Under the pieces are notes generated by a model that had not been told where the DNA came from, did no database searches, and saw only the letters and a program-made list of their open reading frames with translations. The position numbers and the translations under genes were made by a program. DNA of 64,000 nt from Planctomycetes bacterium GWF2_41_51 (lineage in GTDB: Bacteria > Planctomycetota > Phycisphaerae > Sedimentisphaerales > UBA12454), in assembly GCA_001825665.1 (NCBI GenBank), contig MHXZ01000018.1, positions 972 through 64,971 on the forward strand, given 5' to 3'. Each line of letters starts with the position of its first letter. The stretch's first letter is position 1. Positions 1 through 64,000 of the stretch are shown here, one piece after another.

Positions 1-794
1 ATAAATACCGCAAGGCAAATGTGATAGTTCTGCCTGAGCAGGGCGACCTGGTTATCACAGGCGATATTCACGGCCACAGGAGAAATTTCGAACGCATCGT
101 CACATATTCGAATCTTGAAAATAATCCGCAGCGGCATTTAATTCTGCAGGAAATCATTCACGGCGGCGCAGAAGACAACCACGGCGGCTGTCTTTCGTTT
201 GAGGTTCTGGCAGAAGCCGTAAAGCTGAAAGTCAATTTTCCAGACAGGGTGCATTTCATTCTCGCAAATCACGATACCGCTTTCATTAATAACAGCGACG
301 TTATGAAAGGCGGCAAGGAAATGAATGCTTCGATGCGGGCGGCGCTGAAACGCCGTTTCGGAAATAATATGAAAACCGTTGAAAGCGCGATTGAGCGTTT
401 TTTGTTCTCACAGCCGCTTGCGGTAAAAACCTCTAACAGGATTTGGATTTCACATTCGCTGCCGTCAGACAGAAACGTGGAAAAATTCGATTTCACAATT
501 TTCGACAGGACTCTGAAAATTGTCGATATTGTCAGGCCCAACTCTGCTTATCTTTTGACGTGGGGCAGGGGGCAAAGCGTTGATAAACTCGAATTTTTCG
601 CAGGCAGGCTCGATGTAGATTTGTTCGTACTCGGCCATCAGGTGCAGGAAACAGGCTGGACGACAAACAATAAAAATCTTGTGATTCTGGATTCTCAGCA
701 CAACCACGGCCATTTGCTTCGCGTCGAACTCGACTCTCAATATACGATAGACAAGCTGGTCAAATCGCTTATACCCATTGCGAGTATTTGCTAA
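1..794 (+). CDS. Metallophosphoesterase (calcineurin-like phosphatase family), possibly 5'-truncated by the window edge
   Basis: ORF 21..794 carries GDIHGH and LANHD metal-binding motifs. The frame stays open upstream to base 3, so the true start may lie outside the window. Confidence 0.7.
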   Translation, partial: KYRKANVIVLPEQGDLVITGDIHGHRRNFERIVTYSNLENNPQRHLILQEIIHGGAEDNHGGCLSFEVLAEAVKLKVNFPDRVHFILANHDTAFINNSDVMKGGKEMNASMRAALKRRFGNNMKTVESAIERFLFSQPLAVKTSNRIWISHSLPSDRNVEKFDFTIFDRTLKIVDIVRPNSAYLLTWGRGQSVDKLEFFAGRLDVDLFVLGHQVQETGWTTNNKNLVILDSQHNHGHLLRVELDSQYTIDKLVKSLIPIASIC

Positions 795-806
795 AGGAAT
801 AGTAAA

Positions 807-2009
807 ATGATTTTTCTGTACGCATTGGTAGCAGCATCACTTATTGCAGAAGCATTGGCTGTTTGGCTGGTTATACGCAATTATAGATATGTCTTAAGAA
901 AATTCGATAGAAGCCGCACTTCTTATTGCCCGAAAACATCCCTGATTATTCCATGCAAGGGTTTCGATACCGAATTTGAAAAAAACATCAGTTCTTTTTA
1001 CGCATTGGATTACAGCGATTACGAATTGATTTTCGTAACTGAAAGCAGGCAGGATTCCGCATATAATCATCTGCTTGAGATTAAGGAAAAACTGCAAAGC
1101 AAAACCGCCGCATTCAAAATAAGTGTTGTTGTCGCGGGCGTTTCAAAACGAGCAGGCCAGAAAATTCATAACCAGCTTTTCGGCTGCGCTGCCGCTGACA
1201 GGGATTCCGAGGTTTTCGCTTTCGCCGATTCCGATGCGTGTGTAAAGCCCAATTGGCTCAATGAGCTTGTTTATCCGCTTCGCAGAGAAAAAAATGGCAT
1301 TGCAAGCGGTTATCGCTGGTACGTTCCATTAAAAAATAATTTTGCGACAATCGCTTTATCGGTAATCAATGCAAAAGTTGCGCAGCTTCTCGGCTCGACA
1401 ATTTTCAATTACGCATGGGGCGGTTCGATGGCGGTGCGCGTCGATGTATTTAAAAAAATCGGAATGGAAAAAATCTGGCAAAACGCTGTTAGCGATGACC
1501 TGACCATCAGCAGGGCAGTGAAAAAAGCGGGCTTGAAAGTTTATTTTGTTCCTGCCTGTTTTGTCGCATCTTATGAAAAGTATGATTTCCCGCGTTTCCT
1601 CGAATTCGCCCGCCGTCAGTTTTTGATTACAAGAATCATCACCCCCGGAACGTGGATGTTCGGCTTTATAACCAGCTTATATTCGGTTTTTGCGTTGTGG
1701 GGATTTGCCGCGATAGCTCTTTATTTAAAAAGCACAGGTTTTGCCAATTGGTATATTTTTCTGCTTACAGCCTTACTGTCGGCATCAGGCCAGTTCTTCA
1801 CAGCCGCTCTTCGTCAGAAGATGATTTTAGAAGTTTTTTATTCGGACTGGCATCGCCTAAAAGTTGCCGCCTTCGCAGATGTGCTCGCAGGCCCGCTCTG
1901 GTCGTTGATAATTTTGTACTGCATTATTTCTTCATCCATCGGCAGAACAATCCAATGGCGCGGAATAAAATATAAATTAATCAGCCCAACCGAAGTAATC
2001 AGAATCTAA
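807..2009 (+). CDS. Membrane glycosyltransferase, GT2/GT21-like (ceramide-glucosyltransferase-like fold)
   Basis: N-terminal TM helix, then the GT-A start SLIIPCKG..DYELIFV and a DSD (DxD-like) motif. Several C-terminal TM helices. Confidence 0.6.
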   Translation: MIFLYALVAASLIAEALAVWLVIRNYRYVLRKFDRSRTSYCPKTSLIIPCKGFDTEFEKNISSFYALDYSDYELIFVTESRQDSAYNHLLEIKEKLQSKTAAFKISVVVAGVSKRAGQKIHNQLFGCAAADRDSEVFAFADSDACVKPNWLNELVYPLRREKNGIASGYRWYVPLKNNFATIALSVINAKVAQLLGSTIFNYAWGGSMAVRVDVFKKIGMEKIWQNAVSDDLTISRAVKKAGLKVYFVPACFVASYEKYDFPRFLEFARRQFLITRIITPGTWMFGFITSLYSVFALWGFAAIALYLKSTGFANWYIFLLTALLSASGQFFTAALRQKMILEVFYSDWHRLKVAAFADVLAGPLWSLIILYCIISSSIGRTIQWRGIKYKLISPTEVIRI

Positions 2010-2039
2010 AAAAATTCCCGAAGAACAAAGACCGGCGTT

Positions 2040-2546
2040 TTATTTACTCGGAATTTTCAACCTGGAGCCGACAACAAGATTGCTCTTTGCTGTAATTTTC
2101 GGATTCAGTTTGAGTATTTCATTAAATCGGCTGCCGTTGCCGAGTTGTTTTTGAGCAATGCTCCAGAGACTGTCGCCGCTTTGAATAGTATATGATCTTG
2201 TGTTCGTGTCCTGCATCGTGGATGTTGTTGCAGGCCCATCCGGCTTTTCATATTCGACTGCTTTGACTGCTGTTTCAGTTTGAACCGGCTCTGCCGCAAC
2301 AACCGGCGCTGGAGTTCTGAGTTTTTCGATTTCAAGGCTGGCTCTCTGCAATTCACCGTTAAGCATTTCCATCATCCTGTCATAGCCGGTGATTCTCTCT
2401 TGTGCCTCGGCCTGTTCCTGCTGCATTTTTGTCTGTAAATCAGCAACTACTGCCTTGTTCTTGAAATTGGCAAAATACATACCGCCGGCAAACCCGGCTC
2501 CAAGCCCGACAATTCCGATTACTATTATTATAATTATCTGTTTCAT
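2040..2546 (-). CDS. Membrane-anchored LysM domain protein
   Basis: N-terminal TM helix, a coiled-coil-like middle, and a C-terminal LysM signature YTIQSGDSLWSIAQKQLG..ILKLN. Confidence 0.7.
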   Translation of the reverse strand: MKQIIIIIVIGIVGLGAGFAGGMYFANFKNKAVVADLQTKMQQEQAEAQERITGYDRMMEMLNGELQRASLEIEKLRTPAPVVAAEPVQTETAVKAVEYEKPDGPATTSTMQDTNTRSYTIQSGDSLWSIAQKQLGNGSRFNEILKLNPKITAKSNLVVGSRLKIPSK

Positions 2547-2634
2547 TTCTATTTTTCTTTCATAATTATTATATTTATTTTATTAATGCGGGTGACTATA
2601 CCATAAACTCCCGGAAAATGCTATACCCCCAAAT

Positions 2635-3150
2635 TTATTTTGCGGATTTTACCGGTTTGTTGCAATATGATTCTTTCATTTTCAGTTTTTTAATATCGCA
2701 GCTCGTTAATGGCCTCGGCGGCAGCCCGCTTAATATCGGCTGAATTTGTGCGGGCACATTTACATCGAACCTGTCATAGTATTTCTGAACAAACCAGAAG
2801 CATTGAAGACGCTCTTTACTATGGGCGGTGGTGTCCCCGAATTTGTTAGCCGCCGCCACGCACCCTGGAATAGCCGAATCTATATTTTTAAGCAGTTCAT
2901 CTGTTCGGCCTGCCCGAATCATAAAGGCGGTATTAGTCACATCTTGAATTTGTGAATAATATTGCCTTGTATAAAATCTGTTGAAATTCCATAAAGCCGC
3001 TCCGCCAAGCAATATTCCACCCGCCAAAAAACCAAGCATAAATATCCCAACTGCTTTTAATTTCCTTTTTTTATTTTCCATAATTATATCCTGCAAATCC
3101 AGGGATTCCTTTTTTTCGCGCTTAACCTCCGCAACTGCATGTCCTGCCAT
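2635..3150 (-). CDS. Hypothetical membrane protein
   Basis: ORF with one TM helix (GIFMLGFLAGGILLGGAALW) and no recognisable domain. An alternative start lies at 3081. Confidence 0.4.
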   Translation of the reverse strand: MAGHAVAEVKREKKESLDLQDIIMENKKRKLKAVGIFMLGFLAGGILLGGAALWNFNRFYTRQYYSQIQDVTNTAFMIRAGRTDELLKNIDSAIPGCVAAANKFGDTTAHSKERLQCFWFVQKYYDRFDVNVPAQIQPILSGLPPRPLTSCDIKKLKMKESYCNKPVKSAK

Positions 3151-3303
3151 AACCTTGGCGACGGTGGATACCGGGGAGAAAAAGAATTTTCTTGCCGTTC
3201 CAATCTTACAATCCTATGTGATAATAATTTTCTTTTTTGATTTAGTAAATTTTATTTCTGATCTTTAATCTTTCTCATTTAATAGCTTTTAAAAGGATTA
3301 ATA

Positions 3304-3972
3304 TTAATTTTTAAATTTAGAAAAGTTAGCATCTTTTGGAACCTCATAATTGATATATTGCGCAAACCTTCTAACAAAATCAGAATCGTCTTCGGCGATA
3401 TTTTTAGTTATGCCAAAATATTCCTTCGCTATACCTTCAACATCTCTATATAAAGGACAACTACTCTTAAACTCCAATTCCATTCGGTCTCTTGCAGCAA
3501 TTATTTTGATATCTTTTTCAAAATTTTTCTTAATAGTGAAACTAATTAGATAGGTAATTATTGAAACCATAATGACAAAAACAATACTAATAATAATTCC
3601 TTTTTGTAAACTCTTTATAAAAGGAATATCATCCTTTATGAAAAGTGCACCCAATTGAAACCCTAGAACAAAAATTATAAGAAAAACACTCACAAAAGTA
3701 TCTGATTTCTGGCTCGCTTTATCAGATATAATAGCAACGGAAGGCCATCCCATTGCAGAATAATGATAAGTAGATCGTAATATCTGTTCGGCACTGGTAA
3801 TTAAAGCCTTAGAGAGAAATAAAATGGCAATAAACCCTAAAAGAGTTGCACATAAATTTAAAAATTTAGCAAAATCCATTTTTTTATCCTTAGCAATTTC
3901 ATAATTAATCTTTACATTTAATATGTCATTGTGTTTTACATTAAATATTTGATTTTTCCTCTGTTGCTGCAT
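3304..3972 (-). CDS. Hypothetical multi-TM protein (AT-rich gene)
   Basis: ORF with 3-4 hydrophobic helices. Visibly more AT-rich than its neighbours. No recognisable domain. Confidence 0.4.
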   Translation of the reverse strand: MQQQRKNQIFNVKHNDILNVKINYEIAKDKKMDFAKFLNLCATLLGFIAILFLSKALITSAEQILRSTYHYSAMGWPSVAIISDKASQKSDTFVSVFLIIFVLGFQLGALFIKDDIPFIKSLQKGIIISIVFVIMVSIITYLISFTIKKNFEKDIKIIAARDRMELEFKSSCPLYRDVEGIAKEYFGITKNIAEDDSDFVRRFAQYINYEVPKDANFSKFKN

Positions 3973-4198
3973 CCATGAAGCTATCCGATTTTACTCTTTT
4001 ATTTTCCTTCTTCAATTAAAAATCTTTCCGCGCATCTAACGTTACCGCCAAACAACAAAACCTATAACGAGATGTTACCGCCATCGATACCGATACTGAA
4101 AATATCAGGAACCACATCCTGATCCTCAGAATCTGATTTCTTCACGAAATTTTCATTATTCACTCTTCACTTTTAACTATTCACTTTATTTTATCCGT

Positions 4199-4226
4199 CC
4201 ATTTTGGCCATCCCTCCCCAAAATGG
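4199..4226. promoter_or_regulatory. Perfect 9-bp inverted repeat CCATTTTGG-N10-CCAAAATGG (candidate enhancer/UAS or small hairpin)
   Basis: Read directly from the sequence. It lies about 200 bp upstream of the sigma54 promoter. The AAATGGTC half-motif recurs at 4291-4298. Confidence 0.35.
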
Positions 4227-4397
4227 TCGTTTTATTCTAACGGTTTTAAAACAAACAACTTGCAAAATACGCATATTCAAAATTCGCCTGAAATGGTCAT
4301 TGCCGAGCTTTTCTGGTTTTATGCCTCAAAATTTTTATCATTTCATAAGTCTTGTTATTACAAGCAGTTAAAAAATATAAAAAATTGTTTTCTGCAC

Positions 4398-4413
4398 TGG
4401 CACGGCGTTTGCT
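4398..4413 (+). promoter_or_regulatory. Sigma54 (RpoN) -24/-12 promoter
   Basis: TGGCACG-GCGT-TTGCT matches the TGGCACG-N4-TTGCW consensus exactly. It sits about 50 nt upstream of the ATG at 4465. Confidence 0.7.
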
Positions 4414-4464
4414 TTTATATATAGCGAGGGCGAGAAAAAGTCGTCTTGAGAAAGAAGGTTTTAA

Positions 4465-4884
4465 ATGCTCGTCCTTGTTAAAGCAAACGTTTTAGTCTTG
4501 GGATTTGGAGGAAGAAGCGATGCCTTGAAGGCGTTACCGATTCGCAAGTTGTTTGCTGAAACTGGTTTTGAAGCCAGTCGTTCTTTAAAAAATGAAAAAG
4601 TGGATGGTGTGATTAGTCTATGGAATTTGCCGGATGCACCGGCTGGAAAGTTCCTGCTAAACTTAAGGTTGGCAAAACCTTATTTGCCTATTATTGCGGT
4701 GGTTGATGCTGACAATATTGAGCAGGAAATCGCAGCCAGAAGTATCGGCTCAACAGCCGTTTTAAGTAAAAACGTCGATAACGATGTTCTTAAACGGACG
4801 ATTATAGAAATTCTTGGACTTGGCGACACCAAAGAAATCCAGAAACTCTGTGCCATTGCAGACGATGAAAATCGTCATATCTGA
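4465..4884 (+). CDS. Small receiver-like (CheY-fold) protein, probably a pseudo-receiver
   Basis: The alternating beta/alpha pattern and LPIIAVV..AVLSKNVD resemble beta4/beta5 of REC domains. By-eye alignment places GG instead of the acidic pair and no Asp at the phospho-acceptor position. Confidence 0.4.
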   Translation: MLVLVKANVLVLGFGGRSDALKALPIRKLFAETGFEASRSLKNEKVDGVISLWNLPDAPAGKFLLNLRLAKPYLPIIAVVDADNIEQEIAARSIGSTAVLSKNVDNDVLKRTIIEILGLGDTKEIQKLCAIADDENRHI

Positions 4885-4976
4885 CACGGGCCAAAGACCG
4901 AACAGTTAAATGGACCCGATTTATCGATGGCAGGCACTAGTTTATAGGGAGGGAGCGCAGAGAAAAGAAACAATAA

Positions 4977-5414
4977 CTTCTTCTCCTCCTCCAAGGTGGG
5001 TTGTGATCGGACAGTGATAGATGATTACAGCCCCCAGAGAGCAAGCATGGCTTAATGCCATGAGATTATAGGGCTCAGGAAGTTTTCTCCTCCTCCCAAA
5101 TGAGATGGGCTTGATACGAACAGTGATAATTCGGTTGAGCCCAACTCGAGAGCAATCACGGTTGTTGGGACCGTGTTTATTATAGAGGCCGTCTGGTATT
5201 GAATCAGGCGGATCGCTCACGATGAGTTTTCTCCTCCTCCCAACGATGGGTTATGACTGGACAGTGATAGATAGTTGTAACCCTATCGAAATCAGCCATG
5301 GCATAGCCATGAAGATATAAAATAATTCATTTTCTCCTCCCAGAGAAATAGGGTTGTAACCGAAAGTGAATATCGGCTACAACCCTTTGTTAAAAGACAT
5401 AGTCCTTGACTATG
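4977..5414 (+). repeat. Four imperfect tandem modules (starts about 4977, 5083, 5227, 5330)
   Basis: CU tracts are CTTCTTCTCCTCCTCCAA, TTTTCTCCTCCTCCCAA (x2) and TTTTCTCCTCCCAGAG. Hairpin 1 lies at 4998-5033, 5107-5142, 5248-5283 and 5351-5385, with the loop core CAGTGATA in modules 1-3 and AAGTGAATA in module 4. Hairpin 2 lies at 5046-5062, 5157-5175, 5297-5311 and 5398-5414. Confidence 0.85.
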
Positions 5415-5454
5415 AGTGAATAATCTGCTAAGGAATGAAGCATCACCCAATGTA

Positions 5455-5506
5455 GGCCCCGGCCATAAGATCACTGTTCGGTCTTAGGTCGGGGCCGGTT
5501 TTTTTT
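5455..5506 (+). terminator. Rho-independent terminator
   Basis: A 10-bp GC-rich stem (GGCCCCGGCC / GGTCGGGGCC, one G-U) is followed by GG and T8. Confidence 0.8.
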
Positions 5507-5626
5507 GCGCATTGAAAAAGGTCTTATTTTCAATCAGAACTATCGATATTATAAGACCAAACTAAAACTATTGCATTTCAGTAATAACAACTCTAAAATC
5601 AGTCGTCTTTTTTTAATGGAAATGGT

Positions 5627-7324
5627 ATGAAAAATATCGATCTTGAAAAATATTCTTCAGCTTTCACTTTGGCGGATATGGAAATTTTTGTATTTCCGGA
5701 ATTGATGTATTCGCTGCTTCTTGCCAATATAATGAGTCCTTTGATTTGGAAATGGCGAGAGGATAAATCATTCAAAAAACTCGAAGGCAAAGACCCATAT
5801 AAAAAATTGATGCGGCTCCGCCAGTTTATCATGGATGAATTTGAATTTAATCTCGACCTTGAAACATGGGGATTGACGGATAAAAAATCAGAAATAAAAA
5901 GATTTGAAAATTTTCTCACAGAGAAGGAGATTTCCGAAAGTAATGCTCTGTTCGGATACGAAGGCGATAAATATTATTATGATGTAGATATCAGAAAACA
6001 TTTCGGCCTCGATAAATATACTACCGATATAATTCCCTACTGGAAAACCGAAACTGTCGAAGCTATGAACGCCTTTCGGCATAAGAAAGGCTATAAAACG
6101 GGCGCAGGCGAATGTGTTTCGCTGTCAACTTTGTATGCGGCGGCAGCGTTTATTGTCTGCGGCATACCACTTGAAGATATTTTTTTAATTCTCACTCCTT
6201 TGCATTCACAGAATTATATAGATATCAACGATGGCATTATTACAAACAACAGAAGACTCGTAACCAAGGCGATGTGGTTCAACGGCACTGAAACTTCCGA
6301 CAAGGCCCAGCGTGCTCTGCGCAACGAACAAATAACAATGGTCGCTCATACAAGCGGGCTCATCCATTGCCTGTATAAAGACGCTACAATTAACAAAACC
6401 GAATACCAAAAATTCCTCGGCAAGCTTAATAATTATCTTTATTATCCTCTCGAACCGTTAGGCGTCGCCAATTTCCTGCGCAGCAAAGGTCAGTACCAAA
6501 AACATTTCCAGTTCTGCCGTGACTGCCGCGGCAACGCGCAATTTATCAAGGCCGAAAAACTGTTTTCGTATGAGCATGGCAGCAATTTCAGGGTTTGCGA
6601 TCCTACCCATGAAAAACTTCTTGCGGAAGTGCACGAGGAAGATTTCTCAAATCACGAATATGCAAAAAGAATCCGCTGCGACCAGTTTAAGGAATATATG
6701 GGCAAAAAGAAACCGGACATAAACACTGAAGATGGGCGTAAAGAACTTGCGCACGTTTTGTCAGATTATATTCCCGATTCCGAAAAATTCGTCGCCGAGC
6801 TTTACGATTTTCTGCATATCGAACCGAGACTGCCGAGTGAAGATAAAAATTATATCAATGGCGAACCGATAAAAATCACGCCGGATATGAGCAGAGAGCA
6901 GATAATCGATTATCTCAAAAGCATAAGAGATAAAAACACAATTGCCGATTTAGCCTTTTACGCATACCGTGATATGGAAACCTGCGATTGGCAGCCCTAT
7001 ATAAAATCCGCAATTGAACGAAGTCCTGTATCGATTGGAATGACTAAAGATAAATCAATACAGGAATGCTTCGATTGGCTTGCAAATATGCCCAATGAAT
7101 CGATATATGATAACAAAAGACTTGCCCAGCCCGATGAAGTTGCAAATTATGGCCGCGGCGATGGTATCGAAAAAGCAATCACCCTCGCAAATATTATCCA
7201 TAAAAGAGAACCAACCAAAAAAATAGATATCAATATCAATAAAGAAAAAGTTGTTTTGACTGCCGACGAAAAATTTGAATTTGAAAGCCCAAAAGGATTT
7301 GAGAAAGATATAATAATATCTTAA
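5627..7324 (+). CDS. Hypothetical protein with a transglutaminase-like cysteine-protease core
   Basis: GAGECVSLSTLYAAAAFIVCGIPLEDIFLILTPLHSQNYIDIND fits the Cys...GIP...His...Asp order of the transglutaminase-like fold. The rest is unrecognised. Confidence 0.45.
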   Translation: MKNIDLEKYSSAFTLADMEIFVFPELMYSLLLANIMSPLIWKWREDKSFKKLEGKDPYKKLMRLRQFIMDEFEFNLDLETWGLTDKKSEIKRFENFLTEKEISESNALFGYEGDKYYYDVDIRKHFGLDKYTTDIIPYWKTETVEAMNAFRHKKGYKTGAGECVSLSTLYAAAAFIVCGIPLEDIFLILTPLHSQNYIDINDGIITNNRRLVTKAMWFNGTETSDKAQRALRNEQITMVAHTSGLIHCLYKDATINKTEYQKFLGKLNNYLYYPLEPLGVANFLRSKGQYQKHFQFCRDCRGNAQFIKAEKLFSYEHGSNFRVCDPTHEKLLAEVHEEDFSNHEYAKRIRCDQFKEYMGKKKPDINTEDGRKELAHVLSDYIPDSEKFVAELYDFLHIEPRLPSEDKNYINGEPIKITPDMSREQIIDYLKSIRDKNTIADLAFYAYRDMETCDWQPYIKSAIERSPVSIGMTKDKSIQECFDWLANMPNESIYDNKRLAQPDEVANYGRGDGIEKAITLANIIHKREPTKKIDININKEKVVLTADEKFEFESPKGFEKDIIIS

Positions 7325-7333
7325 TAAGTAAGT

Positions 7334-8875
7334 ATGGATAAGCAATTTAACGATAAAACTAACAATATGACCGAAGAACAGGTGCGATGTCTTACACGAT
7401 TTAAAATGCGTCGTTTTTTCGATGAAATTGAGAAAAAGGCAAAAAGACTTAAGCCCGAAAAATTTATTCCTTATGTTCTTAAGTTTTTTCATAATCCGAT
7501 GAGAAGGGAGATAATTGGTCCTCATACAATTTTGCAAGCAATAGAAGCAAATTGTGCTTATCACAAAAGTGGATACGATGAAGAAATTACGCATAAAAAA
7601 TTCGCTGATATAATTAACCTAATAATGAAATCTGAAGAGGAGAATGATTTTTATTTATGGTCAATCCATAATAGATTAGAGATTTTTTTTCAATTTATAA
7701 ACAGAATACAAATTGAAGTTCAAAAGACGGGCTTTTCTAAGTATTATTTATCGCGATATTGGAATTTATTTTATGACAATGATCATATACGAAAAATGCA
7801 TAATGATTTTGAAAATATTTATAAAATATCTGTAGAAAAATGGTTTTTGTGTTCATTTGCAATGTATGCGATGTTTGCAAAAGACTTTATCATACCCAAA
7901 GAATTTAAAATTTCTTCAAGTATGAGTATCGATGAAAATGACATTAGCACATATTTAAATTTTAGTTGTTATTCTGTCGCAGAAATACAGGAAAGATATT
8001 TTGAAACAAGAAAAAATATTAAAGAAGAATTTCATTTTCTTGTAAGAACAGTATTTGTAGAAAGGCCAATTGTTTTATTAGATGGCGATCAATTGGTTGC
8101 GCCAGTTCCAGAGTTGTTATTCCGTCATATGGGACATGGATTAAATGATTTATTTGAAAAAATAGATTCTTCTTACGGATGTTATTTAGGTAAAGCTTTT
8201 CAGGAGTATACAAAAAAAACATTAAATTGCCTAAGTAATGTAGTTCTATATTCAAATGAAGAGTTAGAAAAATTATCCGCAGGAGACAAAAGTTGTGATT
8301 TTCTTTTGGCTACACAGTCAGAAAATATCTTAATTGAGTGTAAGGCGATTGACTTAAAAGTTAGAACTCTGACAGAAAATGCTATATTTAACAGTAATGC
8401 GTTTTCTAAAATTAAAGATGGAATCTGTCAAATTGATAATACATTGAATAATATCATGAATGGGAAATTGTGTTTGCCTGGAATTGATACAAAAAAACCA
8501 TTCTTAAAGATGGTTGTTACTTTTGGTGAAATGTTTGGGTTTAACAGTGATTGGATATTTAATAAAATGTGCCCACAAATAAACTATGATGAGGAAAAAA
8601 ATCTTAAGCCAATGATTTTCTCAATAGCAGGACTTGAAAAGTTTGTGTTGTATATAGAAAATTCAAGTGAATCTCTCATTGATATTTATCATGCAAAACG
8701 GAAAGATGGATATTTTGCGACAGGTGATTGGGATAATTATTTAAGTAGTAAGATTGCTTCTATTAAACCAATAAAAAATGATATAAATTTTCTTAATGAG
8801 GGCTTTGATAGTATGCTTGATAAATTCGAAATTGATTTTGCAGGTAGAGAAAATATTTTAGATGATCATGACTGA
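7334..8875 (+). CDS. Hypothetical protein with a PD-(D/E)xK nuclease-like motif (AT-rich gene)
   Basis: FQEY...SCDFLLATQSENILIECKA fits the E...D...ExK restriction-endonuclease-like signature. The start is 10 bp after the upstream gene, and the gene is visibly AT-rich. Confidence 0.45.
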   Translation: MDKQFNDKTNNMTEEQVRCLTRFKMRRFFDEIEKKAKRLKPEKFIPYVLKFFHNPMRREIIGPHTILQAIEANCAYHKSGYDEEITHKKFADIINLIMKSEEENDFYLWSIHNRLEIFFQFINRIQIEVQKTGFSKYYLSRYWNLFYDNDHIRKMHNDFENIYKISVEKWFLCSFAMYAMFAKDFIIPKEFKISSSMSIDENDISTYLNFSCYSVAEIQERYFETRKNIKEEFHFLVRTVFVERPIVLLDGDQLVAPVPELLFRHMGHGLNDLFEKIDSSYGCYLGKAFQEYTKKTLNCLSNVVLYSNEELEKLSAGDKSCDFLLATQSENILIECKAIDLKVRTLTENAIFNSNAFSKIKDGICQIDNTLNNIMNGKLCLPGIDTKKPFLKMVVTFGEMFGFNSDWIFNKMCPQINYDEEKNLKPMIFSIAGLEKFVLYIENSSESLIDIYHAKRKDGYFATGDWDNYLSSKIASIKPIKNDINFLNEGFDSMLDKFEIDFAGRENILDDHD

Positions 8876-9785
8876 AAACGCCAACAGGAAGTTCAATATT
8901 GCCGGAACTGCGTTTGCGGTCTCATCGCTTTTTTTTGGTGTGCCGGGTCCGCTGATTATAAAATATATCGCTCCGCATATAGATGTCTGGACACAGAATT
9001 TTCTCCGTTATGTTGTTGCTGCCGCGGTATTGATTCCTTTTGCGCTGATATCACGCGAAAGGGCGATTTTTAATAAAATTATCTGGCGAAAAACTTTGAT
9101 TATCGCATTTATCAATGTCATAATGCAGTGTTGCTGGGGTGCGGCGTTCTATTACATCAATCCGGCCTTTATAACACTTTTGGCAAAATCCTCAATTTTT
9201 TGGACTTCCGCGATTTCGCTCATTTTCTTTGCCGATGAACGGCTGTTAGTTAAAAGCAGAAATTTTTGGCTGTCTTTTTTTATCGTCGTAATCGGGATTA
9301 TCGGCGTAACTGTTTTCAAAAACGATTTTTCAACCAAAGCATCAATCATCGGTATCGTTTTAACGCTTGGGTTTGCTTTCAGTTGGGCGATATACACGAT
9401 ATCCATAAAAGTTTTGCTGAAAAGCAGTAATTCCACCACGAGTTTTGCGGTGGTATCGGTATATACAGCGATTGCTCTCGGTATTTTGGCTTTCGTATTC
9501 GGCAAACCGCAGCAATCCATGGCTATGTCTAATTTCGGCTGGTTTCTTCTGGCCATAAGTGCTGTTACGAGTATTGCCGGTTCACACAGCACCTATTATG
9601 CAGCGATAAAAAGGATAGGCTCGACCATTCCGCCTCTTATTGTTCTCGCCCAGCCGTTTCTGGTTTTGCTGGTTTCCAGAGTGGTTTTCAACGAATATCT
9701 TAACGCATATCAATGGTTTTTCGGTTTATTACTCATTGCAGGCTCAGCACTTGCAATCAAATCTCAGGATTACCTGAATAGATAA
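8862..9785 (+). CDS. EamA/DMT-family transporter
   Basis: About 10 TM helices in two similar halves, as is typical of drug/metabolite transporters. Confidence 0.65.
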   Translation: MIMTENANRKFNIAGTAFAVSSLFFGVPGPLIIKYIAPHIDVWTQNFLRYVVAAAVLIPFALISRERAIFNKIIWRKTLIIAFINVIMQCCWGAAFYYINPAFITLLAKSSIFWTSAISLIFFADERLLVKSRNFWLSFFIVVIGIIGVTVFKNDFSTKASIIGIVLTLGFAFSWAIYTISIKVLLKSSNSTTSFAVVSVYTAIALGILAFVFGKPQQSMAMSNFGWFLLAISAVTSIAGSHSTYYAAIKRIGSTIPPLIVLAQPFLVLLVSRVVFNEYLNAYQWFFGLLLIAGSALAIKSQDYLNR

Positions 9786-9825
9786 AATTTTCCGAAAATT
9801 ATCTTTCATTTTCAGAACAAATAAG

Positions 9826-9855
9826 TTACTATGTGATTATATATTCACATAGTAA
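9826..9855. promoter_or_regulatory. Candidate ArsR operator: 11-bp perfect inverted repeat
   Basis: TTACTATGTGA-TTATATAT-TCACATAGTAA lies 19 bp upstream of the arsR-family start. Confidence 0.6.
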
Positions 9856-9873
9856 TATATGTAAAGGCGTATA

Positions 9874-10203
9874 ATGACTGAAAAAACAAAAAAAATAGTG
9901 TATGAAAAACAGGCGGAAATATTAAAGGCGCTGGCTCATCCGGTTCGTGTCGCTATTCTTTATTTTCTTAAGGATGGCGAACAGTGCGTCTGCGATATCG
10001 CAAAGTATGTCGGCTCTGAACGGTCAAATGTTTCAAAGCATCTTTCCGTTTTAGTGTCCTGCGGCGTTCTGGATTTTCATAAAGAAGGACTAAACGTAAT
10101 ATATCGTTTGAAAGCCAGATGCATTATGGATTTTTTTGAATGTATAACCACTTGTCTCAAGCAGCAGGCAAACGAAAATATAAAACTCCTCAAGGCTATG
10201 TAA
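9874..10203 (+). CDS. arsR: ArsR/SmtB-family metalloregulator
   Basis: Winged HTH with the metal-site motif EQCVCDIAKYVG..SNVSKHLSVL. Confidence 0.85.
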   Translation: MTEKTKKIVYEKQAEILKALAHPVRVAILYFLKDGEQCVCDIAKYVGSERSNVSKHLSVLVSCGVLDFHKEGLNVIYRLKARCIMDFFECITTCLKQQANENIKLLKAM

Positions 10204-10204
10204 T

Positions 10205-11374
10205 ATGAGCATAAAAGCTGAAAGTAAAAAATTAATTCTGATAATTGCCGTTTTTCTTTTCATTTATTTTTTACCAATCGGCAATACGCGTTTTGATAAC
10301 GCCATTATGCAATCGCTGGCTCTTATTAAATGGTATGCAAGAGAGCATGTGCTTCTTTGTCTTATTCCGGCGTTTTTCATAGCGGGGGCTATTTCAGTTT
10401 TTGTCAGTCAGGCTTCGGTTATGAAATATCTTGGCGCAAAAGCTAATAAAATCCTTGCGTATGGTGTTGCATCGGTTTCGGGAACTATCCTTGCGGTTTG
10501 TTCCTGTACTGTTCTTCCGCTGTTTGCGGGGATTTATAAGATGGGCGCCGGATTAGGGCCTGCTTGTGCGTTTTTATATTCCGGCCCGGCGATAAACGTT
10601 CTTGCGATTATTTTAACTGCGAGAATTCTCGGTTTCCAGTTAGGTCTCGCGCGAGCAATAGGCGCAATCCTTTTCAGTATTGTAATTGGTTTATTAATGC
10701 ACTTTATTTATCGAAAAGAAGAAAACCAGAAAGCCGAAAATGCAATCGCTATGCCCGAGGCGGAAAAGAGCAGGCCGCTTTGGCAGAACGGTTTATATTT
10801 CGCGTCGATGGTCGCTATTTTGGTTTTCGCGAATTGGGCAAAACCGATTCAGGAAAGCGGGGCATGGGCTGCTGTTTACTCTGTTAAATGGATTATTACC
10901 GCGGTAAGTCTTGCTGCTTTGTTTGTTTTTCTTTTTCTGTGGTTCAAAAAAGATGATATGGTTCAGTGGACAAGTTCGACGTGGACTTTTACAAAGCAAA
11001 TTTTACCTTTACTTTTCGGAGGTGTTATTGTAGCAGGCTTTTTGCTCGGCACCCCTAGCGGCGAAGGTATAATACCTTCAAAATGGGTTTCGGCGGCAGT
11101 CGGCGGCAATTCAATTCGTGCCAATTTGTTCGCATCGGTTGCGGGTGCATTTATGTATTTCGCGACTTTGACGGAAGTTCCAATCGTTCAGGGGCTTGTC
11201 TCGGCCGGTATGGGTAAAGGTCCCGCTCTTGCGTTATTACTCGCAGGTCCGGCTCTTTCGCTGCCGAGCATGCTCGTTATCCGCAGCGTTATGGGGACTA
11301 AAAAAACAATTGTATTTGTCTCGCTTGTCGTTGTAATGGCGACTATTTCGGGAATGATTTTTGGAGCGTTCTAA
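10205..11374 (+). CDS. Permease of the ArsP/COG0701-type family (vicinal-Cys permease)
   Basis: Multi-TM protein with a CSC motif in a TM helix (ILAVCSCTVLPLFAG), sitting in an ars operon. Confidence 0.65.
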   Translation: MSIKAESKKLILIIAVFLFIYFLPIGNTRFDNAIMQSLALIKWYAREHVLLCLIPAFFIAGAISVFVSQASVMKYLGAKANKILAYGVASVSGTILAVCSCTVLPLFAGIYKMGAGLGPACAFLYSGPAINVLAIILTARILGFQLGLARAIGAILFSIVIGLLMHFIYRKEENQKAENAIAMPEAEKSRPLWQNGLYFASMVAILVFANWAKPIQESGAWAAVYSVKWIITAVSLAALFVFLFLWFKKDDMVQWTSSTWTFTKQILPLLFGGVIVAGFLLGTPSGEGIIPSKWVSAAVGGNSIRANLFASVAGAFMYFATLTEVPIVQGLVSAGMGKGPALALLLAGPALSLPSMLVIRSVMGTKKTIVFVSLVVVMATISGMIFGAF

Positions 11375-12186
11375 TGGAATCTAATGAAAAAATAAGGGAA
11401 GCGGTTCGCAAGGGATATGGCGAAATTGCCAAGGGCAGTTCGTGCGGCTGCTGCGGCTCATCATCTCCATCTAAACTTGCCAAGGGAATCGGCTATACGA
11501 AACAGGAACTTGCTGCTTTACCCGATGGCGCGAATATGGGGCTTTCCTGCGGCAATCCTACTGCAATTGCTAATCTTCAGCCCAGCCAGGTTGTTTTGGA
11601 TTTAGGCAGCGGCGGAGGGTTCGATTGTTTCATCGCCGCTAAAAAAGTCGGCAAAAAAGGAAAAGCAATCGGCGTGGATATGACTCCGGATATGCTCAGC
11701 AAAGCAAGAGTGAACATTTCGAAATTTACAAAAAAAACAGGTCTTGCCAATGTCGAATTTCGACTCGGCGAAATTGAACATCTTCCTGTCGCTGATAAAA
11801 GTGTCGATGTCGTTATCTCAAATTGCGTAATCAATCTTTCACCCGCAAAGCAGCAGGTCTGGAATGAAATCGTCCGTGTTTTAAAACCGAAAGGCAAAGC
11901 CTGTATTTCCGATTTGGCTCTAAAATCACCTCTGCCCAAAAAAGTTTTAAAATCTGCGGCCGCTTTGGTTAGCTGCGTCGCAGGTGCGGTACTGATTGAT
12001 GATACAATCAAAATGGCCAGGAAAGCGGGCTTAAAGAAAATCGACATCGAAGAAAAAGTATATAATATTGATGTAATGGCCGATTGCAGCGATCCGCTTT
12101 ATAAAGAGGTTAAGCAATATCTGCCAAAAGGCAAAAAACTTTCAGATTACATCGTAAGTATAAATGTTACGGCATTCAAGCTGTAA
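11374..12186 (+). CDS. arsM: Arsenite S-adenosylmethionine methyltransferase
   Basis: SAM motif [13 protein letters not shown] plus the conserved Cys positions ([26 protein letters not shown]). Confidence 0.85.
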
Positions 12187-12196
12187 GGGTATCAAT

Positions 12197-13288
12197 ATGA
12201 CAGAAGTAAAAACAAAAAATCTTAATGTTTTTGAACGGTATCTTACGTTATGGGTGATTCTTTGCATTATTGGCGGAATTATTTTAGGCAAAGTTGCGCC
12301 AGGTTTCGCGAAATCTCTTGATGCGATGGCAATTTATGTCGATGGCGCTCCCGTCGTTTCGATTCCAATCGCGATTGCACTTTTCTTTATGATGTACCCG
12401 ATAATGGTCAAAATTGATTTTGCCGCAGTCGTAAAAGCCGGCAAAAGTCCCAAACCCGTTCTGCTGACGCTGGTAGTTAACTGGTGTATCAAACCTTTTA
12501 CTATGTTTGCAATCGCGTGGTTTTTTCTTGGCGTGGTTTTTCGAGGCTTCCTTCCCGGAACGGAAATCGTAAAAGACGGTACGGAAGTCGAACTGTTCCG
12601 CTCTTATATTTCCGGCGCGATTCTGCTTGGCATTGCACCTTGCACTGCTATGGTGCTTATGTGGGGTTATCTCGCAAGAGGCAATCAGGGACATACATTG
12701 ATAATGGTTGCGATAAATTCGCTCACAATGCTCGTACTCTATGGTCTGCTTGGCGGCTGGCTGCTTGGCATAAATCGTATGCCTGTGCCGTGGCAGGCGC
12801 TTCTTTTATCAATCAGCATTTATGTTGCTCTGCCGTTAGTTGCTGGCTATTTCTCTCGCAAATGGGTAATTGCCGCAAAAGGCAAAGAGTGGTTCGAAGC
12901 GAAATTCCTCCACGTCCTTACACCTATATCAATTATCGCTTTGCTCGGAACGCTGGTGCTGCTGTTCAGCTTCAAAGGCGAAACGATTTTGAATAATCCG
13001 CTTACGATTCTCTGGATTGCGATTCCGCTTTTTATCCAGACAATTTTAATATTTGCGATAACTTATTTTCTGGCGAAGCTGCTGAAATTCTCTTATGAAG
13101 ATGCCGCGCCGTCAGCTATGATTGGCGCATCGAATCATTTTGAAGTTGCAATTGCGACTGCGACAATGTTGTTTGGCTTATCAAGCGGCGCCGCTCTTGC
13201 GACAGTTGTCGGCGTTTTAATTGAAGTACCAGTAATGCTTATGCTCGTCAAGATTTGTTTAAGAACACAAAAATGGTTTAAACGATAA
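12197..13288 (+). CDS. acr3: Arsenite efflux permease, ACR3 family
   Basis: [13 protein letters not shown] signature and about 10 TM helices. The ATG at 12197 is preferred over the 12164 extension that overlaps arsM. Confidence 0.85.
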
Positions 13289-13299
13289 AAGGTGTGAAA

Positions 13300-13533
13300 A
13301 TGAAAAAAATACAAATACTTGGAACAGGTTGTCCGAAGTGCAAAAAACTTGCCGAATGCGCCGAGCAGGCTGCCAAAGAAATGGCAATAGAATACCAGCT
13401 CGAAAAAGTTACACAAATCAATGATATTATGAAATTCGGCGTTATGATGACTCCTGCTCTGGTTATCGATGGACAGGTTAAAGCTGTGGGTAAAGTACTG
13501 ACTGTTGAACAAATAAAGGAAACACTAAGATGA
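13300..13533 (+). CDS. Small thioredoxin-fold redox-active disulfide protein (CPKC)
   Basis: KIQILGTGCPKCKKL...PALVIDG is typical of the small thioredoxin-like proteins that accompany COG0701 permeases. Confidence 0.75.
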   Translation: MKKIQILGTGCPKCKKLAECAEQAAKEMAIEYQLEKVTQINDIMKFGVMMTPALVIDGQVKAVGKVLTVEQIKETLR

Positions 13534-13967
13534 AAAAAATGCCTAAAATAATTGCTGTATTACTTCTTGCATCGTCAGTTGTGGCGGTAATAATGCTGAA
13601 GAACAAAGAGAATAAATCGCAAGCAGTCGCAATAGAAACTCCTCCGGCTGTTATCTCTGAATCTAATCAGCCTGCTCAGCCGCAGAAATTGCCGAAACTT
13701 ATCGAACTTGGCGCAGACAAATGTATCCCCTGCAAAATGATGAAGCCTATACTCGACGAACTCACAGCGGAATACAAAGGCAAACTCGATGTGATGTTTC
13801 ACGATGTATGGAAGGAACCGGCTTACGCTGAAAAGTATAACATCGAAATTATTCCCACACAAATTTTCCTCGGACCCGATGATAAAGAACTTTTCCGTCA
13901 TCAGGGTTTCTTCGCTAAAGAAGAAATTTTAACAAAGTGGAAAGAACTTGGGTTTGAATTGAAATAA
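13530..13967 (+). CDS. Membrane-anchored or exported thioredoxin-family protein (CIPC)
   Basis: N-terminal signal anchor followed by a thioredoxin fold with the CIPC active site. Confidence 0.75.
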   Translation: MKKMPKIIAVLLLASSVVAVIMLKNKENKSQAVAIETPPAVISESNQPAQPQKLPKLIELGADKCIPCKMMKPILDELTAEYKGKLDVMFHDVWKEPAYAEKYNIEIIPTQIFLGPDDKELFRHQGFFAKEEILTKWKELGFELK

Positions 13968-13969
13968 TT

Positions 13970-14668
13970 ATGCAGGAATTATTTACACAATTGACTCGTG
14001 CGGTTGAAAATACATGGTTGATTGCTCTTACAGCATCATTCATCTGGGGCATTTTAAGCATCTTATTGAGTCCATGCCATCTTGCGAGTATCCCGCTCAT
14101 CGTCGGCTTTATTGATCAGCAGGGAAAGATATCAACAAAGCGGGCGTTCTGGATTTCCACTTTATTTGCGGCAGGCATTCTTATAACTATCGCTCTTGTA
14201 GGTGTGATTACCGCAGCGGCAGGGCGGATGATTGGCAATGTCGGCAGGTATGGAAATTATTTCGTTGCTGCCGTTTTCTTTATCGTAGGACTTCTTCTGC
14301 TTGATGTGATTCCAATGCCGTTTTCAGGCCCCGGCAAAATCGGTATGAAGCAGAAAGGTTTATTGGCTGCATTTATTTTAGGGCTTGTTTTTGGAATCGC
14401 GCTTGGCCCCTGTACTTTCGCGTTTATGGCGCCGATGCTCGCTGTTACTTTCAAAACCGCTTCCACTAATCTCTTTTACGGCATTTTACTTTTAGTCGCT
14501 TACGGCATCGGCCATTGCTCTGTAATTGTTTTCGCAGGAACCTTCACCGAGGTTGTTCAGCGTTATATGAATTGGAACGAAAAGTCCAAAGGCGCGGTAA
14601 TCCTCAAAAAAATCTGCGGCGTACTTGTCCTTGCGGCGGGCCTGTATATGATTTATACTGCTCCTTAA
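13970..14668 (+). CDS. ccdA: CcdA/DsbD-family thiol-disulfide electron transporter
   Basis: Six TM helices with the two conserved Cys motifs LSPCHL and LGPCTFA. Confidence 0.8.
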   Translation: MQELFTQLTRAVENTWLIALTASFIWGILSILLSPCHLASIPLIVGFIDQQGKISTKRAFWISTLFAAGILITIALVGVITAAAGRMIGNVGRYGNYFVAAVFFIVGLLLLDVIPMPFSGPGKIGMKQKGLLAAFILGLVFGIALGPCTFAFMAPMLAVTFKTASTNLFYGILLLVAYGIGHCSVIVFAGTFTEVVQRYMNWNEKSKGAVILKKICGVLVLAAGLYMIYTAP

Positions 14669-14748
14669 GAACTAAATCCTGGACGATAAAAAGAAAGATG
14701 CTACTTTGACTAACGGATATGAGACGTCGATTATCAGAAATAATGAAC

Positions 14749-14796
14749 TTGACAGCATTTTTTTGTATTATAATACTTCGTTATATGGCGAAGTAT
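14749..14796 (+). promoter_or_regulatory. Sigma70-type promoter (TTGACA ... TATAAT) overlapping an 8-bp inverted repeat (candidate ArsR operator)
   Basis: TTGACA at 14749-14754 with TATAAT downstream; the spacer is shorter than optimal. ATACTTCG-TTATATGG-CGAAGTAT lies at 14773-14796. Confidence 0.55.
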
Positions 14797-14806
14797 AGGA
14801 GGTAAA

Positions 14807-15166
14807 ATGCTCGACGTATTAAACATTACAAAGGCAATGTCGGACGAAAACCGGATTAGGGCATTAATGATGCTGACCGGCGGTGAACTCTGCGTTTGCC
14901 AGATAATTGAAATGCTCGGATTAGCCCCATCAACAGTGTCGAAGCATATGTCCATTCTTCGACAGGCCGGGCTGGTTAAGACACGCAAGGAAGGCCGGTG
15001 GATTTATTATCGGCTCGCTGATAGTAAAGCTCTAAAAGCGAGTGAAATACTCCGCTGGCTGGATAAACATTTGAAAAACGATAAGCGTATTTTAGACGAT
15101 GTTAAACAACTGCGGCAAATACAAAAGATTAGCAAAGATGAATTATGTCACTGCTATAAGAGTTAA
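14807..15166 (+). CDS. arsR: ArsR/SmtB-family metalloregulator (second copy)
   Basis: ELCVCQIIEMLGLAPSTVSKHMSILRQAGL motif. Confidence 0.85.
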   Translation: MLDVLNITKAMSDENRIRALMMLTGGELCVCQIIEMLGLAPSTVSKHMSILRQAGLVKTRKEGRWIYYRLADSKALKASEILRWLDKHLKNDKRILDDVKQLRQIQKISKDELCHCYKS

Positions 15167-15171
15167 AGAAT

Positions 15172-15618
15172 ATGAACATTAAACTTAAAATTTTATTTCT
15201 TTGTACCGGCAATTCGTGCCGCAGTCAAATGGCTGAAGGTTGGGCAAGGTATCTGAAAAATGATTGTATAGAACCTTACTCCGCAGGCATTAAAACACAC
15301 GGCCTTAATCCTAATGCTGTTAAAGTAATGGCTGAGGCGGGTGTGGATATTTCAGGCCAATATTCAAAGCACCTTGATGAATTAAAAGAAACAAATTTCG
15401 ATTATGTAATAACGGTGTGTGACAATGCTCACGAAAGCTGTCCAATGTTTCCCCGTAAGACAAAAGTTATTCATGCTGGTTTCGATGACCCGCCGAGACT
15501 GGCAAAAGAAACAAAAACCGAAGAAGAAGCTTTGAACATTTACCGTCGTGTTCGTGATGAGATAAAAGCGTTCATCGAGAAGTTTCCTGAATGTCTGGAA
15601 AAGAATAAAAATGAATAA
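15172..15618 (+). CDS. arsC: Arsenate reductase, LMW-PTPase/thioredoxin-coupled type
   Basis: CTGNSCRSQMAEG P-loop plus downstream Cys residues (VCDNAHESCP). Confidence 0.85.
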   Translation: MNIKLKILFLCTGNSCRSQMAEGWARYLKNDCIEPYSAGIKTHGLNPNAVKVMAEAGVDISGQYSKHLDELKETNFDYVITVCDNAHESCPMFPRKTKVIHAGFDDPPRLAKETKTEEEALNIYRRVRDEIKAFIEKFPECLEKNKNE

Positions 15619-15889
15619 TCTGAATAGAAATCAGGCTCAGGAAATCATTAAGGAGCTTGAAAACAGCATCATACGTCTGGAATGTTTGACATGTGACTGC
15701 TTTCAGGGGCTTTTGACTCAACTGGAACTGGACTGCCCGGAAGATGTCTGCGACCTGATCAGTTGTCTTAAGACTCCGACTGAAAAGATGCATGGTTGTC
15801 TCGGTTGCGACCCTTGTCTGCCGGGTGAGCTATTTGCTAAATATCTCAAGTCAAAAACAAATAACAATAACACAAATATGAAGGAATAA
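15611..15889 (+). CDS. Hypothetical Cys-rich protein
   Basis: ORF overlaps the arsC stop by 8 nt. Contains CLTCDC and CLGCDPC clusters. No family recognised. Confidence 0.45.
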   Translation: MNNLNRNQAQEIIKELENSIIRLECLTCDCFQGLLTQLELDCPEDVCDLISCLKTPTEKMHGCLGCDPCLPGELFAKYLKSKTNNNNTNMKE

Positions 15890-15895
15890 TACCAA

Positions 15896-16054
15896 ATGAA
15901 AACAGAAAAAAAGAAAAAAGGACTATTGGCAGCAATATGGGAATCTATGACCAAGACTGGCGGATGCTGCGGTGGTGGTGGAGGAGATTGCTGCGGCTCT
16001 TCAAATGAAGATGATAAAAAAACCTGTGAAAAAAAGAACTCGTCCGATGAATGA
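15896..16054 (+). CDS. Small (52 aa) Cys-rich peptide, candidate metal-binding partner of the ATPase
   Basis: Not in the ORF track because it is shorter than 60 aa. ATG follows GAAGGAA. Product is MKTEKKKKGLLAAIWESMTKTGGCCGGGGGDCCGSSNEDDKKTCEKKNSSDE. Its stop overlaps the ATPase ATG (GATGAATGA). Confidence 0.45.
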   Translation: MKTEKKKKGLLAAIWESMTKTGGCCGGGGGDCCGSSNEDDKKTCEKKNSSDE

Positions 16055-18014
16055 TAAAGAAAATGATACGGCTGCCAGGTACAGGGAGATAGTGGTACTC
16101 AGTATCGTTCCCTGTATTGTTGGTGTTTTTATTTTAGTAAGCTGGACACTGGCTCATTGGAAAATAGGCCCAAATTTCCTGAATGCTGGTTTAGCCCTTT
16201 TGGCTATTCTGTTTGGCGGTTATCTTCGATTTGTCTCAGGCTTCAAAGATATTTTTAAACGTAAAATAACTGTAAATGTATTTGTTACGGTTGCTCTTAT
16301 TGCTACTATGGCTGTTGGAGAGTTCAGGGCGGCAGCAATCATTGTGTTTATTATGGCGGTAGCGGGGGCACTTGAGTCTTATACGCTGGACAAAACTCGC
16401 AGAAGCATAAGAAACCTGCTGGACCTTACACCCAAGACAGCAATGATACGTCGCGGAAATGATGAAGTTAATATCCCTGTCAGCGAAGTGCAGATTGATG
16501 ATGTTGCGGTTGTCAGACCCGGAGGTCGAATCCCTGTCGATGGAATCGTGATAACAGGACAAAGTTGTGTCAACCAGGCTCCCATTACAGGTGAGTCAAT
16601 TCCTGTCGAAAAGTTTAAAGGCAGCGAAGTATTCGGAGGAACTCTGAATGAGACAGGCAGACTTGAAGTTAAAACCACCAAGGTCGGCAATGATACTACA
16701 CTTGCCAGAATAGTTCATCTTGTGGAACAAGCGCAAGGGACAAAAGCTCCAATTCAAAATCTTGCAGACCGCTTTACAACATGGTTTTTGCCTGCGGTGC
16801 TGGTCTTGGCAATTATAGCTTTCTTCTTATCGGGTAATGTCAAGGTTGCTATATCAGTTCTTCTTGTTGCCTGTCCATGTGCTTTTGCAATTGCTACTCC
16901 AACGGCTGTTACTGCTGGTATATCTAATATGGCCCGACATGCAGTCCTTATTAAAGGCGGGATATTTCTGGAGCTTGCTCAAAAAATAGATGTGCTCCTT
17001 GTGGACAAGACAGGAACATTTACCTTTGGAAAACCAAAGGTCGTCGATGTGATTGCTTTTAACAATATGCCGGAAGAAGAGGTCTTGCGTTTAACCGCTA
17101 TAGCGGAGAAATATTCTGAACATCCATTAGCCAGGTCGGTTATGGCTCGTGCTAAAGAGTGCGGTATCGTTGTTCCTGACCCAGACGATTTCAATATCGA
17201 AGTTGGAATGGGAGTTACTGCAAAATTAGACAATATAGAAATTTTAATAGGCAATAACAAGTTTTTGAAAGACAAAGGTGTTTATGTTGCCGAGCATATC
17301 GAATATGCAGTTTCAAAGCAAACTGAACAAGGTAGAACAACCATTCTCGTAGCTAATGATAACAAACCAATTGGCTTGATTGCCATTGCTGACGAGATTC
17401 GCCCCCAAACTTCTCGTGCTATAGCATCTCTGAAAGCTATGGGCATTAAAAAAATCATAATGCTCACAGGAGATAATCAAAGAGTTGCGAAATCTGTAGC
17501 AAGAGAAATCGGAGTTGATGATTTTCAGGCCGAGCTTCTTCCGGAACAAAAATTACAATATGTGGAAAAATTACAAAAACAGGGAAAAGTTGTCGGAATG
17601 ATTGGTGATGGTATAAATGATGCTCCTGCATTAGCATTAGCTGATGTTGGTATTGCGATGGGTGCAGCCGGAACCGATGTGGCTGTTGAAACAGCCGATG
17701 TAACTTTGATGAATGATGATTTATCGCAAGTAGTAAATTTTATGCATATGTCAAAGAAAGTTTTGTCACGCATTAAACTTAATATCTTCTTTTCCATGTT
17801 CTATAATGTAATCGGTTTTACTCTTGCTGGTTTTGGGCTGCTCACGCCCATAGTAGCGGTTCTTTTTCAGGAGGCCGGTTGTATTACGGTAGTATTCAGT
17901 TCAACATTGCTATTGTGGGCAAAAACAAAATCATCGATAAAAAACGATAATATTTCAGGCATTGGCCGAACTATTGAAAATACTGCGAATGATAATGTCT
18001 CACAATGTGCATAA
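16047..18014 (+). CDS. P1B-type heavy-metal-translocating ATPase (CPC), without an N-terminal HMA domain
   Basis: CPC in a TM helix (VACPCAFAIATP), DKTGT, TGDN and GDGINDAPAL motifs. The ATG at 16047 is preferred to the GTG at 15972, and the protein starts directly with TM helices. Confidence 0.85.
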   Translation: MNDKENDTAARYREIVVLSIVPCIVGVFILVSWTLAHWKIGPNFLNAGLALLAILFGGYLRFVSGFKDIFKRKITVNVFVTVALIATMAVGEFRAAAIIVFIMAVAGALESYTLDKTRRSIRNLLDLTPKTAMIRRGNDEVNIPVSEVQIDDVAVVRPGGRIPVDGIVITGQSCVNQAPITGESIPVEKFKGSEVFGGTLNETGRLEVKTTKVGNDTTLARIVHLVEQAQGTKAPIQNLADRFTTWFLPAVLVLAIIAFFLSGNVKVAISVLLVACPCAFAIATPTAVTAGISNMARHAVLIKGGIFLELAQKIDVLLVDKTGTFTFGKPKVVDVIAFNNMPEEEVLRLTAIAEKYSEHPLARSVMARAKECGIVVPDPDDFNIEVGMGVTAKLDNIEILIGNNKFLKDKGVYVAEHIEYAVSKQTEQGRTTILVANDNKPIGLIAIADEIRPQTSRAIASLKAMGIKKIIMLTGDNQRVAKSVAREIGVDDFQAELLPEQKLQYVEKLQKQGKVVGMIGDGINDAPALALADVGIAMGAAGTDVAVETADVTLMNDDLSQVVNFMHMSKKVLSRIKLNIFFSMFYNVIGFTLAGFGLLTPIVAVLFQEAGCITVVFSSTLLLWAKTKSSIKNDNISGIGRTIENTANDNVSQCA

Positions 18015-18047
18015 CGTTTAAACAATAAAATAGTGAAAGGAAAATAT

Positions 18048-18734
18048 ATGGCAGAAAATCAATCAGAATGTGGGCCGGGATGTAATTGCGGTAAGCCTTC
18101 GGGAAGCAAAAAACTAAAAATCACAATTTGTATTATTGTGTTGTTAGCGGTAAGCAGTATTTTTGCTTACAAGACAAAGAACGGAAAACAAACCGCACCA
18201 GTTAATACGGCAACTGCATTTGCTGTTCCTATTGTAAAAGAAGTAAATGAGCAGAATTCCGTAGCCTCTATTATCGATAAGCGCGAATCGACAATCAAAG
18301 CGGTAGAGGAAAATAAAAAAGTGGGTGAGTTTCTGGATTCACTATCTGCTCTCGACAAGGTAGCTATAAACCAGGACTCTGTATTTGTCTTTATTCCTGC
18401 TAAGGGAAATGAAACGATTAGTAAGGAAATTATGGCTGCAATTACGTCCGCAGAACAAAAAATAAAATCAAAAGGGGCAAGTCTTGGCTTATATACCATG
18501 CAATCCAGTTCACCGGAATATGCCAATATCGCCGCTCAATTGCCTCCACCATCAATACTGGTTATGAGTAAAGGTCGTGGTATGGGAGCGGTGTCAGGAG
18601 GAATAACAGAAGAGAAAATTTTGCAGGCATACGTTGCTTCGTCTCAAGCAGGTGGCTGTGGCCCATCAGGTTGCGGGCCGTCTTCTTCAGGTTGTGCTCC
18701 TACAGCACCTATTGGTCCTGTAAGGACAAGGTAA
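18048..18734 (+). CDS. Hypothetical membrane-anchored protein with Cys-rich termini
   Basis: N-terminal CGPGCNCG, one TM helix, and C-terminal GGCGPSGCGPSSSGC. Confidence 0.45.
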   Translation: MAENQSECGPGCNCGKPSGSKKLKITICIIVLLAVSSIFAYKTKNGKQTAPVNTATAFAVPIVKEVNEQNSVASIIDKRESTIKAVEENKKVGEFLDSLSALDKVAINQDSVFVFIPAKGNETISKEIMAAITSAEQKIKSKGASLGLYTMQSSSPEYANIAAQLPPPSILVMSKGRGMGAVSGGITEEKILQAYVASSQAGGCGPSGCGPSSSGCAPTAPIGPVRTR

Positions 18735-18750
18735 AGAAGGAAACTTTATA

Positions 18751-19446
18751 ATGCTCGAATCTGTTACTGATACATTGCAGCAAGTTGCATCGCAGCCTTT
18801 GGGGTTAGTATTTGCCTTAATTCTGGGAACCGTAAGTGCCGCAACCAGTGCCTGCTGCACGTTACCGGCATTGGGAATACTGGTTGGCTATTCCGGCACA
18901 CAGGCAAATGATAGCAGAAAGGCAGCAATAAAAACCGCTTTGCTCTTCACAATGGGAACGATTATCTCCCTTATGATTATTGGAGGAATCGCCGGGTTCG
19001 TTGGTCAGGTTGCTCAAAATACTTTGGGGCGATATTGGAAAGTCTTTGCCGGTATAGTTGCGGTCTTTCTCGGTCTGGCGGCCTTGAACCTTCTGCCTTT
19101 TAAGCTTTCATTCGGCAAGTTCGATGGTATTAAAAGCAAAATAGGAAAATCGGGAATTATATTAACCGGTCTTATACTCGGCGGCATTGTTGCTGTCAGT
19201 TCTCTGCCTTGTAATCCCGGTATTTTTATTGTTATTGGTGCGGCGATTTTGCAGGGTAAAGTCTTCTGGGCGACACTTATGCTGGCGATGTTTGCCATTG
19301 GTTTCAGCCTGCCGCTGGGAGCGGTGCTGCTCGGAATTTCGCTGAGCAAAGTCAGCCTTGCTGCCAGAGGCGCCGATTTTGCGTTTCGCTGGATATCAGG
19401 GGCAGTCCTTGTCGTTGCGGGATTTTATTTTCTCGTAACATTTTAA
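18751..19446 (+). CDS. CcdA/DsbD-family membrane protein (second, divergent copy)
   Basis: Six TM helices with Cys motifs SACCTLPA and SLPCNPG. Confidence 0.65.
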   Translation: MLESVTDTLQQVASQPLGLVFALILGTVSAATSACCTLPALGILVGYSGTQANDSRKAAIKTALLFTMGTIISLMIIGGIAGFVGQVAQNTLGRYWKVFAGIVAVFLGLAALNLLPFKLSFGKFDGIKSKIGKSGIILTGLILGGIVAVSSLPCNPGIFIVIGAAILQGKVFWATLMLAMFAIGFSLPLGAVLLGISLSKVSLAARGADFAFRWISGAVLVVAGFYFLVTF

Positions 19447-19455
19447 AAAGGTCTT

Positions 19456-19550
19456 TATGGATTGGAATAAAAAGAATTGATGCATTTCATGAAAACCATT
19501 GTGTACTTGTCCTTGCGGCAGGCTTGTATATGATTTATACTGCTGTTTAA
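19456..19550 (+). pseudogene. Relic of a ccdA 3' end
   Basis: 19503-19550 matches the last 48 nt of ccdA (14621-14668) at 44 of 48 positions, including the stop. The upstream part (YMDWNKKN* versus YMNWNEKSKG) is degraded by a stop and a frameshift. Confidence 0.75.
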
Positions 19551-19585
19551 AGTTGTGTAACAATTTAATTTGAAAAAGAATTACA

Positions 19586-19906
19586 ATGAAGATAGGGATA
19601 ATTATTTCAACCAACGACAATGAAACATCATGGAACGCATTTAGATATGCAAACTTTGCTCTTGGCCAAAAAGATGAGGTCAAAATATTTTTGGCGGGAA
19701 AAGGAGTCGAGTATCAGTCTTTTAGCACGGAAAAATTCAATACTGTCCAGCAGGCTGAAAAATTTCTTCAGGCAGGCGGCAAAATACTCGCCTGTGGAAC
19801 CTGTATCAAATCCCGCAATCAGCAAGATTCAGAAATGTGCCCGATTAGCACGATGAAGGATATGTACGAGATTATAAAAGAAAGCGATAAAGTCGTAACT
19901 TTCTAA
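19586..19906 (+). CDS. DsrE/DsrF-like family protein
   Basis: Small Rossmann-like protein: KIGIIISTND...FLAGKGV...ILACGTC. Confidence 0.55.
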   Translation: MKIGIIISTNDNETSWNAFRYANFALGQKDEVKIFLAGKGVEYQSFSTEKFNTVQQAEKFLQAGGKILACGTCIKSRNQQDSEMCPISTMKDMYEIIKESDKVVTF

Positions 19907-19992
19907 TATCCGCGGCCTTCTTCAAAAAATTATTTTGGCAGTTAAAGGTAATGAACAATTGCAGGAATGCTCGGTCTTATCACAAAAATTGA

Positions 19993-21117
19993 ATGAGTAA
20001 AATAACTGAAATAGCAAAATTGTTTCTTAAGCTTGGTACGATTGCTTTCGGCGGGCCTGCTGCGCATATTGCCATGATGCATAATGAAACTGTCGAAAAA
20101 CGAAAATGGCTCGATGACCAGCAGTTTCTCGATTTAATCGGCGCAACAAATCTTATCCCCGGCCCCAATTCTACTGAAATGGCTATTCACATTGGCTTTT
20201 TGCGTGCTGGTTGGCGAGGATTAATTGTAGGCGGCTTATGTTTCGCTGCCCCGGCGATAGTAATTGTTCTTTTTCTCGCATGGCTTTATTCTCTCTATGG
20301 CACTTTGCCGTCAGTCCAATGGCTTTTATATGGTGTAAAGCCGGTGGTGATAGCGATAATCTTGCAGGCGCTTTGGCAATTAGGCAGAAAGGCAATTAAA
20401 GATACACTTACCGCGACGATGGCGTTAATTGTTTTTGTCCTCTACTTTATGAATGTAAATGAAATTTTTCTTTTGTTTGCCGGCGGATTTATCGTGATGC
20501 TGGTCAAAAATATCCGTCAATTACAAAAAAGCACTAAATGTATATCTTTAGTTCCGCTTGGCGGCATCGGTATTTTATCGCAGACCATTAATTTTAATCT
20601 CCCGATGTTATTTTTTATTTTTCTAAAGATTGGAGCTGTATGGTACGGAAGCGGTTATGTGCTTCTTGCTTTTCTGCGCAGTGATTTTGTTGAACGTCTG
20701 GGCTGGCTTACAGATCAGCAATTGCTCGATGCTATCGCGATTGGTCAGGTAACGCCGGGACCTTTGTTTACAACCGCAACATTTATTGGTTTTCTTCTGG
20801 GCGGTTTTAAAGGTGCTGTGCTTGCGACTCTTGGAATTTTTCTGCCTTCATTTATTTTTGTCGCGATTTCCAATCCTTTAATTCCTCGCTTGCGCAAATC
20901 ACCATGGGCTGGGGCTTTATTGGATGGCATCAATGCCGCCGCACTAAGTCTCATGGCCGCGGTAACTTGGCAATTAGGCACTGATTCTTTAATTAATATT
21001 TATGCAATCTTGATTTTTGTAATTTCATTTATTTTGCTTATTCGTTTCAAAATTAATTCTACATGGTTAATAGCGGCCGGAGCTTTAATCGGACTTCTAA
21101 ATGCTGCCTTTCATTGA
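19993..21117 (+). CDS. chrA: Chromate transporter, CHR family (two-domain)
   Basis: FGGPAAHIAMM and GQVTPGPLFTTATFIG motifs appear in the two halves. Confidence 0.8.
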   Translation: MSKITEIAKLFLKLGTIAFGGPAAHIAMMHNETVEKRKWLDDQQFLDLIGATNLIPGPNSTEMAIHIGFLRAGWRGLIVGGLCFAAPAIVIVLFLAWLYSLYGTLPSVQWLLYGVKPVVIAIILQALWQLGRKAIKDTLTATMALIVFVLYFMNVNEIFLLFAGGFIVMLVKNIRQLQKSTKCISLVPLGGIGILSQTINFNLPMLFFIFLKIGAVWYGSGYVLLAFLRSDFVERLGWLTDQQLLDAIAIGQVTPGPLFTTATFIGFLLGGFKGAVLATLGIFLPSFIFVAISNPLIPRLRKSPWAGALLDGINAAALSLMAAVTWQLGTDSLINIYAILIFVISFILLIRFKINSTWLIAAGALIGLLNAAFH

Positions 21118-21181
21118 AATTATTGTTTAGTCCTTGCCTGTAGATTTTGTTTGATTAATATAATGCTTGATTTCCATAAGG

Positions 21182-21565
21182 ATGTTTATGTTGCAGAAAT
21201 TATTTTATCTTGCTCTGGCCGGAGCCGCGGGTACACTCGCCCGTTATTGGCTAAGCGGTCTGGTTCAGAAAAACATTACATTTAATTTTCCTCTCGGCAC
21301 TGCCGCTGTAAACATATTCGGCTGTCTGATGTTCGGCCTTGTATGGGCGATTCTTGAAAACAGATTTTCACTCGGCGGGCAGACTCGCATAATTATCTTT
21401 GTCGGTTTTTTCGGCGCATTTACCACTTTTTCGTCATTTGCATTTGAATCATCGCAGATGCTCGACGACTCACAATGGCTTTGGACCTCAGTCAATATAA
21501 TTACGCAAAATATACTCGGGCTTATTGGTATGGTAACCGGTCTGGCAATCGGCAAATATATTTAG
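21182..21565 (+). CDS. crcB: Fluoride ion channel CrcB/FluC
   Basis: GTLARYW and GFFGAFTTFSSF motifs with four TM helices. The start is ambiguous (21167 TTG, 21182 or 21188 ATG). Confidence 0.8.
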   Translation: MFMLQKLFYLALAGAAGTLARYWLSGLVQKNITFNFPLGTAAVNIFGCLMFGLVWAILENRFSLGGQTRIIIFVGFFGAFTTFSSFAFESSQMLDDSQWLWTSVNIITQNILGLIGMVTGLAIGKYI

Positions 21566-22114
21566 AATCGACCTGACCTTATGCTATAAAAAAAGACCCC
21601 TAACTGCTTATATTTTGCCCTCAAAACTGCTATCTTTTTCGTCTATTTTAGTCAAAATTCTAACAAATTTTTGCTATTTTGGTGTTATTTTGTTAAATTT
21701 TTTAGTTTTTGTCCCAAGCTCTTATTACTAAAGTATTTATAACTGCCCACTTTTCAAAAATAGTTCATAACTCCTTTGTTTACGTGGAAAATGGTGATCA
21801 GAATTTCAGCTCAAAATTCCAACGTAAATAAAAGACTTACAGTTGAACCAATCAACAACAATCAACTAATTACAAACGAACATTCTTGTTATTTAATTAG
21901 TATTTGTTATTATGTTTCTTGAGTCGGTTAGCCGTGTTTTTATAACACGTTGGAGCAGGGAGGCACGCATTCCGATTTAAAGCTATCTTCTTTTTTTGCC
22001 GATAGTTATAATATTCTTTTAATTCAAAAACATTGCTTTCGGCGAAAATTGTGTTGCCTATCGGCGCAGCCGACAGGGACGGAGTCTAATTAATAGGATT
22101 TTTTTAGGCATTAT

Positions 22115-23089
22115 TTGGATAAAACAGCAATAGTTACAGGGGGAGCGGGATTCATCGGTTCACATTTATGCGAACTCCTTCTGTCCAAAAGCCATAAAGT
22201 CATTGTAGTAGATGACTTAAGCACAGGCAGACTGTCAAATATCGAGCACCTCTTTTCAAGCACAAATTTCAAATTCATCCAGGGCAGCGTCTGTGATGAA
22301 GATATAATGAGAGATGTAATTGCTGATGGAGACTATGTTTATCATCTTGCGGCCGCTGTCGGGGTTAATTTAATTGTCGAAAAGCCCGTTCACACCATTG
22401 AAACAAATATCCACGGTACGGAGGTCGTTCTTTCCGCTGCAAATCAATTCGATAAGAGAGTCTTAATTGCTTCTACCAGCGAGGTTTACGGCAAAAACGA
22501 ACAGGTGCCTTTCCATGAAGATGACGATACCGTTTTAGGCAGTACCAAATTCAGCCGATGGTCTTATGCCTGCAGCAAAGCGATAGATGAATTTTTAGCT
22601 CTCGCGTATCATCGTCAATATAACCTAAGTGTAGTATTAGTAAGGCTTTTCAACACAATCGGCCCTCGCCAGACCGGCAGATATGGAATGGTCGTTCCGC
22701 GTTTTGTTGAATGGGCTTTAAATAATGAGCCTCTCATGATTTACGGTTCTGGAAAGCAATCCAGAAGCTTTACTTGTGTAACAGATGTAATCACCGCAAT
22801 GACAGCTTTGATGAATAACGAAAAAGCCAATGGCGAAGTTTATAACATCGGTTCCAAAGAAGAAATAACGATAGAAGCCCTTGCTGACAAAGTAATTACG
22901 AAAATTGGTAGTAAGAGCATGAAGAAATATATTCCCTATTCTGAAGCTTACGGACAGGGTTTTGATGATATGCAGCGTCGTCTTCCGTGCCTGAAAAAAA
23001 TCAATCAGGCGATTGGTTATCAGCCCAAAGTCAATTTAGACCAGATGCTTGACCAGATTATTGCTGACAAAAGAGTAAATCATGAGTAA
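22115..23089 (+). CDS. NAD-dependent sugar-nucleotide epimerase/dehydratase (UDP-glucuronate decarboxylase-like SDR)
   Basis: TGGAGFIGSHL, an extended SDR with YxxxK (YACSK). TTG start. Confidence 0.7.
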   Translation: MDKTAIVTGGAGFIGSHLCELLLSKSHKVIVVDDLSTGRLSNIEHLFSSTNFKFIQGSVCDEDIMRDVIADGDYVYHLAAAVGVNLIVEKPVHTIETNIHGTEVVLSAANQFDKRVLIASTSEVYGKNEQVPFHEDDDTVLGSTKFSRWSYACSKAIDEFLALAYHRQYNLSVVLVRLFNTIGPRQTGRYGMVVPRFVEWALNNEPLMIYGSGKQSRSFTCVTDVITAMTALMNNEKANGEVYNIGSKEEITIEALADKVITKIGSKSMKKYIPYSEAYGQGFDDMQRRLPCLKKINQAIGYQPKVNLDQMLDQIIADKRVNHE

Positions 23090-23120
23090 AATATTGGTTT
23101 TATTTAAGGATTACTAAAGG

Positions 23121-24059
23121 ATGGCCTTATCATTAGTTACAGGTGGAGCAGGTTTTATCGGCAGCAATATGGTTCGCTTTCTGCTCGATAAAGGGCAAAA
23201 TGTCAGAGTGCTTGATAATTTCGAAACCGGCAAACGTGAAAATCTTGCCGAAATCTCTGACAGCATTGAAGTTATAGAGGGCGACATCCGCGATTTATCT
23301 GTTGTTCAGCGTGCGGTTAAAGGCGCCGAAGTCATATATCATTTAGCGGCCTTAGGTTCTGTGCCGCGTTCAATGAAAGATCCCGCCACAACGCACGATG
23401 TAAACGTAAATGGCACTTTTAACGTACTTCTTGCCGCTCGGGATGCGAATGTCAAAAGAATCGTATTTGCTTCCAGTTCCTCAGTTTATGGCCAAAGTCC
23501 GGTTCTTCCTCAGCACGAAGATTTACCCCTCGCTCCTATCAGTCCCTATGGCGCGACAAAAGCGATTGGCGAAATTTATTTCAGGTCATTTTACGCAACT
23601 TATGGCCTGCAATCAGTTTGTCTCCGCTATTATAATGTTTTTGGCCCTCGGCAAGACCCCACAAGCCAATATGCCGCCGCGATACCGCTTTTTGTCTCAG
23701 CGCTTATGCGAGATAAATCGCCAAATATATTTGACGATGGCGAGCAATCCCGCGGTTTTACATATATCGAAAATGTAATGCAGGCGAACTGGCTGGCCGC
23801 AAATGCAAAAGAAACTCACGGCGAAGCGGCAAACATTTCCACAAGCAACGCCGTTACCGTAAATACTGTTGTACAAACGATTAGCAAACTTCTTGGCAAA
23901 GAGAATATCAAGCCTGTTTACTTACCCCCAAGACGGGGCGATATTAAACATTCGCTTGCGGATGTAAAAAAAGCCAAAGAATTAATCGGCTATGAACCTT
24001 TCGTCAGTTTCGAACAGGGAATAGCCAAAGCGATAGACTGGTACAAAGAGAATCTATAA
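23121..24059 (+). CDS. NAD-dependent sugar-nucleotide 4-epimerase (WbpP/TviC-like)
   Basis: TGGAGFIGSN..LDNFETGKRENL and YGATK. Confidence 0.7.
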   Translation: MALSLVTGGAGFIGSNMVRFLLDKGQNVRVLDNFETGKRENLAEISDSIEVIEGDIRDLSVVQRAVKGAEVIYHLAALGSVPRSMKDPATTHDVNVNGTFNVLLAARDANVKRIVFASSSSVYGQSPVLPQHEDLPLAPISPYGATKAIGEIYFRSFYATYGLQSVCLRYYNVFGPRQDPTSQYAAAIPLFVSALMRDKSPNIFDDGEQSRGFTYIENVMQANWLAANAKETHGEAANISTSNAVTVNTVVQTISKLLGKENIKPVYLPPRRGDIKHSLADVKKAKELIGYEPFVSFEQGIAKAIDWYKENL

Positions 24060-24077
24060 TTTTAAAGGGTTAACTAT

Positions 24078-25382
24078 ATGGCAGAGAAGAATTTAGGCAG
24101 TAAAGCACCTTATGTAGGTATCGTGGGAATGGGTTATGTTGGTTTACCTCTTGCGAGAGAATTTGTTCAGCGCGGAGCGAAAGTAATTGGCTTCGATATT
24201 AATGAAAAAAGCGTTAAAAAAATTAATTCCGGCCTAAGTCCTTTGAAACACATACCTTCAGAAGATATCAAAAACATGGTTAAAAGCGGCAGGTTTCATA
24301 CCACTTCAGATATGACATTGATGAAAAAGCCGGACGCTCTGATTATTTGCGTTCCAACTCCTTTAACTGAAAATCGTGAGCCGGACATGACTTACATTGT
24401 TGTTACCTGCGAAACGATTGCAAAATATCTTCGTAAAGAGCAGCTCGTTGTTCTTGAAAGCACGACATATCCCGGAACGACAAGGGAAGTAATGAAGCCT
24501 ATACTTGAAAAAAGCGGCTTAAAAGCGGGTAAAGATTTTTACCTCGCGTTCTCGCCCGAAAGAGAAGACCCCGGCAATAAGAGTTTCAGAACTGCCACAA
24601 TTCCAAAGGTGGTAGGAGGTTACGATAAAAAGAGCCTGCAAGTCGCGTTAGATATTTACAAGTACGCGATCGATAAAACTGTTCCGGTTTCTTCATGTGA
24701 TGTCGCAGAATCGGCGAAAATTCTTGAAAACACATACCGCTGTGTAAATATCGCAATGGTAAATGAGTTAAAACAGCTTTTCGACCGCATGGGAATCGAT
24801 GTTTGGGAAGTAATCGAAGCGGCCGGCACAAAACCCTTCGGTTTTCAGAAATTTTATCCCGGCCCCGGTCTCGGCGGCCACTGCATTCCAATTGACCCGT
24901 TCTATTTGACTTGGCGAGCAAGGCAATTTGGTATGCCGACGAAATTTATTGAACTTGCCGGCGAAATTAACACATCTATGCCGCATTATGTTGTTCATAG
25001 AACGCTCGAAGCGATGAATGATAGAAAAAAGAGCCTCAAAGGTTCAAAAGTTCTTGTTCTTGGTCTTGCATATAAGAAGGATATCGATGATGTTCGCGAA
25101 TCACCTTCACTTGAGCTTATCGAACTTTTGAGAGATAAAGGCGCTTTGGTCGATTACAATGACCCCTTTATTAAAGAAACGCATAAACAGCGCAAGTATA
25201 ATTTAAAGATGAAGAGCAAGCCGCTAAGTGCTGCGATGATAAAGAAATACGATGCTGTGGTGATATCAACTGACCATAGCTGTTACGACTATAACTGGAT
25301 TGTGAAGAATTCAAAACTGGTTGTCGATAGCCGCAACGCAACAGCAAAAGTGAAAAACAGGAAGAAAATAGTAAAAGCATAA
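24078..25382 (+). CDS. Nucleotide-sugar 6-dehydrogenase (UDP-GlcNAc/ManNAc dehydrogenase-like)
   Basis: GMGYVGLPLA Rossmann motif and GGHCIPIDP catalytic Cys motif. Confidence 0.8.
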   Translation: MAEKNLGSKAPYVGIVGMGYVGLPLAREFVQRGAKVIGFDINEKSVKKINSGLSPLKHIPSEDIKNMVKSGRFHTTSDMTLMKKPDALIICVPTPLTENREPDMTYIVVTCETIAKYLRKEQLVVLESTTYPGTTREVMKPILEKSGLKAGKDFYLAFSPEREDPGNKSFRTATIPKVVGGYDKKSLQVALDIYKYAIDKTVPVSSCDVAESAKILENTYRCVNIAMVNELKQLFDRMGIDVWEVIEAAGTKPFGFQKFYPGPGLGGHCIPIDPFYLTWRARQFGMPTKFIELAGEINTSMPHYVVHRTLEAMNDRKKSLKGSKVLVLGLAYKKDIDDVRESPSLELIELLRDKGALVDYNDPFIKETHKQRKYNLKMKSKPLSAAMIKKYDAVVISTDHSCYDYNWIVKNSKLVVDSRNATAKVKNRKKIVKA

Positions 25383-25392
25383 AGGATTTTTA

Positions 25393-26493
25393 ATGCAAGT
25401 GCCATTACTGGATTTGAAGGCGCAATACGCGAAAATTAAAAACGATGTTTTAAAAGCTGTCAGCGAAGTTCTTGACAGCCAGGTTTGCATTGGCGGTCCG
25501 AAAGTTGCGGAGCTTGAGAAACAAGTCGCCCAATTAAGCGGCTGTAAATATGGAATCGGAATGTCAAGCGGTACAGATGCGCTGCTTGCGAGCCTTATGA
25601 CTCTCGGAATCGGCAGCGGCGATGAGGTGATTACGACACCATTTACTTTTTTTGCCACTGCCGGAAGTATCGCAAGGGTCGGCGCAAAACCGGTGTTTGT
25701 TGATATTGACCCAAAGACCTACAACATAAATCCGGCATTGATTGAAAAAGCTGTAACCAAAAAAACTAAAGCAATTATGCCGGTTCATCTTTACGGCCAA
25801 ATGGCTGATATGGATGCAATTATGGCAATTGCGAATAAGCACAATCTTGCTGTCATTGAGGATGCCGCGCAGGCAATCGGGAGTGTTTATAAAGGCAAAC
25901 GAGCAGGCAGCATCGGCACGTTTGGCTGTTTCAGTTTTTTCCCCAGCAAAAATTTAGGCGGTATCGGCGACGGCGGAATGGTTGTCTGTAATGATGAAAA
26001 GCTGGCAGCAAAAATAAGATTAATGAGAGACCATGGGCAAAATCCAACTTATTATTATCATTTTGTCGGTGGAAATTTCAGACTTGATCCAATTCAGGCC
26101 GCGGCACTTTTGGTAAAACTTCCATATTTAAACGAATGGTCACAAGCAAGACGACAGAATGCTGAATTTTATAATGCTAAATTTGCAGGGACTTTAATTA
26201 AAACGCCTTATGTACATTCTGACTGTATTACTATTTATAATCAATATGTAATCAGAGTCTCTAACCGGGATGAAATGGCCGCTAATCTGAGGAAGAATAA
26301 TATCGGTTGTGCGATATATTATCCTGTACCGCTGCATTTGCAGGAATGTTTTGCATACCTTGGATACAAAGAAGGCGATATGCCGGAATCTGAAAAAGCG
26401 GCAAAAGAAGTATTGGCACTGCCAATTTACCCTGAATTAACGGATGAGATGAAAAACAGCGTGGTTCAAGCCGTTATTGAAAATTTAAAGTAA
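25393..26493 (+). CDS. DegT/DnrJ/EryC1-family sugar aminotransferase
   Basis: Characteristic N-terminus VPLLDLKAQY and the PLP-Lys region FSFFPSKNLG. Confidence 0.85.
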   Translation: MQVPLLDLKAQYAKIKNDVLKAVSEVLDSQVCIGGPKVAELEKQVAQLSGCKYGIGMSSGTDALLASLMTLGIGSGDEVITTPFTFFATAGSIARVGAKPVFVDIDPKTYNINPALIEKAVTKKTKAIMPVHLYGQMADMDAIMAIANKHNLAVIEDAAQAIGSVYKGKRAGSIGTFGCFSFFPSKNLGGIGDGGMVVCNDEKLAAKIRLMRDHGQNPTYYYHFVGGNFRLDPIQAAALLVKLPYLNEWSQARRQNAEFYNAKFAGTLIKTPYVHSDCITIYNQYVIRVSNRDEMAANLRKNNIGCAIYYPVPLHLQECFAYLGYKEGDMPESEKAAKEVLALPIYPELTDEMKNSVVQAVIENLK

Positions 26494-26501
26494 ACGGAGC
26501 A

Positions 26502-27803
26502 ATGGTGAAAATAACAGTTGTTGGTGTTGGTTATGTCGGACTTGTAGCTGCCGGTTGTCTTGCGGAAAGCGGAAATCATATCACCTGCGTTGACAACGAT
26601 GAGAAGAAAATAAATAATCTCAAAAAAGGAATCATTCCGATTTATGAGCCAGGGCTTACAGAGATTGTTAAAGCCAATGAAAAGGCCGGCAGACTTGTTT
26701 TTACAACAAATCTTAAAGAGGGTGTTGATAATTCTAAAATTATAATACTTGGCGTGGGCACTCCCAGTGCAGAAGACGGCTCAGCGGATATTTCAGCAGT
26801 GATAAACGTATGCGGGAAAATCGCTGAGTATATGAAAGAATACAAAATAATAATTACAAAAAGTACCGTTCCGATTGGTACTCATAAAAAAGTTACAGAG
26901 CTTATCAGAAGCAAAACAAATGTGCCATTCGATTATGTCAGCAACCCGGAATTCTTGAAGGAAGGTTCTGCTGTTGAGGATTTCGCCAAACCTGACAGAG
27001 TAATTATCGGCACTAACAATCCTGATGTTCAGGAATTAATGAGACAATTGTATTCTCCCTTTATGCGTAAAGGATGCAGAATTATATTCATGGATCCGGC
27101 AAGTGCCGAAACGGCTAAATATGCGGCCAATGTAATGCTTGCAACCCGAATTTCATTTATGAATGAGCTTTCAGGCTTATGCGAAGTTTGCGGTGCGGAT
27201 ATTGAAAAAGTACGTGCGGGAATAGGCTCTGACCCTCGTATCGGGAATTCATTTTTATTTGCCGGTGCAGGTTATGGCGGAAGCTGTTTTCCCAAAGATG
27301 TCAAAGCAATGATTTATATGGGCAAGCACAATAATTACCCGATGACAATCGCAGAAGCTGTCCAGCAGGCAAATTATAATCAGCACGATAGATTTGCAAA
27401 TAAGGTGTTAAATTATTTCAAAGGAAAAGAAAGCCAAACGAAACTTGCGATTTGGGGGCTTGCGTTCAAAGCTAAAACTGATGATGTAAGAGAATCGCCT
27501 GCTATTTGGTGCATTAATAAATTCATTCAGGCAGGTATGACTGTCCGAGCGTATGATCCTGAAGCCATGGAGACTGCTAAAGCGGTTTTAAAGCAAAAAG
27601 TTGAAATGGCAGAAAATGAATATCAAACAATCAACGGCGCTGATGCGCTTGTTGTATTTACAGAATGGCAACAGTTCAGAACTCCTGATTTTGATTTGAT
27701 TAAAGAAAAACTTAAAAAGCCTGTCATTTTTGACGGCAGAAATCTCTACGAACCAGCTTATATGAAAAAGCTGGGCTTTGAATATCATTGCATCGGACGG
27801 TAA
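26502..27803 (+). CDS. ugd: UDP-glucose 6-dehydrogenase
   Basis: VGVGYVGLV, GGSCFPKD and IFDGRN motifs. Confidence 0.9.
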   Translation: MVKITVVGVGYVGLVAAGCLAESGNHITCVDNDEKKINNLKKGIIPIYEPGLTEIVKANEKAGRLVFTTNLKEGVDNSKIIILGVGTPSAEDGSADISAVINVCGKIAEYMKEYKIIITKSTVPIGTHKKVTELIRSKTNVPFDYVSNPEFLKEGSAVEDFAKPDRVIIGTNNPDVQELMRQLYSPFMRKGCRIIFMDPASAETAKYAANVMLATRISFMNELSGLCEVCGADIEKVRAGIGSDPRIGNSFLFAGAGYGGSCFPKDVKAMIYMGKHNNYPMTIAEAVQQANYNQHDRFANKVLNYFKGKESQTKLAIWGLAFKAKTDDVRESPAIWCINKFIQAGMTVRAYDPEAMETAKAVLKQKVEMAENEYQTINGADALVVFTEWQQFRTPDFDLIKEKLKKPVIFDGRNLYEPAYMKKLGFEYHCIGR

Positions 27804-28765
27804 TGAACAGGAAAGTACTCGTAACAGGAGCAGCAGGATTTATCGGTTCACATCTTTGTGAAAGATTAGTCGCAGAAGGTGATATTTTAACTGGTCTCGA
27901 TAATTTTGATATTTTCTATGACAGGAAAACTAAAGAATCGAATATTAAATCCCTTCTCAAATCAGATAAATTTGAACTTGTCGAAGGCGATATTCGAAAT
28001 GCTGATTGTGTCCGATCAGTATGCAAAAGTGGTATCGATGTCATAGTTCATTTGGCCGCTAAAGCCGGCGTAAGACCGTCAATTGAAGACCCTTGCGGCT
28101 ATGCCGATGTGAATATAAACGGAACATTGGTAATGCTTGAGGCGGCGAAAAAATTTAATATAAAGAAATTTATATTCGCTTCAAGTTCAAGCGTTTATGG
28201 TAATAATAAAAAAGTCCCCTTTTCAGAAACGGACAATGTCGATAATCCTATTTCGCCTTATGCTGCTACTAAAAAAGCAGGTGAGCTTATTTGTTATACC
28301 TATCATAAACTTTATAACTTTGATATTAACTGTTTGCGGTTTTTTACAGTTTACGGCCCCCGGCAACGGCCGGATTTGGCGATTCATAAATTTGCAAAAC
28401 TGATTGATTCGGGTAAACCTATTCCAATGTATGGTGATGGTTCGATGATGCGGGATTTTACATTCATCGATGATATTGTCGATGGCATTATCGCGGCTAT
28501 TGATAGATGCAAAGGCTATGAAATTTTTAATCTTGGTGAATCGCAACCTGTTCGGCTCGTTGATTTAATTAAAGAAATTGAAAAAGCGTTTGGCAAAAAA
28601 GCAGTTGTGGAACGTTTGCCTTTGCAGCCGGGCGATGTAGAAAAGACTTTTGCTGATGTAAGTAAAGCTGGGAGAATGCTCGAATATAATCCTCGCACTG
28701 AAATTACCACAGGATTAAAAATATTTGCTGACTGGTTTAAACAACAGCATCTTCATACTTATTAG
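27803..28765 (+). CDS. NAD-dependent epimerase (UDP-glucuronate 4-epimerase-like)
   Basis: TGAAGFIGSHL..LDNFDIFYD and YAATK. The ATG overlaps the ugd stop (TAATG). Confidence 0.7.
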   Translation: MNRKVLVTGAAGFIGSHLCERLVAEGDILTGLDNFDIFYDRKTKESNIKSLLKSDKFELVEGDIRNADCVRSVCKSGIDVIVHLAAKAGVRPSIEDPCGYADVNINGTLVMLEAAKKFNIKKFIFASSSSVYGNNKKVPFSETDNVDNPISPYAATKKAGELICYTYHKLYNFDINCLRFFTVYGPRQRPDLAIHKFAKLIDSGKPIPMYGDGSMMRDFTFIDDIVDGIIAAIDRCKGYEIFNLGESQPVRLVDLIKEIEKAFGKKAVVERLPLQPGDVEKTFADVSKAGRMLEYNPRTEITTGLKIFADWFKQQHLHTY

Positions 28766-28773
28766 GAAATTAG

Positions 28774-30719
<1,946 letters not shown>

Positions 30720-30727
30720 TATTTTGT

Positions 30728-30784
30728 TTCTCATGTTTAATATGTGACATTTGAAGTTTAATATTCAGCTTCTCATGTTTAATA
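30728..30784. promoter_or_regulatory. 15-bp direct repeat TTCTCATGTTTAATA (x2, 42 bp apart) with a third partial copy
   Basis: Exact copies at 30728-30742 and 30770-30784, with GTTTAATAT at 30756-30764. They lie in the 200-bp gap between fcl and the AT-rich assembly genes. Confidence 0.4.
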
Positions 30785-30929
30785 AATGGTTTCTTAAATA
30801 TCATATAAGGCATTTGATGTTGGTTATGCGGACGTTGAAATTCGAAAATAGCTTTTTTAGTATTGAAACAGCAGTTTTTAGTTATCGGAATAAAAAAACT
30901 ATACTGAGGATGAAAAGTTGTCGGGAGTT

Positions 30930-32399
30930 ATGAAAAAAAATCTCATTATTCTTTTTTTATTTTTTGGTTATTCCTGTTGTAATGCACAATATGATGTTGA
31001 TGATGTGCGTATTCAGGGAGATTCTACCCTGATGGGAATGAAAATTGAAAGCTCTTTTTTTTCTGACGGAGCTTTTTTGATCGAGACGACAGGTGCAAGA
31101 TTTGAATATGTCAAGGGCGAGTTAAAACTTTATCAGGGACTTGATAACAATAACAGAAGATTTCTTTCCACAATAATTTTTGAAAATGAACCTAATTTTA
31201 TTAAAGTTGAATCGCTTGATGATCATATTATTTTCTGGTCAAAGGACCTAAATATAGGTATCTACGGTGATTCAACAGTTATCATTTCACCTAAAAAATC
31301 CCAAGATCTCAAATGCAAAGGCAATTTTAAGCCTGATTACGAAGGCAGATACAAAGGAGAGCTTCTACTTATTGACGATAAAGGTGGTATGGAGATATAT
31401 CCCCAGAGATATGAAGCTGGGTATAAAATTAAAACTATCGAACTTGGTAAAGTAGAATGGGTTGCAGATTACGAATTAAACGCAAAAGAACGTGTTATGA
31501 TAGCTGCATTTCCCGGTAAAAAATTCAATTGGGAAGATAGTTTTAATACCAGAATAGTTGTTACGCATGGAGCGATGGGGTTGGGAGAGGGAAACATATA
31601 TGGTGAAATGCCCCCGAATTCCACAATTGAAAATTGGGCGCAAAACTTTGACGTTTTAGTGCTTTTTTATAAAGGTCTTTATGAGCGACCGGAAAAAGAT
31701 ATTAAAAACTTACGATCACATGGTCCTTATATAATAGAAAACATTCCTGAATTTCGAAGACTGATAACTACGGCTCATAATGTTGATTTAAAAGTAGTTA
31801 CGTATGTGGGTTTTTTTGAATATTATCGTAAGTTTCATAATGCTGAACCATTTCTTGAGCAGATAAAAAAACTAAAACAACAATATGGAATAGATGGAGT
31901 TTATATAGATGGGCTTTCATTCGATCATAATCAAAACCTAGATAGTAATAAAATTTTAAATTGGGAGATTGTGAGACGAATCAGGTCTTTGTTTGGTAGT
32001 GAAGGCGTAATTATTCTGCATGGTACTCACGGAGGCTTGGCAGTTGAAACGGCTCCCAATATTGATGCATATTGCAGTGCGACCTTAAATGGTGAGGGCG
32101 TTCCATTTCAAACTGTCGAGGATGATTATATTAAATACAATGTAAGAAAATACGGTATTTCAAATACAATTGGTTTATGGCGGCCCGATGGAAAACATCC
32201 CCAAACAATAACATACAAAGAGATTATAGATACTATATTAAAAATGAATTGTAGGGAAGCCACGTATGCTCATGTTCCTTTAGATAAAGCGCCAGTAGGT
32301 AAATATAAGTGGGGAAATGGAATAAGTAGTGCATATTCATATTATTTGCGACGGCTTAAACATTTAGAAGATTTATATCATTCTGGAAAAGTTAGATGA
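30930..32399 (+). CDS. Hypothetical exported protein (possibly glycoside-hydrolase-like TIM barrel)
   Basis: Signal peptide MKKNLIILFLFFGYSCCNAQ. The GIDGVYIDGLSFD segment is reminiscent of glycosidase-like barrels, but the family is not recognised. Confidence 0.35.
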   Translation: MKKNLIILFLFFGYSCCNAQYDVDDVRIQGDSTLMGMKIESSFFSDGAFLIETTGARFEYVKGELKLYQGLDNNNRRFLSTIIFENEPNFIKVESLDDHIIFWSKDLNIGIYGDSTVIISPKKSQDLKCKGNFKPDYEGRYKGELLLIDDKGGMEIYPQRYEAGYKIKTIELGKVEWVADYELNAKERVMIAAFPGKKFNWEDSFNTRIVVTHGAMGLGEGNIYGEMPPNSTIENWAQNFDVLVLFYKGLYERPEKDIKNLRSHGPYIIENIPEFRRLITTAHNVDLKVVTYVGFFEYYRKFHNAEPFLEQIKKLKQQYGIDGVYIDGLSFDHNQNLDSNKILNWEIVRRIRSLFGSEGVIILHGTHGGLAVETAPNIDAYCSATLNGEGVPFQTVEDDYIKYNVRKYGISNTIGLWRPDGKHPQTITYKEIIDTILKMNCREATYAHVPLDKAPVGKYKWGNGISSAYSYYLRRLKHLEDLYHSGKVR

Positions 32400-33364
32400 A
32401 CGAAAAGGTATCTTTGATTTGTACAACATATAACTGTAAAGATGAATTAAATGCAGCGTTAAAAGTTTTTACTACTGAGAAAAACCTTGTCTTAGTTGAG
32501 GAAATTTCAATTGTTGATGGAGGATCAAAGGATGGGACATGGGAACTTTTGCAAAAATGGTCAAAAGAAATAGATAAAATTAAAGTTTGTCAAATTGTTG
32601 GTGCTAATATTTCGAAAGGTAGAAATGAAGCTATAAAACGAACTAAATCAAATATAATTGTGACATTTGATAGTGGAACAGAATACGGTGATAATTGGCT
32701 TAAATTTATATTAGAACCCCTTTTATCAAAAAAAACGGAAATAGCTAGCGGTCTTACGGTCTGTTGCGGAGATAGCATCTTTCAAAAATGTCTTGCTGCT
32801 TTAGGTGATAGACATCGTGCCAGTATAAAACCTTCTCACAGAGGAGTTGCTTATTACAGGTATGTATGGGAGGAGATAGGAGGTTATCCTGAGTATGTAC
32901 AAGCCGGCGAGGATACTTGGTTTAACACGCAATGCGAGAAAAAGGGTTATAAGCATGTTAATGTTTCCGAGGCAAAGAATTATTGGAAAGTTCGCAACTC
33001 ATGGAAAAAAGTTTTCAAAATGCAATATCGTAATATTAAGGGGCAGGTAATATTGGCTGAACCTTCAGGAATTGTCATTAATTTTGGAATAACTAGTGTA
33101 TATTTAGTAATAATAATATTATTATTACTTGGGTTTATATTTCCAGTTTTATTTTTGATGGCTGCAATTTTTAGCTTTATGTATTTCTTTAAAAGACTAT
33201 TTGGAAAAAGAAGATGGCGGTTTTTTGTTAATCCTTTGCATTTTATAGTTGGTCTTTATGTCTTAAATGGATGGGATATGGGAAACTGCATAGGAACAAT
33301 AGAAGGTTTGTTTATACTTATTCATACAAAATTTAAGAAAAAAATTTATGGAAACTCTTTCTAA
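32396..33364 (+). CDS. Glycosyltransferase family 2 with C-terminal TM segment
   Basis: SLICTTYNCKDEL...VDGGSKDGT and GED motifs. Confidence 0.7.
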   Translation: MNEKVSLICTTYNCKDELNAALKVFTTEKNLVLVEEISIVDGGSKDGTWELLQKWSKEIDKIKVCQIVGANISKGRNEAIKRTKSNIIVTFDSGTEYGDNWLKFILEPLLSKKTEIASGLTVCCGDSIFQKCLAALGDRHRASIKPSHRGVAYYRYVWEEIGGYPEYVQAGEDTWFNTQCEKKGYKHVNVSEAKNYWKVRNSWKKVFKMQYRNIKGQVILAEPSGIVINFGITSVYLVIIILLLLGFIFPVLFLMAAIFSFMYFFKRLFGKRRWRFFVNPLHFIVGLYVLNGWDMGNCIGTIEGLFILIHTKFKKKIYGNSF

Positions 33365-34886
33365 TCAAAATATCATTCAAAGCGATCAGCAGCAATTTAA
33401 GCCGAATTTGCGAATAAATTGGGTATTTTTATTTTTTTGTATCGCTGTATGTATTGTCTTAACTATAATAATTGATACAAGAAGCACTGCTGGTTCTCTC
33501 TTTATTGCCGCCAGATATTTTGTTTGTATTGTCAGTGTTTTATCCTTATTTATGCCGGTTCGATTTGGCGTACCGATAATTTTCTTAATTCTTGCAATAG
33601 GAGTGGATGCAACCCAATCAGTATATGAAAAATATGCAATGGGGGAAATTATTTCAGCAAGTTTGTGGCAGTTTCGATATGGTCCTTTTAATCCAAGTAT
33701 GTTTGTTGCATTTATTTTAGGTATTCATATCTTAAAAGTTCATTGTTTACAGCTTGATAAAATAGTGAAACGCGCATTGATTTGGTTTGTGACTGTTCCC
33801 ATAATAACAGGTTTTGTTTATGGTGGTATGACGTCTATAGCAAGCAGAGTAGAAATTTTACAAGATGTAAGATTTGCCATCTTATTAATGATGAGTATCA
33901 TATTATTCAGGGGATATCTAAAGAAATTTCCACAAATGATTGGTTTTATGCTGACTCTTTTTGTGGCATACTTTGTTGCAAGACATGCAGTTGATTTATT
34001 TTATTGGTTTACAGGTTTCGGTTCTGTTATGGGTGGAGCTACAAGAGTAAGTGTCGGTTCTACAAAAGGGACAATTAATATACTTTTGTTATTTACAATA
34101 GTATTATTTTTCCGTGAAAAAAGATTTATTCTTGGCTTTGCATTGGGCCTATGTTCAATTATTTTGCTTGTTGTTTATGCCGGCAGACTGCTATGGTTAA
34201 CCAGTGTATTAGGATGTATTCTACTTTTCATAGTTATAGGTGCCAAAAGATTTATAATAGGACTTCCTATAGTTATGATTTGCGGAATAATCGCTTTTAA
34301 AATACTTGGAACTTACGGGTATGAATCACTTGAATACGCATCGCAAAGAGCCGAATCTTTTAAAGGGGGTTCAGTTGGAAATTATCTTCAAAGGCTTGAT
34401 GGATTAAGATATGGCGAGCTTGTAAACGTATTTAATACCAATCTAAAGAGAGGTGCCGTTTTATGGGGGAGCGGTTACAGCAGTTATTATACAGATGATG
34501 CAGCCCCATTTCCTGCAACATTAATCGCAGCATTTGCGGATTACAGTGCTATGAGTGGTCTTTTTTATCAAACTCATGAATATTTTAGCCATATATATTT
34601 AAAACATGGACTTATCGGGCTATTTATAATATCCTCTCTATGGCTTACACCTGCATGGCGATGTTATAAAATGTTTGATAAAAATGCAAAAGGTTTGTTC
34701 TATTCTGTGCTTGCCTGCTTTATTGCGTTTTCTTTCCTTGCGATGATCCAATTTTATTGGACAGGGCAGGGGTTATTTATATGTGGTTTTATGATTGCAT
34801 CCCTGATAACCATATCTGAAATACTGGAAGAAAATCACACCAGCTTTGAGCCAGTCATCAGTCAGAAAGAGTTAATAGAAAGTTAA
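33348..34886 (+). CDS. O-antigen polymerase/ligase-like (Wzy-type) integral membrane protein
   Basis: More than 10 TM helices with a large loop, sitting next to wzx in a glycan locus. Confidence 0.55.
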   Translation: METLSNQNIIQSDQQQFKPNLRINWVFLFFCIAVCIVLTIIIDTRSTAGSLFIAARYFVCIVSVLSLFMPVRFGVPIIFLILAIGVDATQSVYEKYAMGEIISASLWQFRYGPFNPSMFVAFILGIHILKVHCLQLDKIVKRALIWFVTVPIITGFVYGGMTSIASRVEILQDVRFAILLMMSIILFRGYLKKFPQMIGFMLTLFVAYFVARHAVDLFYWFTGFGSVMGGATRVSVGSTKGTINILLLFTIVLFFREKRFILGFALGLCSIILLVVYAGRLLWLTSVLGCILLFIVIGAKRFIIGLPIVMICGIIAFKILGTYGYESLEYASQRAESFKGGSVGNYLQRLDGLRYGELVNVFNTNLKRGAVLWGSGYSSYYTDDAAPFPATLIAAFADYSAMSGLFYQTHEYFSHIYLKHGLIGLFIISSLWLTPAWRCYKMFDKNAKGLFYSVLACFIAFSFLAMIQFYWTGQGLFICGFMIASLITISEILEENHTSFEPVISQKELIES

Positions 34887-34887
34887 T

Positions 34888-36189
34888 ATGGCTCAAACAT
34901 TAATGGGCGTATCTATGTCAAGCAACCGGAAAAGACTCTTAAGCAATTTTATTTCATTAAGTGGGGTAAGAATTGCAGGTTTTATTTTTCCATTGATTAC
35001 TTTGCCCTATCTTGTGCGAGTATTAGGGCCTGAAAAGTTTGGGCTAATTGCGTTCGCACAGGGGCTTATTCAATATTTTGTGATAATTACAGATTATGGT
35101 TTTAATTTATCCGCAACAAGAGAAATCTCGATTAATAGAAATGATATCAAGAAAATATCTGAAATATTCTATTCCGTAATTCTGGTTAAACTTGTTTTGA
35201 CAATCATAAGCTTTGTTATTTTATCATTAATAGTATTTAGTTGGAGTAAATTCAGAATTGATTGGCAAATATATTTCCTAACATTTGGAGTCGTCGTTGG
35301 CCAAGTTATATTCCCTATATGGTTCTTTCAGGGGATGGAAAAGATGAAGTATATTGCTGGTCTTAATATTCTAACAAAATTTGTTTTTACAATAGCTGTT
35401 TTTGTTTTTATTCATAAGGAATCTGATTATCTCTGGATGCCGATTTTATATTCATTTGGATTTATTCTTTCAGGAGTATTGGGATTATGGTTTGCATTAT
35501 ATTCTTTTAAGATTATATTTGTGTTTCCATCCTATAATGAGATTGTACATCAACTTAAGGAAGGATGGCATATTTTTATTTCCACAGTAGCAATGAGTTT
35601 TTATACTACTAGCAACATTGTAATTCTCGGATTTTTCACAAACAATACTATAGTTGGTTATTATAGTGGAGGTGAAAAAATCGTCAGAGCAATACAATAT
35701 GGATTATTGTATCCATTATCTCAGACAATTTATCCGCATATTGGAAAACTTGCCCATGAATCCAAAGAAGCAGCCCTTGTTTTTGTTAGAAAAGTAATCG
35801 GACTCGTGGGAATACCAGTTTTATGTGTGTCTGTGGCGTTATTAGTATTTGCTCCTAGCATAAGTAATATAGTTTTAACAAGAAAGTTTGAAGAAAGTAT
35901 ACCTGTTATGTGTATTCTTGCACCCTCGATATTTGTAATTTTCTTAAATAATCTTTTTGGAATACAGATCATGTTAAATTTTGGATATCAGGCTTCTTTC
36001 CAAAAAATAGTTTTAATAGGAGGGGCAATTAATATTGTGTTAGTTATAATACTTTCGATCATGTTCCAGCATATAGGTGTTGCTATCGCAGGACTCATTA
36101 TGGAAACATATATTACCTGCCACGAGTTAGTTTTCCTTTATCACAAAGGAATAAAATTTAGTTTCAATTTTTCCAAACAGAGCATTTAA
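34888..36189 (+). CDS. wzx: Polysaccharide flippase (Wzx, MOP superfamily)
   Basis: 12 or more TM helices and the typical N-terminus LLSNFISLSGVRIAGFIFPLITLPYLVRVLGPEKFG. Confidence 0.8.
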   Translation: MAQTLMGVSMSSNRKRLLSNFISLSGVRIAGFIFPLITLPYLVRVLGPEKFGLIAFAQGLIQYFVIITDYGFNLSATREISINRNDIKKISEIFYSVILVKLVLTIISFVILSLIVFSWSKFRIDWQIYFLTFGVVVGQVIFPIWFFQGMEKMKYIAGLNILTKFVFTIAVFVFIHKESDYLWMPILYSFGFILSGVLGLWFALYSFKIIFVFPSYNEIVHQLKEGWHIFISTVAMSFYTTSNIVILGFFTNNTIVGYYSGGEKIVRAIQYGLLYPLSQTIYPHIGKLAHESKEAALVFVRKVIGLVGIPVLCVSVALLVFAPSISNIVLTRKFEESIPVMCILAPSIFVIFLNNLFGIQIMLNFGYQASFQKIVLIGGAINIVLVIILSIMFQHIGVAIAGLIMETYITCHELVFLYHKGIKFSFNFSKQSI

Positions 36190-36201
36190 GCCAAGACTAA
36201 G

Positions 36202-38352
36202 ATGCAGTATATAAAAAATATATTAAAAAGGACAAAGTTATTTCCTTTTATAAAGTATTTCCATTGTCTAATGTCTGAAATTAAAAAAAACGATGATATA
36301 GCAATAGTACTCAAACAACATCCTTTCATGTATTCAAACACAAGTTCCAAAAAATCTATCTATTTAAGGAAGGCTATAGCATTTGAAAAGATGTTATCCA
36401 CAATGTATCCGAGTGTTAAGAAGGATGATTTACTAGCAGGAAGGCGAACAATATATAATTTCCCAATTTATTTAACAATAAATGAATATGATTTAGCGAA
36501 CATAGGCAATCTTACTCCGAACTATAATACAGTTCTAACCAAAGGATTTAAAGGAATAAAGCAAGATGCTATCTCGGCAATGAATGACAAAAACCTGAGT
36601 TCTGATAGTAAAGATTTTTTATCTTCTGTGGTAATGGTATGTGAAAGCGTAATAAAGTTTTCGAACAGATATAGTGAAAAGCTCTTGGAGATGTCTGAAA
36701 AATATGGCGATTCTCAGCCTTCTTTAAGGCAACTGGCACAAATATGTAAAAAAATTCCTGCAGAACCAGCTACTAATTTTTATCAAGCACTACAAAGCGT
36801 ATTTTTTACAAATATGTTAATATGGTCCGAGGAACATCATCTTATTGGTTTAGGACGTTTGGATCAATATTTATGGCCTTATTACCAAAATGATATTGCG
36901 AAAGGAATTTGCACAGCAGATGAAATGTATGAGCTATCTAAACATTTTTGGAAAAGACTCAACGAAGATTTTAGAGAGAAGAGCAATGTGCTTGCTGGAG
37001 ATACGGGTCAGGCAGTTATCCTTGGCGGATTAGAGAAATCCAGAGGGGAGGATGCCAGCAATGAATTGACTTATATGTTTTTGAAAATTGCGAAGGAACT
37101 AAAACAAGTAGATCCAAAAATAGTACTAAGAGTACATTCTAAAACGCCTGAAAAATTGTGGAAAGAATCTCTCGCACTCCTCAAGTTAGGTCTAGGCTAT
37201 CCTTTATATGCAAGTGACGATGTTATTATTCCATCATTGAAATCTTTTGGATATGACTCTGAAGATGCAATAGATTATGTGGTTTCAGCGTGTTGGGAAC
37301 CTTTGATTCCAGGCAAGTCTTTTGAATTAAATAATGTTTGTAGAATAAATTTTCTGCATTGTTTAGAATCTTCAGTTAATGATGGCAAGTCTTTATTAGA
37401 TAACAGCCAAATAGGTGTTTCTGGCGGATTTCTTAAAGAATGCAATAGTTTTGAAGATTTAATTAAAAATTTAAAATCGCAAATACACTTTTTTATAAGT
37501 CAATCAGTAGAAAGGGTAAATAATCTAAGATTTGTCCCGTCTCCTTTATTTTCTGCACTAACAGCAAATTGTATTGAAAAAGGCTTAGATATTTCTAAAG
37601 GCGGTGCAAAGTACAATAATTTTGGAATACTAAATTCAGGTTTTGTCAATATGGTTAATTCTTTGATCGCTATAAAGAAACTTGTATATGAAAATAACCA
37701 AATTAGTAAAATTGATTTGCTCAAATGTTTAAAAGATGATTTTGAAAACAATATGCAATTATGTTCATATATGAAAAATCGTATTCCCAAATTTGGTAAT
37801 GATATTGACGAAGTAGATAGCATCGCATCTGAGTTAGCAGATTTCTACGGTCAGGAATGTGCTAAAGAATCAAATTCATTAGGAGGAAGATACAAAGGCG
37901 GTCTTGGAAGTGCCGATGGGTATGTTACAGATGCAAAGAAAACAGCCGCTTCATGTGATGGACGTAAATTGGGGGAAATACTGACTGTTAATTTTTCGCC
38001 GGCAGCGGGAACGGTTCAGAATGGCTTAACTGCTGTAGTAAATTCTATTTCTAAAATCAATTTTAGAAAAGTATTCAATGGTTCTATTTTGGATTTAAAG
38101 CTGTCTCCTTCATTCTTTACCGAAGAGAAATATCTCGACAAACTTGTACTATTTCTCAAAGTAGCTATGCGCAAATGCGAGGAGATTCAGTTCAATGTAG
38201 TTAATTCACAAACGCTGAAAGATGCAAAAAACAATCCTGATCAATATCGAGATCTAATTGTAAGGGTTTGGGGTTTTAGTGCTTATTTTGTTGATTTACC
38301 TGAAGAATATCAGAATCATATAATTGAGAGATCTGAACATGATATCCAGTAA
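36202..38352 (+). CDS. Glycyl radical enzyme (PFL2/eliminase-like family)
   Basis: C-terminal glycyl-radical motif LIVRVWGFSAYFVDL, Cys-loop SACWEPLIPGKS (CxE type), and the conserved AVILGG and NFSPAAGT blocks. Confidence 0.85.
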   Translation: MQYIKNILKRTKLFPFIKYFHCLMSEIKKNDDIAIVLKQHPFMYSNTSSKKSIYLRKAIAFEKMLSTMYPSVKKDDLLAGRRTIYNFPIYLTINEYDLANIGNLTPNYNTVLTKGFKGIKQDAISAMNDKNLSSDSKDFLSSVVMVCESVIKFSNRYSEKLLEMSEKYGDSQPSLRQLAQICKKIPAEPATNFYQALQSVFFTNMLIWSEEHHLIGLGRLDQYLWPYYQNDIAKGICTADEMYELSKHFWKRLNEDFREKSNVLAGDTGQAVILGGLEKSRGEDASNELTYMFLKIAKELKQVDPKIVLRVHSKTPEKLWKESLALLKLGLGYPLYASDDVIIPSLKSFGYDSEDAIDYVVSACWEPLIPGKSFELNNVCRINFLHCLESSVNDGKSLLDNSQIGVSGGFLKECNSFEDLIKNLKSQIHFFISQSVERVNNLRFVPSPLFSALTANCIEKGLDISKGGAKYNNFGILNSGFVNMVNSLIAIKKLVYENNQISKIDLLKCLKDDFENNMQLCSYMKNRIPKFGNDIDEVDSIASELADFYGQECAKESNSLGGRYKGGLGSADGYVTDAKKTAASCDGRKLGEILTVNFSPAAGTVQNGLTAVVNSISKINFRKVFNGSILDLKLSPSFFTEEKYLDKLVLFLKVAMRKCEEIQFNVVNSQTLKDAKNNPDQYRDLIVRVWGFSAYFVDLPEEYQNHIIERSEHDIQ

Positions 38353-39253
38353 CTGTCTGATATTCGATATAAAAAGATTCGCGATATCTGATGGTCCGGA
38401 GATAAGAACAACCATTTTTTTTAAAGGATGCCCATTGAAATGTCCGTGGTGTCACAACCCCGAAGGTATTTCATTCAGACAGGAGTTTTTTTGGAGAAGA
38501 ACAAAATGTTCAGAATGCAATGAATGCATTCGTATCTGCCCGCATGGATATGATCCTAAAGATGTGAAACGATTAAATGAAAAATTTGAAGAATGCTTAA
38601 ATTGTAGAAAATGTGTTGATATCTGTCCTACCGGAGCAATTACTATAATCGGAAAAGAAATCGAATTGGCAGATCTAATTGAGTTGATAAGCAGAGATAT
38701 CGATTATTATGCGGATAGCGGAGGCGTGACGTTTTCAGGAGGAGAACCGCTTGCACATATGTCATATTTGCAGCGTGCATTAGAAGAATGTAAACGCATC
38801 GGAGTCAACACTTGTATTGAAACTTCCGGATTTTGTTCTAAAGAGGATTTATTGTTAATTATAGACTATGTAGATTTTTTTATGTTCGATCTAAAATTAG
38901 CAAATAAAGAAGAAAGTCAAAGAGTCATAGGGGCAAATATTGATAAAATTGTTGAAAATTTAAATATAATCACGAGCGAGAAAAAATGTGTTTTGAGACT
39001 GCCAATGATTAGAGATCTTACGGATACTAAAGAGAATATAGAACTCTTACTTGCTATATTGCGGCAAATTCCGAATAAAAAGAATTTGTCAAGAGTGGAA
39101 TTGCTGCCATATCATAAATTAGGTGAAAGCAAGTATATATGCTTAGGTAAAGAAACATTGAAAGTTTTTGAACCTTCCACAGAATCGAATCTAAATTGTA
39201 TTAAAGAAAAGATATCATCACTTAATTATAATGTCAGTATTGAGAGATTTTAA
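38339..39253 (+). CDS. Glycyl-radical enzyme activating protein (radical SAM)
   Basis: CPLKCPWCHNPE (CxxxCxxC) plus two ferredoxin-type clusters, CSECNECIRICP and CLNCRKCVDICP. Overlaps the GRE stop. Confidence 0.85.
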   Translation: MISSNCLIFDIKRFAISDGPEIRTTIFFKGCPLKCPWCHNPEGISFRQEFFWRRTKCSECNECIRICPHGYDPKDVKRLNEKFEECLNCRKCVDICPTGAITIIGKEIELADLIELISRDIDYYADSGGVTFSGGEPLAHMSYLQRALEECKRIGVNTCIETSGFCSKEDLLLIIDYVDFFMFDLKLANKEESQRVIGANIDKIVENLNIITSEKKCVLRLPMIRDLTDTKENIELLLAILRQIPNKKNLSRVELLPYHKLGESKYICLGKETLKVFEPSTESNLNCIKEKISSLNYNVSIERF

Positions 39254-39255
39254 TA

Positions 39256-40410
39256 GTGAAATATGATTTTATAATAGTTGGAGCTGGATTTGCAGGATGT
39301 GTTCTTGCCGAACGGATAGCCAATGATATGGGCAAGAAAGTGCTTGTCATTGAAAAGCGTAAGCATTGGGGCGGTAACTGCTATGATATGATAGATAGCC
39401 ATGGAATTTTGATTCACAATTATGGCCCCCATATTTTTCATACTATAAAAAAGAATGTATGGAATTATCTAACAGGGTTTACGGAGTGGTATTATTATCA
39501 ACACAAAGTTTTAGGTTATATAGACGGCCAGTATGTGCCAATCCCTTTCAACCTGAATTCGCTGCATCAATCATTTCCTAAGAATACAGCACAAGAATTG
39601 GAAGAAAAACTTGTTAAAAAATTTGGCATGGGTAACAAGATACCAATATTGCAGTTGAAGGATGCAGGTGGGGAACTCAAGTTTTTGGCAGATTATATTT
39701 ACGAGAAAGTTTTTTTAAATTATACGATGAAGCAGTGGGATTGTAAACCAAACGAAATTGATGAATCGGTGACCGGCAGGGTTCCGGTGCATATTTCTAG
39801 AGACGATCGATATTTTCAAGATATATATCAGGGCATGCCGTCAAATGGGTACAGTAATATCTTTGAAAAAATGCTTTCTCACGACAATATACATTTGCTT
39901 CTAAACACTAATGCTTCCGACATCATAGAGATAAGGGATAGAGATGTTTATATGATGGGTGAAAAATTTGGCGGAGTATTTATTTACACCGGTCCAATCG
40001 ACCATTTATTCAAGTATAAATATGGTAAATTACCATATCGTTCCCTAAAGTTAGATTTCGAGTATTTACCACAACAGCAATATCAGCCTGTTGGGACGGT
40101 CAATTATCCTAATGATTATGATTTTACGCGAATTACTGAATTTAAACATTTGACCGGGCAGAAAGTTGAAGGAACAACTATTTTAAAAGAATATTCACAG
40201 CCTTATGATCCCGAAATAAAAGGGAGAGATATTCCTTACTATATAATTAGTAAGCCTGAGAATTTAGAGTTATATAAAAAATATAAAAATGAAGTGGATA
40301 GATTAAATAAGACAATCCTTGTTGGGCGGCTTGCAGAATATAAATATTATAATATGGATGACATTATTGCTCGTTCGCTGGAGATATTTGAGAATGATAT
40401 CGAAAAATGA
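39256..40410 (+). CDS. glf: UDP-galactopyranose mutase
   Basis: YDFIIVGAGFAGCVLAERIA FAD motif and the NYPNDYDFTRITEFKHLTGQ block. GTG start. Confidence 0.85.
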   Translation: MKYDFIIVGAGFAGCVLAERIANDMGKKVLVIEKRKHWGGNCYDMIDSHGILIHNYGPHIFHTIKKNVWNYLTGFTEWYYYQHKVLGYIDGQYVPIPFNLNSLHQSFPKNTAQELEEKLVKKFGMGNKIPILQLKDAGGELKFLADYIYEKVFLNYTMKQWDCKPNEIDESVTGRVPVHISRDDRYFQDIYQGMPSNGYSNIFEKMLSHDNIHLLLNTNASDIIEIRDRDVYMMGEKFGGVFIYTGPIDHLFKYKYGKLPYRSLKLDFEYLPQQQYQPVGTVNYPNDYDFTRITEFKHLTGQKVEGTTILKEYSQPYDPEIKGRDIPYYIISKPENLELYKKYKNEVDRLNKTILVGRLAEYKYYNMDDIIARSLEIFENDIEK

Positions 40411-41365
40411 TACCATAGCAGACAATGTGTGGGCAATAGTTGTGACTTTTAACAGAAAAGAATTGCTCTTGAAATGTCTTCAAGCTATCAGGGAGCAAAC
40501 ATTGGCTGTTGATAAGATATTAATTATGGATAACGCATCTACAGACAGAACTCCTGAAGCATTACTGGAAAACGGAATCATAAATGAATTGCCCCCTTTA
40601 GTTCTAAATGAACCATGGGAAAAAGAATTTATAACAAAACCGAACGGTAACGGTAATGTTGTGAAACTATTTTATATAAGAATGCATAAGAATACTGGTG
40701 GTTCTGGTGGCTTTCATCAAGGGATTAAAATTGCTTATGAAAACGGGGCAAAGCGGATGTGGCTGATGGATGATGATGGTCTGCCTGAAAAAAATTGTCT
40801 TGCAGAATTGATAAAAATATCTTGTAAATGGATCGATTATATTGCACCAAATCTATTTAATGAGAAAGGAGAAAGTCACTTTAAGGGATTATTAGCGACT
40901 ACTAAAAATGATGTAATTAGTTTTAAAGGCGGTCCTTTTAATGGAATCATTATAAGCCGAGATATTGTGAAACAAATTGGTTACCCTATGAAAAATTTCT
41001 TTTTGTGGGGTGATGAATATGAATATACAAATCGAATTTATGAAGCTGGTTTTGTGATGATCACAGTCAAAGATGCAAAGTTTTTTCATAAATCAACTAA
41101 AGTAGATTATAAAACATGTAAACGCGGTTTTTTTATCGGAAGGAACAGTATTTATCGCAGCAGGCTCTTTAAGGGAGTATTTATGCGTAAATCGCTTTTT
41201 AAAATAGATATGTATTACGCCGTCTTTATGGCTTTTTGGCGTTTCTTTTTCTGCGGCAATATTTCACAAAGTATTCAAGTATTCAAAGGATGTCTCCATG
41301 GATTTTTTGATGATTTAACAGAACATCAAAAAGAATGTTGTTGGTGGGGAGTTGAACAATCATAA
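40394..41365 (+). CDS. Glycosyltransferase family 2 (galactofuranosyl/rhamnosyl-transferase-like)
   Basis: WAIVVTFNRKELLLKCLQAI..MDNASTD and WLMDDD motifs. The ATG at 40394 is preferred. Confidence 0.7.
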   Translation: MISKNDTIADNVWAIVVTFNRKELLLKCLQAIREQTLAVDKILIMDNASTDRTPEALLENGIINELPPLVLNEPWEKEFITKPNGNGNVVKLFYIRMHKNTGGSGGFHQGIKIAYENGAKRMWLMDDDGLPEKNCLAELIKISCKWIDYIAPNLFNEKGESHFKGLLATTKNDVISFKGGPFNGIIISRDIVKQIGYPMKNFFLWGDEYEYTNRIYEAGFVMITVKDAKFFHKSTKVDYKTCKRGFFIGRNSIYRSRLFKGVFMRKSLFKIDMYYAVFMAFWRFFFCGNISQSIQVFKGCLHGFFDDLTEHQKECCWWGVEQS

Positions 41366-41381
41366 AAAAGGTTTTTGAATT

Positions 41382-42653
41382 ATGGAAAAAAATGAATTCC
41401 TTTATCTTTCGTATCTCTCTCCTCCTCTTTTGGCCGGCGGAGTAGCCAGAGTAGAGAATAATTGCAAATTACTGCCTGTCTATGGTTGGGAACCGACTTT
41501 GTTGACAGCTTGTGTTGAAAACAGTTCTGAAACCGATACAAATTTTGCACAAAATGGAGTAAATGTTTTAAGACCAAACTGTTTTTTAAAAGAAAATAAA
41601 GTTAGAGCGCTTCCGAAGAAAAAAGGCAATAAAATTTCATTAAAATCTGCTTTTTTAAAAGGACTTGCAAGATGGTTTTTAATGCCTGATCGTCAAGTTC
41701 TATGGAACAGATCAGCTAAAAAATTAGCATTGTCAAAAGCCGAAGAGCATGACTGGAAATGCGTTTTCGCATGTCTTAATCCGATAAGCACAGTTGGTTT
41801 GGGGTATGATCTTGCTAAAAAATTGAACCTGCCATTCGTTATGGAATTTCAGGACATAATATGTAATCACTACGAAGGTGGGCCACCAACATTTTTGCAT
41901 CGTTATTTGCGGACAAGCATAGTTCGCAAAGCTGCAAGTTATGCAAAAGCAGTGATTGTTATGAGCAATTCCATGAAAGACTGGGTTGTAAAGAATATGC
42001 CTGTAAAAGCTGAAAATGTCTATGTAATACCAATAGGCTTTGTCTCAGCCGATCAGGATTATATATTTTCGCAAGCAATTAAACAAAATGATAAATTTAC
42101 GATGGTATATGCGGGAACATTTCAAAGAGACAGAAGACCGGATGTAACTTTTAGAGCGTTGAAGATGCTCTTGAATGATAATAGAATAAGTGCTGATAAA
42201 ATTAAACTGGTCCTTATCAGCAATCTTGATAAAAGTATTGTGTCAGAATTTGGAGTGGAACAAGTAACAGAAGTTTTATCAATGATGCCAAGAAAGGACG
42301 TTTTCAGATGGTATGCAAAAGCTGATCTATTGCTTTTGATCTGTGATAAAATGTCTTATCAGAATTACACTGTTCCAGGCAAGATATTTGAATATCTTAT
42401 GACTGAAAAGCCAATCCTCGGGCTGGCAGATAAGACAAGTGAAATATCACAAATACTCAACAAAGCGGGGACAGGTTACACAGCAGATGCGGATGATATT
42501 GAAGAAGTTGCAGGAAGAATTTATTACTATTACAAGTTATGGGAAAATAATGAACTTAAATCGGAAGCAAATAAAGATTATATCAACACGTTTAGTTGCG
42601 GAAGACTAGTAAAACAATTAGGCGATATACTTGCCGAAGTTACCAAAAAATAA
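41382..42653 (+). CDS. GT-B fold glycosyltransferase (GT4-like)
   Basis: C-terminal half shows the typical GT-B pattern (VPGKIFEYLMTEKPILG). Confidence 0.5.
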   Translation: MEKNEFLYLSYLSPPLLAGGVARVENNCKLLPVYGWEPTLLTACVENSSETDTNFAQNGVNVLRPNCFLKENKVRALPKKKGNKISLKSAFLKGLARWFLMPDRQVLWNRSAKKLALSKAEEHDWKCVFACLNPISTVGLGYDLAKKLNLPFVMEFQDIICNHYEGGPPTFLHRYLRTSIVRKAASYAKAVIVMSNSMKDWVVKNMPVKAENVYVIPIGFVSADQDYIFSQAIKQNDKFTMVYAGTFQRDRRPDVTFRALKMLLNDNRISADKIKLVLISNLDKSIVSEFGVEQVTEVLSMMPRKDVFRWYAKADLLLLICDKMSYQNYTVPGKIFEYLMTEKPILGLADKTSEISQILNKAGTGYTADADDIEEVAGRIYYYYKLWENNELKSEANKDYINTFSCGRLVKQLGDILAEVTKK

Positions 42654-42661
42654 GGATTATT

Positions 42662-43804
42662 ATGATTAAAGTGATGCCAATATTTGGAACTAGACCAGAA
42701 GCTATTAAGCTTGCTCCTGTTATTAGAGAGCTTAATAAAAATAATGATTTTGAAACAGCGGTATGTGTAACTGCCCAGCACAGAGAAATGTTGGACCAGG
42801 TTTTAGATATTTTTAAAATTAAACCAGATTATGACCTAGATATTATGAAACCGGGGCAAAATCTTTCAGAAGTGACTTCAAGAGTAATATCAGGACTTCA
42901 AGAAGTATTCGAGCAATCAAAGCCAGACATAATATTAGTCCAAGGAGATACGACAACGGTATTTGCTGCTTCCTTAGCTGCGTTTTACAATAACATAAAG
43001 GTCGGGCATGTTGAAGCAGGACTTCGCACAAATGATAAGAAAAATCCTTTTCCAGAAGAAATCAATAGACGATTGACAAGTGTTTTGGCGGATATCCACT
43101 TTTGCCCGACAGAAAAAAGTAAACAATCTTTAGAAGTTGAGGGATACAAACACAATATCTATGTTACCGGAAATACGGTTATAGATGCGTTATTTTGGGC
43201 TTTAGAGATTATAGAACAAAATAAAAATGAAGAAATCTTAAAGATAAAAAGCTGGCTAGATAAAAAAATAGGAGATAATGAAATAATTTTAATCACAGCT
43301 CACAGACGCGAAAGTTTTGGAGAACCCTTTGAAAACATATGTAATGCTATGAAAGAAATTGCAATAAAATATAAAAATATACATCTTGTTTACCCAGTGC
43401 ATTTAAATCCGAATGTGAGGAAACCGGTTTATGAGATTTTACAAAGTCAAGAAAATATCCATTTAATCGAACCATTAAGTTATTTGCCTTTTGTCTGGCT
43501 GATGAATAGGTCATATTTAATTTTAACAGATTCGGGGGGGGTTCAAGAAGAAGCGCCTTCTTTGGGAAAACCCGTGTTGGTTATGCGAGAAACAACAGAA
43601 AGGCCTGAAGGAGTTGAGAAAGGTACATCTGTTTTAGTTGGTAGACACAAAGATGTTATTATTAAAACGGTGAGTGATTTTATTGAAAATAAAGAATATT
43701 ATAAAAATACATCGAAAATTTCAAATCCATATGGCGATGGTAAAGCAAGTGAAAAAATCGTTAACAATTTGCATAGCTATTTTAATAAAGTAGTAAATGA
43801 ATAA
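42662..43804 (+). CDS. wecB: UDP-N-acetylglucosamine 2-epimerase (non-hydrolysing)
   Basis: IFGTRPEAIKLAPV, HVEAGLRT and TDSGGVQEEAPSLGKPVLVMR motifs. Confidence 0.85.
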   Translation: MIKVMPIFGTRPEAIKLAPVIRELNKNNDFETAVCVTAQHREMLDQVLDIFKIKPDYDLDIMKPGQNLSEVTSRVISGLQEVFEQSKPDIILVQGDTTTVFAASLAAFYNNIKVGHVEAGLRTNDKKNPFPEEINRRLTSVLADIHFCPTEKSKQSLEVEGYKHNIYVTGNTVIDALFWALEIIEQNKNEEILKIKSWLDKKIGDNEIILITAHRRESFGEPFENICNAMKEIAIKYKNIHLVYPVHLNPNVRKPVYEILQSQENIHLIEPLSYLPFVWLMNRSYLILTDSGGVQEEAPSLGKPVLVMRETTERPEGVEKGTSVLVGRHKDVIIKTVSDFIENKEYYKNTSKISNPYGDGKASEKIVNNLHSYFNKVVNE

Positions 43805-44951
43805 AGATCTAATTGTAATTTCTGCAATCGATATAACTTTTAAAATTCTTTTACTGGCTCAAATCAAAGCGGCTCAAGAAGCCGGGTACAAAGTTCACGG
43901 TATATGCAGTGAAGGACCTAATTTTGACTTTTTAAAAAAAGAGGGAATACAAATGTTTCCTGTAAAAATAAAAAGATCAATCAGCCCCTTTTCCGACATC
44001 AAGGCTTTATGGCAAATATACAGATATTTAAAAAAAGAAAAAATTGAAATTGTTCATACTCATACGCCAAAATGCAGCCTTTTAGGACAGCTTGCTGCGA
44101 AAATGGCTGGAGTTCCTGTTATTATCAATACAGTGCATGGCTTTTATTTTCATGACAATATGAAACCGTTCGCAAAATGGTTTTATGTGATGATGGAAAG
44201 AATTGCTGCCAAGTGTTCTACAATGATTTTAAGCCAGAATCCTGAAGATATTGAAACGGCAATAAAACTAAAAATATGTAAACCTGATAAAATTAAATTT
44301 TTAGGTAATGGAGTAAACTTAGAAAAGTTTAATCCACATAGATTTGGTAATAATTTTAAAATTCAAAAACGACAGGAAATTGGTGTTCCTAAAGATTCAA
44401 TTGTTATTGGGATCATTGGCAGATTAGTAAAAGAAAAAGGATTTCTTGAGCTATTTGAAGCATTTAAAGTAATAGTGAACGAGTATAAAAATGTATGGTT
44501 AATAATAATCGGACCGCAAGAGCCTGAAAAAGTTGACAGAATTTCCATGGATACTGTTAAGCAATACGGTATTGAAAATAGAACCGTCTATTTAGGGGAA
44601 AGAGACGATATTTCTGAAATCTTAGCATGTTGTGATATATACACACTTCCATCATGGCGAGAAGGTTTTCCCCGTTCTGCTATAGAAGCCGCTGCTATGG
44701 GGTTACCAATAGTAACTACCGATATTCGTGGTGGTAGGCAAGTGGTCGAAAATAATAAAAATGGTTTACTTGTTGAATTGAAAAATGCCAATGAACTTAA
44801 AAAGACTCTTATTAAATTGATTAAGAATCAAAACTTAAGAACCCAAATGGGAAAAGCGGGTCTTGAAAAAGCTCAAAAGGAATTTGACGAAAATAAAGTT
44901 TGTGAAATAGTTGTGAACACTTATAAGAATTGTTTAGCTGCAATAAAATGA
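43797..44951 (+). CDS. Glycosyltransferase family 4 (GT-B)
   Basis: GRLVKEKGF and PSWREGFPRSAIEAAAMGLPIVTTD (EX7E) motifs. Confidence 0.8.
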   Translation: MNKDLIVISAIDITFKILLLAQIKAAQEAGYKVHGICSEGPNFDFLKKEGIQMFPVKIKRSISPFSDIKALWQIYRYLKKEKIEIVHTHTPKCSLLGQLAAKMAGVPVIINTVHGFYFHDNMKPFAKWFYVMMERIAAKCSTMILSQNPEDIETAIKLKICKPDKIKFLGNGVNLEKFNPHRFGNNFKIQKRQEIGVPKDSIVIGIIGRLVKEKGFLELFEAFKVIVNEYKNVWLIIIGPQEPEKVDRISMDTVKQYGIENRTVYLGERDDISEILACCDIYTLPSWREGFPRSAIEAAAMGLPIVTTDIRGGRQVVENNKNGLLVELKNANELKKTLIKLIKNQNLRTQMGKAGLEKAQKEFDENKVCEIVVNTYKNCLAAIK

Positions 44952-45559
44952 TAAGTAATTTAACAAAAAGTTATGCTCCACAAGCGGCTGTTTTACATAT
45001 CCAAGGAATTTCCACAGGATTTATAAGTTCTTTAGGGAAGAGATTTGTAACGACATTGTACGAAGCTATTGCGGAGGATAAAAATAGTTTTGGATTTGTT
45101 GCTGTTGAAGATGATAAAGTATTAGGCTTTGTTGCTTTTTCGACCAATTTGTCAAAATTATACAAATATGTAATATTAAAAAAAGGTTTTAAGTTTGTTT
45201 TTGTACTTGCTAAAAAAATGCTATCTTTACAGGTAATCAATAAAATATTGCATAATATTTTTTATCCTTCAAAAATGGCGAAGATGGATTTGCCGGATGC
45301 CGAACTCCTTTCAATAGTAGTTGCAACTGAAGGACGTGGAAAAGGAATAGCGAAACAGCTTGTTGATGCAGGTTTTGAAGAATGTAGAAAACGCGGCATT
45401 GATAAAGTTAAAGTATTGGTAGCAGCTGATAATGAAATTGCAAACAAGTTATACCAGAAATGTGGATTTGAAAAATTTAAACAAATTGATAGTCACGGTA
45501 TTTTAAGCAATATTTATGTCATGGATTTGATAAAAGGCGATCACAATGGGAAAAAATAA
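44948..45559 (+). CDS. GNAT-family N-acetyltransferase
   Basis: VATEGRGKGIAKQL acetyl-CoA motif. ATGA overlap with the upstream GT. Confidence 0.7.
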   Translation: MISNLTKSYAPQAAVLHIQGISTGFISSLGKRFVTTLYEAIAEDKNSFGFVAVEDDKVLGFVAFSTNLSKLYKYVILKKGFKFVFVLAKKMLSLQVINKILHNIFYPSKMAKMDLPDAELLSIVVATEGRGKGIAKQLVDAGFEECRKRGIDKVKVLVAADNEIANKLYQKCGFEKFKQIDSHGILSNIYVMDLIKGDHNGKK

Positions 45560-46568
45560 GAAGGTTGGTATTGCTGTAATAATTGTGATTATTTTCATAA
45601 TCTTAATATTTAATGCCAACTCCAAAAGTAATCTTATCCGTCAGATGCAAGGTCCTATCGAAGGAACTGAAAGTGTTTTGACCAGCGGCAATAACCTTAT
45701 TGTTATTTCAAAAAATAATCATACTTTTACCTGGCAATGGGATAATCTCAGAAAATGGCCGATGGTCGCAAAGCCTAATGCTGCTTTTATAACGCCTGTA
45801 TTTGATAATAAAATTGTTTATAATCTTTCTAATTCAGGAAAGCTAATATTAACCGACCTCAAAGCAGAAAAAGAAATTTCAAGTTTATCGCTGCCTTATG
45901 GCTCAGAACCTAAACGGGTTAAAACTTCTTCAAACCATAATTTTGGCATAGTTTCTTTTATTGAAAATGATGTTTTAAAATTAGCTCTGTTTGATTCAGC
46001 TTTAAAAGATTTATCTATTGTCTTCCAAAAAGATACAAATGAAGAAAAATTCACATTGAATGATTTTGATATTACCGACGGCGCTGATTTGATTGCCGGC
46101 ACAGGCAAAAAAGATAAGGCATGGATTTTTGTAAAAGATATTAAAAATGACAAAATAGTATTTGAAAAAACTTTTGATGAGTATAATCAATTTACAATTG
46201 TAGAGTTTTCGCCGGATGGTAAAACCATTTATGTGGCTGAAAAAGTAAGATTCATTCTTGCTTTGGACTCACAAACCGGAGCAGTTGTGCGTATTTATGA
46301 AATGCCTGAATATCAAACTCCTGCTCATCAAAAGCAAAATATCTCATGTCTCGCAATAAGCCCGGATAACAAAGTTTTAGCCGTAGATACAGAGCCAGCC
46401 TGTACAATTTGGTTTTGGGACATCGCCTCTGGTAAAAAAATTGATGAAATACATGCCAGCGACCTAACCGTTTCAGATATCGCTTTCTCACCAGATTCAA
46501 AATATCTTGCAACAGGCTGTTTGGTCAGTCCCGAAATCAAAATCTGGAAAGTTCCTCAGTTGAAATAA
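45546..46568 (+). CDS. Membrane-anchored WD40/beta-propeller repeat protein
   Basis: N-terminal TM helix and repeated xxSPDGKxLAxx blades ([33 protein letters not shown]). Confidence 0.6.
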
Positions 46569-46576
46569 CAAATCAA

Positions 46577-48205
46577 ATGCCTCAAAAAACAGCAATAATC
46601 ATTGGTGCAGGACCAGCAGGTCTAACTGCCGCTTTCGAGCTGCTCGATAAGACAGATATTAAGCCGATAATATTTGAACAAACCGGCGATATTGGCGGAA
46701 TCTCAAAAACCGTCAACTATAAAGGCAATCGCATCGATATTGGCGGTCATCGGTTCTTCTCTAAATCAGACAAGGTGATGAATTTCTGGCTCAATTTAAT
46801 GCCGATTCAAACATCACCAGCTAAAGACGATATTCTTCTTGACAGAAATTTGCCTCAAGTTGAATATAATAAAACGCTCGAAGCCGACCCCCAAAAAGAT
46901 GATAAAGTTATGCTTATTCGTGAAAGGCTTTCGCGAATTTTATTCTTGAGGAAGTTTTTTGATTATCCGATATCTCTTACTCTCGATACCGTTTTTAATT
47001 TAGGTGTTTTCAGAACAATAAAAATCACTCTGAGTTATTTAAAGGCCCGAGCGTTTCGAATTAAGCATGAAAAATCGCTGGAGGATTTTCTAATTAATCG
47101 TTTCGGCAGGGAATTGTACAAAACATTTTTCAAGGATTACACCGAAAAAGTCTGGGGAATAACCTGCGACAAGATTAATCCGCAATGGGGTGCGCAAAGG
47201 ATCAAAGGCCTTTCAATCACACGAGCTATAATACATGCAATAAAAGCGATTATTTATAGGGATAAATCTATAGGTCAAAAAGAAGTTGAAACAAGCCTTA
47301 TAAGTCAATTCTTATACCCTAAATTCGGCCCCGGTCAGTTGTGGGAAATTCTCGCTGATATTATTAAGTCAAAAGGCGGACAGATATTTCTGAATAACAA
47401 AGTCGTTGGACTGGAACAACAAAGTAATAAAATTGCATCAGTAACAGTCTGTGATGAAAAAACAAAAGAATTGAAAAAATATCCGGCCGACTTCGTTTTT
47501 TCAACAATGCCTGTAAAAGAATTAATTGAATCTATCGGACAGAATGTTCCTCAGGATGTAAAAGAAATTGCGGCAGGTTTATGTTACCGTGATTTTGTAA
47601 CAGTAGGGCTTTTAGTTAAAAAACTCAAAATTAAAAATAATACCAATATAAAAACATTGAATAATATTGTGCCTGATAATTGGATTTACATTCAGGAAAA
47701 AGATGTAAAAATCGGTAGACTTCAGATTTTCAATAACTGGAGTCCGTATATGGTCGCTGATGAAAATAATGTCTGGCTCGGTCTCGAATATTTTTGTAAT
47801 GAAGGTGATGAACTCTGGAATATGTCCGATGAGCAATTTGGAAGATTTGCAATTTCTGAGCTTGAAAAAATCGGAATTATTGATTCTGCTGATGTTCTCG
47901 ATAATGTGGTTATAAGAGTTCCAAAGACCTATCCCGCGTATTTTGGCAGTTATGACAGATTTGATGTTGTAAGGAATTATACAGATAAAATAAGCAATCT
48001 TTTCTTAGTCGGCAGAAACGGAATGCACCGCTATAATAATCAGGACCATTCGATGCTTACCGCAATGACCGCCGTCGAAAATATTGTCAAAGGCGTGGAA
48101 AGCAAAGATAATATCTGGCAGGTCAATGCTGAAGAAGATTACCATGAAACAAAGATGACCTCGGTTGAAAATCTTACGGATGCTTATACAGCCGAAAGAA
48201 AATAA
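46577..48205 (+). CDS. FAD/NAD(P)-dependent oxidoreductase (amine-oxidase/desaturase-like)
   Basis: [16 protein letters not shown] dinucleotide motif. Confidence 0.65.
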
Positions 48206-48210
48206 TTTTC

Positions 48211-49533
48211 ATGACTGACAGTTTTAAAAAAATTATTCCGCAAAATGATAAACAGGCTTTCTGGTTATCGTTTTTTTTATGCCTCTTTTTTAGTTCAATC
48301 ATTATTTTTGTTGTTGCACCTGTTACTGGTTTGAGTAAAAATTTCGGATCGGGAAACGATGGTTATATTCAAATTGCCAGAAATTTCGTTGCCGGGAATG
48401 GTTATGTTTTCGAGAAAGGCGGGCCGCCTGTGTTTCACCGTCCTCCAATGTACCCCTTATTCCTTGTACCAGTTGCATTGTTTCCGGAATATTTACAACG
48501 GTATATTATTATTATTCCGCAAAGCATTCTCGTAGGCTTTATAGGAATGATGATTTTTAAAATTGCAAGGCAGTTGTATAACCAGAATATTGCATCGATT
48601 GCATTGCTGCTTTTCCTGATTAATCCCTGGGTTTATTGGAACGCTAAAAATCCAATGACCGCAATTTTACAGACCTTTCTTTATTTGATATTTACATATT
48701 GCGTTGGTAAAAATTTATTTGCCGTCAATGGTTTTAAGCCATATCGTTATGGTTTATTTCTTGGATTGTCAGGCGCAGCTTTGATTTTGTCTCACGCCGC
48801 AATGCTGCCGGTGGCTATATTGTTGATTGGAGTAATATTTTTTGTGTCTGTATTTAAATGCCCCAAAAAGATATATACGGCAGTAATTTCGATTGTGCTT
48901 ATTGTCATTCTTGTCGCTCCCTGGACATACAGAAACTGGATTGTATTCCAAAAGTTCATTCCCGTTGCGGGCGGCGGTGGATTAGCTTTCTTCAACGGAA
49001 ATGTTCATTGGCAGGGCGTTGAAGAAGGACCGCAAAAAAAAGGAGAATCTTATATTGATGCCAGCGCAAGGGTAATCGGAATCGATGGTAACGAAGCGAC
49101 ATTGACTCACTGGAAGGGATTTAAGAATATCGAGCACGAGCAAATCGCAAATCAACAGATGACCGAATTTATAAAAAATAATCCAGGATTATTTGCCAAA
49201 AAAATTACATTAAATGCAATTGAATATTATTTCCCAGCATTTACAAAGAATTTCCTTGCGATAAAATCGGTTACAATTGAAAGCTGGGCTTTATCTCTGT
49301 TTCATTTGTTTTTATGGATTACTGCCTTAGCTGGTGTTTTCTTTTACAGAAAAAAAGGATTGCTTCTTATTCTGTGTATTATACTTTACGATATCTGGTA
49401 TTTCCCATTTGCAACTTTCATTGGCCATTCCCTCTACACGCTTGGCACGATTCCTTTTCTTTCTATTCTTGCCGCAGCCGGAATTATCAGTTTATTCCGC
49501 CTTTTCTCGTCTATTTCCGCTCGTTCCCGCTAA
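48211..49533 (+). CDS. GT-C fold glycosyltransferase (ArnT/PMT, GT39/83-like)
   Basis: Multi-TM protein with a first-loop motif (FHRPPMYPLFL). Confidence 0.6.
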   Translation: MTDSFKKIIPQNDKQAFWLSFFLCLFFSSIIIFVVAPVTGLSKNFGSGNDGYIQIARNFVAGNGYVFEKGGPPVFHRPPMYPLFLVPVALFPEYLQRYIIIIPQSILVGFIGMMIFKIARQLYNQNIASIALLLFLINPWVYWNAKNPMTAILQTFLYLIFTYCVGKNLFAVNGFKPYRYGLFLGLSGAALILSHAAMLPVAILLIGVIFFVSVFKCPKKIYTAVISIVLIVILVAPWTYRNWIVFQKFIPVAGGGGLAFFNGNVHWQGVEEGPQKKGESYIDASARVIGIDGNEATLTHWKGFKNIEHEQIANQQMTEFIKNNPGLFAKKITLNAIEYYFPAFTKNFLAIKSVTIESWALSLFHLFLWITALAGVFFYRKKGLLLILCIILYDIWYFPFATFIGHSLYTLGTIPFLSILAAAGIISLFRLFSSISARSR

Positions 49534-50677
49534 TTCCCGCATTTTCTTTCTTAATCGCTCCTCTTAATCCTTCCATTTTTAAATACCCCTTCCGCCAAAT
49601 TATTAGTGCCGATAACGTGAAAACAACAACATATACTATAACCGCGTATCTGGTTCTTATCTGGCTCATTGCCACACCTATAAACGCATACACTCCCGCA
49701 AGCACATAGCAGATGAAAACTGTTTTCTTCAGAGAAAAGCCTCGGTCAATCATCTGGTCGTAAATATGCCCGCGATCTGATACAAAAAGCGGTCTCTTAT
49801 TCAGCCATCTTCTTGCCAGTGCCACCGCGGTATCAAGTATCGGCAGCCCGAATACGACCAGCGATGCAAGCCACCATCTTGGATATGCCCGTGCGAATAA
49901 CATCATTATTGCCGCAACAATAAAGCCCAGCAGCATACTCCCCGCATCTCCCATAAATATTTTTGCGGGTGCTTTGTTAAAAGGCAGAAAACCGCAAACC
50001 CCTCCCACAAGCGAAAGGCATACTATCATTCTCACCGGGTCACGTACCTCGCTCCAGCCCCACGTTGCAAGATGTACAGAAAGGAAAAGCAGAGCGATTG
50101 TTATAATTGCTGTTACTCCTGCGCATAATCCATCAAGTCCATCGAGAAGATTCAAAGAGTTGGTTGCTCCGAGAACTGTAAAAACTACAATAGGCACACC
50201 TATACCCCATTCAAGCCAATGCGGTAATGATAATCCAAAAGGTGCTAAAAATGGATTCAAAGCCGGCATTATACCTGCCGCTATCAATGGTATTGATGCG
50301 ATTATCTGCCCGGCCATTTTATGCGATGGCCTCAGATTATAAACATCATCGATTAATCCTACAAAACACGCGATCGCAGCGCCTGTCAATACGGACATCA
50401 GCCAGCGGTTCAATGCCGCATCTTTAATATACAATACAGAGGATAATATTCCGATTGCAAATCCTGCCAGTATTCCGATGCCGCCAAGATAAGCTATTGG
50501 TTCTTTATGTGTCTTTACCGTATCATCAGGCTTATCAACAATGCCGTATCGTAACGCAGTTTTTTTGCTCAGCCATGTCCCTGCTGCTCCGCAGATAAAC
50601 GAAATAGCCAATACGGGCCAAAATTGAAATGTCCAGCTCAACGGCCTTTCCGGCCCTACGAAAGAATCGAATATCAT
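49511..50677 (-). CDS. Polyprenyl-phosphate HexNAc-1-phosphate transferase (WecA/MraY family)
   Basis: NLLDGLDGL motif, FMGDAGS, and about 10 TM helices. Confidence 0.8.
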   Translation of the reverse strand: MIFDSFVGPERPLSWTFQFWPVLAISFICGAAGTWLSKKTALRYGIVDKPDDTVKTHKEPIAYLGGIGILAGFAIGILSSVLYIKDAALNRWLMSVLTGAAIACFVGLIDDVYNLRPSHKMAGQIIASIPLIAAGIMPALNPFLAPFGLSLPHWLEWGIGVPIVVFTVLGATNSLNLLDGLDGLCAGVTAIITIALLFLSVHLATWGWSEVRDPVRMIVCLSLVGGVCGFLPFNKAPAKIFMGDAGSMLLGFIVAAIMMLFARAYPRWWLASLVVFGLPILDTAVALARRWLNKRPLFVSDRGHIYDQMIDRGFSLKKTVFICYVLAGVYAFIGVAMSQIRTRYAVIVYVVVFTLSALIIWRKGYLKMEGLRGAIKKENAGISGNERK

Positions 50678-50680
50678 ATT

Positions 50681-51694
50681 TTATTTCCCTGATAAATCTT
50701 TCTCTCTTACCCAGACTTCTGCATCATATCTAAGCATTGCGAGATTGTTTTCAAAGCCGTCGAATTCGATTGATGGTTTTTTACCGATTAGTTGTGCAAG
50801 TATCCACTTCGGAAAATCCGCTCCAGCCTTTATGCTCAATGGTGCTCCTCCGCCGAACCGTGGATTGATTTCTATGAATTTTATTTTGTTGTCTTTTGTA
50901 AGTATTAGCTGTACGGTTATTACGCCCGGACCTGCTCCAAGTTTTTCGACGAGCAATGCGGTCTGTTGCATTATCTGGGAATTTTTTATAATTTTGCTTT
51001 TGCTTACTTCTCCCGCTCTTGTCTCAATTCTAATTCGCGGAACTACACATCGAACTTTCAAGTTGAAATCCACGAAAACATCACAGGTAAACTCTTGACC
51101 TGCGATAAATTCCTGAACGATGCAGTTCGGGATTTTCTTGCTATAAAAAGAAAGTTCCTGACGATTTTTTACGATTGCGTTTCCTCTGCTTGCATATCCG
51201 TCCCATGGTTTTAAAAAGAGAGGATATTTTAATTTTGGATTGCGTAAAGCCTGTTGTGCATTCTGTGTTAAGGGAGTCTCAAAACCATTTTGAATCAGGA
51301 ACTGGTATGTTTCGCGTTTATCCTGACAAATGTTTACAACATCGGGTTTGGAAACCAGCACTGTGCATCCTGCCGCTGAGAATTTATCTTTATTTTCAGC
51401 AAGAATATGCAAATCCAAATCCACCGTTGGCACGATAAGATTTACTTTGTTTTGTTTTACTATTTCCAGCAATTCTTTTATATAATGTTGGTGGTTGACA
51501 GATTTGACGATAAATTTTCCATCGCACAAATGAAGGGCCGAGCTTAATACAGACCTGTCTGTACCGAAAATCTTACAATCGAGTTTAAGCTGTTTTGCTG
51601 CTCTTCTAAAACTATTTAAAAGAGATACTCTTCTGCCTATACATGTGAAAAGTATATTAAAATTCTTGCTTTTTATTTTTTTCTGACTTACCAT
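50681..51694 (-). CDS. ATP-grasp domain protein
   Basis: Pre-ATP-grasp and ATP-grasp pattern: LFLKPWDGYASRG, VQEFIAGQEFTCDV, EINPRFGGG. Confidence 0.7.
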   Translation of the reverse strand: MVSQKKIKSKNFNILFTCIGRRVSLLNSFRRAAKQLKLDCKIFGTDRSVLSSALHLCDGKFIVKSVNHQHYIKELLEIVKQNKVNLIVPTVDLDLHILAENKDKFSAAGCTVLVSKPDVVNICQDKRETYQFLIQNGFETPLTQNAQQALRNPKLKYPLFLKPWDGYASRGNAIVKNRQELSFYSKKIPNCIVQEFIAGQEFTCDVFVDFNLKVRCVVPRIRIETRAGEVSKSKIIKNSQIMQQTALLVEKLGAGPGVITVQLILTKDNKIKFIEINPRFGGGAPLSIKAGADFPKWILAQLIGKKPSIEFDGFENNLAMLRYDAEVWVREKDLSGK

Positions 51695-51800
51695 AACTTA
51701 TAGTACCCAAAAAACTTAGTTAAGTTTAACCCATTATAGGACTATTGTCCATATATTTGATTTCAGTTGTATATATCGACCATTTTTGAGAGATTTTTAA

Positions 51801-52490
51801 GTGATAAAATGTATCGCATTTGATATGGATGACACCCTCTACGATGAGATAGACTATTATAAAAGTGGTTTCCAAGAGGTATCCCGCACGATTGCGTCCG
51901 ATTTTGGCCTAAATGCCTTGGATGTGTTTGACACCCTTTGGACTATTTTTAATGGCGGTAACCATAATGCGGCCTTTGACGCAGCGGCAAAAAAATTCGG
52001 AATAGTTTTCGATGATAATTATACCGCCAAACTCGTTGATATCTTTCGTAATCATAAACCTGATATTGCTCTTCCTTCCGACAGCAGACAGGTTTTAACG
52101 GATTTGAAAAAGCACTATAAGCTCGGATTGGTAACTGATGGCTGGCTTCCCGCTCAGGAATATAAGGTAAAAGCATTGGGGCTTGATGAATTTCTGGATT
52201 GCATTATATACACCGAAAAACTTGGTGCAGAACACTGGAAACCTTCGCCCAAAGGTTTTGAAATTTTATTATCTGATGTTGGAGTATCTGCTTCTGAAAG
52301 CATTTATGTTGGTGATAATCTTAAAAAAGATTTCATAGCGCCAAATGAAATGGGCTTTAAAACAATTTGGATTTCACGTAAAAATAAAATCCATTTGGAA
52401 CCCGCTCCTTCACCCCAGGCAGTTCCGCAATTTGAAATTCAGTCTATAACGGAATTGATTGATTTATTGAGAAAAATTAATGCTGTATAA
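51801..52490 (+). CDS. HAD-superfamily hydrolase
   Basis: FDMDDTLY motif I, LVTDG motif II and VGDNLKKD motif III/IV. GTG start. Confidence 0.7.
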   Translation: MIKCIAFDMDDTLYDEIDYYKSGFQEVSRTIASDFGLNALDVFDTLWTIFNGGNHNAAFDAAAKKFGIVFDDNYTAKLVDIFRNHKPDIALPSDSRQVLTDLKKHYKLGLVTDGWLPAQEYKVKALGLDEFLDCIIYTEKLGAEHWKPSPKGFEILLSDVGVSASESIYVGDNLKKDFIAPNEMGFKTIWISRKNKIHLEPAPSPQAVPQFEIQSITELIDLLRKINAV

Positions 52491-53085
52491 ATATTTAAAA
52501 AGTTTGTTTGATTTTATGTTCTCTTTAATTGCAATTCTAATATTGTTGCCGGTATTCGTCTGTTTAATTATTTTGATTAAAGTAACCGGCAGGGGACCGG
52601 CTATTTTTAAACAAATTCGTGCCGGAAAAAATGGAGAGCCTTTTACCTTTTATAAATTCCGCACCATGAAAACCGATGTCGAGCCGTTTGGCCCAAGCCC
52701 CAAAACCCGCCAAGACCCAAGATTGACAAAAGTTGGTATTTTCCTCAGAAAATACTCTTTTGACGAACTTCCTCAGCTTTTTAACGTATTAAAGGGCAAT
52801 ATGAGTCTTGTTGGACCAAGGCCTTTGTACATTTCGCAAATAGCTGAGTGGAACCAACAGCAGAAAAAAAGACTTCTTGTAAAGCCCGGTATTACAGGCC
52901 TCGCCCAAATTAATGGCCGAGGCGAACTTACCATCGAAGAGAAGCTTGCGTTTGACGTTGAATATGTAGAAAAAATTTCGTTTATGCTCGATGCTAAAAT
53001 CGTTTTCTTTACGATTTTGCATGTTCTGACAGGTAAAAGCATTTACGAAAAAAGGTATTCTAAGACGCAGGAAACCAGAGGATAA
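52480..53085 (+). CDS. Monotopic phosphoglycosyl transferase (PglC/WbaP C-terminal type bacterial sugar transferase)
   Basis: KFRTM, DELPQLFNVLKGNMSLVGPRP motifs. Confidence 0.85.
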   Translation: MLYKYLKSLFDFMFSLIAILILLPVFVCLIILIKVTGRGPAIFKQIRAGKNGEPFTFYKFRTMKTDVEPFGPSPKTRQDPRLTKVGIFLRKYSFDELPQLFNVLKGNMSLVGPRPLYISQIAEWNQQQKKRLLVKPGITGLAQINGRGELTIEEKLAFDVEYVEKISFMLDAKIVFFTILHVLTGKSIYEKRYSKTQETRG

Positions 53086-53117
53086 TTATTTTTTGTCATT
53101 TGATTGAAGGAAGTACA

Positions 53118-54263
53118 ATGAAGCCAAAGATACTATCTAAACTGCGGTATGTTACAAAACTTGACGACATTGCGGGCCTTTCCGACTCTGACCGCATCCA
53201 GACAAAAAAAGTTGCGGAAAAATATCCTTTCATGGCCAATGATTATTATCTTTCACTTATCGATTGGAATGACCCAAAAGACCCCATTCGAAGAGTAATA
53301 ATTCCCTGTCCAGACGAACTTCAGGAGTGGGGCAGATTAGACCCTTCCGATGAGCATAAATATACGATTTTGCCGGGTCTGGAACATAAATATAATACTA
53401 CGGCTCTTTTGCTTGTAAGCAGCAATTGCGGCGGTATCTGCCGTTATTGTTTCAGGAAAAGGGTCTTCCTTGATTCCCAACCGGATTATTTGCAAGATGT
53501 TGATGCTGCAATGGGGTATATTTCCGCACATAAGGAAATCACAAACGTTCTGCTAACCGGCGGCGACCCATTGACTTTGCCCACAGAGCGTCTCGAAGAG
53601 ATTATCAGCAAACTCAGACAAATTGAGCATGTGCATATTATAAGGCTCGGAACGCGTATGCCGGTTTATTATCCATACAGGATAACTAAAGATAAAAAAT
53701 TCCTGCAGATGCTTGAAAAATATACTACCGCCCGCAATAAAATATATGTGATGACGCATTTTGTTCACTCTAACGAACTGACAGATGTTGCCGTTGATGC
53801 CTGTAATATGATTCAAAAGACCGGCGTCAGAATGACAAATCAGGTTCCGCTTTTACGCGGAATTAATGATGACCCCGAGGTGCTTGCTAAATTATTCTCG
53901 GATCTTTCTTTCTGTGGTATAGTCCCGTATTATATTTTCCAGTGCAGGCCGTCCAGCGGCAACAAGGCATATACAGTACCCATTGAGGAAGGTTATAATA
54001 TTGTCGAACGTGCAAAAGCGAAAGTTTCAGGTCTTGCAAAACGCGCAAGATTTGTTATGAGTCATTCAACCGGGAAAATTGAAATTATAGGTAAAACCGA
54101 TTCTAATGTTTATATGAAATATCACAGGGCGGCAAATGATGACGACAGCGGTAAATTTATGATTCTTAAAAGCAATCCGAAAGCTTGCTGGTTCGACGAT
54201 TACGAAGAAATTGCCGCCGATTATCCTCTCAGTAAACCTTACAGGCTTTACGGCCCCGAATAA
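53118..54263 (+). CDS. KamA-family radical SAM aminomutase (lysine 2,3-aminomutase-like)
   Basis: CGGICRYCFRKR cluster motif, TGGDPL, and overall KamA-like layout. Confidence 0.75.
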   Translation: MKPKILSKLRYVTKLDDIAGLSDSDRIQTKKVAEKYPFMANDYYLSLIDWNDPKDPIRRVIIPCPDELQEWGRLDPSDEHKYTILPGLEHKYNTTALLLVSSNCGGICRYCFRKRVFLDSQPDYLQDVDAAMGYISAHKEITNVLLTGGDPLTLPTERLEEIISKLRQIEHVHIIRLGTRMPVYYPYRITKDKKFLQMLEKYTTARNKIYVMTHFVHSNELTDVAVDACNMIQKTGVRMTNQVPLLRGINDDPEVLAKLFSDLSFCGIVPYYIFQCRPSSGNKAYTVPIEEGYNIVERAKAKVSGLAKRARFVMSHSTGKIEIIGKTDSNVYMKYHRAANDDDSGKFMILKSNPKACWFDDYEEIAADYPLSKPYRLYGPE

Positions 54264-55639
54264 TGAAAAAATATTTTTCAATAATTATTGCTGTATTCGC
54301 GTCTCAGCTTTTTGCTCTTGAACCGTCGCAGATTCTCATTATTGCAAATGCAGATGTTAATGAATCTGTTCAGGTTGCCGAATATTATTGTCAGAAAAGA
54401 GCGGTGCCTCTGACAAACATTCTCAAAATACCTCTTGGCAAAACATTATCAGAGCAAATGAGTAGAAAAGCTTATGATCATGTTCTTGCTTCTGCCGTAA
54501 GAAAAGAAATTCAGGAAAGCAGAAAACCCTATGAAATCAAATGTCTGCTTACCGTTTATGGCGTTCCGATAAAAGTCGGCTCTGCGGATGCTTTGAAAGA
54601 TTCAGAAAAGATTATCCCGCAGTTGACCGAGGTGCTCACAGAAAAAAATAAAAATTTCGATGCCGCTCTTGACCGTTTGGCAACATTCGGCAGGGCGGAA
54701 ATGGTCGTTTCGAATCAGCCCCGTGAAAAATTTGAAGATGTGATAAAAAGCCTTAATGAAAAAATCAAACAGGCTGAAAAAAGAATTCAGTATTTGGATA
54801 ACGCCAATGAAAGAACAAAACAGCTTGCCCAACTATCAGAACTTTCAAAAAATATTATAGAACTCGCCAACTCAATTTCCCGCATAAAAACGGAAATCGA
54901 CAAATACAAAGGCGTCGAAACTTTCGCTTCGATTGACAGCGAGCTTTCAATGGTGTTATTTGACAATTACGATTTATACCGCTGGCAGGAAAATGAGTTG
55001 AAAGATTCGATTTTATTGCTTCCTTCAAAAACTCTGATGGTCGCACGGCTCGATGGCCCATCTGAAAAAATTGCCTCCCGTCTCATTGATAAAGCAATAG
55101 CATCAGAAAAAAACGGCCTTTCCGGTAATGCCTACATTGACGCAAGAGGTATGAACATCAGCGGTCAGTTGTCAAAGTATTCGTATGAATTTTATGATAA
55201 AAACCTGAATACTTTTCATGATATGCTTAAAAATCGTACCGCGATGAATGTTATTTTCGAAAATACATCCTCACTTTTCGCTCCAAATTCCTGTCCGAAC
55301 ACCGCTATTTACTGCGGCTGGTACAGTGTAAAAAAATATATCGATTCTTTCGAGTTTGCTTCCGGCGCGATTGGATATCATATTGCCAGTTTCGAAGCAA
55401 TGGATTTGCGAAATGCCTCAAGTTCGAATTGGTGTCCCTCAATGCTTACCCACGGAATTACCGCGACTTTAGGCCCTGTCAACGAGCCATATCTCCATTC
55501 ATTTCCGCTGCCTACCGATTTTTTCGGTGAACTGCTCGATGGCAAATGTCTGGTTGAAGCCTACTTCAGAACAAATCCGTATAATTCATGGCAACTCGTT
55601 CTCATCGGCGACCCGCTCTACAAAATCAAAATTAAATAA
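54263..55639 (+). CDS. Hypothetical exported protein
   Basis: Signal peptide. The C-terminal GPVNEPYL...SWQLVLIGDPLY block recalls a conserved uncharacterised family, but the assignment is not certain. Confidence 0.35.
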   Translation: MKKYFSIIIAVFASQLFALEPSQILIIANADVNESVQVAEYYCQKRAVPLTNILKIPLGKTLSEQMSRKAYDHVLASAVRKEIQESRKPYEIKCLLTVYGVPIKVGSADALKDSEKIIPQLTEVLTEKNKNFDAALDRLATFGRAEMVVSNQPREKFEDVIKSLNEKIKQAEKRIQYLDNANERTKQLAQLSELSKNIIELANSISRIKTEIDKYKGVETFASIDSELSMVLFDNYDLYRWQENELKDSILLLPSKTLMVARLDGPSEKIASRLIDKAIASEKNGLSGNAYIDARGMNISGQLSKYSYEFYDKNLNTFHDMLKNRTAMNVIFENTSSLFAPNSCPNTAIYCGWYSVKKYIDSFEFASGAIGYHIASFEAMDLRNASSSNWCPSMLTHGITATLGPVNEPYLHSFPLPTDFFGELLDGKCLVEAYFRTNPYNSWQLVLIGDPLYKIKIK

Positions 55640-56351
55640 CCTTTTTCCGAAGACTGAACTGCATGATAATAAGTGTTAATAAAATAGATGTCAAAGCCAG
55701 CCGAATTTCCTGATTTCCGAGCGGCTTATCTGTAGCCGCCGCATATATTTTTACAATAACGATCGATGCGAAGGGACACAAAAAAAATAAGAAAAAATCT
55801 TTCAGTTTTCTTATATTTAGTTTGCGAATATGCAAAAGATACATTGACCATAAAATAGTAATCACTGCAAACCCGGCCAAATAAAAAATATCCTCAACAA
55901 TCGACCCTTGTTTTATTAGCTTTGATTTTACAATCGCCGGCAAAAACACCGGGCTTATAGAAAGCAGTACCATAGCCGTGTTATATCCCGATGTAAACGT
56001 TACTATCAGCATCGCCGCGACTGCTCCCAGTGCATCCGATACAAGGTCTAAAGTATCCATCGACCGACCCGCAATAAAATTCTGTGCAAGCTCATCCATA
56101 ATTCCATAGATTGCCAAAATCGCGGATATTATCCACGGCCTTGCTTTTCGCCAGTTGGCTTTTAAGCCGAAGCTGCTTGCCTGCCAAAATAAAAGCCCCA
56201 GAGCCAGATATGCCGCGAAATGCATAGTTTTATCGCTTACGCCCATCTGCCTTACCCACATCGGCACAGGAATATGCGTAATAACAAATAGGCAAACCCA
56301 GTACAGTAAAAGGATTGCCGTAAATACCTTCTTTTCGAGCGTTAGTTTCAT
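55632..56351 (-). CDS. VanZ-like family membrane protein
   Basis: DKTMHFAAYLALG and DELAQNFIAGRSMDTLDLVSDALG motifs. Confidence 0.6.
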   Translation of the reverse strand: MKLTLEKKVFTAILLLYWVCLFVITHIPVPMWVRQMGVSDKTMHFAAYLALGLLFWQASSFGLKANWRKARPWIISAILAIYGIMDELAQNFIAGRSMDTLDLVSDALGAVAAMLIVTFTSGYNTAMVLLSISPVFLPAIVKSKLIKQGSIVEDIFYLAGFAVITILWSMYLLHIRKLNIRKLKDFFLFFLCPFASIVIVKIYAAATDKPLGNQEIRLALTSILLTLIIMQFSLRKKVI

Positions 56352-56423
56352 AATATACCGGAAATTGTTGTTTTTATATCATATTTAGGTATCATAGACC
56401 AGTCGAATTATTTAGGAGTTGAG

Positions 56424-56747
56424 ATGTTTGAGTCTGTTGTAAACGAACTTTCAAAAGAGCCTGTCTGGATGACGATTGGTCTTTTCGGCCAGCTCGTCTT
56501 CGGAGGCAGATTCGTCCTCCAGTGGATTGCCAGCGAAATTAAAAAGCGTTCACACATCCCTGTTGCGTTCTGGTATCTTTCTCTTGTCGGCAGTATTATT
56601 TTGCTCGCTTACAGTTTGCATCGCAGAGATCCTATTTTCATCCTCGGTTTTTCGCTCAACACAGTTATTTATGTTCGCAACCTGCACCTTATCTCTAAAC
56701 ACAAAAAAACCGGCGATATTACTTCAATTGAAAATGACGAAGACTGA
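56424..56747 (+). CDS. Lipid-A-biosynthesis N-terminal (LAB_N) domain membrane protein
   Basis: GQLVFGGRFVLQWIASE..IPVAFWYLSLVGS..LAYSLHRRDPIFILG. Confidence 0.55.
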   Translation: MFESVVNELSKEPVWMTIGLFGQLVFGGRFVLQWIASEIKKRSHIPVAFWYLSLVGSIILLAYSLHRRDPIFILGFSLNTVIYVRNLHLISKHKKTGDITSIENDED

Positions 56748-56759
56748 TTTTTAAGGAGA

Positions 56760-58073
56760 ATGAATATGAAAAAAATATTGTGCGTTTTTGTTTTAATGGT
56801 TTCTTTTTCGGCTTTATGTTTCTCTCAAACTCCGCGTCCTGCCGCTGCCAAACCTTCAGTAACAATGCAGTTGCCCCAGCCTCAAACCAACAGCCGCTTT
56901 TCTCTTGAACAGGCGATAGAAAACCGTCGAAGCATACGCCAGTTTACCGAAGAACCTTTGACAATCGCTCAACTCGGCCAGATATGCTGGGCTGCGCAGG
57001 GCATCACAGAACCGAACAAGGGGATGCGAACCGCTCCCTCAGCCGGTGCTATATACCCAATCGAACTATACGTTGTCCTCCCGGATGGCTTGTATCTTTA
57101 CCGGCCCGCGACTCACGATTTAAGCAAACTCATTACCGGCGATTTGCGCAAGTCTGTTTCAAATGCCTCTTTCAATCAGAGATTTGTCCAGACCGCTCCC
57201 TGCACTTTCATTATCGCAGGCTCAATTAAAAAAGTCGAAGCCAGGTACCGCAACCGTGGTGCGAAATTCACGTACATCGAAGCCGGTCATATCGCGCAGA
57301 ATATTCAGCTCCAGTCCACCGTTCTCGGCCTCGGCTCCGTTCCCATCGGCGTTATAGATGAAAAAACAATCGCACAGATTTGCAAGCTGCCCCAGGGCCT
57401 TGAAGTTTTATATATTGTCCCCGTTGGAAACCCGACCGAAAAACCAGTTCTAACTCCTGCCGCCTCTTCCGCACCAGCTCCCGTAGTGGTTTATCCCTCT
57501 GCTCAGGCTGATTTACGCGCAAAGCGTGTCGCCATCATTATCCCAAGCAGGTATTTCAAAGACAGCGACTATTATGCCGTTGAGCAGGCTCTTACAAGAG
57601 AAGGGGTTCAGAAAGTTATCGCTGGTACAGTTTTAAACGAAGTAAGAGGTATCGAAGTAAGAGGTACTCGAAAAAATATTCTAAAACCAACCGTACTTGT
57701 ACGTGATTTAAAGATAGACGAATATGATGCTTTCGTTTTCATTGGCGGTACTGCCATAGGCGGAAATTTTAATAACCAGGATTTAATCAATCTGGCACGT
57801 TCAGCTTTTCAGGCTGATAAAATCCTCGCTGCTATTTCTGATGCTCCTGTTATTTTTGCTTATGCCGATATCGTCAGAGGGAAAAATGTAACCGCTGCAT
57901 TATCTGAACGTCACAGGCTTGTAAATGCAGGCGCCAATTGGCAGAAATCCCTGCTCGTAACAGATGGCAATTTGATTACCGCTGGAGATTCTGCTTCGGT
58001 GGTCTCAGATATAGCTTCACGTTTCGCAGTCGAGCTTATCGCCCAGCTTCGAAAACAGCGAACAGCAAATTAA
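56760..58073 (+). CDS. Exported fusion: SagB-type nitroreductase-like domain plus DJ-1/PfpI-like domain
   Basis: Signal peptide. RRSIRQF...APSAGAIYPIELYV (SagB/nitroreductase-like). The C-terminal class-I glutamine-amidotransferase-like fold has LAAISDAP at the nucleophile elbow. Confidence 0.55.
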   Translation: MNMKKILCVFVLMVSFSALCFSQTPRPAAAKPSVTMQLPQPQTNSRFSLEQAIENRRSIRQFTEEPLTIAQLGQICWAAQGITEPNKGMRTAPSAGAIYPIELYVVLPDGLYLYRPATHDLSKLITGDLRKSVSNASFNQRFVQTAPCTFIIAGSIKKVEARYRNRGAKFTYIEAGHIAQNIQLQSTVLGLGSVPIGVIDEKTIAQICKLPQGLEVLYIVPVGNPTEKPVLTPAASSAPAPVVVYPSAQADLRAKRVAIIIPSRYFKDSDYYAVEQALTREGVQKVIAGTVLNEVRGIEVRGTRKNILKPTVLVRDLKIDEYDAFVFIGGTAIGGNFNNQDLINLARSAFQADKILAAISDAPVIFAYADIVRGKNVTAALSERHRLVNAGANWQKSLLVTDGNLITAGDSASVVSDIASRFAVELIAQLRKQRTAN

Positions 58074-58988
58074 TCATACAAAAACGTCATATTCTCTGCC
58101 GAACTGCCGCAGAAAGCATAATGTATAAAGCCTTGTAAAACAGGCGAATGGAAGCAATATAACTGTTCCTATATAGGGAATAAACAGCAATATTCCAACT
58201 CCGCACAAGCAGCAGCATCCAACAAATAATATTCCAAAAGTTATGGCTCCAATGGATAACAGTATTAAGAATTTGAATAGAAAATAAAGAATTATTTTCC
58301 AGAAATGTGTTTTCAAAGGTGCTAAAAATATTTTCCACGCTGCAAGAGTATTGATCCTTCTTATATACATTGTAGGCACGATGAAATCTAACGTAAGTCC
58401 CTTTATAAGCCCGAAAAACAACGCAATTATGATAATGATGAAGACAATTCCTGAAATTGCTGCGATTGAAACTGCAAAATTTATGCTATCTGACCTCATC
58501 GCCAGGGCCAGAAAAATTATCGGCAGCGAAAATACTGTGATAATGCCATAGCTGACTACTATCAAAAGCAGGCGAAATCTAAAAAGGCTGTTTGCCTGCC
58601 GCCTGAAAGTTCTCCACGGTTCAACAACCTGTGCCTTGTTTTTTGCCAGGCAATCGACGAACATAAATCGTCCTCTGCTGTTAAGCCATAGCACAACTAA
58701 AACAACAGCTAATATAGTCGTTACAGCAATTGCTGCGATGATGCCCACCATCAGCAGATTTTCTTTGACATATTCCGTTACTTTTGCCCATTCCTGCGTT
58801 TCTTGCGAATTAGGGAATTTGAAATTTATTGACCCGCGAACTCCCTCACGTATCATATTCGCCAGCCACGCGCAAAACCCGATAATGAACCACTTTTCCA
58901 AATTAAACGGCTTGAATAGCAGAATCCTCGTCTTTTCAATCGCCTCGCTTACCGGATTGATTACACTTATCTTTTGCAGTGAATCCAT
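58074..58988 (-). CDS. Hypothetical multi-TM membrane protein
   Basis: ORF with 6 or more hydrophobic helices. Family not recognised. Confidence 0.4.
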   Translation of the reverse strand: MDSLQKISVINPVSEAIEKTRILLFKPFNLEKWFIIGFCAWLANMIREGVRGSINFKFPNSQETQEWAKVTEYVKENLLMVGIIAAIAVTTILAVVLVVLWLNSRGRFMFVDCLAKNKAQVVEPWRTFRRQANSLFRFRLLLIVVSYGIITVFSLPIIFLALAMRSDSINFAVSIAAISGIVFIIIIIALFFGLIKGLTLDFIVPTMYIRRINTLAAWKIFLAPLKTHFWKIILYFLFKFLILLSIGAITFGILFVGCCCLCGVGILLFIPYIGTVILLPFACFTRLYTLCFLRQFGREYDVFV

Positions 58989-59072
58989 AATTCCCTCATA
59001 AAAAATTCTTATCGCACAATTTTAACTTACGGCATTTTCATCGTCAAGCCATATCTGCCCGGACAAGTGTGA

Positions 59073-59387
59073 TTATTCCACGACCACAGCGGTCCCAAAA
59101 ACCAGAATTTCTGAAGCCATCTGCATAATCATCGATGTGGAAAAACGTACACCGACTATTGCGTTGGATCCCAATTGTCTGGCATGTTCCGACATCCTGT
59201 CCAATGCCTGTTCCCGTGATTCTGCCATAAGTTTTGTATAATCGGATATCTCTCCTCCAACTATATTGCGAAGACCGGCTATTATATCTTTTCCGATATG
59301 TCTGGCACGAATAGTATTGCCTCTCACAAGCCCTATATGTTTTATGATTTTTTTACCTACGATAGTCTCTGTTGTTGACAAAAGCAT
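59073..59387 (-). CDS. YbjQ/UPF0145-family protein
   Basis: TTETIVGKKI...GGEISDYTKLMAESREQAL..M...A..LGANAIVGVRF pattern. Confidence 0.7.
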   Translation of the reverse strand: MLLSTTETIVGKKIIKHIGLVRGNTIRARHIGKDIIAGLRNIVGGEISDYTKLMAESREQALDRMSEHARQLGSNAIVGVRFSTSMIMQMASEILVFGTAVVVE

Positions 59388-59391
59388 TTTA

Positions 59392-59838
59392 TTATCTCCT
59401 TACATCTTTATAACGGTCATTTTTCCAGAAATAAATTCTTTCCCTTAGCACTGAAACAAACAAAACAGCAGCGCCCGCTATAAGTATCAGCAGCGCCGCC
59501 TTTAAAATGAGACCCACCGAAGGGTCACGAATAATCGCTTCGATGGCTTTAAACCCTCCGTATGCCAGCAGCAGAATTGACGCTATTGAAAACAATATCC
59601 ATCCCGTTGCTCGTTCAGTGCGGTTGTAAACATTTTGCCAGTACTGTTCCCATATTCGCTCTTCTGGTTCGGTGAATTTTATTTCATCTGTATGCTGCTT
59701 TAGTTGCTTGAATTCTTTAAATTCATCAGAGCATTCTTTGCAGGATTGCAGATGCTCTTCAAAAGTTTTTTTCGCCTCAGCTTCGAGTTCACCGTCAATA
59801 TAAGCCATCATCAGATTTTTATAATCCTGGCAAGTCAT
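59392..59838 (-). CDS. Anti-sigma factor (zf-HC2) with C-terminal TM helices
   Basis: MTCQDY...HLQSCKECSDEF motif, immediately downstream of the ECF sigma gene. Confidence 0.7.
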   Translation of the reverse strand: MTCQDYKNLMMAYIDGELEAEAKKTFEEHLQSCKECSDEFKEFKQLKQHTDEIKFTEPEERIWEQYWQNVYNRTERATGWILFSIASILLLAYGGFKAIEAIIRDPSVGLILKAALLILIAGAAVLFVSVLRERIYFWKNDRYKDVRR

Positions 59839-59839
59839 T

Positions 59840-60406
59840 TTAATGACCTCCTTTCATTGTACTTAAAATTTCTTTTAATTGCCTGCGCCCGTAATATAGT
59901 CTGCTCATTACCGTGCCTTTGCTGCAAAAAAGATTTTTTGCTATTTGTTCGTAAGATTGGTTTAAGAAATGTCGCAGTATAATTATTTCGCGATGTTTCT
60001 CATCAAGCTGGCCTATCGCTTTCCATATTATTTCTTTGGTTTCGTTCCTCTCGGCTATTGCTTCAGGATCAAAATTATTTTGCATTAACTTTTCGCTCGT
60101 GATTTCATCCAGGGGCTGCGCCGCCTGTGTTTTCTTTTTCCGCATATAGTCAAAGCAAAGATTGCGTAATATTTGATAGAACCATGGAAAAAATTTATCA
60201 TTATTCTGAAGATGACGAATGCTGCGATAAGCTTTCAGAAAAGCTTCTTGTGAAAGCTCCAGCGCATCCTGATGATTTCCGCAGAATCCCAACGCGATGC
60301 GGTAAGAATCTTTCATATATTTCATAACGCAGGTTTCGAACATCGCTGCCGAAGACCGTGCCTGCAAAATCTGATTATCCGTGCCGTTCAAATTTGAACT
60401 CCGCAA
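59840..60406 (-). CDS. ECF-type sigma-70 family RNA polymerase sigma factor
   Basis: Region 2 (DALELSQEAFLKAYRSI..F.PWFYQILRN) and region 4 (REIIILRHFLNQSYEQIAKNL..SKGTVMSRL). The start codon is uncertain (TTG at 60406). Confidence 0.8.
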   Translation of the reverse strand: MRSSNLNGTDNQILQARSSAAMFETCVMKYMKDSYRIALGFCGNHQDALELSQEAFLKAYRSIRHLQNNDKFFPWFYQILRNLCFDYMRKKKTQAAQPLDEITSEKLMQNNFDPEAIAERNETKEIIWKAIGQLDEKHREIIILRHFLNQSYEQIAKNLFCSKGTVMSRLYYGRRQLKEILSTMKGGH

Positions 60407-60535
60407 TTCAATTCTGTTTTATATTTATAGTTATAGACAGTTTAAAGAATTGATTTATTCAAAAAAAATTCCGGTTTTTAGTGGATAATAATGAAAAGCG
60501 ATATAAGTGTTTGTTTTGGCTGCAGTTATACATTT

Positions 60536-61315
60536 TCACCATTTTTTTCGAATTGGTATTCCCGCTGCGATAAGTTCGTCTTTTATTTGTTTGATAGTGA
60601 ATTTTCCTGTATGAATCATGCTCGCGATAATTGCCGCGTCTGCTTTCCCCTCTTTGAAAACATCGATTAGGTGCTGATACGTTCCGCCTCCGCCGCTTGC
60701 CACGACCGGTATGCCGACATTTTCCGAGATCATCTTTGTCAGGTTGATCTCGAATCCCGCCTGCGTTCCATCCGCGTCAACGCTGTTTACCACAATTTCG
60801 CCCGCGCCCAGTTCTTCCGCTTCTTTTGCCCACTGCAGCGCATCGATACCTGTACGTGTCCGAAAGCCCTGTGTGGTAATCTCGTATCCGCTCGGAAATT
60901 TTTCACTTTTTTCTACTTTTACAGGATCCATTCCGAGCACGATGCATTGAGCGCCGAATTGTTTTGCGCCTTCGGAAATGATTTTCGGATTCCGCACCGC
61001 CAGTGTATTTACGCTCACCTTTTCAGCACCTGCCAGAAGTACCCGCCTCATATCTTCGAGATTTTTTATTCCGCCTCCGACTGCGAACGGTATATGCACT
61101 GCCTTTGCCACTTCGCGAACCATTTCTATATCGATTGGCCGGCCTTCCGCCGAAGCCGTTATATCATAGAATACAAGTTCATCGCATCCGCCGTCGCTGT
61201 ACGCTACCGCCATTTCAATCGGGTCGCCAAGGTCGATGTTGTTTTGGAACTTCACGCCTTTGGTTACTTTGCGGTTTCTTACATCAAGGCACGGTATTAT
61301 TCTTTTCGTCAGCAT
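60536..61315 (-). CDS. hisF: Imidazole glycerol phosphate synthase, cyclase subunit
   Basis: MLTKRIIPCLDV..., GADKVS-like AGAEKVSVNT, and a VVASGG block. Confidence 0.95.
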   Translation of the reverse strand: MLTKRIIPCLDVRNRKVTKGVKFQNNIDLGDPIEMAVAYSDGGCDELVFYDITASAEGRPIDIEMVREVAKAVHIPFAVGGGIKNLEDMRRVLLAGAEKVSVNTLAVRNPKIISEGAKQFGAQCIVLGMDPVKVEKSEKFPSGYEITTQGFRTRTGIDALQWAKEAEELGAGEIVVNSVDADGTQAGFEINLTKMISENVGIPVVASGGGGTYQHLIDVFKEGKADAAIIASMIHTGKFTIKQIKDELIAAGIPIRKKW

Positions 61316-61552
61316 ATTTTAATTTCGTAAAAATTAGTATTACTATTCATAAATTTCTTGTTTTCTCTCGCAGAGTCTTTGGACTGCTTTATTTTTCTTA
61401 ATTTTTGGTTTCAGTTACGATGCTCGTCAAACATCCTTTAGTTACGTATTGAACCACGATTAACGTTTTGTCGCAACCGTAACGAGCTTCTCTACCGCAG
61501 CCGTTTAGACGTAATCTTTAAAAATATATGTTTATTCGTGTTCATTCGTGGT

Positions 61553-62173
61553 TTAATTTCCGTTCCAATTACAGAAATTCTCAAGCAGTCTCAATCCGAT
61601 TCGTCCTGACCTTTCCGGGTGGAACTGTACCGAAGCAAGATTATTTTTCCCTGCCGCACTGGCAAACACCGCGTCTGCGTAGTCAGTTTGTCCGAGTATA
61701 TTGTTTGCATCGCTGCACGATGGATAGAAGCTGTGTACGAAATAAAATTCACTTTCGTCTTCTATCCCTTCGAAAATCGGGTGCGGCTTTTTTACCTTGA
61801 CGGTATTCCATCCGATTTGCGGAATTTTGCACATCTTATCGCTGGGCCTGAATTTTTTCACTTTCCCCGGCAGTATCCCAAGGCATTCTGTCCCGCCGTC
61901 TTCTTCGCTTGATTCGAACAAAACCTGCATCCCGATACATATCCCCAAAAACGGAACACCATCAGCGATTACTTTTCGGATAGGCTCTATTAATTGTAAT
62001 TCTTTAAGGTTGTCCATCGCCGCCATTGCCGCACCAACGCCCGGAAATACGATTTTCTCTGCGCGAAGTATTTCCTCAGGCTTATCGGTAATTTTTACTT
62101 CTTGACCGATACTCTCGAAGGCAAGTCCGACGCTTGTCAAATTCCCGGCTTTGTAGTCAATTATTGTTATCAT
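61553..62173 (-). CDS. hisH: Imidazole glycerol phosphate synthase, glutamine amidotransferase subunit
   Basis: MITIIDYKAGNLTSV, GICIGMQ catalytic Cys and the HPE triad. The ATG at 62173 is preferred over the long extension. Confidence 0.9.
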   Translation of the reverse strand: MITIIDYKAGNLTSVGLAFESIGQEVKITDKPEEILRAEKIVFPGVGAAMAAMDNLKELQLIEPIRKVIADGVPFLGICIGMQVLFESSEEDGGTECLGILPGKVKKFRPSDKMCKIPQIGWNTVKVKKPHPIFEGIEDESEFYFVHSFYPSCSDANNILGQTDYADAVFASAAGKNNLASVQFHPERSGRIGLRLLENFCNWNGN

Positions 62174-62265
62174 TTTTTCTGTTTTTCGTGTAAAATCATA
62201 TTGTAGGTGCAGCCGATGTGTCTGCCCGATTATTATATAACAAAAATTTATTAGGAGCAAGTTTT

Positions 62266-62697
62266 ATGCTTAAGGGAATACCATCGATTATTTCCCCGGA
62301 ATTATTGAAAATTTTAGCTGAAATGGGACATGGCGACGAAATTGTTATTGGAGATGGAAATTTTCCCGCTGCTTCCAACGCCGAAAGGCTCGTTCGCTGC
62401 GATGGTCATTCAGTGCCGGCTTTATTAAAAGCAATATTGACCATCTTTCCGCTCGATACTTTCGTGGAATATCCTGTTGCGCTTATGGAAGTTGTCCATG
62501 GCGACAAAACTAAACCCGTTATCTGGAATGAGTACAAGAGAATAATCAAATCCAGCGGCGAAAAATTCACCGATTTCGAATTTATCGAACGTTTCGATTT
62601 TTATGAAAGAGCGAAAGATGCTTATGCAATTATTGCTACAAGTGAAAAAGCACTTTACGCAAATATCATCCTCAAAAAAGGCGTTATTAAAAGTTAG
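62266..62697 (+). CDS. fucU: RbsD/FucU-family sugar mutarotase (L-fucose mutarotase-like)
   Basis: MLKGIPSIISPELLKILAEMGHGDEIVIGDGNFP. An AGGAG SD lies 9 nt upstream of the ATG at 62266. Confidence 0.75.
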   Translation: MLKGIPSIISPELLKILAEMGHGDEIVIGDGNFPAASNAERLVRCDGHSVPALLKAILTIFPLDTFVEYPVALMEVVHGDKTKPVIWNEYKRIIKSSGEKFTDFEFIERFDFYERAKDAYAIIATSEKALYANIILKKGVIKS

Positions 62698-62721
62698 GCT
62701 TTGAATTGCAGAATTAAAGTA

Positions 62722-62745
62722 GGGGCAGACCTATGTGTCTGCCCT
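62722..62745. terminator. Hairpin between convergent genes (probable bidirectional terminator)
   Basis: GGGCAGAC-CTATGT-GTCTGCCC 8-bp GC-rich stem with T/A-rich flanks. Confidence 0.5.
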
Positions 62746-62759
62746 ATATATCTCTTATT

Positions 62760-64000
62760 TTATTTTTCTCCCGCCAGAACTTCCGCTATGTTCAAACCGT
62801 GGTCTTTGATTCGTCTGTATGAATTGAGCATGTCTGTATAAATTAGACTTTTAATAGGCGATGCTTTGCCGCTCTCAACTCTTTCAATATGTTCCGCGCG
62901 GTATTTTTTCATCAGCCCCGTGATAAATTTCCCTCTTCCCTCAGCCTCTGTAAGCATTTCAGTATTCGCATTAGTTACTGCCTCATTTATGAAATTAATA
63001 TATTCAGCCGCTTTGTCGTGCAAATCGAGAATGGCCGTTCTGCCTTCATCGGTTATTTGCTGCTGTTCATCATTGAGTTTGAGATTGAATTTGAGAATAT
63101 TTGTTATGTAGTCGCTTATAGATTCGTATTCGTCGGCCATTCTGATCTGCCATCTTGCCCGTTCCGCAACATCTCTTGGAATAATGCCCGTCATCATATG
63201 CCCTACAAATTCGACGATTTCCTTTTGTATTACATCAAGTTCTCTTTCCTGCTTAAAAATATATTCCTGTTTTTCTTTGCCTCCGCTGCCGACAAGTATC
63301 TCTTTCAGCGCATTCATCATATCTGATACAGTTTGCCCCATTCGGATAATTTCCTGCTTCGATTGTTCGATTCCCAATACCGGCGCTTCGAATAATCTGA
63401 CATCCAGAGTGGTAAGCTTTGGCCTTGAGATCTTTGCCTTTTCAGGAATTAACCGGGTCAGCAGTTTTGCCAATGGCTGCACAAATGGCAGAAATACAAG
63501 TGTATTAAGAACGTTGAAAATTGTATGTGTAATGGCGATAGACTCCATTGTGTGCGGAAAAGTTGTTACGCCGTTATTCACAACAGCCGTAGCCGCATCT
63601 ACTCCTCCATTCCACGCCACAAAAGCCTGCACTGCTTTTATATATGGAAAGAAAAACAGCGTAATCCAGAATACTCCGATTATATTAAACAATGTATGAG
63701 CCAAAGCAGCTCTTCTTGCATTTGTGGCTGTCCCTAAAGATGCGAGAAATGCGGTTATAGTTGTTCCTATATTTTGCCCAAGAACCAGTGCCGCTGCCGT
63801 TGGAAAATCTATCACACCGTTATAAGCCAGTCCCATTGTTATACCGATTGTTGCCGAAGACGACTGAACAACTGCCGTAACAATCGTTCCAACAAGTACG
63901 CATTTAACAACGCCAAAATATGTATCAGGCGAAAACTTTGTAAACCACGCAACGAATCCCGGCAGTTCTTTCAGCGGTGCGAAACCGTTTTTCATCAGTT
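62760..64000 (-). CDS. Na/Pi cotransporter family protein with C-terminal PhoU-like domain (N-terminus outside window)
   Basis: QSSSATIGITMGL and GQNIGTT motifs. The ORF runs off the window end. Confidence 0.75.
   Translation of the reverse strand, partial: LMKNGFAPLKELPGFVAWFTKFSPDTYFGVVKCVLVGTIVTAVVQSSSATIGITMGLAYNGVIDFPTAAALVLGQNIGTTITAFLASLGTATNARRAALAHTLFNIIGVFWITLFFFPYIKAVQAFVAWNGGVDAATAVVNNGVTTFPHTMESIAITHTIFNVLNTLVFLPFVQPLAKLLTRLIPEKAKISRPKLTTLDVRLFEAPVLGIEQSKQEIIRMGQTVSDMMNALKEILVGSGGKEKQEYIFKQERELDVIQKEIVEFVGHMMTGIIPRDVAERARWQIRMADEYESISDYITNILKFNLKLNDEQQQITDEGRTAILDLHDKAAEYINFINEAVTNANTEMLTEAEGRGKFITGLMKKYRAEHIERVESGKASPIKSLIYTDMLNSYRRIKDHGLNIAEVLAGEK

Follow-up and report, generated by a model that had tools for sequence, protein, structure and literature searches.

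A P1B-type ATPase without an HMA domain and its cysteine-rich mini-protein partner in arsenic-resistance loci

Related systems and the GWF2_41_51 locus

A precedent for P1B-type ATPases acting on a metalloid is provided by AntA and AntC of Comamonas testosteroni JL40, which as described are directed at Sb(III) (PMC12641948). According to that description, to which our comparison is confined, the AntR-AntC-AntA system combines an ArsR-family regulator, a small chaperone and a P-type ATPase. TtArsX of Thermus thermophilus is a P1B-2 ATPase that is controlled by an ArsR/SmtB repressor and contributes to resistance to arsenic and cadmium (PMC5960188). In the CopZ-CopA system (P1B-1), a soluble chaperone hands a thiophilic ion to a transmembrane Cys site, with a CPC motif in TM4 and YN in TM5. 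ATP-driven arsenite extrusion fed by a chaperone is performed by the ArsD-ArsA-ArsB/Acr3 system. Coordination by three Cys is the established mode of As(III) binding in ArsA, ArsR and ArsD, the last of which uses Cys12, Cys13 and Cys18, i.e. a vicinal pair and a third Cys (PMC12415280). Finally, systems of the CcdA-ResA type consist of CcdA and a membrane-anchored periplasmic thioredoxin partner; members of the CcdA/DsbD superfamily have a six-TM core with a conserved Cys in each half and pass electrons from cytoplasmic thioredoxin to a CxxC partner in the periplasm.

The locus described here was found in Planctomycetes bacterium GWF2_41_51, in a stretch of 64,000 nt of contig MHXZ01000018.1 (GCA_001825665.1) that was analysed as a whole and is called the window below. 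Its features are:

14749..14796, + strand: candidate promoter TTGACA-17-AATACT with overlapping inverted repeat ATACTTCG-N8-CGAAGTAT, directly 5' of the arsR ribosome-binding site (consensus scan)
14807..15166, + strand: ArsR-family repressor with alpha-3 motif GELCVCQIIE and a C-terminal CHC (PF01022, E 4e-17)
15172..15618, + strand: ArsC arsenate reductase of the LMW-PTPase type (PF01451, E 6e-21)
15611..15889, + strand: 92-aa Cys-rich protein (OHB53105.1, named hypothetical; no family at curated cut-off)
15896..16054, + strand: 52-aa mini-protein (homologues upstream of the ATPase, synonymous codon variation)
16047..18014, + strand: HMA-less P1B-type ATPase of 655 aa (Pfam E1-E2_ATPase and HAD hydrolase domains; TIGR01525, 597 bits)
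18048..18734, + strand: membrane-anchored protein with predicted thioredoxin fold, 228 aa from ATG 18048 (alternative GTG 18033, 233 aa; AF2 model, Foldseek)
18751..19446, + strand: predicted CcdA/DsbD-superfamily membrane protein of 231 aa (hhalign against the canonical CcdA family of the window)

The gene layout, overlaps and Cys motifs that an earlier note had read from this DNA are all present in the sequence. The genes for ArsR, ArsC, the 92-aa protein, the mini-protein and the ATPase are co-oriented. As the note had claimed, the 92-aa ORF overlaps the arsC stop, starting at 15611 with ArsC ending at 15618 (8 nt, ATGAATAA), and the ATG of the ATPase at 16047 is embedded in the stop region of the 52-aa ORF (8 nt, GATGAATGA). 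The overlaps suggest translational coupling; in relatives the spacing of the mini-protein and ATPase genes varies from a 20-nt overlap to a gap of ca. 80 nt. The proposed control by ArsR agrees with the start of the operon, where the regulator bears an ELCVC metalloid site, and the inverted repeat may be its operator, judging from its position. Promoter-like sites overall were not enriched in the consensus scan (36 seen against 27 +/- 5 expected). Further upstream the window harbors an ArsR-ArsP-ArsM-Acr3 cluster and a second, canonical Trx-Trx-CcdA set (13294-14668), and downstream of the locus ChrA and CrcB are encoded.

The ATPase, the mini-protein and their arsenic context

The ATPase has the catalytic motifs LLVDKTGTFT (DKTGT), PITGESIPV (TGES), SEHPLA (SEHP) and GDGINDAP, its only Pfam matches are PF00122 (E1-E2_ATPase) and PF00702 (HAD hydrolase domain), and its TIGR01525 score of 597 bits lies well above the cut-off of 346. 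With this catalytic core, the HP motif and the CPC of TM4 it is assigned to the P1B type. Eight hydrophobic segments, read by eye as TM helices, were recognized. The earlier note had stated that an HMA domain is missing, and indeed Pfam finds no PF00403 in this protein, and none of the 59 full-length members of its clade has such a domain. In P1B pumps a cytosolic HMA or His-rich metal-binding domain is usual, though not strictly defining. The polypeptide begins ca. 14 residues before the first hydrophobic helix, and its sole N-terminal Cys is only 32% conserved. Identities within the clade are 58-92%, most homologues being 654-658 aa long and 78-92% identical, and an outgroup at 43% identity retains a fused HMA domain and lacks the TM6 Cys.

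Exactly three Cys are invariant in the 59 pumps: C276 and C278 in the CPC of TM4 (16872-16880) and C612 in TM6 (17880-17882). The TM4 segment ACPCAFAIATPTAV, invariant in the 59 members, matches the CPC of the E. coli pumps CopA and ZntA, and C612 belongs to a clade-specific TM6 motif, QEAGC (17868-17882). In the alignment to these two pumps, C612 stands where CopA has the second Ser of MxxSS, and Q608 is the counterpart of D714 in ZntA and M813 in CopA. In TM5 the copper-type YN is kept (Y586, N587) with loss of the proline, and N587 aligns with ZntA K693.

Comparison with the subgroup signatures led to rejection of three assignments. For the P1B-1 Cu(I)/Ag(I) subgroup, the YN(x)4P of TM5 is without its proline and the M(x)2SS of TM6 is replaced by Q608-E-A-G-C612. 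For the P1B-2 Zn/Cd/Pb subgroup, the TM5 Lys (K693) is exchanged for N587 and the TM6 Asp (D714, DxG) for Q608. Pumps of the P1B-4 Co/Zn subgroup carry SPC in TM4 and HEGxT in TM6; the ATPase has CPC and QEAGC. The suspicion in the earlier note that TM6 fits neither the Cu nor the Zn/Cd signature is thus borne out by the alignment. The NCBIfam HMMs do not discriminate between the copper and cadmium subfamilies because the cut-offs of both TIGR01511 (Cu; 456 against 397) and TIGR01512 (Cd) are passed. Among relatives of solved structure, A. fulgidus CopA scores best (452 bits), followed by the P1B-4 pump sCoaT (407 bits).

The 52-aa mini-protein is composed of a Lys-rich N-terminus, an amphipathic segment (GLLAAIWESMTK), a Cys cluster (GGCCGGGGGDCCG) and a variable charged tail. 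Its Cys pairs, in the stretch KTGGCCGGGGGDCCG (codons 15965-15970 and 15989-15994), are spaced as CC-x5-C(C), and an AAGGA sequence lies 10-14 nt 5' of the ATG. The ORF is unannotated in GWF2_41_51, as claimed: it is uncalled in the genome, the exact sequence is absent from a collection of 15 billion proteins, and, whereas the ATPase has 655 aa in GenBank, the JGI gene model extends it to 680 aa by starting at GTG 15972 and thereby hides the small ORF. Its conservation, on which the note had made its claim depend, is strict, with a homologue directly upstream of the ATPase in 70 of the 70 related loci that have upstream DNA. The pair is found in ca. 10 bacterial phyla, among them Planctomycetota, Kiritimatiellota, Verrucomicrobiota, Lentisphaerota, Dehalococcoidia, Thermodesulfobacteriota and Bacteroidota, and in Methanoregulaceae archaea. 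Across 45 distinct DNA versions of the conserved block, an invariant Ser is written in four codons and Cys as TGC (25) or TGT (19). Since this codon variation is synonymous, the ORF is, on codon evidence, a real coding gene that is kept as protein.

The mini-protein family comprises 242 protein clusters, every one named hypothetical. No Pfam or NCBIfam family was matched, and PF06953 (ArsD) is absent even at E <= 10. Features of an HMA or CopZ-type chaperone were also not found: there is no PF00403 match and no CxxC, and the polypeptide, which is probably largely disordered, is too short for a ferredoxin-like fold. The core contains 3-5 Cys in 77 of 78 versions. The exception, from locus L010, is the only version with fewer than three Cys (it has two), and at the position of the missing Cys it has an in-frame TGA (KTGGCS-TGA-GPGEGCGG), followed by a typical charged tail. 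This TGA is possibly a selenocysteine codon. A local hairpin (GUUGCGGG-GGU-CCUGCAAC, -11.4 kcal/mol), which begins 13 nt past the UGA, is a candidate SECIS element and resembles that of E. coli fdhF; the MFE of a 50-nt segment picks another fold (z = -1.46), and Rfam gave no match.

Genomic context was counted over 74 loci of the ATPase family, with ars genes scored within 6 kb. An ars gene was found in 68 of these, and ArsC, Acr3 or ArsM in 58. Individually, ArsC is present in 43 loci, Acr3 in 52 and ArsM in 21, and an ArsR gene, nearly always with an xLCxC motif (ELCVC-type), adjoins the ATPase gene in 55. ChrA and CrcB accompany the ATPase in only 1/74 loci. In L023 and L024, ArsD without ArsA is encoded a short distance upstream of the mini-protein/ATPase pair. 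A Pfam scan of neighbours in the window showed no CopZ or HMA protein; this negative applies to the window, the 80 loci having been matched against nothing but its own proteins. Where the earlier note had held a thiophilic metal or metalloid to be plausible, the ars genes near 68/74 loci make a metalloid the best-fitting predicted substrate.

Similar to the Ant system, the locus has an ArsR-family regulator, a small protein and a P-type ATPase; set against the description of that system, the present clade, whose members come from anaerobes and archaea and lie within complete ars operons, is recognized by QEAGC in TM6 and by a partner of ca. 50 aa with no known fold. Unlike CopZ-CopA, with which the CPC and YN motifs are shared, the pump has neither an HMA domain nor a ferredoxin-like CxxC chaperone, MxxSS is changed to QEAGC, the TM5 proline is lost and the context is ars rather than cop/cue. 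In TtArsX a CXXC metal-binding domain is fused to the pump and the P1B-2 signature is complete (TM5 Lys, TM6 DxG); the protein is promiscuous for Cd and is encoded outside an ars operon. None of these traits is shared by the clade studied here. The CC-x5-C(C) of the mini-protein can be compared with C12, C13 and C18 of ArsD, a likeness limited to the pattern of a Cys pair and a third Cys, as the mini-protein has 52 residues and no PF06953 whereas ArsD is a Trx-fold protein of ca. 120 aa. The ATPase is here of the P type, a class entirely different from the Walker-A protein ArsA, and the pump itself would carry the metalloid rather than energise a secondary carrier. ArsA is found in just 1/80 loci, which is consistent with the P1B pump filling the role of ArsA.

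The accessory cysteine-rich proteins

The 92-aa protein contains the motifs CLTCDC (CxxCxC) and HGCLGCDPCxPG (CLGCDPC). It accompanies the ATPase in 4/74 genome loci, all from close Planctomycetota relatives, and in L001 and L003 its ORF is fused in frame to the mini-protein. Among 80 metagenome relatives, close ones lie between arsC and the mini-protein/ATPase pair and distant ones outside ars contexts. By this distribution the protein is a lineage-specific addition from a wider family that occurs mostly outside ars contexts.

The protein encoded downstream of the ATPase has the Cys-rich termini that had been claimed for it, an N-terminal CGPGCNCG (CGPGCNC, 18069-18089) and a C-terminal GGCGPSGCGPSSSGC (18657-18695), separated by one TM helix and a predicted Trx-fold domain. 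In the AF2 model a helix spans residues 21-44, and residues 90-202 (pLDDT 80-90) are ordered as beta-alpha-beta-alpha-beta-alpha-beta-beta-alpha. The top 50 matches of a Foldseek search of the PDB were nearly all thioredoxin or PDI domains (best E 1.6e-4), and the model assigns a thioredoxin fold to the protein. A CxxC active site is absent from the invariant columns of the Trx domain, invariant Cys being confined to the N-terminal CGPGCxC and the C-terminal tail. All 371 homologues are unnamed. Five carry an N-terminal ArsD domain (E 2e-40 in P0250), and in L010 an ArsD domain is likewise fused to the N-terminus.

The description of the 231-aa protein as a divergent CcdA-like protein with a CC motif was also correct. 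Three Cys are invariant in its close family, two in SACCTLP (C35 and C36; 18853-18858) and one in SLPCNPG (C154; 19210-19212). Alignment by hhalign to the canonical CcdA family of the window covered 220 columns over the full length with the Cys motifs aligned (probability 96.5%, E 8e-10), and PF13386 was detected in the L082 homologue; with the window's protein as a single sequence, Pfam gave no match. The family counts 277 cluster representatives at E <= 1e-3 among 1.8 billion, and more widely it grades into the canonical SPC...PC motifs. The protein is assigned to the CcdA/DsbD superfamily, and it may relay thiol electrons or something else. A vicinal CC pair in a TM helix is known from MerT and MerF, which the CC in TM1 of the CcdA-like protein recalls. 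Like CcdA and its periplasmic thioredoxin partner, the protein is paired with a single-pass Trx-fold protein, but the partner is without CxxC, the Cys come as three per protein or terminus, and the partner is sometimes fused to a cytosolic ArsD.

The anchored and CcdA-like proteins are encoded near the ATPase in 35/74 loci, on either side, and are absent within 6 kb in the other 39. The same two genes are found in ars operons without a P1B ATPase, in L081 together with ArsA and in L082 with ArsP/Acr3. They form a separate ars accessory pair, sometimes fused to ArsD.

Proposed function and alternatives

The genes, their pairing and conservation, the motif positions, folds and genomic context are what was observed, and from these we infer what is transported and in which direction, as well as the chaperone role of the mini-protein and its hand-off to the pump. 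It appears rather probable that two ars accessory modules stand side by side under an As(III)-type ArsR, the first being a P1B ATPase that exports As(III)/Sb(III) and is fed by a mini-chaperone. The invariable pair of mini-protein and HMA-less ATPase would be an ATP-driven exporter of trivalent metalloid, As(III) and/or Sb(III). The mini-protein would bind the metalloid through three or four clustered Cys, replacing a fused HMA domain or CopZ-type chaperone, and would pass it by thiol ligand exchange to a three-Cys transmembrane site made up of the TM4 CPC and Cys612 of TM6, from where it would be released outside through the normal P-type phosphorylation cycle. The second module, i.e. the single-pass Trx-fold protein, which bears a tri-Cys motif at either face of the membrane, and the three-Cys CcdA-like protein, may handle As(III) or thiol redox at the membrane as an independent accessory pair rather than as an obligate partner of the pump. 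Acr3 is present in 52/74 loci and ArsP in the window, so an additional arsenic exporter would be partly redundant.

Export of a thiophilic cation (Pb(II), Cd(II), Hg(II), Zn(II) or Cu(I)), with the mini-protein as cation chaperone and with a multi-toxin island and an ArsR/SmtB-family regulator shared with ars genes, is unlikely in our view, but several observations suit it. Databases label the ATPase as copper- or Cd/Zn-exporting, the TIGR01512 and TIGR01511 cut-offs are both passed, the nearest solved structures are CopA and a P1B-4 pump, the copper-type YN is retained in TM5, and ChrA and CrcB are encoded downstream in the window. Trigonal thiolate (S3) sites can equally accommodate Pb(II), Hg(II) and Cd(II), and the CVC motif is common to CadC-type regulators of Cd/Pb pumps. 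On the other hand, the ars link holds in 68/74 loci across phyla and in archaea, with ChrA/CrcB next to the pump in a single one; none of the TM6 copper ligands (MxxSS) or of the Zn/Cd ligands (K693, D714) is retained; the Pfam-scanned neighbours in the window include no CopZ or HMA protein (the 80 loci having been compared only with the window's own proteins); and ArsD adjoins the pair in some loci. Methylarsenite, the product of the linked ArsM, is a highly unlikely substrate in place of inorganic As(III): this organoarsenical is very toxic and needs export, and ArsM is encoded in the window and within 6 kb in 21/74 loci, yet MAs(III) is coordinated by two thiols, against three conserved Cys at each station, the window already contains the dedicated MAs(III) permease ArsP, and most loci are without ArsM.

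Other alternatives concern the partners of the pump. Small-protein regulators exist for other P-type ATPases, and the mini-protein might serve the pump as a regulatory or assembly subunit, gating or inhibiting it up to the point where a thiol-reactive toxicant modifies the Cys of the small peptide. Strict adjacency and frequent start/stop overlap suggest 1:1 co-production, the Lys-rich amphipathic N-terminal helix looks more suited to docking on a membrane or protein than like part of a folded metal-binding domain, and Pfam detected no known chaperone fold. We nevertheless regard such a function as quite improbable: the invariant feature is a cluster of at least three Cys, with a possible Sec substitution, which fits ligand binding better than docking, and the pump has lost the cytosolic metal-binding domain of its own, so something must deliver the substrate. 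The earlier note had combined the 92-aa protein, the mini-protein, the ATPase, the anchored Trx-fold protein and the CcdA-like protein into one obligate split metallochaperone/ATPase/thiol-relay machine. In the window and in its closest relatives (L001, L003, L004) the genes do lie next to each other in one orientation, overlapping or separated by short gaps, every component has clustered Cys, and the 92-aa and mini-protein ORFs are fused in L001 and L003. This claim did not hold, and such a machine is very improbable: its components' distribution already contradicts it, since only the mini-protein and ATPase are invariably paired, the anchored/CcdA-like pair is absent within 6 kb in 39/74 loci, lies upstream in many others and occurs in ars operons without a P1B ATPase, and the 92-aa protein is present in only 4/74 loci.

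If the export of As(III)/Sb(III) by the pump and its mini-chaperone is the correct reading, many anaerobes and methanogens own an ATP-driven arsenite/antimonite pump of the P1B class, the substrate range and ligand chemistry of P1B ATPases are extended by a third transmembrane Cys at a known ligand position, and the mini-proteins are a new family of very small metallochaperones. Where arsenic resistance is surveyed in anoxic soils, sediments, peat and groundwater, the genes counted are those for Acr3, ArsB, ArsA, ArsM and the like; the present clade would be missed, as its pump carries a copper or cadmium annotation and the partner of the pump is hypothetical or uncalled. The compact two-gene system could serve the engineering of biosensors or bioremediation, as the ant genes already do. 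A second step of arsenic handling at the membrane, as yet unexplored, is suggested by the anchored Trx-fold/CcdA-like pair and its fusions to ArsD.

A wider and more speculative reading, to which we give little weight, is that all stations of the two modules are tri-thiolate As(III) sites that form ligand-exchange relays carrying arsenite across the membrane. One relay would lead from the mini-protein to the P1B pump (CPC and C612), and the other would start at ArsD or the cytosolic CGPGCxC, pass through a CcdA-fold protein turned from electron transfer to metalloid translocation (CC and C mid-membrane) and end at the Cys tail of the periplasmic Trx-fold protein. Such relays would imply a P-type ATPase with a metalloid as physiological substrate at an S3 site, a metalloid conduit of the CcdA family and, in the L010 variant, a natural selenocysteine version of the chaperone.

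A conserved cysteine-rich mini-protein is paired with the ATPase

Sequence analysis of the region at 14.8-19.4 kb showed a compact run of co-oriented genes on the + strand:

14807-15166, +, ArsR
15172-15618, +, ArsC of the LMW-PTPase type
15611-15889, +, 92-aa Cys-rich ORF, overlapping the arsC stop by 8 nt
15896-16054, +, 52-aa ORF (mini-protein)
16047-18014, +, P-type ATPase (the pump), its ATG lying within GATGAATGA at the 3' end of the 52-aa ORF
18033 (GTG) or 18048 (ATG) to 18734, +, 233-aa ORF (anchor protein)
18751-19446, +, 231-aa ORF (CcdA-like protein)

The cysteine motifs described in the earlier note were all found in the sequence, as were the overlap of the 92-aa ORF with the arsC stop and the ATPase start codon embedded in the stop region of the 52-aa ORF. 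Its description of the ATPase as lacking an HMA domain also holds, the Pfam matches being restricted to the E1-E2_ATPase and HAD hydrolase domains. Pfam and NCBIfam scans gave nothing above cut-off for the mini-protein or the 92-aa, anchor and CcdA-like proteins. In GenBank the 92-aa, 228-aa and 231-aa proteins are hypothetical and the ATPase (655 aa) is called copper-translocating. A candidate promoter (TTGACA-17-AATACT, 14749-14777) lies 5' of arsR and is overlapped by the inverted repeat ATACTTCG-N8-CGAAGTAT at 14773-14796; because a promoter scan of the window showed no enrichment over shuffles, these elements are kept as a positional suggestion of an arsR promoter/operator only.

The exact 52-aa sequence is absent from a collection of 15 billion proteins, and the JGI call for the ATPase (680 aa) starts at an upstream GTG and covers the small ORF. 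A scan of species-representative genomes led to 80 loci, 74 of which (the family loci) encode an ATPase 58-83% identical to that of the window. These 74 come from MAGs labelled Planctomycetota/Sedimentisphaerales, Kiritimatiellota, Verrucomicrobiota, Lentisphaerota/Victivallales, Dehalococcoidia, Thermodesulfobacteriota, Eubacteriales, Actinomycetota, Omnitrophota and Bacteroidota, and from Methanoregulaceae/Methanomicrobiales archaea. By tblastn, a mini-protein homologue was found directly 5' of the ATPase in 47 loci, and inspection of the remainder revealed one in all 23 with upstream DNA, giving 70/70. The ORF proposed in the earlier note is thus a genuine, conserved gene.

Two sequence variants occur, ...KKKKG(L/F)LAAIWESMTKTGGCCGxGxxC(C/G)... 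and ...KKKG(L/F)WALLKESIAKSNDGCGPGCGCH..., both ending in a variable tail rich in Lys, Glu and Asp. When 45 distinct DNA versions of this block were compared, TCG, TCC, TCA and TCT were all found to encode the invariant Ser, all four Gly codons occurred at the Gly positions, and Cys was divided between TGC (25) and TGT (19), which is purifying selection on the protein. The family comprises 242 clusters in the protein database, all unnamed or labelled hypothetical and none with a Pfam domain. The core contains three (31 versions), four (43) or five (3) Cys in 77 of the 78 versions.

The sole version with two Cys is that of Thermodesulfobacteriota ORM2a (locus L010, complete genome), where the ORF (L010:5757-5927) contains an in-frame TGA at 5835-5837. 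The reading frame (MKNEEKKKKGFWSAIMESMAKTGGCS-TGA-GPGEGCGGPATKDD...) is conserved past this codon, which aligns with the second Cys of the cluster in other versions; selenocysteine at this position would therefore restore the third ligand. A local hairpin, GUUGCGGG-GGU-CCUGCAAC (-11.4 kcal/mol), begins 13 nt 3' of the TGA; its sequence and spacing appear similar to those of the E. coli fdhF SECIS. However, the 50-nt MFE picks a different fold (z = -1.46, not significant) and an Rfam scan gave no match, so that support for a SECIS comes from the local hairpin only. The L010 protein is thus a possible selenoprotein version; if real, the Cys/Sec pair would single out this position as central to mini-protein function.

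The 92-aa protein accompanies the pump in only 4 of the 74 loci, all from close Planctomycetota relatives, and does not belong to a fixed module of five genes as the earlier note had envisaged. In two related loci its homologue and that of the mini-protein form a single in-frame fusion, uninterrupted by a stop codon (L001:5197-5652, L003:2747-3202). A metagenome scan retrieved 80 relatives, all of which keep the motifs CxxCxCF(Q/L)G and HGCLGCDPCxPG. Those with at least 60% identity have arsC on one side and the mini-protein/ATPase pair on the other, those with 45-58% often occur in other ars arrangements, and those with 30-45% are found in unrelated contexts. The protein belongs to a wider unnamed family of small Cys-rich proteins and has been recruited here. 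Its weak match to an MtrA model was discarded (21 bits vs a cut-off of 568).

Transmembrane site of the HMA-less ATPase clade

The ATPase has a complete catalytic set (DKTGT, TGES, SEHP and GDGINDAP) and eight hydrophobic helices. Its top NCBIfam model is the generic heavy-metal ATPase TIGR01525 (597 bits). It also passes the cut-offs of both the Cd (489 bits) and Cu (456 bits) subfamilies, so these models do not discriminate. The best-scoring relatives of solved structure are A. fulgidus CopA (452 bits), the P1B-4 pump sCoaT (407 bits), Legionella CopA (382 bits) and ZntA (300 bits).

Alignment of 59 full-length clade members showed that the only invariant Cys are C276 and C278 of the CPC motif in TM4 and C612, which is part of the TM6 string FQEAGC, itself invariant; the N-terminal tail of these members has no conserved Cys or His. 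Ligand positions were assigned with a MAFFT alignment to the E. coli CopA and ZntA sequences.

Residue correspondences in the MAFFT alignment (ATPase; CopA; ZntA)
Y586; Y784; L692
N587; N785; K693
Q608; M813; D714
C612; S817 (second Ser of MxxSS); T718

By these correspondences the scaffold is Cu-pump-like with the TM6 ligands replaced, and C612 would occupy a metal-ligand position of Cu(I) pumps, the A. fulgidus counterpart of which is Ser715. An earlier hand alignment that set E609 opposite ZntA D714 was replaced by the MAFFT register, with Q608 at that place and C612 opposite CopA S817. The exact TM6 register stays a model because the HMMER alignment to A. fulgidus CopA puts a gap in this helix. 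The TM4-6 comparison with CopA and ZntA shows that both ligand sets are absent, in agreement with the earlier remark that TM6 does not obviously fit the Cu or Zn/Cd signatures. The protein is a P1B ATPase, but its TM5 and TM6 do not match the signatures of the subgroups P1B-1, P1B-2 or P1B-4.

Six proteobacterial loci (L073, L075-L078 and L080) with ATPases 42-44% identical to the pump served as outgroup. These ATPases have a fused HMA domain (GLCCTEC) and lack the TM6 Cys; HMA loss, gain of the TM6 Cys and presence of the mini-protein therefore go together. The ATPases of L073, L075, L076, L077 and L080 adjoin ArsR-family genes, have an unusual three-Cys HMA loop and carry the TM6 motif ATE(A/V)xPD; they may represent another metalloid- or Pb-type subgroup.

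Arsenic context and proposed function

Genes for arsenic resistance are found close to the pump in most family loci, those without them being mainly short or truncated contigs.

Neighbours within 6 kb of the pump (74 family loci)
Any of ArsR, ArsC, Acr3, ArsM: 68
ArsC, Acr3 or ArsM: 58
ArsR: 55
Acr3: 52
ArsC: 43
ArsM: 21

Almost all ArsR neighbours contain an ELCVC-type motif, and the archaeal loci retain the ars context. ArsA occurs in one of the 80 loci and ArsD in five. In two of these (ArsD regions L023:3101-3737 and L024:5177-6001), ArsA is missing and ArsD is encoded shortly upstream of the mini-protein and ATPase genes, which suggests that certain organisms may use ArsD together with the P1B pump.

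Binding of As(III) by three Cys is established for ArsA, ArsD (Cys12, Cys13, Cys18) and ArsR (PMC12415280). At least three clustered Cys are present in 77 of 78 mini-protein versions and exactly three invariant Cys in the transmembrane site of the pump, and on this basis we propose a metalloid hand-off. The mini-protein would take over from the HMA domain or chaperone that the pump lacks, binding cytosolic As(III) or Sb(III) and passing it by thiol exchange to a pump site formed by CPC and C612, from which an ordinary P-type cycle would expel the metalloid. That the two proteins form an As(III)/Sb(III) export system with a mini-chaperone is probable, if by a modest degree: pairing, conservation, motif positions and context are shown by the sequences, and we infer substrate, chaperone role and direction of transport. 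In the main rival reading the substrate is instead a thiophilic cation, for example Pb(II), Hg(II) or Cd(II), which likewise favour S3 sites; we regard this as unlikely, since the ars context is consistent (68/74 loci) and the Cu and Zn/Cd ligand sets are missing. A link to mercury is conceivable, as many host lineages of the pump are known Hg methylators.

For metalloid export with a mini-chaperone, the closest known systems by mechanism would be AntC-AntA, CopZ-CopA and ArsD-ArsA/ArsB. AntA is described as a P1B pump for Sb(III) acting with the chaperone AntC and the regulator AntR (PMC12641948); compared by description only, it is a precedent for a metalloid P1B pump with a chaperone. TtArsX of Thermus, a P1B-2 pump, is a precedent for a metalloid-related P1B pump, but its metal-binding domain is fused (PMC5960188) whereas the present pump is HMA-less. 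The mini-protein is neither an HMA protein, as CopZ is, nor an ArsD protein. NCBIfam release 20 has no specific model for the pump clade or the mini-protein, and searches of the open literature found no description of an arsenic-operon P1B ATPase of this clade, of the mini-protein family, of CcdA in ars operons or of the anchor/CcdA-like pair. The pump/mini-protein system is widespread, crosses domains and is mis-annotated; the ant system anticipates its proposed workings in part.

The anchor/CcdA-like pair and other parts of the window

The 231-aa protein is a full-length CcdA/DsbD homologue, aligning with the family of the window's own canonical CcdA with its Cys motifs in register (hhalign probability 96.5%, E 8e-10). 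Three Cys (SACCTLP and SLPCNPGIF) are invariant in its close family, which is small (277 representatives among 1.8 billion) and grades into the canonical SPC...PC form via intermediates with CC at either site. The anchor protein contains invariant C8, C12 and C14 (CGPGCxC), a TM helix, a domain modelled at pLDDT 80-90 for which all Foldseek matches are thioredoxins or PDI domains, and a disordered C-terminal tail with invariant C204 and C216; it has no CxxC. In five anchor homologues and in the L010 copy an ArsD domain precedes the anchor sequence (PF06953, E 2e-40; ArsD-anchor fusions P0250, P0303, P0349, L010:3001-4020 and L081:8001-9002). This fusion places the N-terminus of the anchor protein on the cytosolic side; since there is a single TM helix, the thioredoxin-fold domain would lie outside.

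Of the 74 loci, 35 encode the pair no more than 6 kb from the pump, either upstream or downstream, and it is also present in two ars operons without a P1B ATPase (L081, arsR-arsC-arsA-[ArsD-anchor]-CcdA-like-acr3; L082, arsR-arsP-anchor-CcdA-like-acr3-trx...DsbD_2). The two genes are therefore an independent ars accessory pair, and the single five-gene system under ArsR control suggested in the earlier note falls apart at this point as well. The pair may move electrons, as CcdA does to a periplasmic partner; that it moves As(III) itself via successive tri-thiol sites is a more novel reading, and an unlikely one.

An upstream ars block at 9821-14668 opens with a 20-nt palindrome:

9821-9860, palindrome
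9874-10203, ArsR2
10205-11374, ArsP

ArsP is followed by ArsM, Acr3 and a thioredoxin of the MTH895/ArsE family, and the block closes with a membrane-anchored CxxC thioredoxin and a canonical CcdA. This thioredoxin/thioredoxin/CcdA trio recurs in many related ars loci. On the 3' side of the run with the pump, at 19586-21565, genes for a DsrE/DsrF-like protein, the chromate transporter ChrA and the fluoride channel CrcB extend the toxic-anion island; these genes are shared with the closest relative (L004) alone, the window apart, so that ChrA and CrcB accompany the pump in just one of the other loci. The DsrE/DsrF-like protein has a faint match to the YedF selenium-metabolism family.

At 5627-8875, just 5' of the ars island and of a gene for an EamA transporter, lie two neighbouring large ORFs (565 and 513 aa) for which Pfam has no family. 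On the + strand, a long cluster for polysaccharide biosynthesis covers 22115-48205; several of its large ORFs (30918-32399, 33348-34886) have no Pfam match, and a glycyl-radical enzyme with PFL-like and Gly_radical domains is encoded at 36202-38352. The G+C content drops to about 0.33 at 30-46 kb, compared with about 0.42 elsewhere in the window.

Follow-up and report, generated by a model that had tools for sequence, protein, structure and literature searches.

All characterised glycyl radical enzymes (GREs) that carry a Cys-x-Glu (CxE) motif are C-O, C-N or C-S eliminases or isomerases, and every eliminase and isomerase GRE retains this motif (PMC13450708). The closest described relatives of the enzyme considered here, as its top matches in both sequence and structure, are the B12-independent glycerol dehydratase of C. 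butyricum (1R8W/1R9D) and the GRE 1,2-propanediol dehydratase of R. inulinivorans (5I2A; 9RCO). YbiW/PflD, the only characterised GREs with sugar-ring substrates, convert 1,5-anhydroglucitol-6-phosphate and 1,5-anhydromannitol-6-phosphate to 1-deoxyfructose-6-phosphate by radical C-O cleavage, with the CxE Glu hydrogen-bonded to a ring hydroxyl (PMC13450708). Indeed, according to a June-2026 GRE review, the characterised PFL-like GREs all belong to catabolism or central metabolism and are all bacterial. This comprehensive review mentions neither polysaccharide nor glycan, UDP or furanose, which is consistent with the remark, in an initial annotation of our locus made from the sequence alone, that such a role was not known to have been described.

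Precedent for the radical removal of a hydroxyl beside a hydroxyl or amine in sugar biosynthesis comes from the radical-SAM sugar dehydratases AprD4 and DesII, which use the 5'-deoxyadenosyl radical directly in each turnover and are not GREs with a stored protein radical. Two further systems resemble the locus in its other genes. The E. coli K-12 O16 cassette, rfbX(wzx)-glf-wbbH-wbbI, serves a galactofuranose-containing repeat unit and has a homologous Wzx gene adjoining glf, but it includes neither a GRE nor an activase. Similarly, in the route described in PMC12369002 an FADH2-dependent pyranose/furanose mutase encoded in a glycan locus supplies an unusual furanosyl donor; there, however, an NAD-dependent 4,6-dehydratase deoxygenates the pyranose, the mutase acts last and no radical enzyme takes part.

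The locus described here lies in the window, by which we mean the whole 64,000-nucleotide stretch of DNA that was analysed, from a metagenome-assembled genome (MAG) of an anaerobic member of the Phycisphaerales (Planctomycetota). A GRE and its activase are encoded between wzx and glf, in translationally packed genes, within a polysaccharide operon of about 30 kb (Table 1); this arrangement had been claimed in the initial annotation and was upheld by HMM matches of the flanking genes. The operon also encodes SDR epimerases/dehydratases, two NDP-sugar dehydrogenases, a DegT aminotransferase, gmd, an fcl-like gene, GT2 and GT4 transferases, wecB, a GNAT protein and a PMT_2-like protein, with a GDP-mannose dehydratase, a GDP-fucose-synthase-like gene and the two NDP-sugar dehydrogenases positioned upstream of wzx-GRE-activase-glf. 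Bac_transf and GT4 (WecA-like) proteins are the initiating transferases. The co-occurrence of a flippase, a polymerase candidate, an initiating transferase, glycosyltransferases and nucleotide-sugar genes meets the criterion for a Wzx/Wzy-dependent locus, although the polymerase is no more than a possible assignment, inferred from topology and position only. Over its full length the window Wzx shares 32% identity with E. coli K-12 RfbX (E 9e-75), and Glf, which starts 3 nt past the activase stop, shares 37% with E. coli Glf across 375 residues and meets the criteria for a mutase. The anaerobe cassette might be pictured as an O16-type module with a GRE pair inserted between wzx and glf. Homologues of the GT2 gene come after glf in several related loci from our survey (L005, L007, L067, L093 and L094). 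The second mutase candidate matches the A. fumigatus UGM (E 1.7e-11, phmmer against the PDB), and its relatives are neighbours of the GRE cassette in L009, L036 and L095, all of which lack a classical glf.

Table 1. Features of the polysaccharide locus, in window coordinates.
Feature	Position (nt)	Strand	Remarks
Polysaccharide biosynthesis operon, co-directional	22115-49533	+	Contains the GRE cassette
Putative Wzy-type polymerase	33348-34886	+	512 aa, ~11 hydrophobic segments, no Pfam match
wzx flippase	34888-36189	+	Pfam Polysacc_synt, E 7.6e-59; immediately 5' of GRE
GRE gene	36202-38352	+	716 aa; intact ORF, ORF ends exact
GDTGQ loop, family-specific	36997-37011	+	In place of the glycerol dehydratase GGYPMYQ loop carrying Tyr339
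Cys loop SACWEP	37285-37302	+	Residues 362-367; catalytic Cys364, Glu366
Glycyl radical motif RVWGFSAYF	38263-38289	+	Residues 688-696; Gly691
GRE-activating radical-SAM enzyme	38324-39253	+	309-aa ORF
glf, UDP-galactopyranose mutase	39256-40410	+	TIGR00031, 446 bits vs cutoff 303.75
GT2 glycosyltransferase	40319-41365	+	Top NCBIfam match GlfT1 galactofuranosyltransferase NF050113, E 4.4e-24, below cutoff
Second mutase candidate	46577-48205	+	Flavoprotein homologous to eukaryote-type UDP-galactopyranose mutases

The GRE, annotated at NCBI as 'hypothetical protein', is a PFL-like glycyl radical enzyme with all of its catalytic motifs intact; that it forms the radical is inferred from family membership. 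Both domains that define the superfamily were found, the PFL-like barrel (PF02901, E 9.9e-128) and the C-terminal glycine radical domain Gly_radical (PF01228, E 5.1e-22). In a HMMER alignment, Cys364, Glu366 and Gly691 correspond to Cys433, Glu435 and Gly763 of C. butyricum glycerol dehydratase (1R8W), with RVWGFSAYF placed over RVAGYS, and C364-W-E366 meets the CxE criterion for eliminase and isomerase GREs. The Trp in place of Ala in RVWGF is the signature of the GRE family to which the protein belongs, and the equivalents of Gly691 and Cys364 are invariant in 83/83 family sequences. Gene callers place the start at Met24 (nt 36271), giving 693 aa, so that the protein has 693-716 residues as compared to 764-837 in the solved eliminases and isomerases; relative to glycerol dehydratase, about 60 N-terminal residues are absent and five are deleted from the Tyr339-bearing loop. 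The predicted AlphaFold model (pLDDT 90.2) matches solved eliminase and isomerase GREs with TM scores of 0.88-0.90. The activase, for which ATG 38339 is the likelier start (304 aa, with a 14-nt overlap at the GRE stop), scores 296 bits against TIGR02494 (cutoff 174). It meets the criterion for the PFL2 class, with a CX3CX2C motif (CPLKCPWC, residues 36-43, nt 38429-38452) and an insert containing two CX2CX2CX3C ferredoxin-type motifs (residues 62-72, nt 38507-38539, and 91-101, nt 38594-38626), residues 59-108 being matched by Fer4 families of Pfam. The initial annotation therefore held in claiming an unmistakable glycyl-radical C-terminus, a Cys loop of the CxE type and not the CC of PFL, a GRE shorter than is typical, and an overlapping downstream radical-SAM activase of the PFL2 class with CxxxCxxC and two ferredoxin clusters. 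Misalignment of the Gly or Cys motif with catalytic residues, which it had named as grounds for refutation, was checked for, and both motifs align.

Relatives carrying the RVWGF motif were identified in 289 of 185,579 species genomes and are monophyletic with respect to glycerol dehydratase, PflD and YbiW (100/100 bootstraps). Those in glycan contexts form a single clade, with a bootstrap of 100/100, or 95/100 (NJ) once the window is included; this glycan clade spans Clostridia, Bacilli, Spirochaetota, Bipolaricaulota and Methanobacteriales. Cultured carriers include Breznakiella homolactica RmG30, [Clostridium] aerotolerans DSM 5434, and Methanobacterium and Methanobrevibacter strains. The usual gene order is wzx-GRE-activase-glf with a GT2 gene alongside, and independent metagenome look-ups recovered wzx-GRE-activase-glf-GT2 in the archaeal locus L005 and in L007, L093 and L094. 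The activase adjoins the GRE in 77/84 loci, and wzx lies directly 5' of it in 31-33 of 84. When the 28 core loci of the glycan clade with 5 kb or more of flanking sequence on each side were scored, wzx was present in 25, and glf and DUF4422 in 21 and 9, respectively (glf and galactofuranose, or Galf, markers counted within 10 kb). Among the 123 nearest neighbours of glycan-clade GREs were 45 GT2 genes, 10 DUF4422, 6 GT1 and 5 acyltransferases. The glycan-clade loci are phylogenetically related, and such counts therefore overstate their independence. The initial annotation had asked whether the clade sits in glycan loci or in catabolic or microcompartment operons; this analysis places it in glycan loci, which favours that annotation.

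The family's sister clades, from Oscillospiraceae, Actinomycetota/Planctomycetales, Bathyarchaeia and Aerophobetes, resemble the glycan clade in having C-W-E in most members, a GD(T/N)G loop and RVWGF/RVWGW, but they differ from it at pocket positions 282, 284, 445, 446, 640 and 642. Their neighbours include an AraC regulator, a sugar-type ABC binding protein and permease, a PfkB kinase, a PTE-family hydrolase and a cyclase, and at none of six loci were wzx, glf or other mutase, DUF4422 or glycosyltransferase genes found next to the GRE.

The window GRE scored under the cutoff for each NCBIfam GRE model searched, including TIGR01774 for PFL2/glycerol dehydratase (463.6 bits, cutoff 678.2), and reached no equivalog cutoff. 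Identity as a CutC choline TMA-lyase (333 bits, cutoff 1050), a HypD hydroxyproline dehydratase (342, cutoff 1100), a sulfopropanediol dehydratase (381 against 1000 for the HpsG-type model, 366 against 1000 for the HpfG-type model) or a PflD-type isomerase (PRK09983, 362, cutoff 1109) was rejected on this basis. With the glycerol and propanediol dehydratases it shares the ten-stranded barrel, the Cys-x-Glu loop, the C-terminal glycyl radical domain and a PFL2-type activase (phmmer E 5e-111; Foldseek TM 0.88-0.89 at 28-31% identity; TM 0.88 at 31% identity for the model against 1R8W), but it is about 70-120 residues shorter and its pocket is different. Asn stands in place of the general acid His164 of glycerol dehydratase, Leu in place of Ser282 and Asn-Asn in place of His446/Asp447. 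Tyr339 and Tyr640 (Phe/Val in propanediol dehydratase) both give way to Gly, the former within the shortened GDTGQ loop and the latter with Ser in the rest of the clade. We therefore reject an active site of the glycerol/propanediol dehydratase type. Of the initial annotation's reading of CxE as 1,2-eliminase/dehydratase chemistry, in the manner of glycerol or propanediol dehydratase or choline TMA-lyase, the motif held and the glycerol/propanediol pocket type did not. All of the replaced residues except 640 are common to the whole glycan clade; in the GDTGQ loop, by glycerol dehydratase numbering, Asp336 and Gly339 are invariant and Thr337 occurs in 49/51 sequences. Bulky Tyr and His residues have been lost from the pocket, where Asn, Asp, Thr, Ser, Gln and Trp are abundant, and we infer that it suits a sugar-sized polar substrate.

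An obvious objection is that the GRE is an ordinary catabolic enzyme of the diol, glycerol or choline type, inserted by chance, or a decaying passenger without any glycan role. In its favour, the solved structures closest to the GRE are those of glycerol and propanediol dehydratases, the low-GC central locus looks horizontally acquired (GC 0.32-0.36 over 30-47 kb of the window, as compared to 0.39-0.45 in the flanks), and some MAGs with the GRE have split activase genes. Against it, dozens of species, drawn from several bacterial phyla and the Methanobacteriales, share this gene order, the substrate residues of the glycerol/propanediol dehydratases are all replaced by residues conserved across the clade, no equivalog cutoff is met, and the window ORFs are intact with every catalytic motif. 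Moreover, microcompartment and catabolic genes are entirely absent from the 123 nearest neighbours, and a neighbour scan found no aldehyde dehydrogenase or transporter genes near glycan-clade GREs; the context is biosynthetic, in contrast to the fermentative or microcompartment-linked context of the glycerol and propanediol dehydratases. Because of this neighbourhood analysis we regard the catabolic or passenger reading as very improbable. Although no biochemical data exist and function is inferred, we consider it very likely that the GRE and activase are a functional pair dedicated to glycan biosynthesis.

Within glycan loci, the GRE is associated specifically with galactofuranose genes, whereas GDP-fucose and uronic-acid genes show no such association and lack conservation from one locus to the next; of the three pathways that the initial annotation had named as context, only the first is thus conserved. 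A pyranose/furanose mutase or a DUF4422/GT111 galactofuranosyl-transferase domain is present in 24/28 core loci, and the sole characterised DUF4422/GT111 domain is a UDP-Galf transferase (PMC12269835). For example, L009 and L095 encode a eukaryote-type mutase instead of glf. It remains possible, however, that the GRE is glycan-biosynthetic but acts on another substrate, such as a different nucleotide sugar, a polyol in CDP-activated form (glycerol and ribitol both contain vicinal diols) or the precursor of a non-sugar substituent, with glf a frequent passenger of the same wzx family. This alternative is supported by the 4/28 core loci without a mutase or GT111 within 10 kb, among them that of the isolate [Clostridium] aerotolerans (L087). 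Likewise, 5/12 Lachnospiraceae loci have neither marker and only a GlfT-like GT2, and Lachnospiraceae loci contain a cytidylyltransferase-like gene and LicD. In L009 the gene directly upstream encodes an NTP-transferase, and SDR, UGDH, RmlC-like and RmlD-like genes lie on the downstream side; in E. coli O16 wzx adjoins glf without any GRE. Against the alternative, three independent Galf markers (glf, eukaryote-type mutase and GT111) track the GRE across domains, the neighbour scan found no other sugar-nucleotide pathway conserved across loci, and the minimal archaeal locus L005 consists of wzx, GRE, activase, glf and glycosyltransferases only. On balance we lean, by a modest margin, towards a galactofuranose-related substrate, which is an inference. 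Our best overall explanation, slightly more apt to prove wrong than right, is that the GRE and its activase were recruited to surface glycans and act on galactofuranose, with wzx, GRE, activase, glf and a galactofuranosyl-transferase-like glycosyltransferase forming a conserved, mobile unit.

As to mechanism, the activase would use SAM and a reduced [4Fe-4S] cluster to place a radical on Gly691, as inferred from family membership, from which it would move to Cys364. The Cys364 thiyl radical would then take hydrogen from a carbon that bears a hydroxyl, in a furanose sugar supplied by the adjacent mutase; this sugar is most probably UDP-galactofuranose or galactofuranose already attached to the lipid-linked repeat unit. 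Glu366 would deprotonate that hydroxyl, the ketyl radical would expel the neighbouring C-O substituent, and Cys364 would give the hydrogen back. The likeliest target may be the exocyclic C5-C6 diol of galactofuranose, an R-CHOH-CH2OH motif of the kind found in glycerol, 1,2-propanediol and dihydroxypropanesulfonate, and the product, a 5-deoxy-6-aldehydo or 6-deoxy-5-keto hexofuranose, would be transferred by the neighbouring glycosyltransferase and flipped by Wzx. The GRE might travel with the mutase because the C5 hydroxyl is free only in the furanose form, and C5-C6 dehydration would make the unfavourable ring contraction irreversible; the coupling of a radical enzyme to a mutase, absent from the PMC12369002 route, may point to chemistry possible only after ring contraction. 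We nevertheless hold dehydration of the exocyclic diol to be clearly less likely than not. The chemistry is untested, there are no biochemical data and no known product, and neither a 5-deoxy-hexofuranose nor a 5-keto-6-deoxy-galactofuranose is, to our knowledge, known in any polysaccharide. With Asn in place of the general acid His164, another acid, perhaps the Asp of GDTGQ, would be needed to protonate the leaving hydroxyl. Finally, no reductase or aminotransferase is consistently linked to the GRE (only 4 SDRs among the 123 neighbours), and a reactive aldehyde or ketone would therefore enter the glycan as such.

That same absence of a reductase fits a redox-neutral reaction with a stable product, and the GRE could in principle be an isomerase, which would cleave a C-O bond of the furanose or pyranose ring by radical chemistry and re-close it to yield an isomeric sugar without net loss of water. 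YbiW/PflD share the CxE motif and act on sugar rings, and their structures (8ID7, 8ID0, 8YJO) match the window GRE at TM 0.85-0.88 with 26-27% identity. Yet these enzymes keep the His that is Asn in the window GRE and, unlike it, are catabolic ('anhydroglycolysis') and encoded in PTS/aldolase operons; the PRK09983 score given above is far under its cutoff; and ring C-O cleavage beside the anomeric centre would, we infer, destroy the activated nucleotide-sugar donor. We consider an isomerase unlikely. Whichever reaction applies, the GRE and activase probably make a modified sugar of unknown identity. The initial annotation's suggestion of an O2-sensitive radical modification of a sugar, nucleotide sugar or glycan substituent is supported by the neighbourhood analysis, with chemistry and substrate still inferred.

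The glycan-clade signature comprises IGNLT, GDTGQ, CWEP (C-W-E-P is invariant in 51/51 glycan-clade sequences), RVWGF and, following the Cys loop, a Q/L-N-N triad that reads ELNN in the window. It offers a means of annotating hundreds of proteins now called 'formate C-acetyltransferase' or 'hypothetical'. A bolder reading, to which we give rather less than half our confidence, is that the clade is the first anabolic GRE, an exocyclic-diol dehydratase of UDP-galactofuranose or lipid-linked Galf making an unseen deoxy-aldehydo or deoxy-keto hexofuranose. If true, archaeal PFL-like GREs would gain their first assigned function, and strict anaerobes ranging from gut Clostridia to methanogens of the rumen and gut would incorporate into their surface glycans a sugar that can be synthesised only in the absence of oxygen. 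More generally, the glycan-cassette clade would add a biosynthetic role to the GRE superfamily. It predicts that gut and rumen anaerobes and methanogens bear a new monosaccharide or sugar modification on their surfaces, and it implies that the making of certain surface antigens requires anoxia.

The boundaries that the initial annotation proposed for a glycyl radical enzyme (GRE) and its radical-SAM activase, both on the plus strand, held exactly, and the pair is complete and translationally coupled to wzx and glf. Gene callers favor Met24 as the GRE start, which gives a protein of 693 aa, and the activase likely begins at ATG 38339, overlapping the GRE stop. The activase carries the motif CPLKCPWC together with two ferredoxin-type CX2CX2CX3C clusters. 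NCBI names the GRE only as a hypothetical protein, and since its sequence stays under the cutoff in all NCBIfam GRE models, it lies outside every characterized GRE function. Its AlphaFold model, built with 33 homologues, is confident (pLDDT 90.2, pTM 0.91) and gives TM scores of 0.85-0.90 when superimposed on each of the PDB's eliminase and isomerase GREs, at an identity that never exceeds 31%. Relative to these solved enzymes the protein falls short by 70-120 residues; approximately 60 N-terminal residues are absent, and the loop equivalent to the Tyr339-bearing loop of glycerol dehydratase has lost five residues.

The GRE pair is embedded within a co-directional operon of approximately 27 kb (22115-49533) in a metagenome-assembled genome (MAG) deposited as 'Planctomycetes bacterium GWF2_41_51' or Phycisphaerales. 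Alongside the cassette genes tabulated below, the operon encodes a Wzy candidate with 11 transmembrane segments, SDR epimerases and dehydratases, two NDP-sugar dehydrogenases, a DegT aminotransferase, gmd, an fcl-like gene, wecB, GT4 glycosyltransferases, a GNAT acetyltransferase and a GT2 whose top NCBIfam match is the galactofuranosyltransferase GlfT1. A second flavoprotein is homologous to eukaryote-type UDP-galactopyranose mutases (UGMs; E 1.7e-11 to A. fumigatus UGM); because of this resemblance the window contains two mutase candidates, glf being the other. GC content is 0.32-0.36 across positions 30000-47000 as compared to 0.39-0.45 outside, and this low-GC center, which includes the GRE cassette, could reflect horizontal acquisition of a variable core, as is typical of exchangeable locus cores. 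Several other genes in and near the operon were also observed. A WD40 beta-propeller gene lies inside it, and a nitroreductase fused to a DJ-1/PfpI domain is found just downstream of the glycan locus. A KamA-family radical-SAM aminomutase gene neighbors a WbaP-like sugar transferase and a HAD hydrolase, with an ATP-grasp ligase on the opposite strand; this group (50681-54263) may be a module that decorates the same glycan with a beta-amino acid.

Coordinates of the GRE cassette, other window genes and related features in other loci (a handle precedes the coordinates where the feature lies outside the window)
Feature	Coordinates	Strand	Remarks
wzx	34888-36189		Upstream of GRE pair
GRE	36202-38352	+	716 aa; Pfam PFL-like E 9.9e-128, Gly_radical E 5.1e-22
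GRE activase	38324-39253	+	309 aa; TIGR02494, 296 bits (cutoff 174)
glf	39256-40410		Downstream of GRE pair; TIGR00031, 446 bits (cutoff 304)
WD40 beta-propeller gene	45546-46568	+	Between GNAT acetyltransferase and second mutase-like flavoprotein
Second mutase-like flavoprotein	46577-48205	+	542 aa; NCBIfam PRK07208 'hypothetical protein', 879 bits
ATP-grasp ligase	50681-51694		Opposite strand from KamA-family group
HAD hydrolase	51801-52490
WbaP-like sugar transferase	52480-53085
KamA-family aminomutase	53100-54263		TIGR00238, 240 bits (cutoff 199)
Nitroreductase + DJ-1/PfpI fusion	56760-58073	+	437 aa
Eukaryote-type mutase relative	L009:3387-4685		Matches T. cruzi UGM, E 2e-32
Eukaryote-type mutase relative	L036:13906-15204
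Eukaryote-type mutase relative	L095:4249-5697
Split activase	L007:10075-10995
Rossmann-like ORF, ~140 aa	L051:9354-9803		Directly upstream of Lachnospiraceae GRE
E. coli K-12 RfbX	L092:7338-8585

The closest database relatives of the GRE share 35-44% identity with it and are mostly unnamed or labeled 'formate C-acetyltransferase'. With each species represented by a single genome, the motif VWGF[SC][AT]YF was found in 289 relatives, 80 of whose loci formed our neighborhood set, with neighbors labeled by calling ORFs and using the window proteins as seeds; seven further relatives from metagenomes were read from precomputed Pfam neighborhoods. In a neighbor-joining tree that had E. coli YbiW as its root and contained PflD and glycerol dehydratase as well, the RVWGF family was monophyletic (100/100 bootstraps), and every locus with glycan genes fell in a single clade (100/100), of which the window GRE is the basal member (95/100). 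This glycan clade includes bacteria from the Clostridia, Bacilli, Lachnospiraceae, Breznakiella (Spirochaetota) and Bipolaricaulota, and archaea of the genera Methanobacterium, Methanobrevibacter and Methanothermobacter.

The initial annotation would have been refuted by homologues residing in catabolic or microcompartment operons. When we ran this test, the glycan clade was found instead in glycan-assembly loci with galactofuranose (Galf) markers. Only loci that extend 5 kb or more to each side of the GRE were counted. The 28 of the core clade included wzx in 25 cases, glf in 21, DUF4422 in nine, and a mutase or DUF4422 in 24, as compared to none for any of these markers in six sister-clade loci (Fisher's test for core versus sister clades, p ~2e-4, which is only indicative given the non-independence of the loci). 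DUF4422 corresponds to glycosyltransferase family GT111, in which only the UDP-Galf transferase domain of WbbM has been characterized (PMC12269835); a DUF4422 assignment for E. coli WbbI was rejected when a Pfam scan gave no match, and the WbbM link was used in its place. The 12 loci of the Lachnospiraceae subclade lacked wzx and included glf once, DUF4422 six times and a mutase or DUF4422 seven times; a GlfT-like GT2 was present in 7/12, and all 12 contained at least one Galf-type marker (mutase, DUF4422 or GlfT-like GT2). Usually the genes run wzx-GRE-activase-glf, and a GT2 either follows glf or precedes wzx. The window shows this arrangement, as do a contig from an archaeon (L005) and five other loci (L007, L022, L067, L093 and L094). 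Three loci (L009, L036 and L095) have no classical glf and instead encode a eukaryote-type mutase homologue beside the GRE cassette.

When the 123 nearest neighbors outside the cassette were scanned with Pfam, they included 45 GT2s, 10 DUF4422 proteins, six GT1s, five acyltransferases, four SDRs and three Wzy_C proteins; genes for microcompartment shells, aldehyde dehydrogenases and transporters were all absent. Taken as a whole, it is very likely that the GRE pair serves glycan biosynthesis. Two irregularities were also observed among these loci. In loci L007, L024 and L056, two or three short ORFs stand in place of an intact activase gene, and in L024 glf is split too, which may represent cassette decay or else assembly or frameshift errors in those MAGs. 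Directly upstream of Lachnospiraceae GREs is a Rossmann-like ORF of approximately 140 aa without a Pfam match, shown here for L051 and with homologues in seven further loci (L036, L048, L053, L055, L059, L065 and L077). We considered it as a GRE small subunit or split N-terminus but rejected this, given that many GT2s of the same loci carry it as their C-terminal domain.

The neighbors of sister-clade GREs (surveyed in L004, L019, L021, L023, L045, L046, L074 and L082) included AraC regulators, a sugar-type ABC binding protein and permease, a PfkB kinase, a PTE-family hydrolase, a cyclase and an undecaprenyl-diphosphatase (BacA). This context looks catabolic, and the sister enzymes are likely to be uncharacterized catabolic GREs. 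Their substrate may be a free sugar or a derivative of one, and these enzymes might hint at the ancestral substrate.

The GRE retains an intact eliminase/isomerase catalytic apparatus, consisting of the thiyl cysteine, a glutamate two residues on and the glycyl radical loop; by HMMER alignment, Cys433, Glu435 and Gly763 of the C. butyricum B12-independent glycerol dehydratase (1R8W) correspond to Cys364, Glu366 and Gly691. A redox-neutral isomerase resembling YbiW or PflD, which act on 1,5-anhydrohexitol-6-phosphates, would share this apparatus but is considered unlikely. Epimerase and C-C lyase activities are likewise improbable because the Cys loop has a single cysteine, with alanine at the second Cys position of PFL, and the eliminase glutamate is kept. 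The residues by which glycerol and propanediol dehydratases bind and protonate the diol are all replaced: in glycerol dehydratase numbering, His164 by Asn, Ser282 by Leu, Ser284 by Gly, Tyr339 by Gly (within a shortened GDTGQ loop), His446 and Asp447 by Asn and Asn, and Tyr640 by Gly (Ser in the remaining glycan-clade members), while Val434 and Ala762 both become Trp. Nearly all of these replacements are invariant among 51 glycan-clade sequences. Glycerol or propanediol dehydratase identity is thereby ruled out, the subfamily cutoff also being unmet. In the pocket, Asn, Asp, Thr, Ser, Gln and Trp have come in and bulky aromatics have been lost, from which we infer, without model coordinates, a larger, sugar-type binding site. 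That a catabolic GRE was inserted here by chance is very unlikely, as both the gene order and this non-dehydratase pocket are conserved.

From genomic context we infer, with only a slight preference, that the substrate is galactofuranose-related, and could be UDP-galactofuranose or a Galf residue of a lipid-linked unit. Our proposal for the reaction, dehydration of an exocyclic diol, is also inferred and is held with fairly low confidence. Based on family chemistry (PMC13450708), the activase would place a radical on Gly691, Cys364 would take hydrogen from the carbinol carbon, Glu366 would deprotonate the hydroxyl on that carbon, the ketyl radical would eject the vicinal C-O substituent, and Cys364 would give the hydrogen back. 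The predicted target is the exocyclic C5-C6 diol of galactofuranose, an instance of the R-CHOH-CH2OH motif attacked by all GRE diol dehydratases, and the product would be a 5-deoxy-6-aldehydo or 6-deoxy-5-keto hexofuranose. To our knowledge, neither is known in a polysaccharide. In a pyranose the oxygen on C5 is tied up in the ring, so such chemistry would be possible only after mutase action. This would account for the close linkage with glf, and the GRE step would pull the unfavorable mutase equilibrium. Known deoxy-hexofuranose routes run in the reverse order, with an NAD-dependent 4,6-dehydratase acting on the pyranose and the mutase last (PMC12369002); only mutase-last pathways to deoxy- or keto-hexofuranoses were found in the literature searched. 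The dehydration model is weakened by the absence of the general-acid histidine, whose part Asp267 of the GDTGQ loop is a candidate to take, and of a consistently linked reductase; the Pfam scan revealed no reductase or aminotransferase consistently associated with the neighbors for processing an aldehyde or ketone product. The Galf link is weakened by four of the 28 core loci, which have no nearby Galf marker, and it remains possible that the substrate is some other glycan-pathway compound, such as another NDP-sugar or a CDP-polyol.

The window Wzx is unusually well conserved with E. coli K-12 RfbX (32% identity over the full length, E 9e-75), and in the galactofuranose-containing O16 locus of that strain rfbX likewise directly abuts glf. 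The anaerobe cassette therefore resembles an ancient wzx-glf module with a GRE pair inserted into it, and such an insertion is a possible origin.

The enzymes catalogued by a comprehensive June 2026 review of GREs are six C-O eliminases, CutC, three C-S lyases and three isomerases; the review notes that whole clades are unannotated and that the characterized PFL-like GREs are all bacterial (PMC13450708); polysaccharide, glycan, UDP, furanose and capsule are never mentioned in it. In our full-text literature searches, a GRE with a part in glycan biosynthesis was nowhere described. The radical machinery is familiar, and what is new is its very likely role, which is biosynthetic, linked to a glycan cassette and present in archaea, together with a distinct active-site signature.

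Follow-up and report, generated by a model that had tools for sequence, protein, structure and literature searches.

Among the described systems that bear on the locus studied here, that of C. jejuni HS:2 pairs an ATP-dependent ATP-grasp-superfamily ligase with a HAD phosphatase in the locus of a polysaccharide that contains uronate: the amidoligase Cj1438C joins serinol phosphate or ethanolamine phosphate to C6 of GlcA as an amide, after which the phosphate is removed (PMC11800397). Within the KamA family of radical-SAM proteins, the points of reference are the lysine 2,3-aminomutases KamA (C. subterminale, PDB 2A5H) and AblA, glutamate 2,3-aminomutase (Eam, TIGR04368), and EpmB (YjeK), the aminomutase of EF-P beta-lysylation, which is a short protein lacking the long C-terminal domain and whose gene adjoins efp (in E. 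coli, epmB lies beside efp). Genes of both kinds meet in the window, by which we mean the whole 64,000-nt stretch of Planctomycetes bacterium GWF2_41_51 analysed (GCA_001825665.1, MHXZ01000018.1:972-64971), with positions 50681-54263 in focus. The arrangement is best understood as three separately conserved envelope-glycan modules of Phycisphaerae placed side by side, not as a single pathway of beta-aminoacylation, with the KamA-like protein as a facultative aminomutase of a non-lysine, probably acidic substrate; we give this reading somewhat better than an even chance of being right.

Profile searches place the four open reading frames at 50681-54263 in their families far above chance, bearing out the gene families, coordinates, divergent arrangement and CGGICRYCFRK motif given in the initial annotation. 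On the minus strand, the gene of an ATP-grasp protein of PylC-like/PRK12767 type (50681..51694), a predicted carboxylate-amine ligase, is followed after a gap of 3 nt, in the same operon, by that of a WecA/MraY-superfamily polyprenyl-phosphate sugar-1-phosphate transferase (GT4; 49511..50677; Glycos_transf_4, 8e-38). An AT-rich intergenic region of 106 bp (51695..51800), apparent from the sequence itself, separates this operon from the divergent one; matches to promoter consensus within it were weak and did not exceed the expectation from shuffled sequence. On the plus strand, the gene of a HAD-IA phosphatase (51801..52490; HAD_2, 4e-20; TIGR02253/NANP-like) overlaps by 11 nt at its 3' end the start of a gene for a small monotopic PglC-type phosphoglycosyl transferase (PGT) of 201 amino acids (52480..53085; Bac_transf, 1.2e-65). 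The KamA-family gene (53118..54263, plus strand, matched by TIGR00238) encodes an Arg-type radical-SAM protein of 381 amino acids, a putative non-lysine amino-acid 2,3-aminomutase. Its reading frame opens at a TTG at 53100; translation likely begins at the ATG at 53118, which is preceded by a Shine-Dalgarno-like GGAAG and agrees with the 381-residue database protein (P0001). The stop codon overlaps the start of the next gene (TAATG), indicating translational coupling to a TIGR03790-family secreted protein (54263..55639, plus strand). There follow two further genes of a conserved scaffold, one for a VanZ-family membrane protein (55632..56351, minus strand, convergent with the TIGR03790 gene; 4.7e-7) and one for a small LAB_N membrane protein (56424..56747, plus strand; 3.9e-30). 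Both operons thus reach past 50681-54263, through GT4 on the minus and the TIGR03790 gene on the plus side. Elsewhere in the window, at 24078-27803, the two uronate-forming dehydrogenases and the sugar aminotransferase (DegT) claimed previously were found, a gene content corresponding to production of uronates of GlcA and ManNAcA type as well as an amino sugar.

Membership of the ATP-grasp protein in its superfamily is clear from the scores against PylC-like_N (80.8 bits, gathering threshold 27; 8e-23), ATP-grasp_3 (76.9, threshold 23.2; 2e-21) and ATPgrasp_Ter (62.2, threshold 29.1). The match to the "carbamoyl phosphate synthase-like" equivalog NF009405 (PRK12767.1-4; 2.5e-100) spans the full length (13-332 of 337) and, at 335.6 bits, narrowly misses the cutoff of 390. 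Nearest among solved structures are 2PN1, of unknown function (4e-35), and the L-amino-acid ligase 3VOT (1e-9). The PylC-like N-terminal domain and ATP-grasp_3 core are shared with PylC, with the L-amino-acid ligases (BL00235, PDB 3VOT) and with PRK12767 (2PN1); however, the PylC model gives only 40 bits, the window protein has no characterised orthologue, and its context is glycan initiation, not synthesis of pyrrolysine or dipeptides. Among 80 loci of its orthologues, neighbours were UDP-glucose 6-dehydrogenase (48), a NusG-like protein (46), GT4 (44) and DegT (24), and GT4 lay co-directionally within 300 bp downstream in 40 of 62. Because the gene is conserved beside the UDP-glucose dehydrogenase and the WecA-type transferase, it is reasonable to see in its product a carboxylate-amine ligase acting on a uronate or amino sugar; it is not an enzyme of primary metabolism, the possibility entertained earlier as a refutation. 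The enzyme probably acts as an amide ligase of the glycan pathway, and in its sub-clade the HAD protein occurs with it. Within the first module, its action would be on a glycan intermediate handled by GT4, either amidating a uronic acid or N-acylating an amino sugar. GT4 carries the Glycos_transf_4 superfamily domain (130.3 bits, threshold 27) and scores 116.8 bits on the WecA equivalog TIGR02380, below the cutoff of 326.

The second module, the HAD phosphatase translationally coupled to the small PGT, is linked to the ligase by distribution. The HAD gene occurs only at loci with an adjacent ATP-grasp gene and small PGT (the window, L081, L084-L087, L090-L094, L116, L127, L129, L175 and L176) and is absent from at least 43 PGT-KamA loci that lack the ATP-grasp gene; among ATP-grasp-orthologue loci it was present in 8 of 63. 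The phosphatase probably serves the same accessory modification, where it may, for example, strip phosphate from an amine adduct or from a sugar. For the ATP-grasp/HAD pair, the Cj1438C/Cj1435 system offers a plausible analogy to work from. The analogy does not extend to homology: BLASTP detected no pairwise similarity of the window proteins to Cj1438C (E 0.25) or Cj1435 (E 2.3). Cj1438C is a TupA-like ATP-grasp (PF14305), whereas the window protein is PylC-like_N/ATP-grasp_3 (PF21360/PF02655); Cj1435 is a PF12710 HAD, whereas the window phosphatase belongs to HAD_2 (PF13419). Enzymes forming serinol phosphate or ethanolamine phosphate were not identified at the window locus. The small PGT conforms to the PglC type: its single domain, Bac_transf (220.8 bits), runs from residue 7 to 183 of 201, it has one N-terminal hydrophobic segment, and it aligns with the WcaJ/WbaP models only in their C-terminal catalytic portion.

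The third module centres on the KamA-like protein. That it belongs to the KamA family, as proposed initially, is upheld by the TIGR00238 score (239.7 bits, cutoff 199.2), but it fits none of the types then considered; its not grouping with EpmB is in keeping with the proposal. Since the scores lie below every equivalog cutoff (glutamate, TIGR04368, 237.5 of 650; arginine, TIGR04468, 234.3 of 600; AblA, TIGR03820, 231.5 of 525.4; EpmB, TIGR03821, 195.4 of 369.3), the protein is not KamA, AblA, EpmB, glutamate or arginine aminomutase. In a tree, all 44 Arg-type representatives form one clade devoid of Asp-type sequences, and the window protein lies inside it. With KamA/AblA it shares the radical-SAM barrel (2.5e-56 against 2A5H), the CxxxCxxC motif (CGGICRYCFRK, aligned to CSMYCRHCTRR of 2A5H and conserved in all clade members), the alpha-carboxylate-binding Arg134, the PYY motif and a probable PLP lysine. 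It differs in its place in the tree of the family, opposite theirs, in reaching less than half the AblA cutoff, and in lacking both the C-terminal Zn-Cys motif and LAM_C (PF12544), which Asp-type relatives do match; its sole domain matches are Radical_SAM and Fer4_12. At the position of Asp293, an acidic residue retained in true KamA and EpmB, the clade has an invariant Arg (R277; 17 of 17 members), and at that of Asp330 the window protein has Ser/His or Met, the alignment of the Asp330/Lys337 loop being ambiguous by one to two residues. The candidate PLP lysine sits in an invariant G319-K320, and the nine residues before it contain neither Asp nor Glu (R-F-V-M-S-H-S-T-G-K). Beta-lysine as the product is thus contradicted, both epsilon-amino-binding aspartates of KamA being gone. 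The protein belongs to a large, uncharacterised and monophyletic Arg-type branch in which the residues that bind lysine are gone.

An ordinary lysine 2,3-aminomutase of lysine fermentation or N-epsilon-acetyl-beta-lysine osmolyte synthesis, or an EpmB that modifies EF-P, is hardly credible on these grounds, even though the family is right and some database sources name homologues "lysine 2,3-aminomutase". The clade is separate from all Asp-type sequences; EpmB, which the window protein resembles in its shortness, has retained Asp293, is acidic at 330 as well, and gives the lowest of the equivalog scores; and neither an ablB-like acetyltransferase nor efp or epmA lies beside the gene, whether in the window or in the 80 loci of its orthologues. 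Eam offers a parallel, through a basic residue in place of Asp293 and loss of the second Asp, suggestive of the same logic of binding an acidic side chain. Its equivalog score is the best, though weak and far below the cutoff. Basic residues at 293 go with an acidic substrate, as the Lys293/Asn330 representatives are the best matches to the glutamate aminomutase model (514-556 bits on TIGR04368). Lys and Asn are reportedly the signature of Eam. Such proteins also have the canonical xxNAPGGxGK loop and LAM_C, whereas the window protein has Arg, Ser-His and a shortened loop. The substrate, read from two or three residues only, is probably non-lysine and acidic.

The shortened loop admits another interpretation, namely that the Arg-type proteins are not PLP-dependent aminomutases at all and use the common KamA barrel for other radical-SAM chemistry. 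The missing LAM_C match and the uniformly low scores across the aminomutase equivalogs are consistent with it, as is the Gly-rich loop (Lys337 in KamA), on which automatic alignments are unstable and which they at times delete; the predicted structure is of modest quality (pLDDT 68), with low confidence around residues 72-125 and 337-381. Yet the invariant Gly-Lys lies 14 residues past a conserved Ser-Gly, compared to 15 in KamA and EpmB, the equivalog HMM alignments run colinear through the lysine-loop region, and retention of Arg134 and PYY together with passage of the TIGR00238 cutoff speaks for an aminomutase, leaving the interpretation unlikely. On the preferred reading, the KamA-like protein is a predicted SAM/[4Fe-4S]/PLP amino-acid 2,3-aminomutase whose substrate would bear a side chain that is acidic, or at any rate not basic, the leading guess being conversion of L-glutamate into beta-glutamate; the product would be a free beta-amino acid, used independently of the neighbouring ATP-grasp protein. 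In one methanogen, early NMR labelling spoke against beta-glutamate being formed by an aminomutase (PMC1224877), which counts against this reading. The tight subclade of the KamA-like protein gave about 600 genome matches, from methanogens and anaerobic bacteria in which it is a solitary gene. A bolder extension would have the Arg-type branch as a new class of amino-acid 2,3-aminomutase, possibly a second, independently evolved glutamate 2,3-aminomutase, whose product in Phycisphaerae enters envelope-glycan synthesis at the PGT-TIGR03790 locus and in the window's sub-clade is attached by the ATP-grasp protein to give a beta-aminoacyl sugar. We consider it a long shot; if true, a second glutamate 2,3-aminomutase would supply the long-unassigned beta-glutamate route in methanogens and anaerobic sediment bacteria.

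The initial annotation had proposed that the KamA-like protein makes a beta-amino acid which the ATP-grasp protein attaches to the glycan, on either a uronic acid or an amino sugar, with assistance from the HAD protein. The tight operons around a common 106-bp divergent control region, the uronates and amino sugar of the locus, and recurrence of ATP-grasp, HAD, PGT and KamA together in close relatives (L081, L084/85, L086) are in keeping with the proposal. Other combinations of ATP-grasp, GT4 and KamA occur in L039, where a GNAT-GNAT-ATP-grasp fusion, GT4 and KamA follow one another co-directionally, and in L052 (GT4-ATPgrasp|PGT-KamA); the KamA gene turns up at varying positions in one and the same neighbourhood, a hint that selection ties it there to some degree. 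Against this stands the lack of conservation, which had been named as the proposal's own check. ATP-grasp matches were present in 4 of the 80 KamA-orthologue loci, at orthologue level in L052 only; HAD orthologues were present in none, the single HAD match being a non-orthologue of 29% identity; and tblastn recovered no KamA-like gene in any of the 80 ATP-grasp-orthologue loci. At least seven loci (L087, L090-L092, L094, L175, L176) retain the exact GT4-ATPgrasp|HAD-PGT-TIGR03790 order and lack KamA, as scored at the locus; such genomes might encode it elsewhere. In most Phycisphaerae the ATP-grasp gene is kept with GT4 and UDP-glucose dehydrogenase and without any KamA, and the 26-29 KamA loci outside Planctomycetes, archaea included, have no conserved neighbour.

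Physical coupling of the two enzyme types does exist elsewhere. Some KamA-family proteins carry a fused ATP-grasp or NRPS condensation domain (P0411, P0415, P0439 and others), and the Arg-type homologue of S. meliloti is flanked by two ATP-grasp genes. The rhizobial plasmid cluster and the P0411 fusion share the Arg-type signature (GRP/MSHYTGKIEI) and the linkage to amide-forming ligases, but identity is only 37-39%, and the ATP-grasps are Ddl-like or biotin-carboxylase-like; those fused to KamA-family domains are Ddl-like (PF07478), not PylC-like/PRK12767. The rhizobial context, with an ectB-like transaminase, asd, an amino-acid kinase and LuxR, is one of small molecules, not a glycan locus. 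Such fusions keep the idea of beta-aminoacylation alive at low probability, and as an account of the window we judge it improbable. Because the ATP-grasp and KamA genes come and go independently and the lysine-binding residues are lost, a beta-lysyl or other beta-aminoacyl decoration is not supported, and nothing specific favours it in this one genome.

According to the modular reading, a conserved PGT-TIGR03790-VanZ-LAB_N scaffold would accommodate the KamA-family gene as a facultative insertion. Among the 80 KamA loci, the small PGT lies directly upstream in 45 and the TIGR03790 gene downstream in 39; VanZ is present in 42 and GT4 in 19. Counting against separate modules, the window's KamA gene is packed into one plus-strand operon with the HAD and PGT genes. 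VanZ also occurs in L175, L177 and L178, all lacking KamA, and LAB_N is conserved after it in L081, L082, L084, L087, L175, L176 and L178. In L178 the scaffold is present with neither ATP-grasp nor KamA. The TIGR03790 protein scores 238.1 bits against a subfamily cutoff of 67, and its AF2 model (pLDDT 80) gives a weak match to a gingipain-like fold (E 1.6e-3, TM 0.42).

The ORFs and protein families of the sub-cluster are as the initial annotation had described them, namely an ATP-grasp protein, a HAD hydrolase, a small PglC-type phosphoglycosyl transferase (PGT) and a KamA-family radical-SAM protein with the motif CGGICRYCFRK. The gene description is correct, and it is the functional link attached to it, with the product of the KamA-like protein ligated by the ATP-grasp enzyme onto a uronate or amino sugar of the glycan, that over-reaches. 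The junctions reveal two tight, divergent operons. On the minus strand, the ATP-grasp gene (50681-51694; PylC-like_N, ATP-grasp_3 and ATPgrasp_Ter domains) is followed by that of a WecA/MraY-type transferase (GT4; 49511-50677), which starts 3 nt past the ATP-grasp stop. The plus-strand operon comprises the HAD-IA hydrolase (51801-52490), the Bac_transf PGT of 201 aa (52480-53085; 11 nt overlap with the HAD gene), the KamA-like ORF (53100-54263) and a TIGR03790 gene (54263-55639), the start of which overlaps the KamA stop (TAATG); a VanZ gene (55632-56351, minus strand) lies convergent to it. The database protein P0001 ('KamA family radical SAM protein [Planctomycetes bacterium GWF2_41_51]') is 100% identical to the window protein and has a length of 381 aa, which places the real KamA-like start at ATG 53118; GGAAG precedes this ATG, and the PGT-to-KamA gap is 32 nt. 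Taken together, the evidence is best accounted for, at slightly better than even confidence, by three adjoining modules: the ATP-grasp/GT4 pair would serve in glycan modification and initiation, with the HAD associated; PGT, TIGR03790 and VanZ would form a conserved scaffold; and a facultative KamA-family enzyme of Arg type (Arg at the position of KamA Asp293) would most likely yield a non-basic β-amino acid as a free metabolite.

Conservation of the ATP-grasp/KamA pairing in glycan loci does not hold up. Species-representative genomes were scanned with an alignment of KamA orthologues; at least 596 stretches (596 of 600 candidates) encode a relative, and the best 80 loci (53-66% identity) were analysed. 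Near the KamA gene in these 80, a small PGT is found in 45, almost always immediately before it on the same strand, VanZ in 42, TIGR03790, directly downstream, in 39, and a divergent WecA-like GT4, upstream, in 19; an ATP-grasp gene occurs in 4, at orthologue level in locus L052 only (60%), and a HAD in a single one (29%, non-orthologue). De novo clustering of the neighbours gave the same picture as these targeted counts. Among 80 metagenomic loci selected for ATP-grasp orthologues (61-78% identity), a co-directional GT4 lies within 300 bp downstream in 40 of 62 and a HAD orthologue upstream in 8 of 63; tblastn detected a KamA-like gene in 0 of the 80, and in 0 of the 33 whose upstream flank reaches 4.5 kb or more. 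The close relatives L081, L084/85 and L086 keep the order of the window, KamA included; loci L087, L090-L092 and L094 keep GT4-ATPgrasp / HAD-PGT-TIGR03790 / VanZ without KamA. Four loci were picked via TIGR03790 alone, a choice unbiased for ATP-grasp and KamA: two (L175, L176) lack KamA and show the ATP-grasp/HAD arrangement in full, one (L178) has PGT-TIGR03790 / VanZ-LAB_N with neither ATP-grasp/HAD nor KamA, and one (L177) TIGR03790-VanZ only. A rough cross-check, in which the lengths of the longest contigs were matched over three homologue lists, gave about 13 contigs with ATP-grasp and TIGR03790 and without a match among the top 120 for KamA, and 7 contigs with all three genes, in agreement with the locus counts. 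PGT-TIGR03790-VanZ-LAB_N is a conserved scaffold with two independently assorting accessory features, the ATP-grasp (with GT4) plus HAD and the KamA-like gene. The HAD tracks the ATP-grasp gene, being present at essentially every locus where the latter adjoins the small PGT (the exception is L052) and absent from all of the at least 43 PGT-KamA loci without ATP-grasp; the loci concerned are phylogenetically clustered. L082/L083, where the KamA relative is the closest of all (83% identity), have no HAD. Positions 2945-7438 there encode a PylC-like ATP-grasp that is a paralogue of the one in the window (31% identity), after CapK_C-like, Bac_transf, GNAT and PALP (PLP β-family) genes, a different accessory amino-acid-type set in the same position.

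The KamA-like protein passes the family-level model TIGR00238 only and is thus a member of the KamA family. It misses the equivalog cutoffs for glutamate 2,3-aminomutase (237 against 650 bits), arginine 2,3-aminomutase (234 against 600), AblA (231 against 525), AblA-like-2 (221 against 396) and EpmB (195 against 369), and given these scores and its separate clade, it lies outside every characterised subfamily. A LAM_C domain was looked for in the window protein, and none was found. Compared with PDB 2A5H, the numbering of which is used here for KamA positions, the cluster cysteines and Arg134 are kept, and Asp293 (P286-YYIYQC-D293) is aligned with the Arg of PYYIFQCR. This Arg and a later G-K are invariant across 17 orthologues, and Arg occupies position 293 in every sampled bacterial and archaeal member of the clade; Asp is kept in genuine KamA (Fusobacterium, Bacillus) and in E. 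coli EpmB. Automatic alignments proved unstable over the Asp330/Lys337 loop, and the loop was placed by its spacing from the conserved S-G and by the strand, tight turn and strand of an AF2 model (pLDDT 68), which puts the candidate PLP lysine 14 residues past the S-G, compared to 15 in KamA and EpmB, with an ambiguity of 1-2 residues. The motif of this lysine, R-F-V-M-S-H-S-T-G-K, has no acidic residue, so Asp330 is lost, its replacement in the window protein being Ser315/His316 (FV strand as anchor) or Met314 (colinear alignment). With Asp293 changed to an invariant Arg, Asp330 lost and the AblA cutoff missed, the β-lysine product considered in the initial annotation falls away; lysine and arginine are, from these residues, very unlikely substrates. 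Grouping with EpmB, the outcome that would have explained the gene by an EF-P function, is not seen either, the score on the EpmB model being low and EpmB itself keeping Asp293 and falling on the opposite side of the tree. An EpmB/EF-P role is rejected on score, residues and genomic context, with no efp or epmA beside the gene in the window or the 80 KamA loci. That the protein acts as an ordinary KamA or EpmB is highly improbable; the label 'KamA family' is common for members in databases, and some are wrongly called 'lysine 2,3-aminomutase'.

An exhaustive search of 1.84 billion representatives returned 4705 KamA-like relatives, the best only 51% identical, so that the window's 53-100% clade corresponds to about one 50% cluster. 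In the top 150 of these 50%-identity cluster representatives, the Asp293 column holds R in 59, D in 49, M in 8 and K in 7, and 48 of the 59 R-type representatives have the motif [MI]SHxxGK. A midpoint-rooted NJ tree of 120 sequences gathers all Arg-type proteins (44/44) in one 60-leaf clade with zero Asp-type members and places all Asp-type proteins (52/52), KamA and EpmB references included, on the opposite side. The tight subclade of the window protein, with at least about 600 matches in species-representative genomes, is common to methanogens, ANME-type archaea, Phycisphaerae, Desulfobacterota, Spirochaetes and others. Between 26 and 29 of the best 80 KamA loci lie outside Planctomycetes (Desulfobacterota, Spirochaetes, Calditrichota, KSB1, Gemmatimonadota, Methanoculleus, Methanosarcinales/ANME-2, Thermoplasmata); in these, neither de novo clustering, run at two stringencies, nor inspection by hand turned up a conserved neighbour gene, apart from genus-level synteny in Methanoculleus. 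One of the contigs with a KamA-like gene, from Methanosarcinales (L058), also has a group II intron domain match (7978-8055, minus strand; Rfam RF00029, 64.7 bits). The Arg-type branch is a large, coherent and unmodelled part of the lysine-aminomutase family, and the novelty lies there, not in glycan chemistry.

Regarding the substrate, representatives with Lys293 and IINAPGGxGK (Asn330) have their best match in the model for glutamate 2,3-aminomutase, on which they score 556 and 514 bits, ahead of any other model by more than 140 bits, and a basic residue at position 293 thus goes with an acidic substrate. Work by Ruzicka and Frey from 2007 is said to agree with Lys293/Asn330 going with glutamate 2,3-aminomutase. 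A literature search on the specificity residues yielded nothing relevant. From the residue pattern, the KamA-like substrate is likely an acidic or neutral amino acid, glutamate being the leading but unproven guess. Arg-type representatives score flat on all equivalog models (146-247 bits), and that the enzyme is not an aminomutase at all is conceivable, if unlikely. The substrate, once found, would add a new radical-SAM aminomutase reaction, and the Arg-type enzyme might explain β-amino-acid pools in anaerobes, such as β-glutamate; early labelling work in M. thermolithotrophicus argued against an aminomutase route to β-glutamate (PMC1224877). The osmolyte genes ablA and eam (glutamate 2,3-aminomutase) are known with a riboswitch (PMC9337991); Rfam scans detected no riboswitch in the window or in 12 loci where the KamA-like gene stands alone, and osmolyte-type regulation was dropped on that ground.

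The ATP-grasp protein scores slightly below cutoff on NF009405, 'carbamoyl phosphate synthase-like' (335.6 against 390 bits). Among solved structures, it is closest to 2PN1, a protein of unknown function from structural genomics, and to the L-amino-acid ligase BL00235, and the PylC and pseudomurein ATP-grasp models match it weakly. Its neighbours in the 80 ATP-grasp-selected loci include a divergently transcribed UDP-glucose 6-dehydrogenase (48), a NusG-like antiterminator (46), GT4 (44), a PMT/TMEM260-like GT-C (26), mannose-6-phosphate isomerase (25) and a DegT aminotransferase (24). Given the fixed association with UDP-glucose dehydrogenase and the initiating WecA/MraY-type transferase, the most economical function would be carboxylate-amine ligation on a glycan precursor, and the ATP-grasp/WecA-type pair beside the dehydrogenase is a testable candidate for an amide-modified uronate in Phycisphaerae envelopes. 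In C. jejuni, Cj1438C attaches serinol phosphate or ethanolamine phosphate to C6 of glucuronate as an amide, after which the HAD Cj1435 strips the phosphate (PMC11800397). Compared with these sequences, taken from the supplement of that paper, the window proteins have no detectable similarity (E 0.25 for the ATP-grasp, 2.3 for the HAD); Cj1438C is a TupA-like ATP-grasp and Cj1435 a PF12710 HAD, both of different Pfam families, so orthology is rejected and the resemblance is a mechanistic analogy only. On uronate amidation by ATP-grasp enzymes in O-antigens, a literature search turned up no relevant work. The window HAD is closest to PH1655 and N-acylneuraminate-9-phosphatase-type HADs; a nonulosonic-acid pathway was rejected as explanation, no NeuB-type synthase being found in the window.

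A β-aminoacylated surface glycan would have been unusual chemistry, and proximity in one genome is insufficient to infer it. In its favour one may point to the tight packing of the genes in the window's own small sub-clade, to GT4-ATPgrasp / PGT-KamA in L052, to a co-directional GNAT-GNAT-ATPgrasp fusion, GT4 and KamA, in that order, in L039, and to a KamA gene that takes varied slots of one neighbourhood (PGT/TIGR03790, TIGR03790/VanZ or past the FAD oxidase). More widely in the family, natural fusions combine KamA domains with enzymes that form amides: Arg-type KamA with a Ddl-like ATP-grasp (P0411) or an NRPS condensation domain (P0415), and LAM-type KamA with Ddl-like ATP-grasps (P0439, P0444, P0451, P0494). 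A further fusion joins a KamA-family domain to a RidA/L-PSP domain (P0366). Proteins of this kind tie radical-SAM aminomutases to amide-forming enzymes in the Rosetta-stone sense. On an S. meliloti plasmid (L174; NZ_CP088116.1, 260633-279613), moreover, an Arg-type homologue (37% identity) is flanked by two ATP-grasp genes of the 'biotin carboxylase family', beside an ectB-like transaminase, aspartate-semialdehyde dehydrogenase, amino-acid kinase and LuxR regulator upstream; the locus looks like an uncharacterised small-molecule cluster, and the annotation 'lysine 2,3-aminomutase' is doubtful since Asp293 is Arg. That ATP-dependent ligases take over the products of aminomutases is thus a real theme, but the fusion and plasmid cases involve other ATP-grasp subfamilies and small-molecule contexts, and with the near absence of orthologue-level pairing in both locus sets, the β-aminoacyl-glycan model is improbable; the three-module reading with a free non-basic β-amino acid is preferred.

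The TIGR03790-family protein has a signal peptide and a long coiled-coil insert at about residues 114-216. Its AF2 model is confident (pLDDT 80) and has a sole, weak structural likeness, to the gingipain K catalytic domain (E 1.6e-3, TM 0.42), and the invariant Cys351 and His373 are in reversed order versus a caspase-type dyad; as a clue to the role of KamA, this weak gingipain/caspase-like fold match was uninformative.

Upstream of the sub-cluster, at 22-46 kb, lies a large glycan locus with a TuaD-like UDP-glucose dehydrogenase, a UDP-ManNAc/GlcNAc dehydrogenase-like enzyme, WecB, a DegT aminotransferase, GDP-mannose dehydratase, Glf, a flippase and glycosyltransferases. Inside it, between a Wzx-type flippase and UDP-galactopyranose mutase, an N-terminally short glycyl-radical enzyme of 716 aa (PFL-like plus Gly_radical) is encoded together with its radical-SAM activase (36202-39253, plus strand), which is unusual for a glycan locus; the enzyme is PFL2/glycerol-dehydratase-like and misses every equivalog cutoff by far (best, sulfopropanediol dehydratase, 381 against 1000; TIGR01774 subfamily, 464 against 678). 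Directly before the GT4/ATP-grasp pair, a trio at 45546-49533 (plus strand) encodes a WD40 β-propeller, a PRK07208-type FAD amine-oxidase-like protein (878 bits on NF005546, a 'hypothetical protein' model) and a PMT_2-like membrane GT-C, and is kept in L081, L084, L086, L087 and L175. Downstream of LAB_N, a nitroreductase-DJ-1/PfpI fusion of 437 aa with a signal peptide (56760-58073, plus strand) is kept in all close relatives. The region 8862-21117, unrelated to the glycan locus, encodes an EamA transporter, an ArsP-type permease, a SAM methyltransferase, an SBF/Acr3-like transporter, a DsbD-like protein, a P-type ATPase and a chromate transporter, and looks like a metal/metalloid resistance region.
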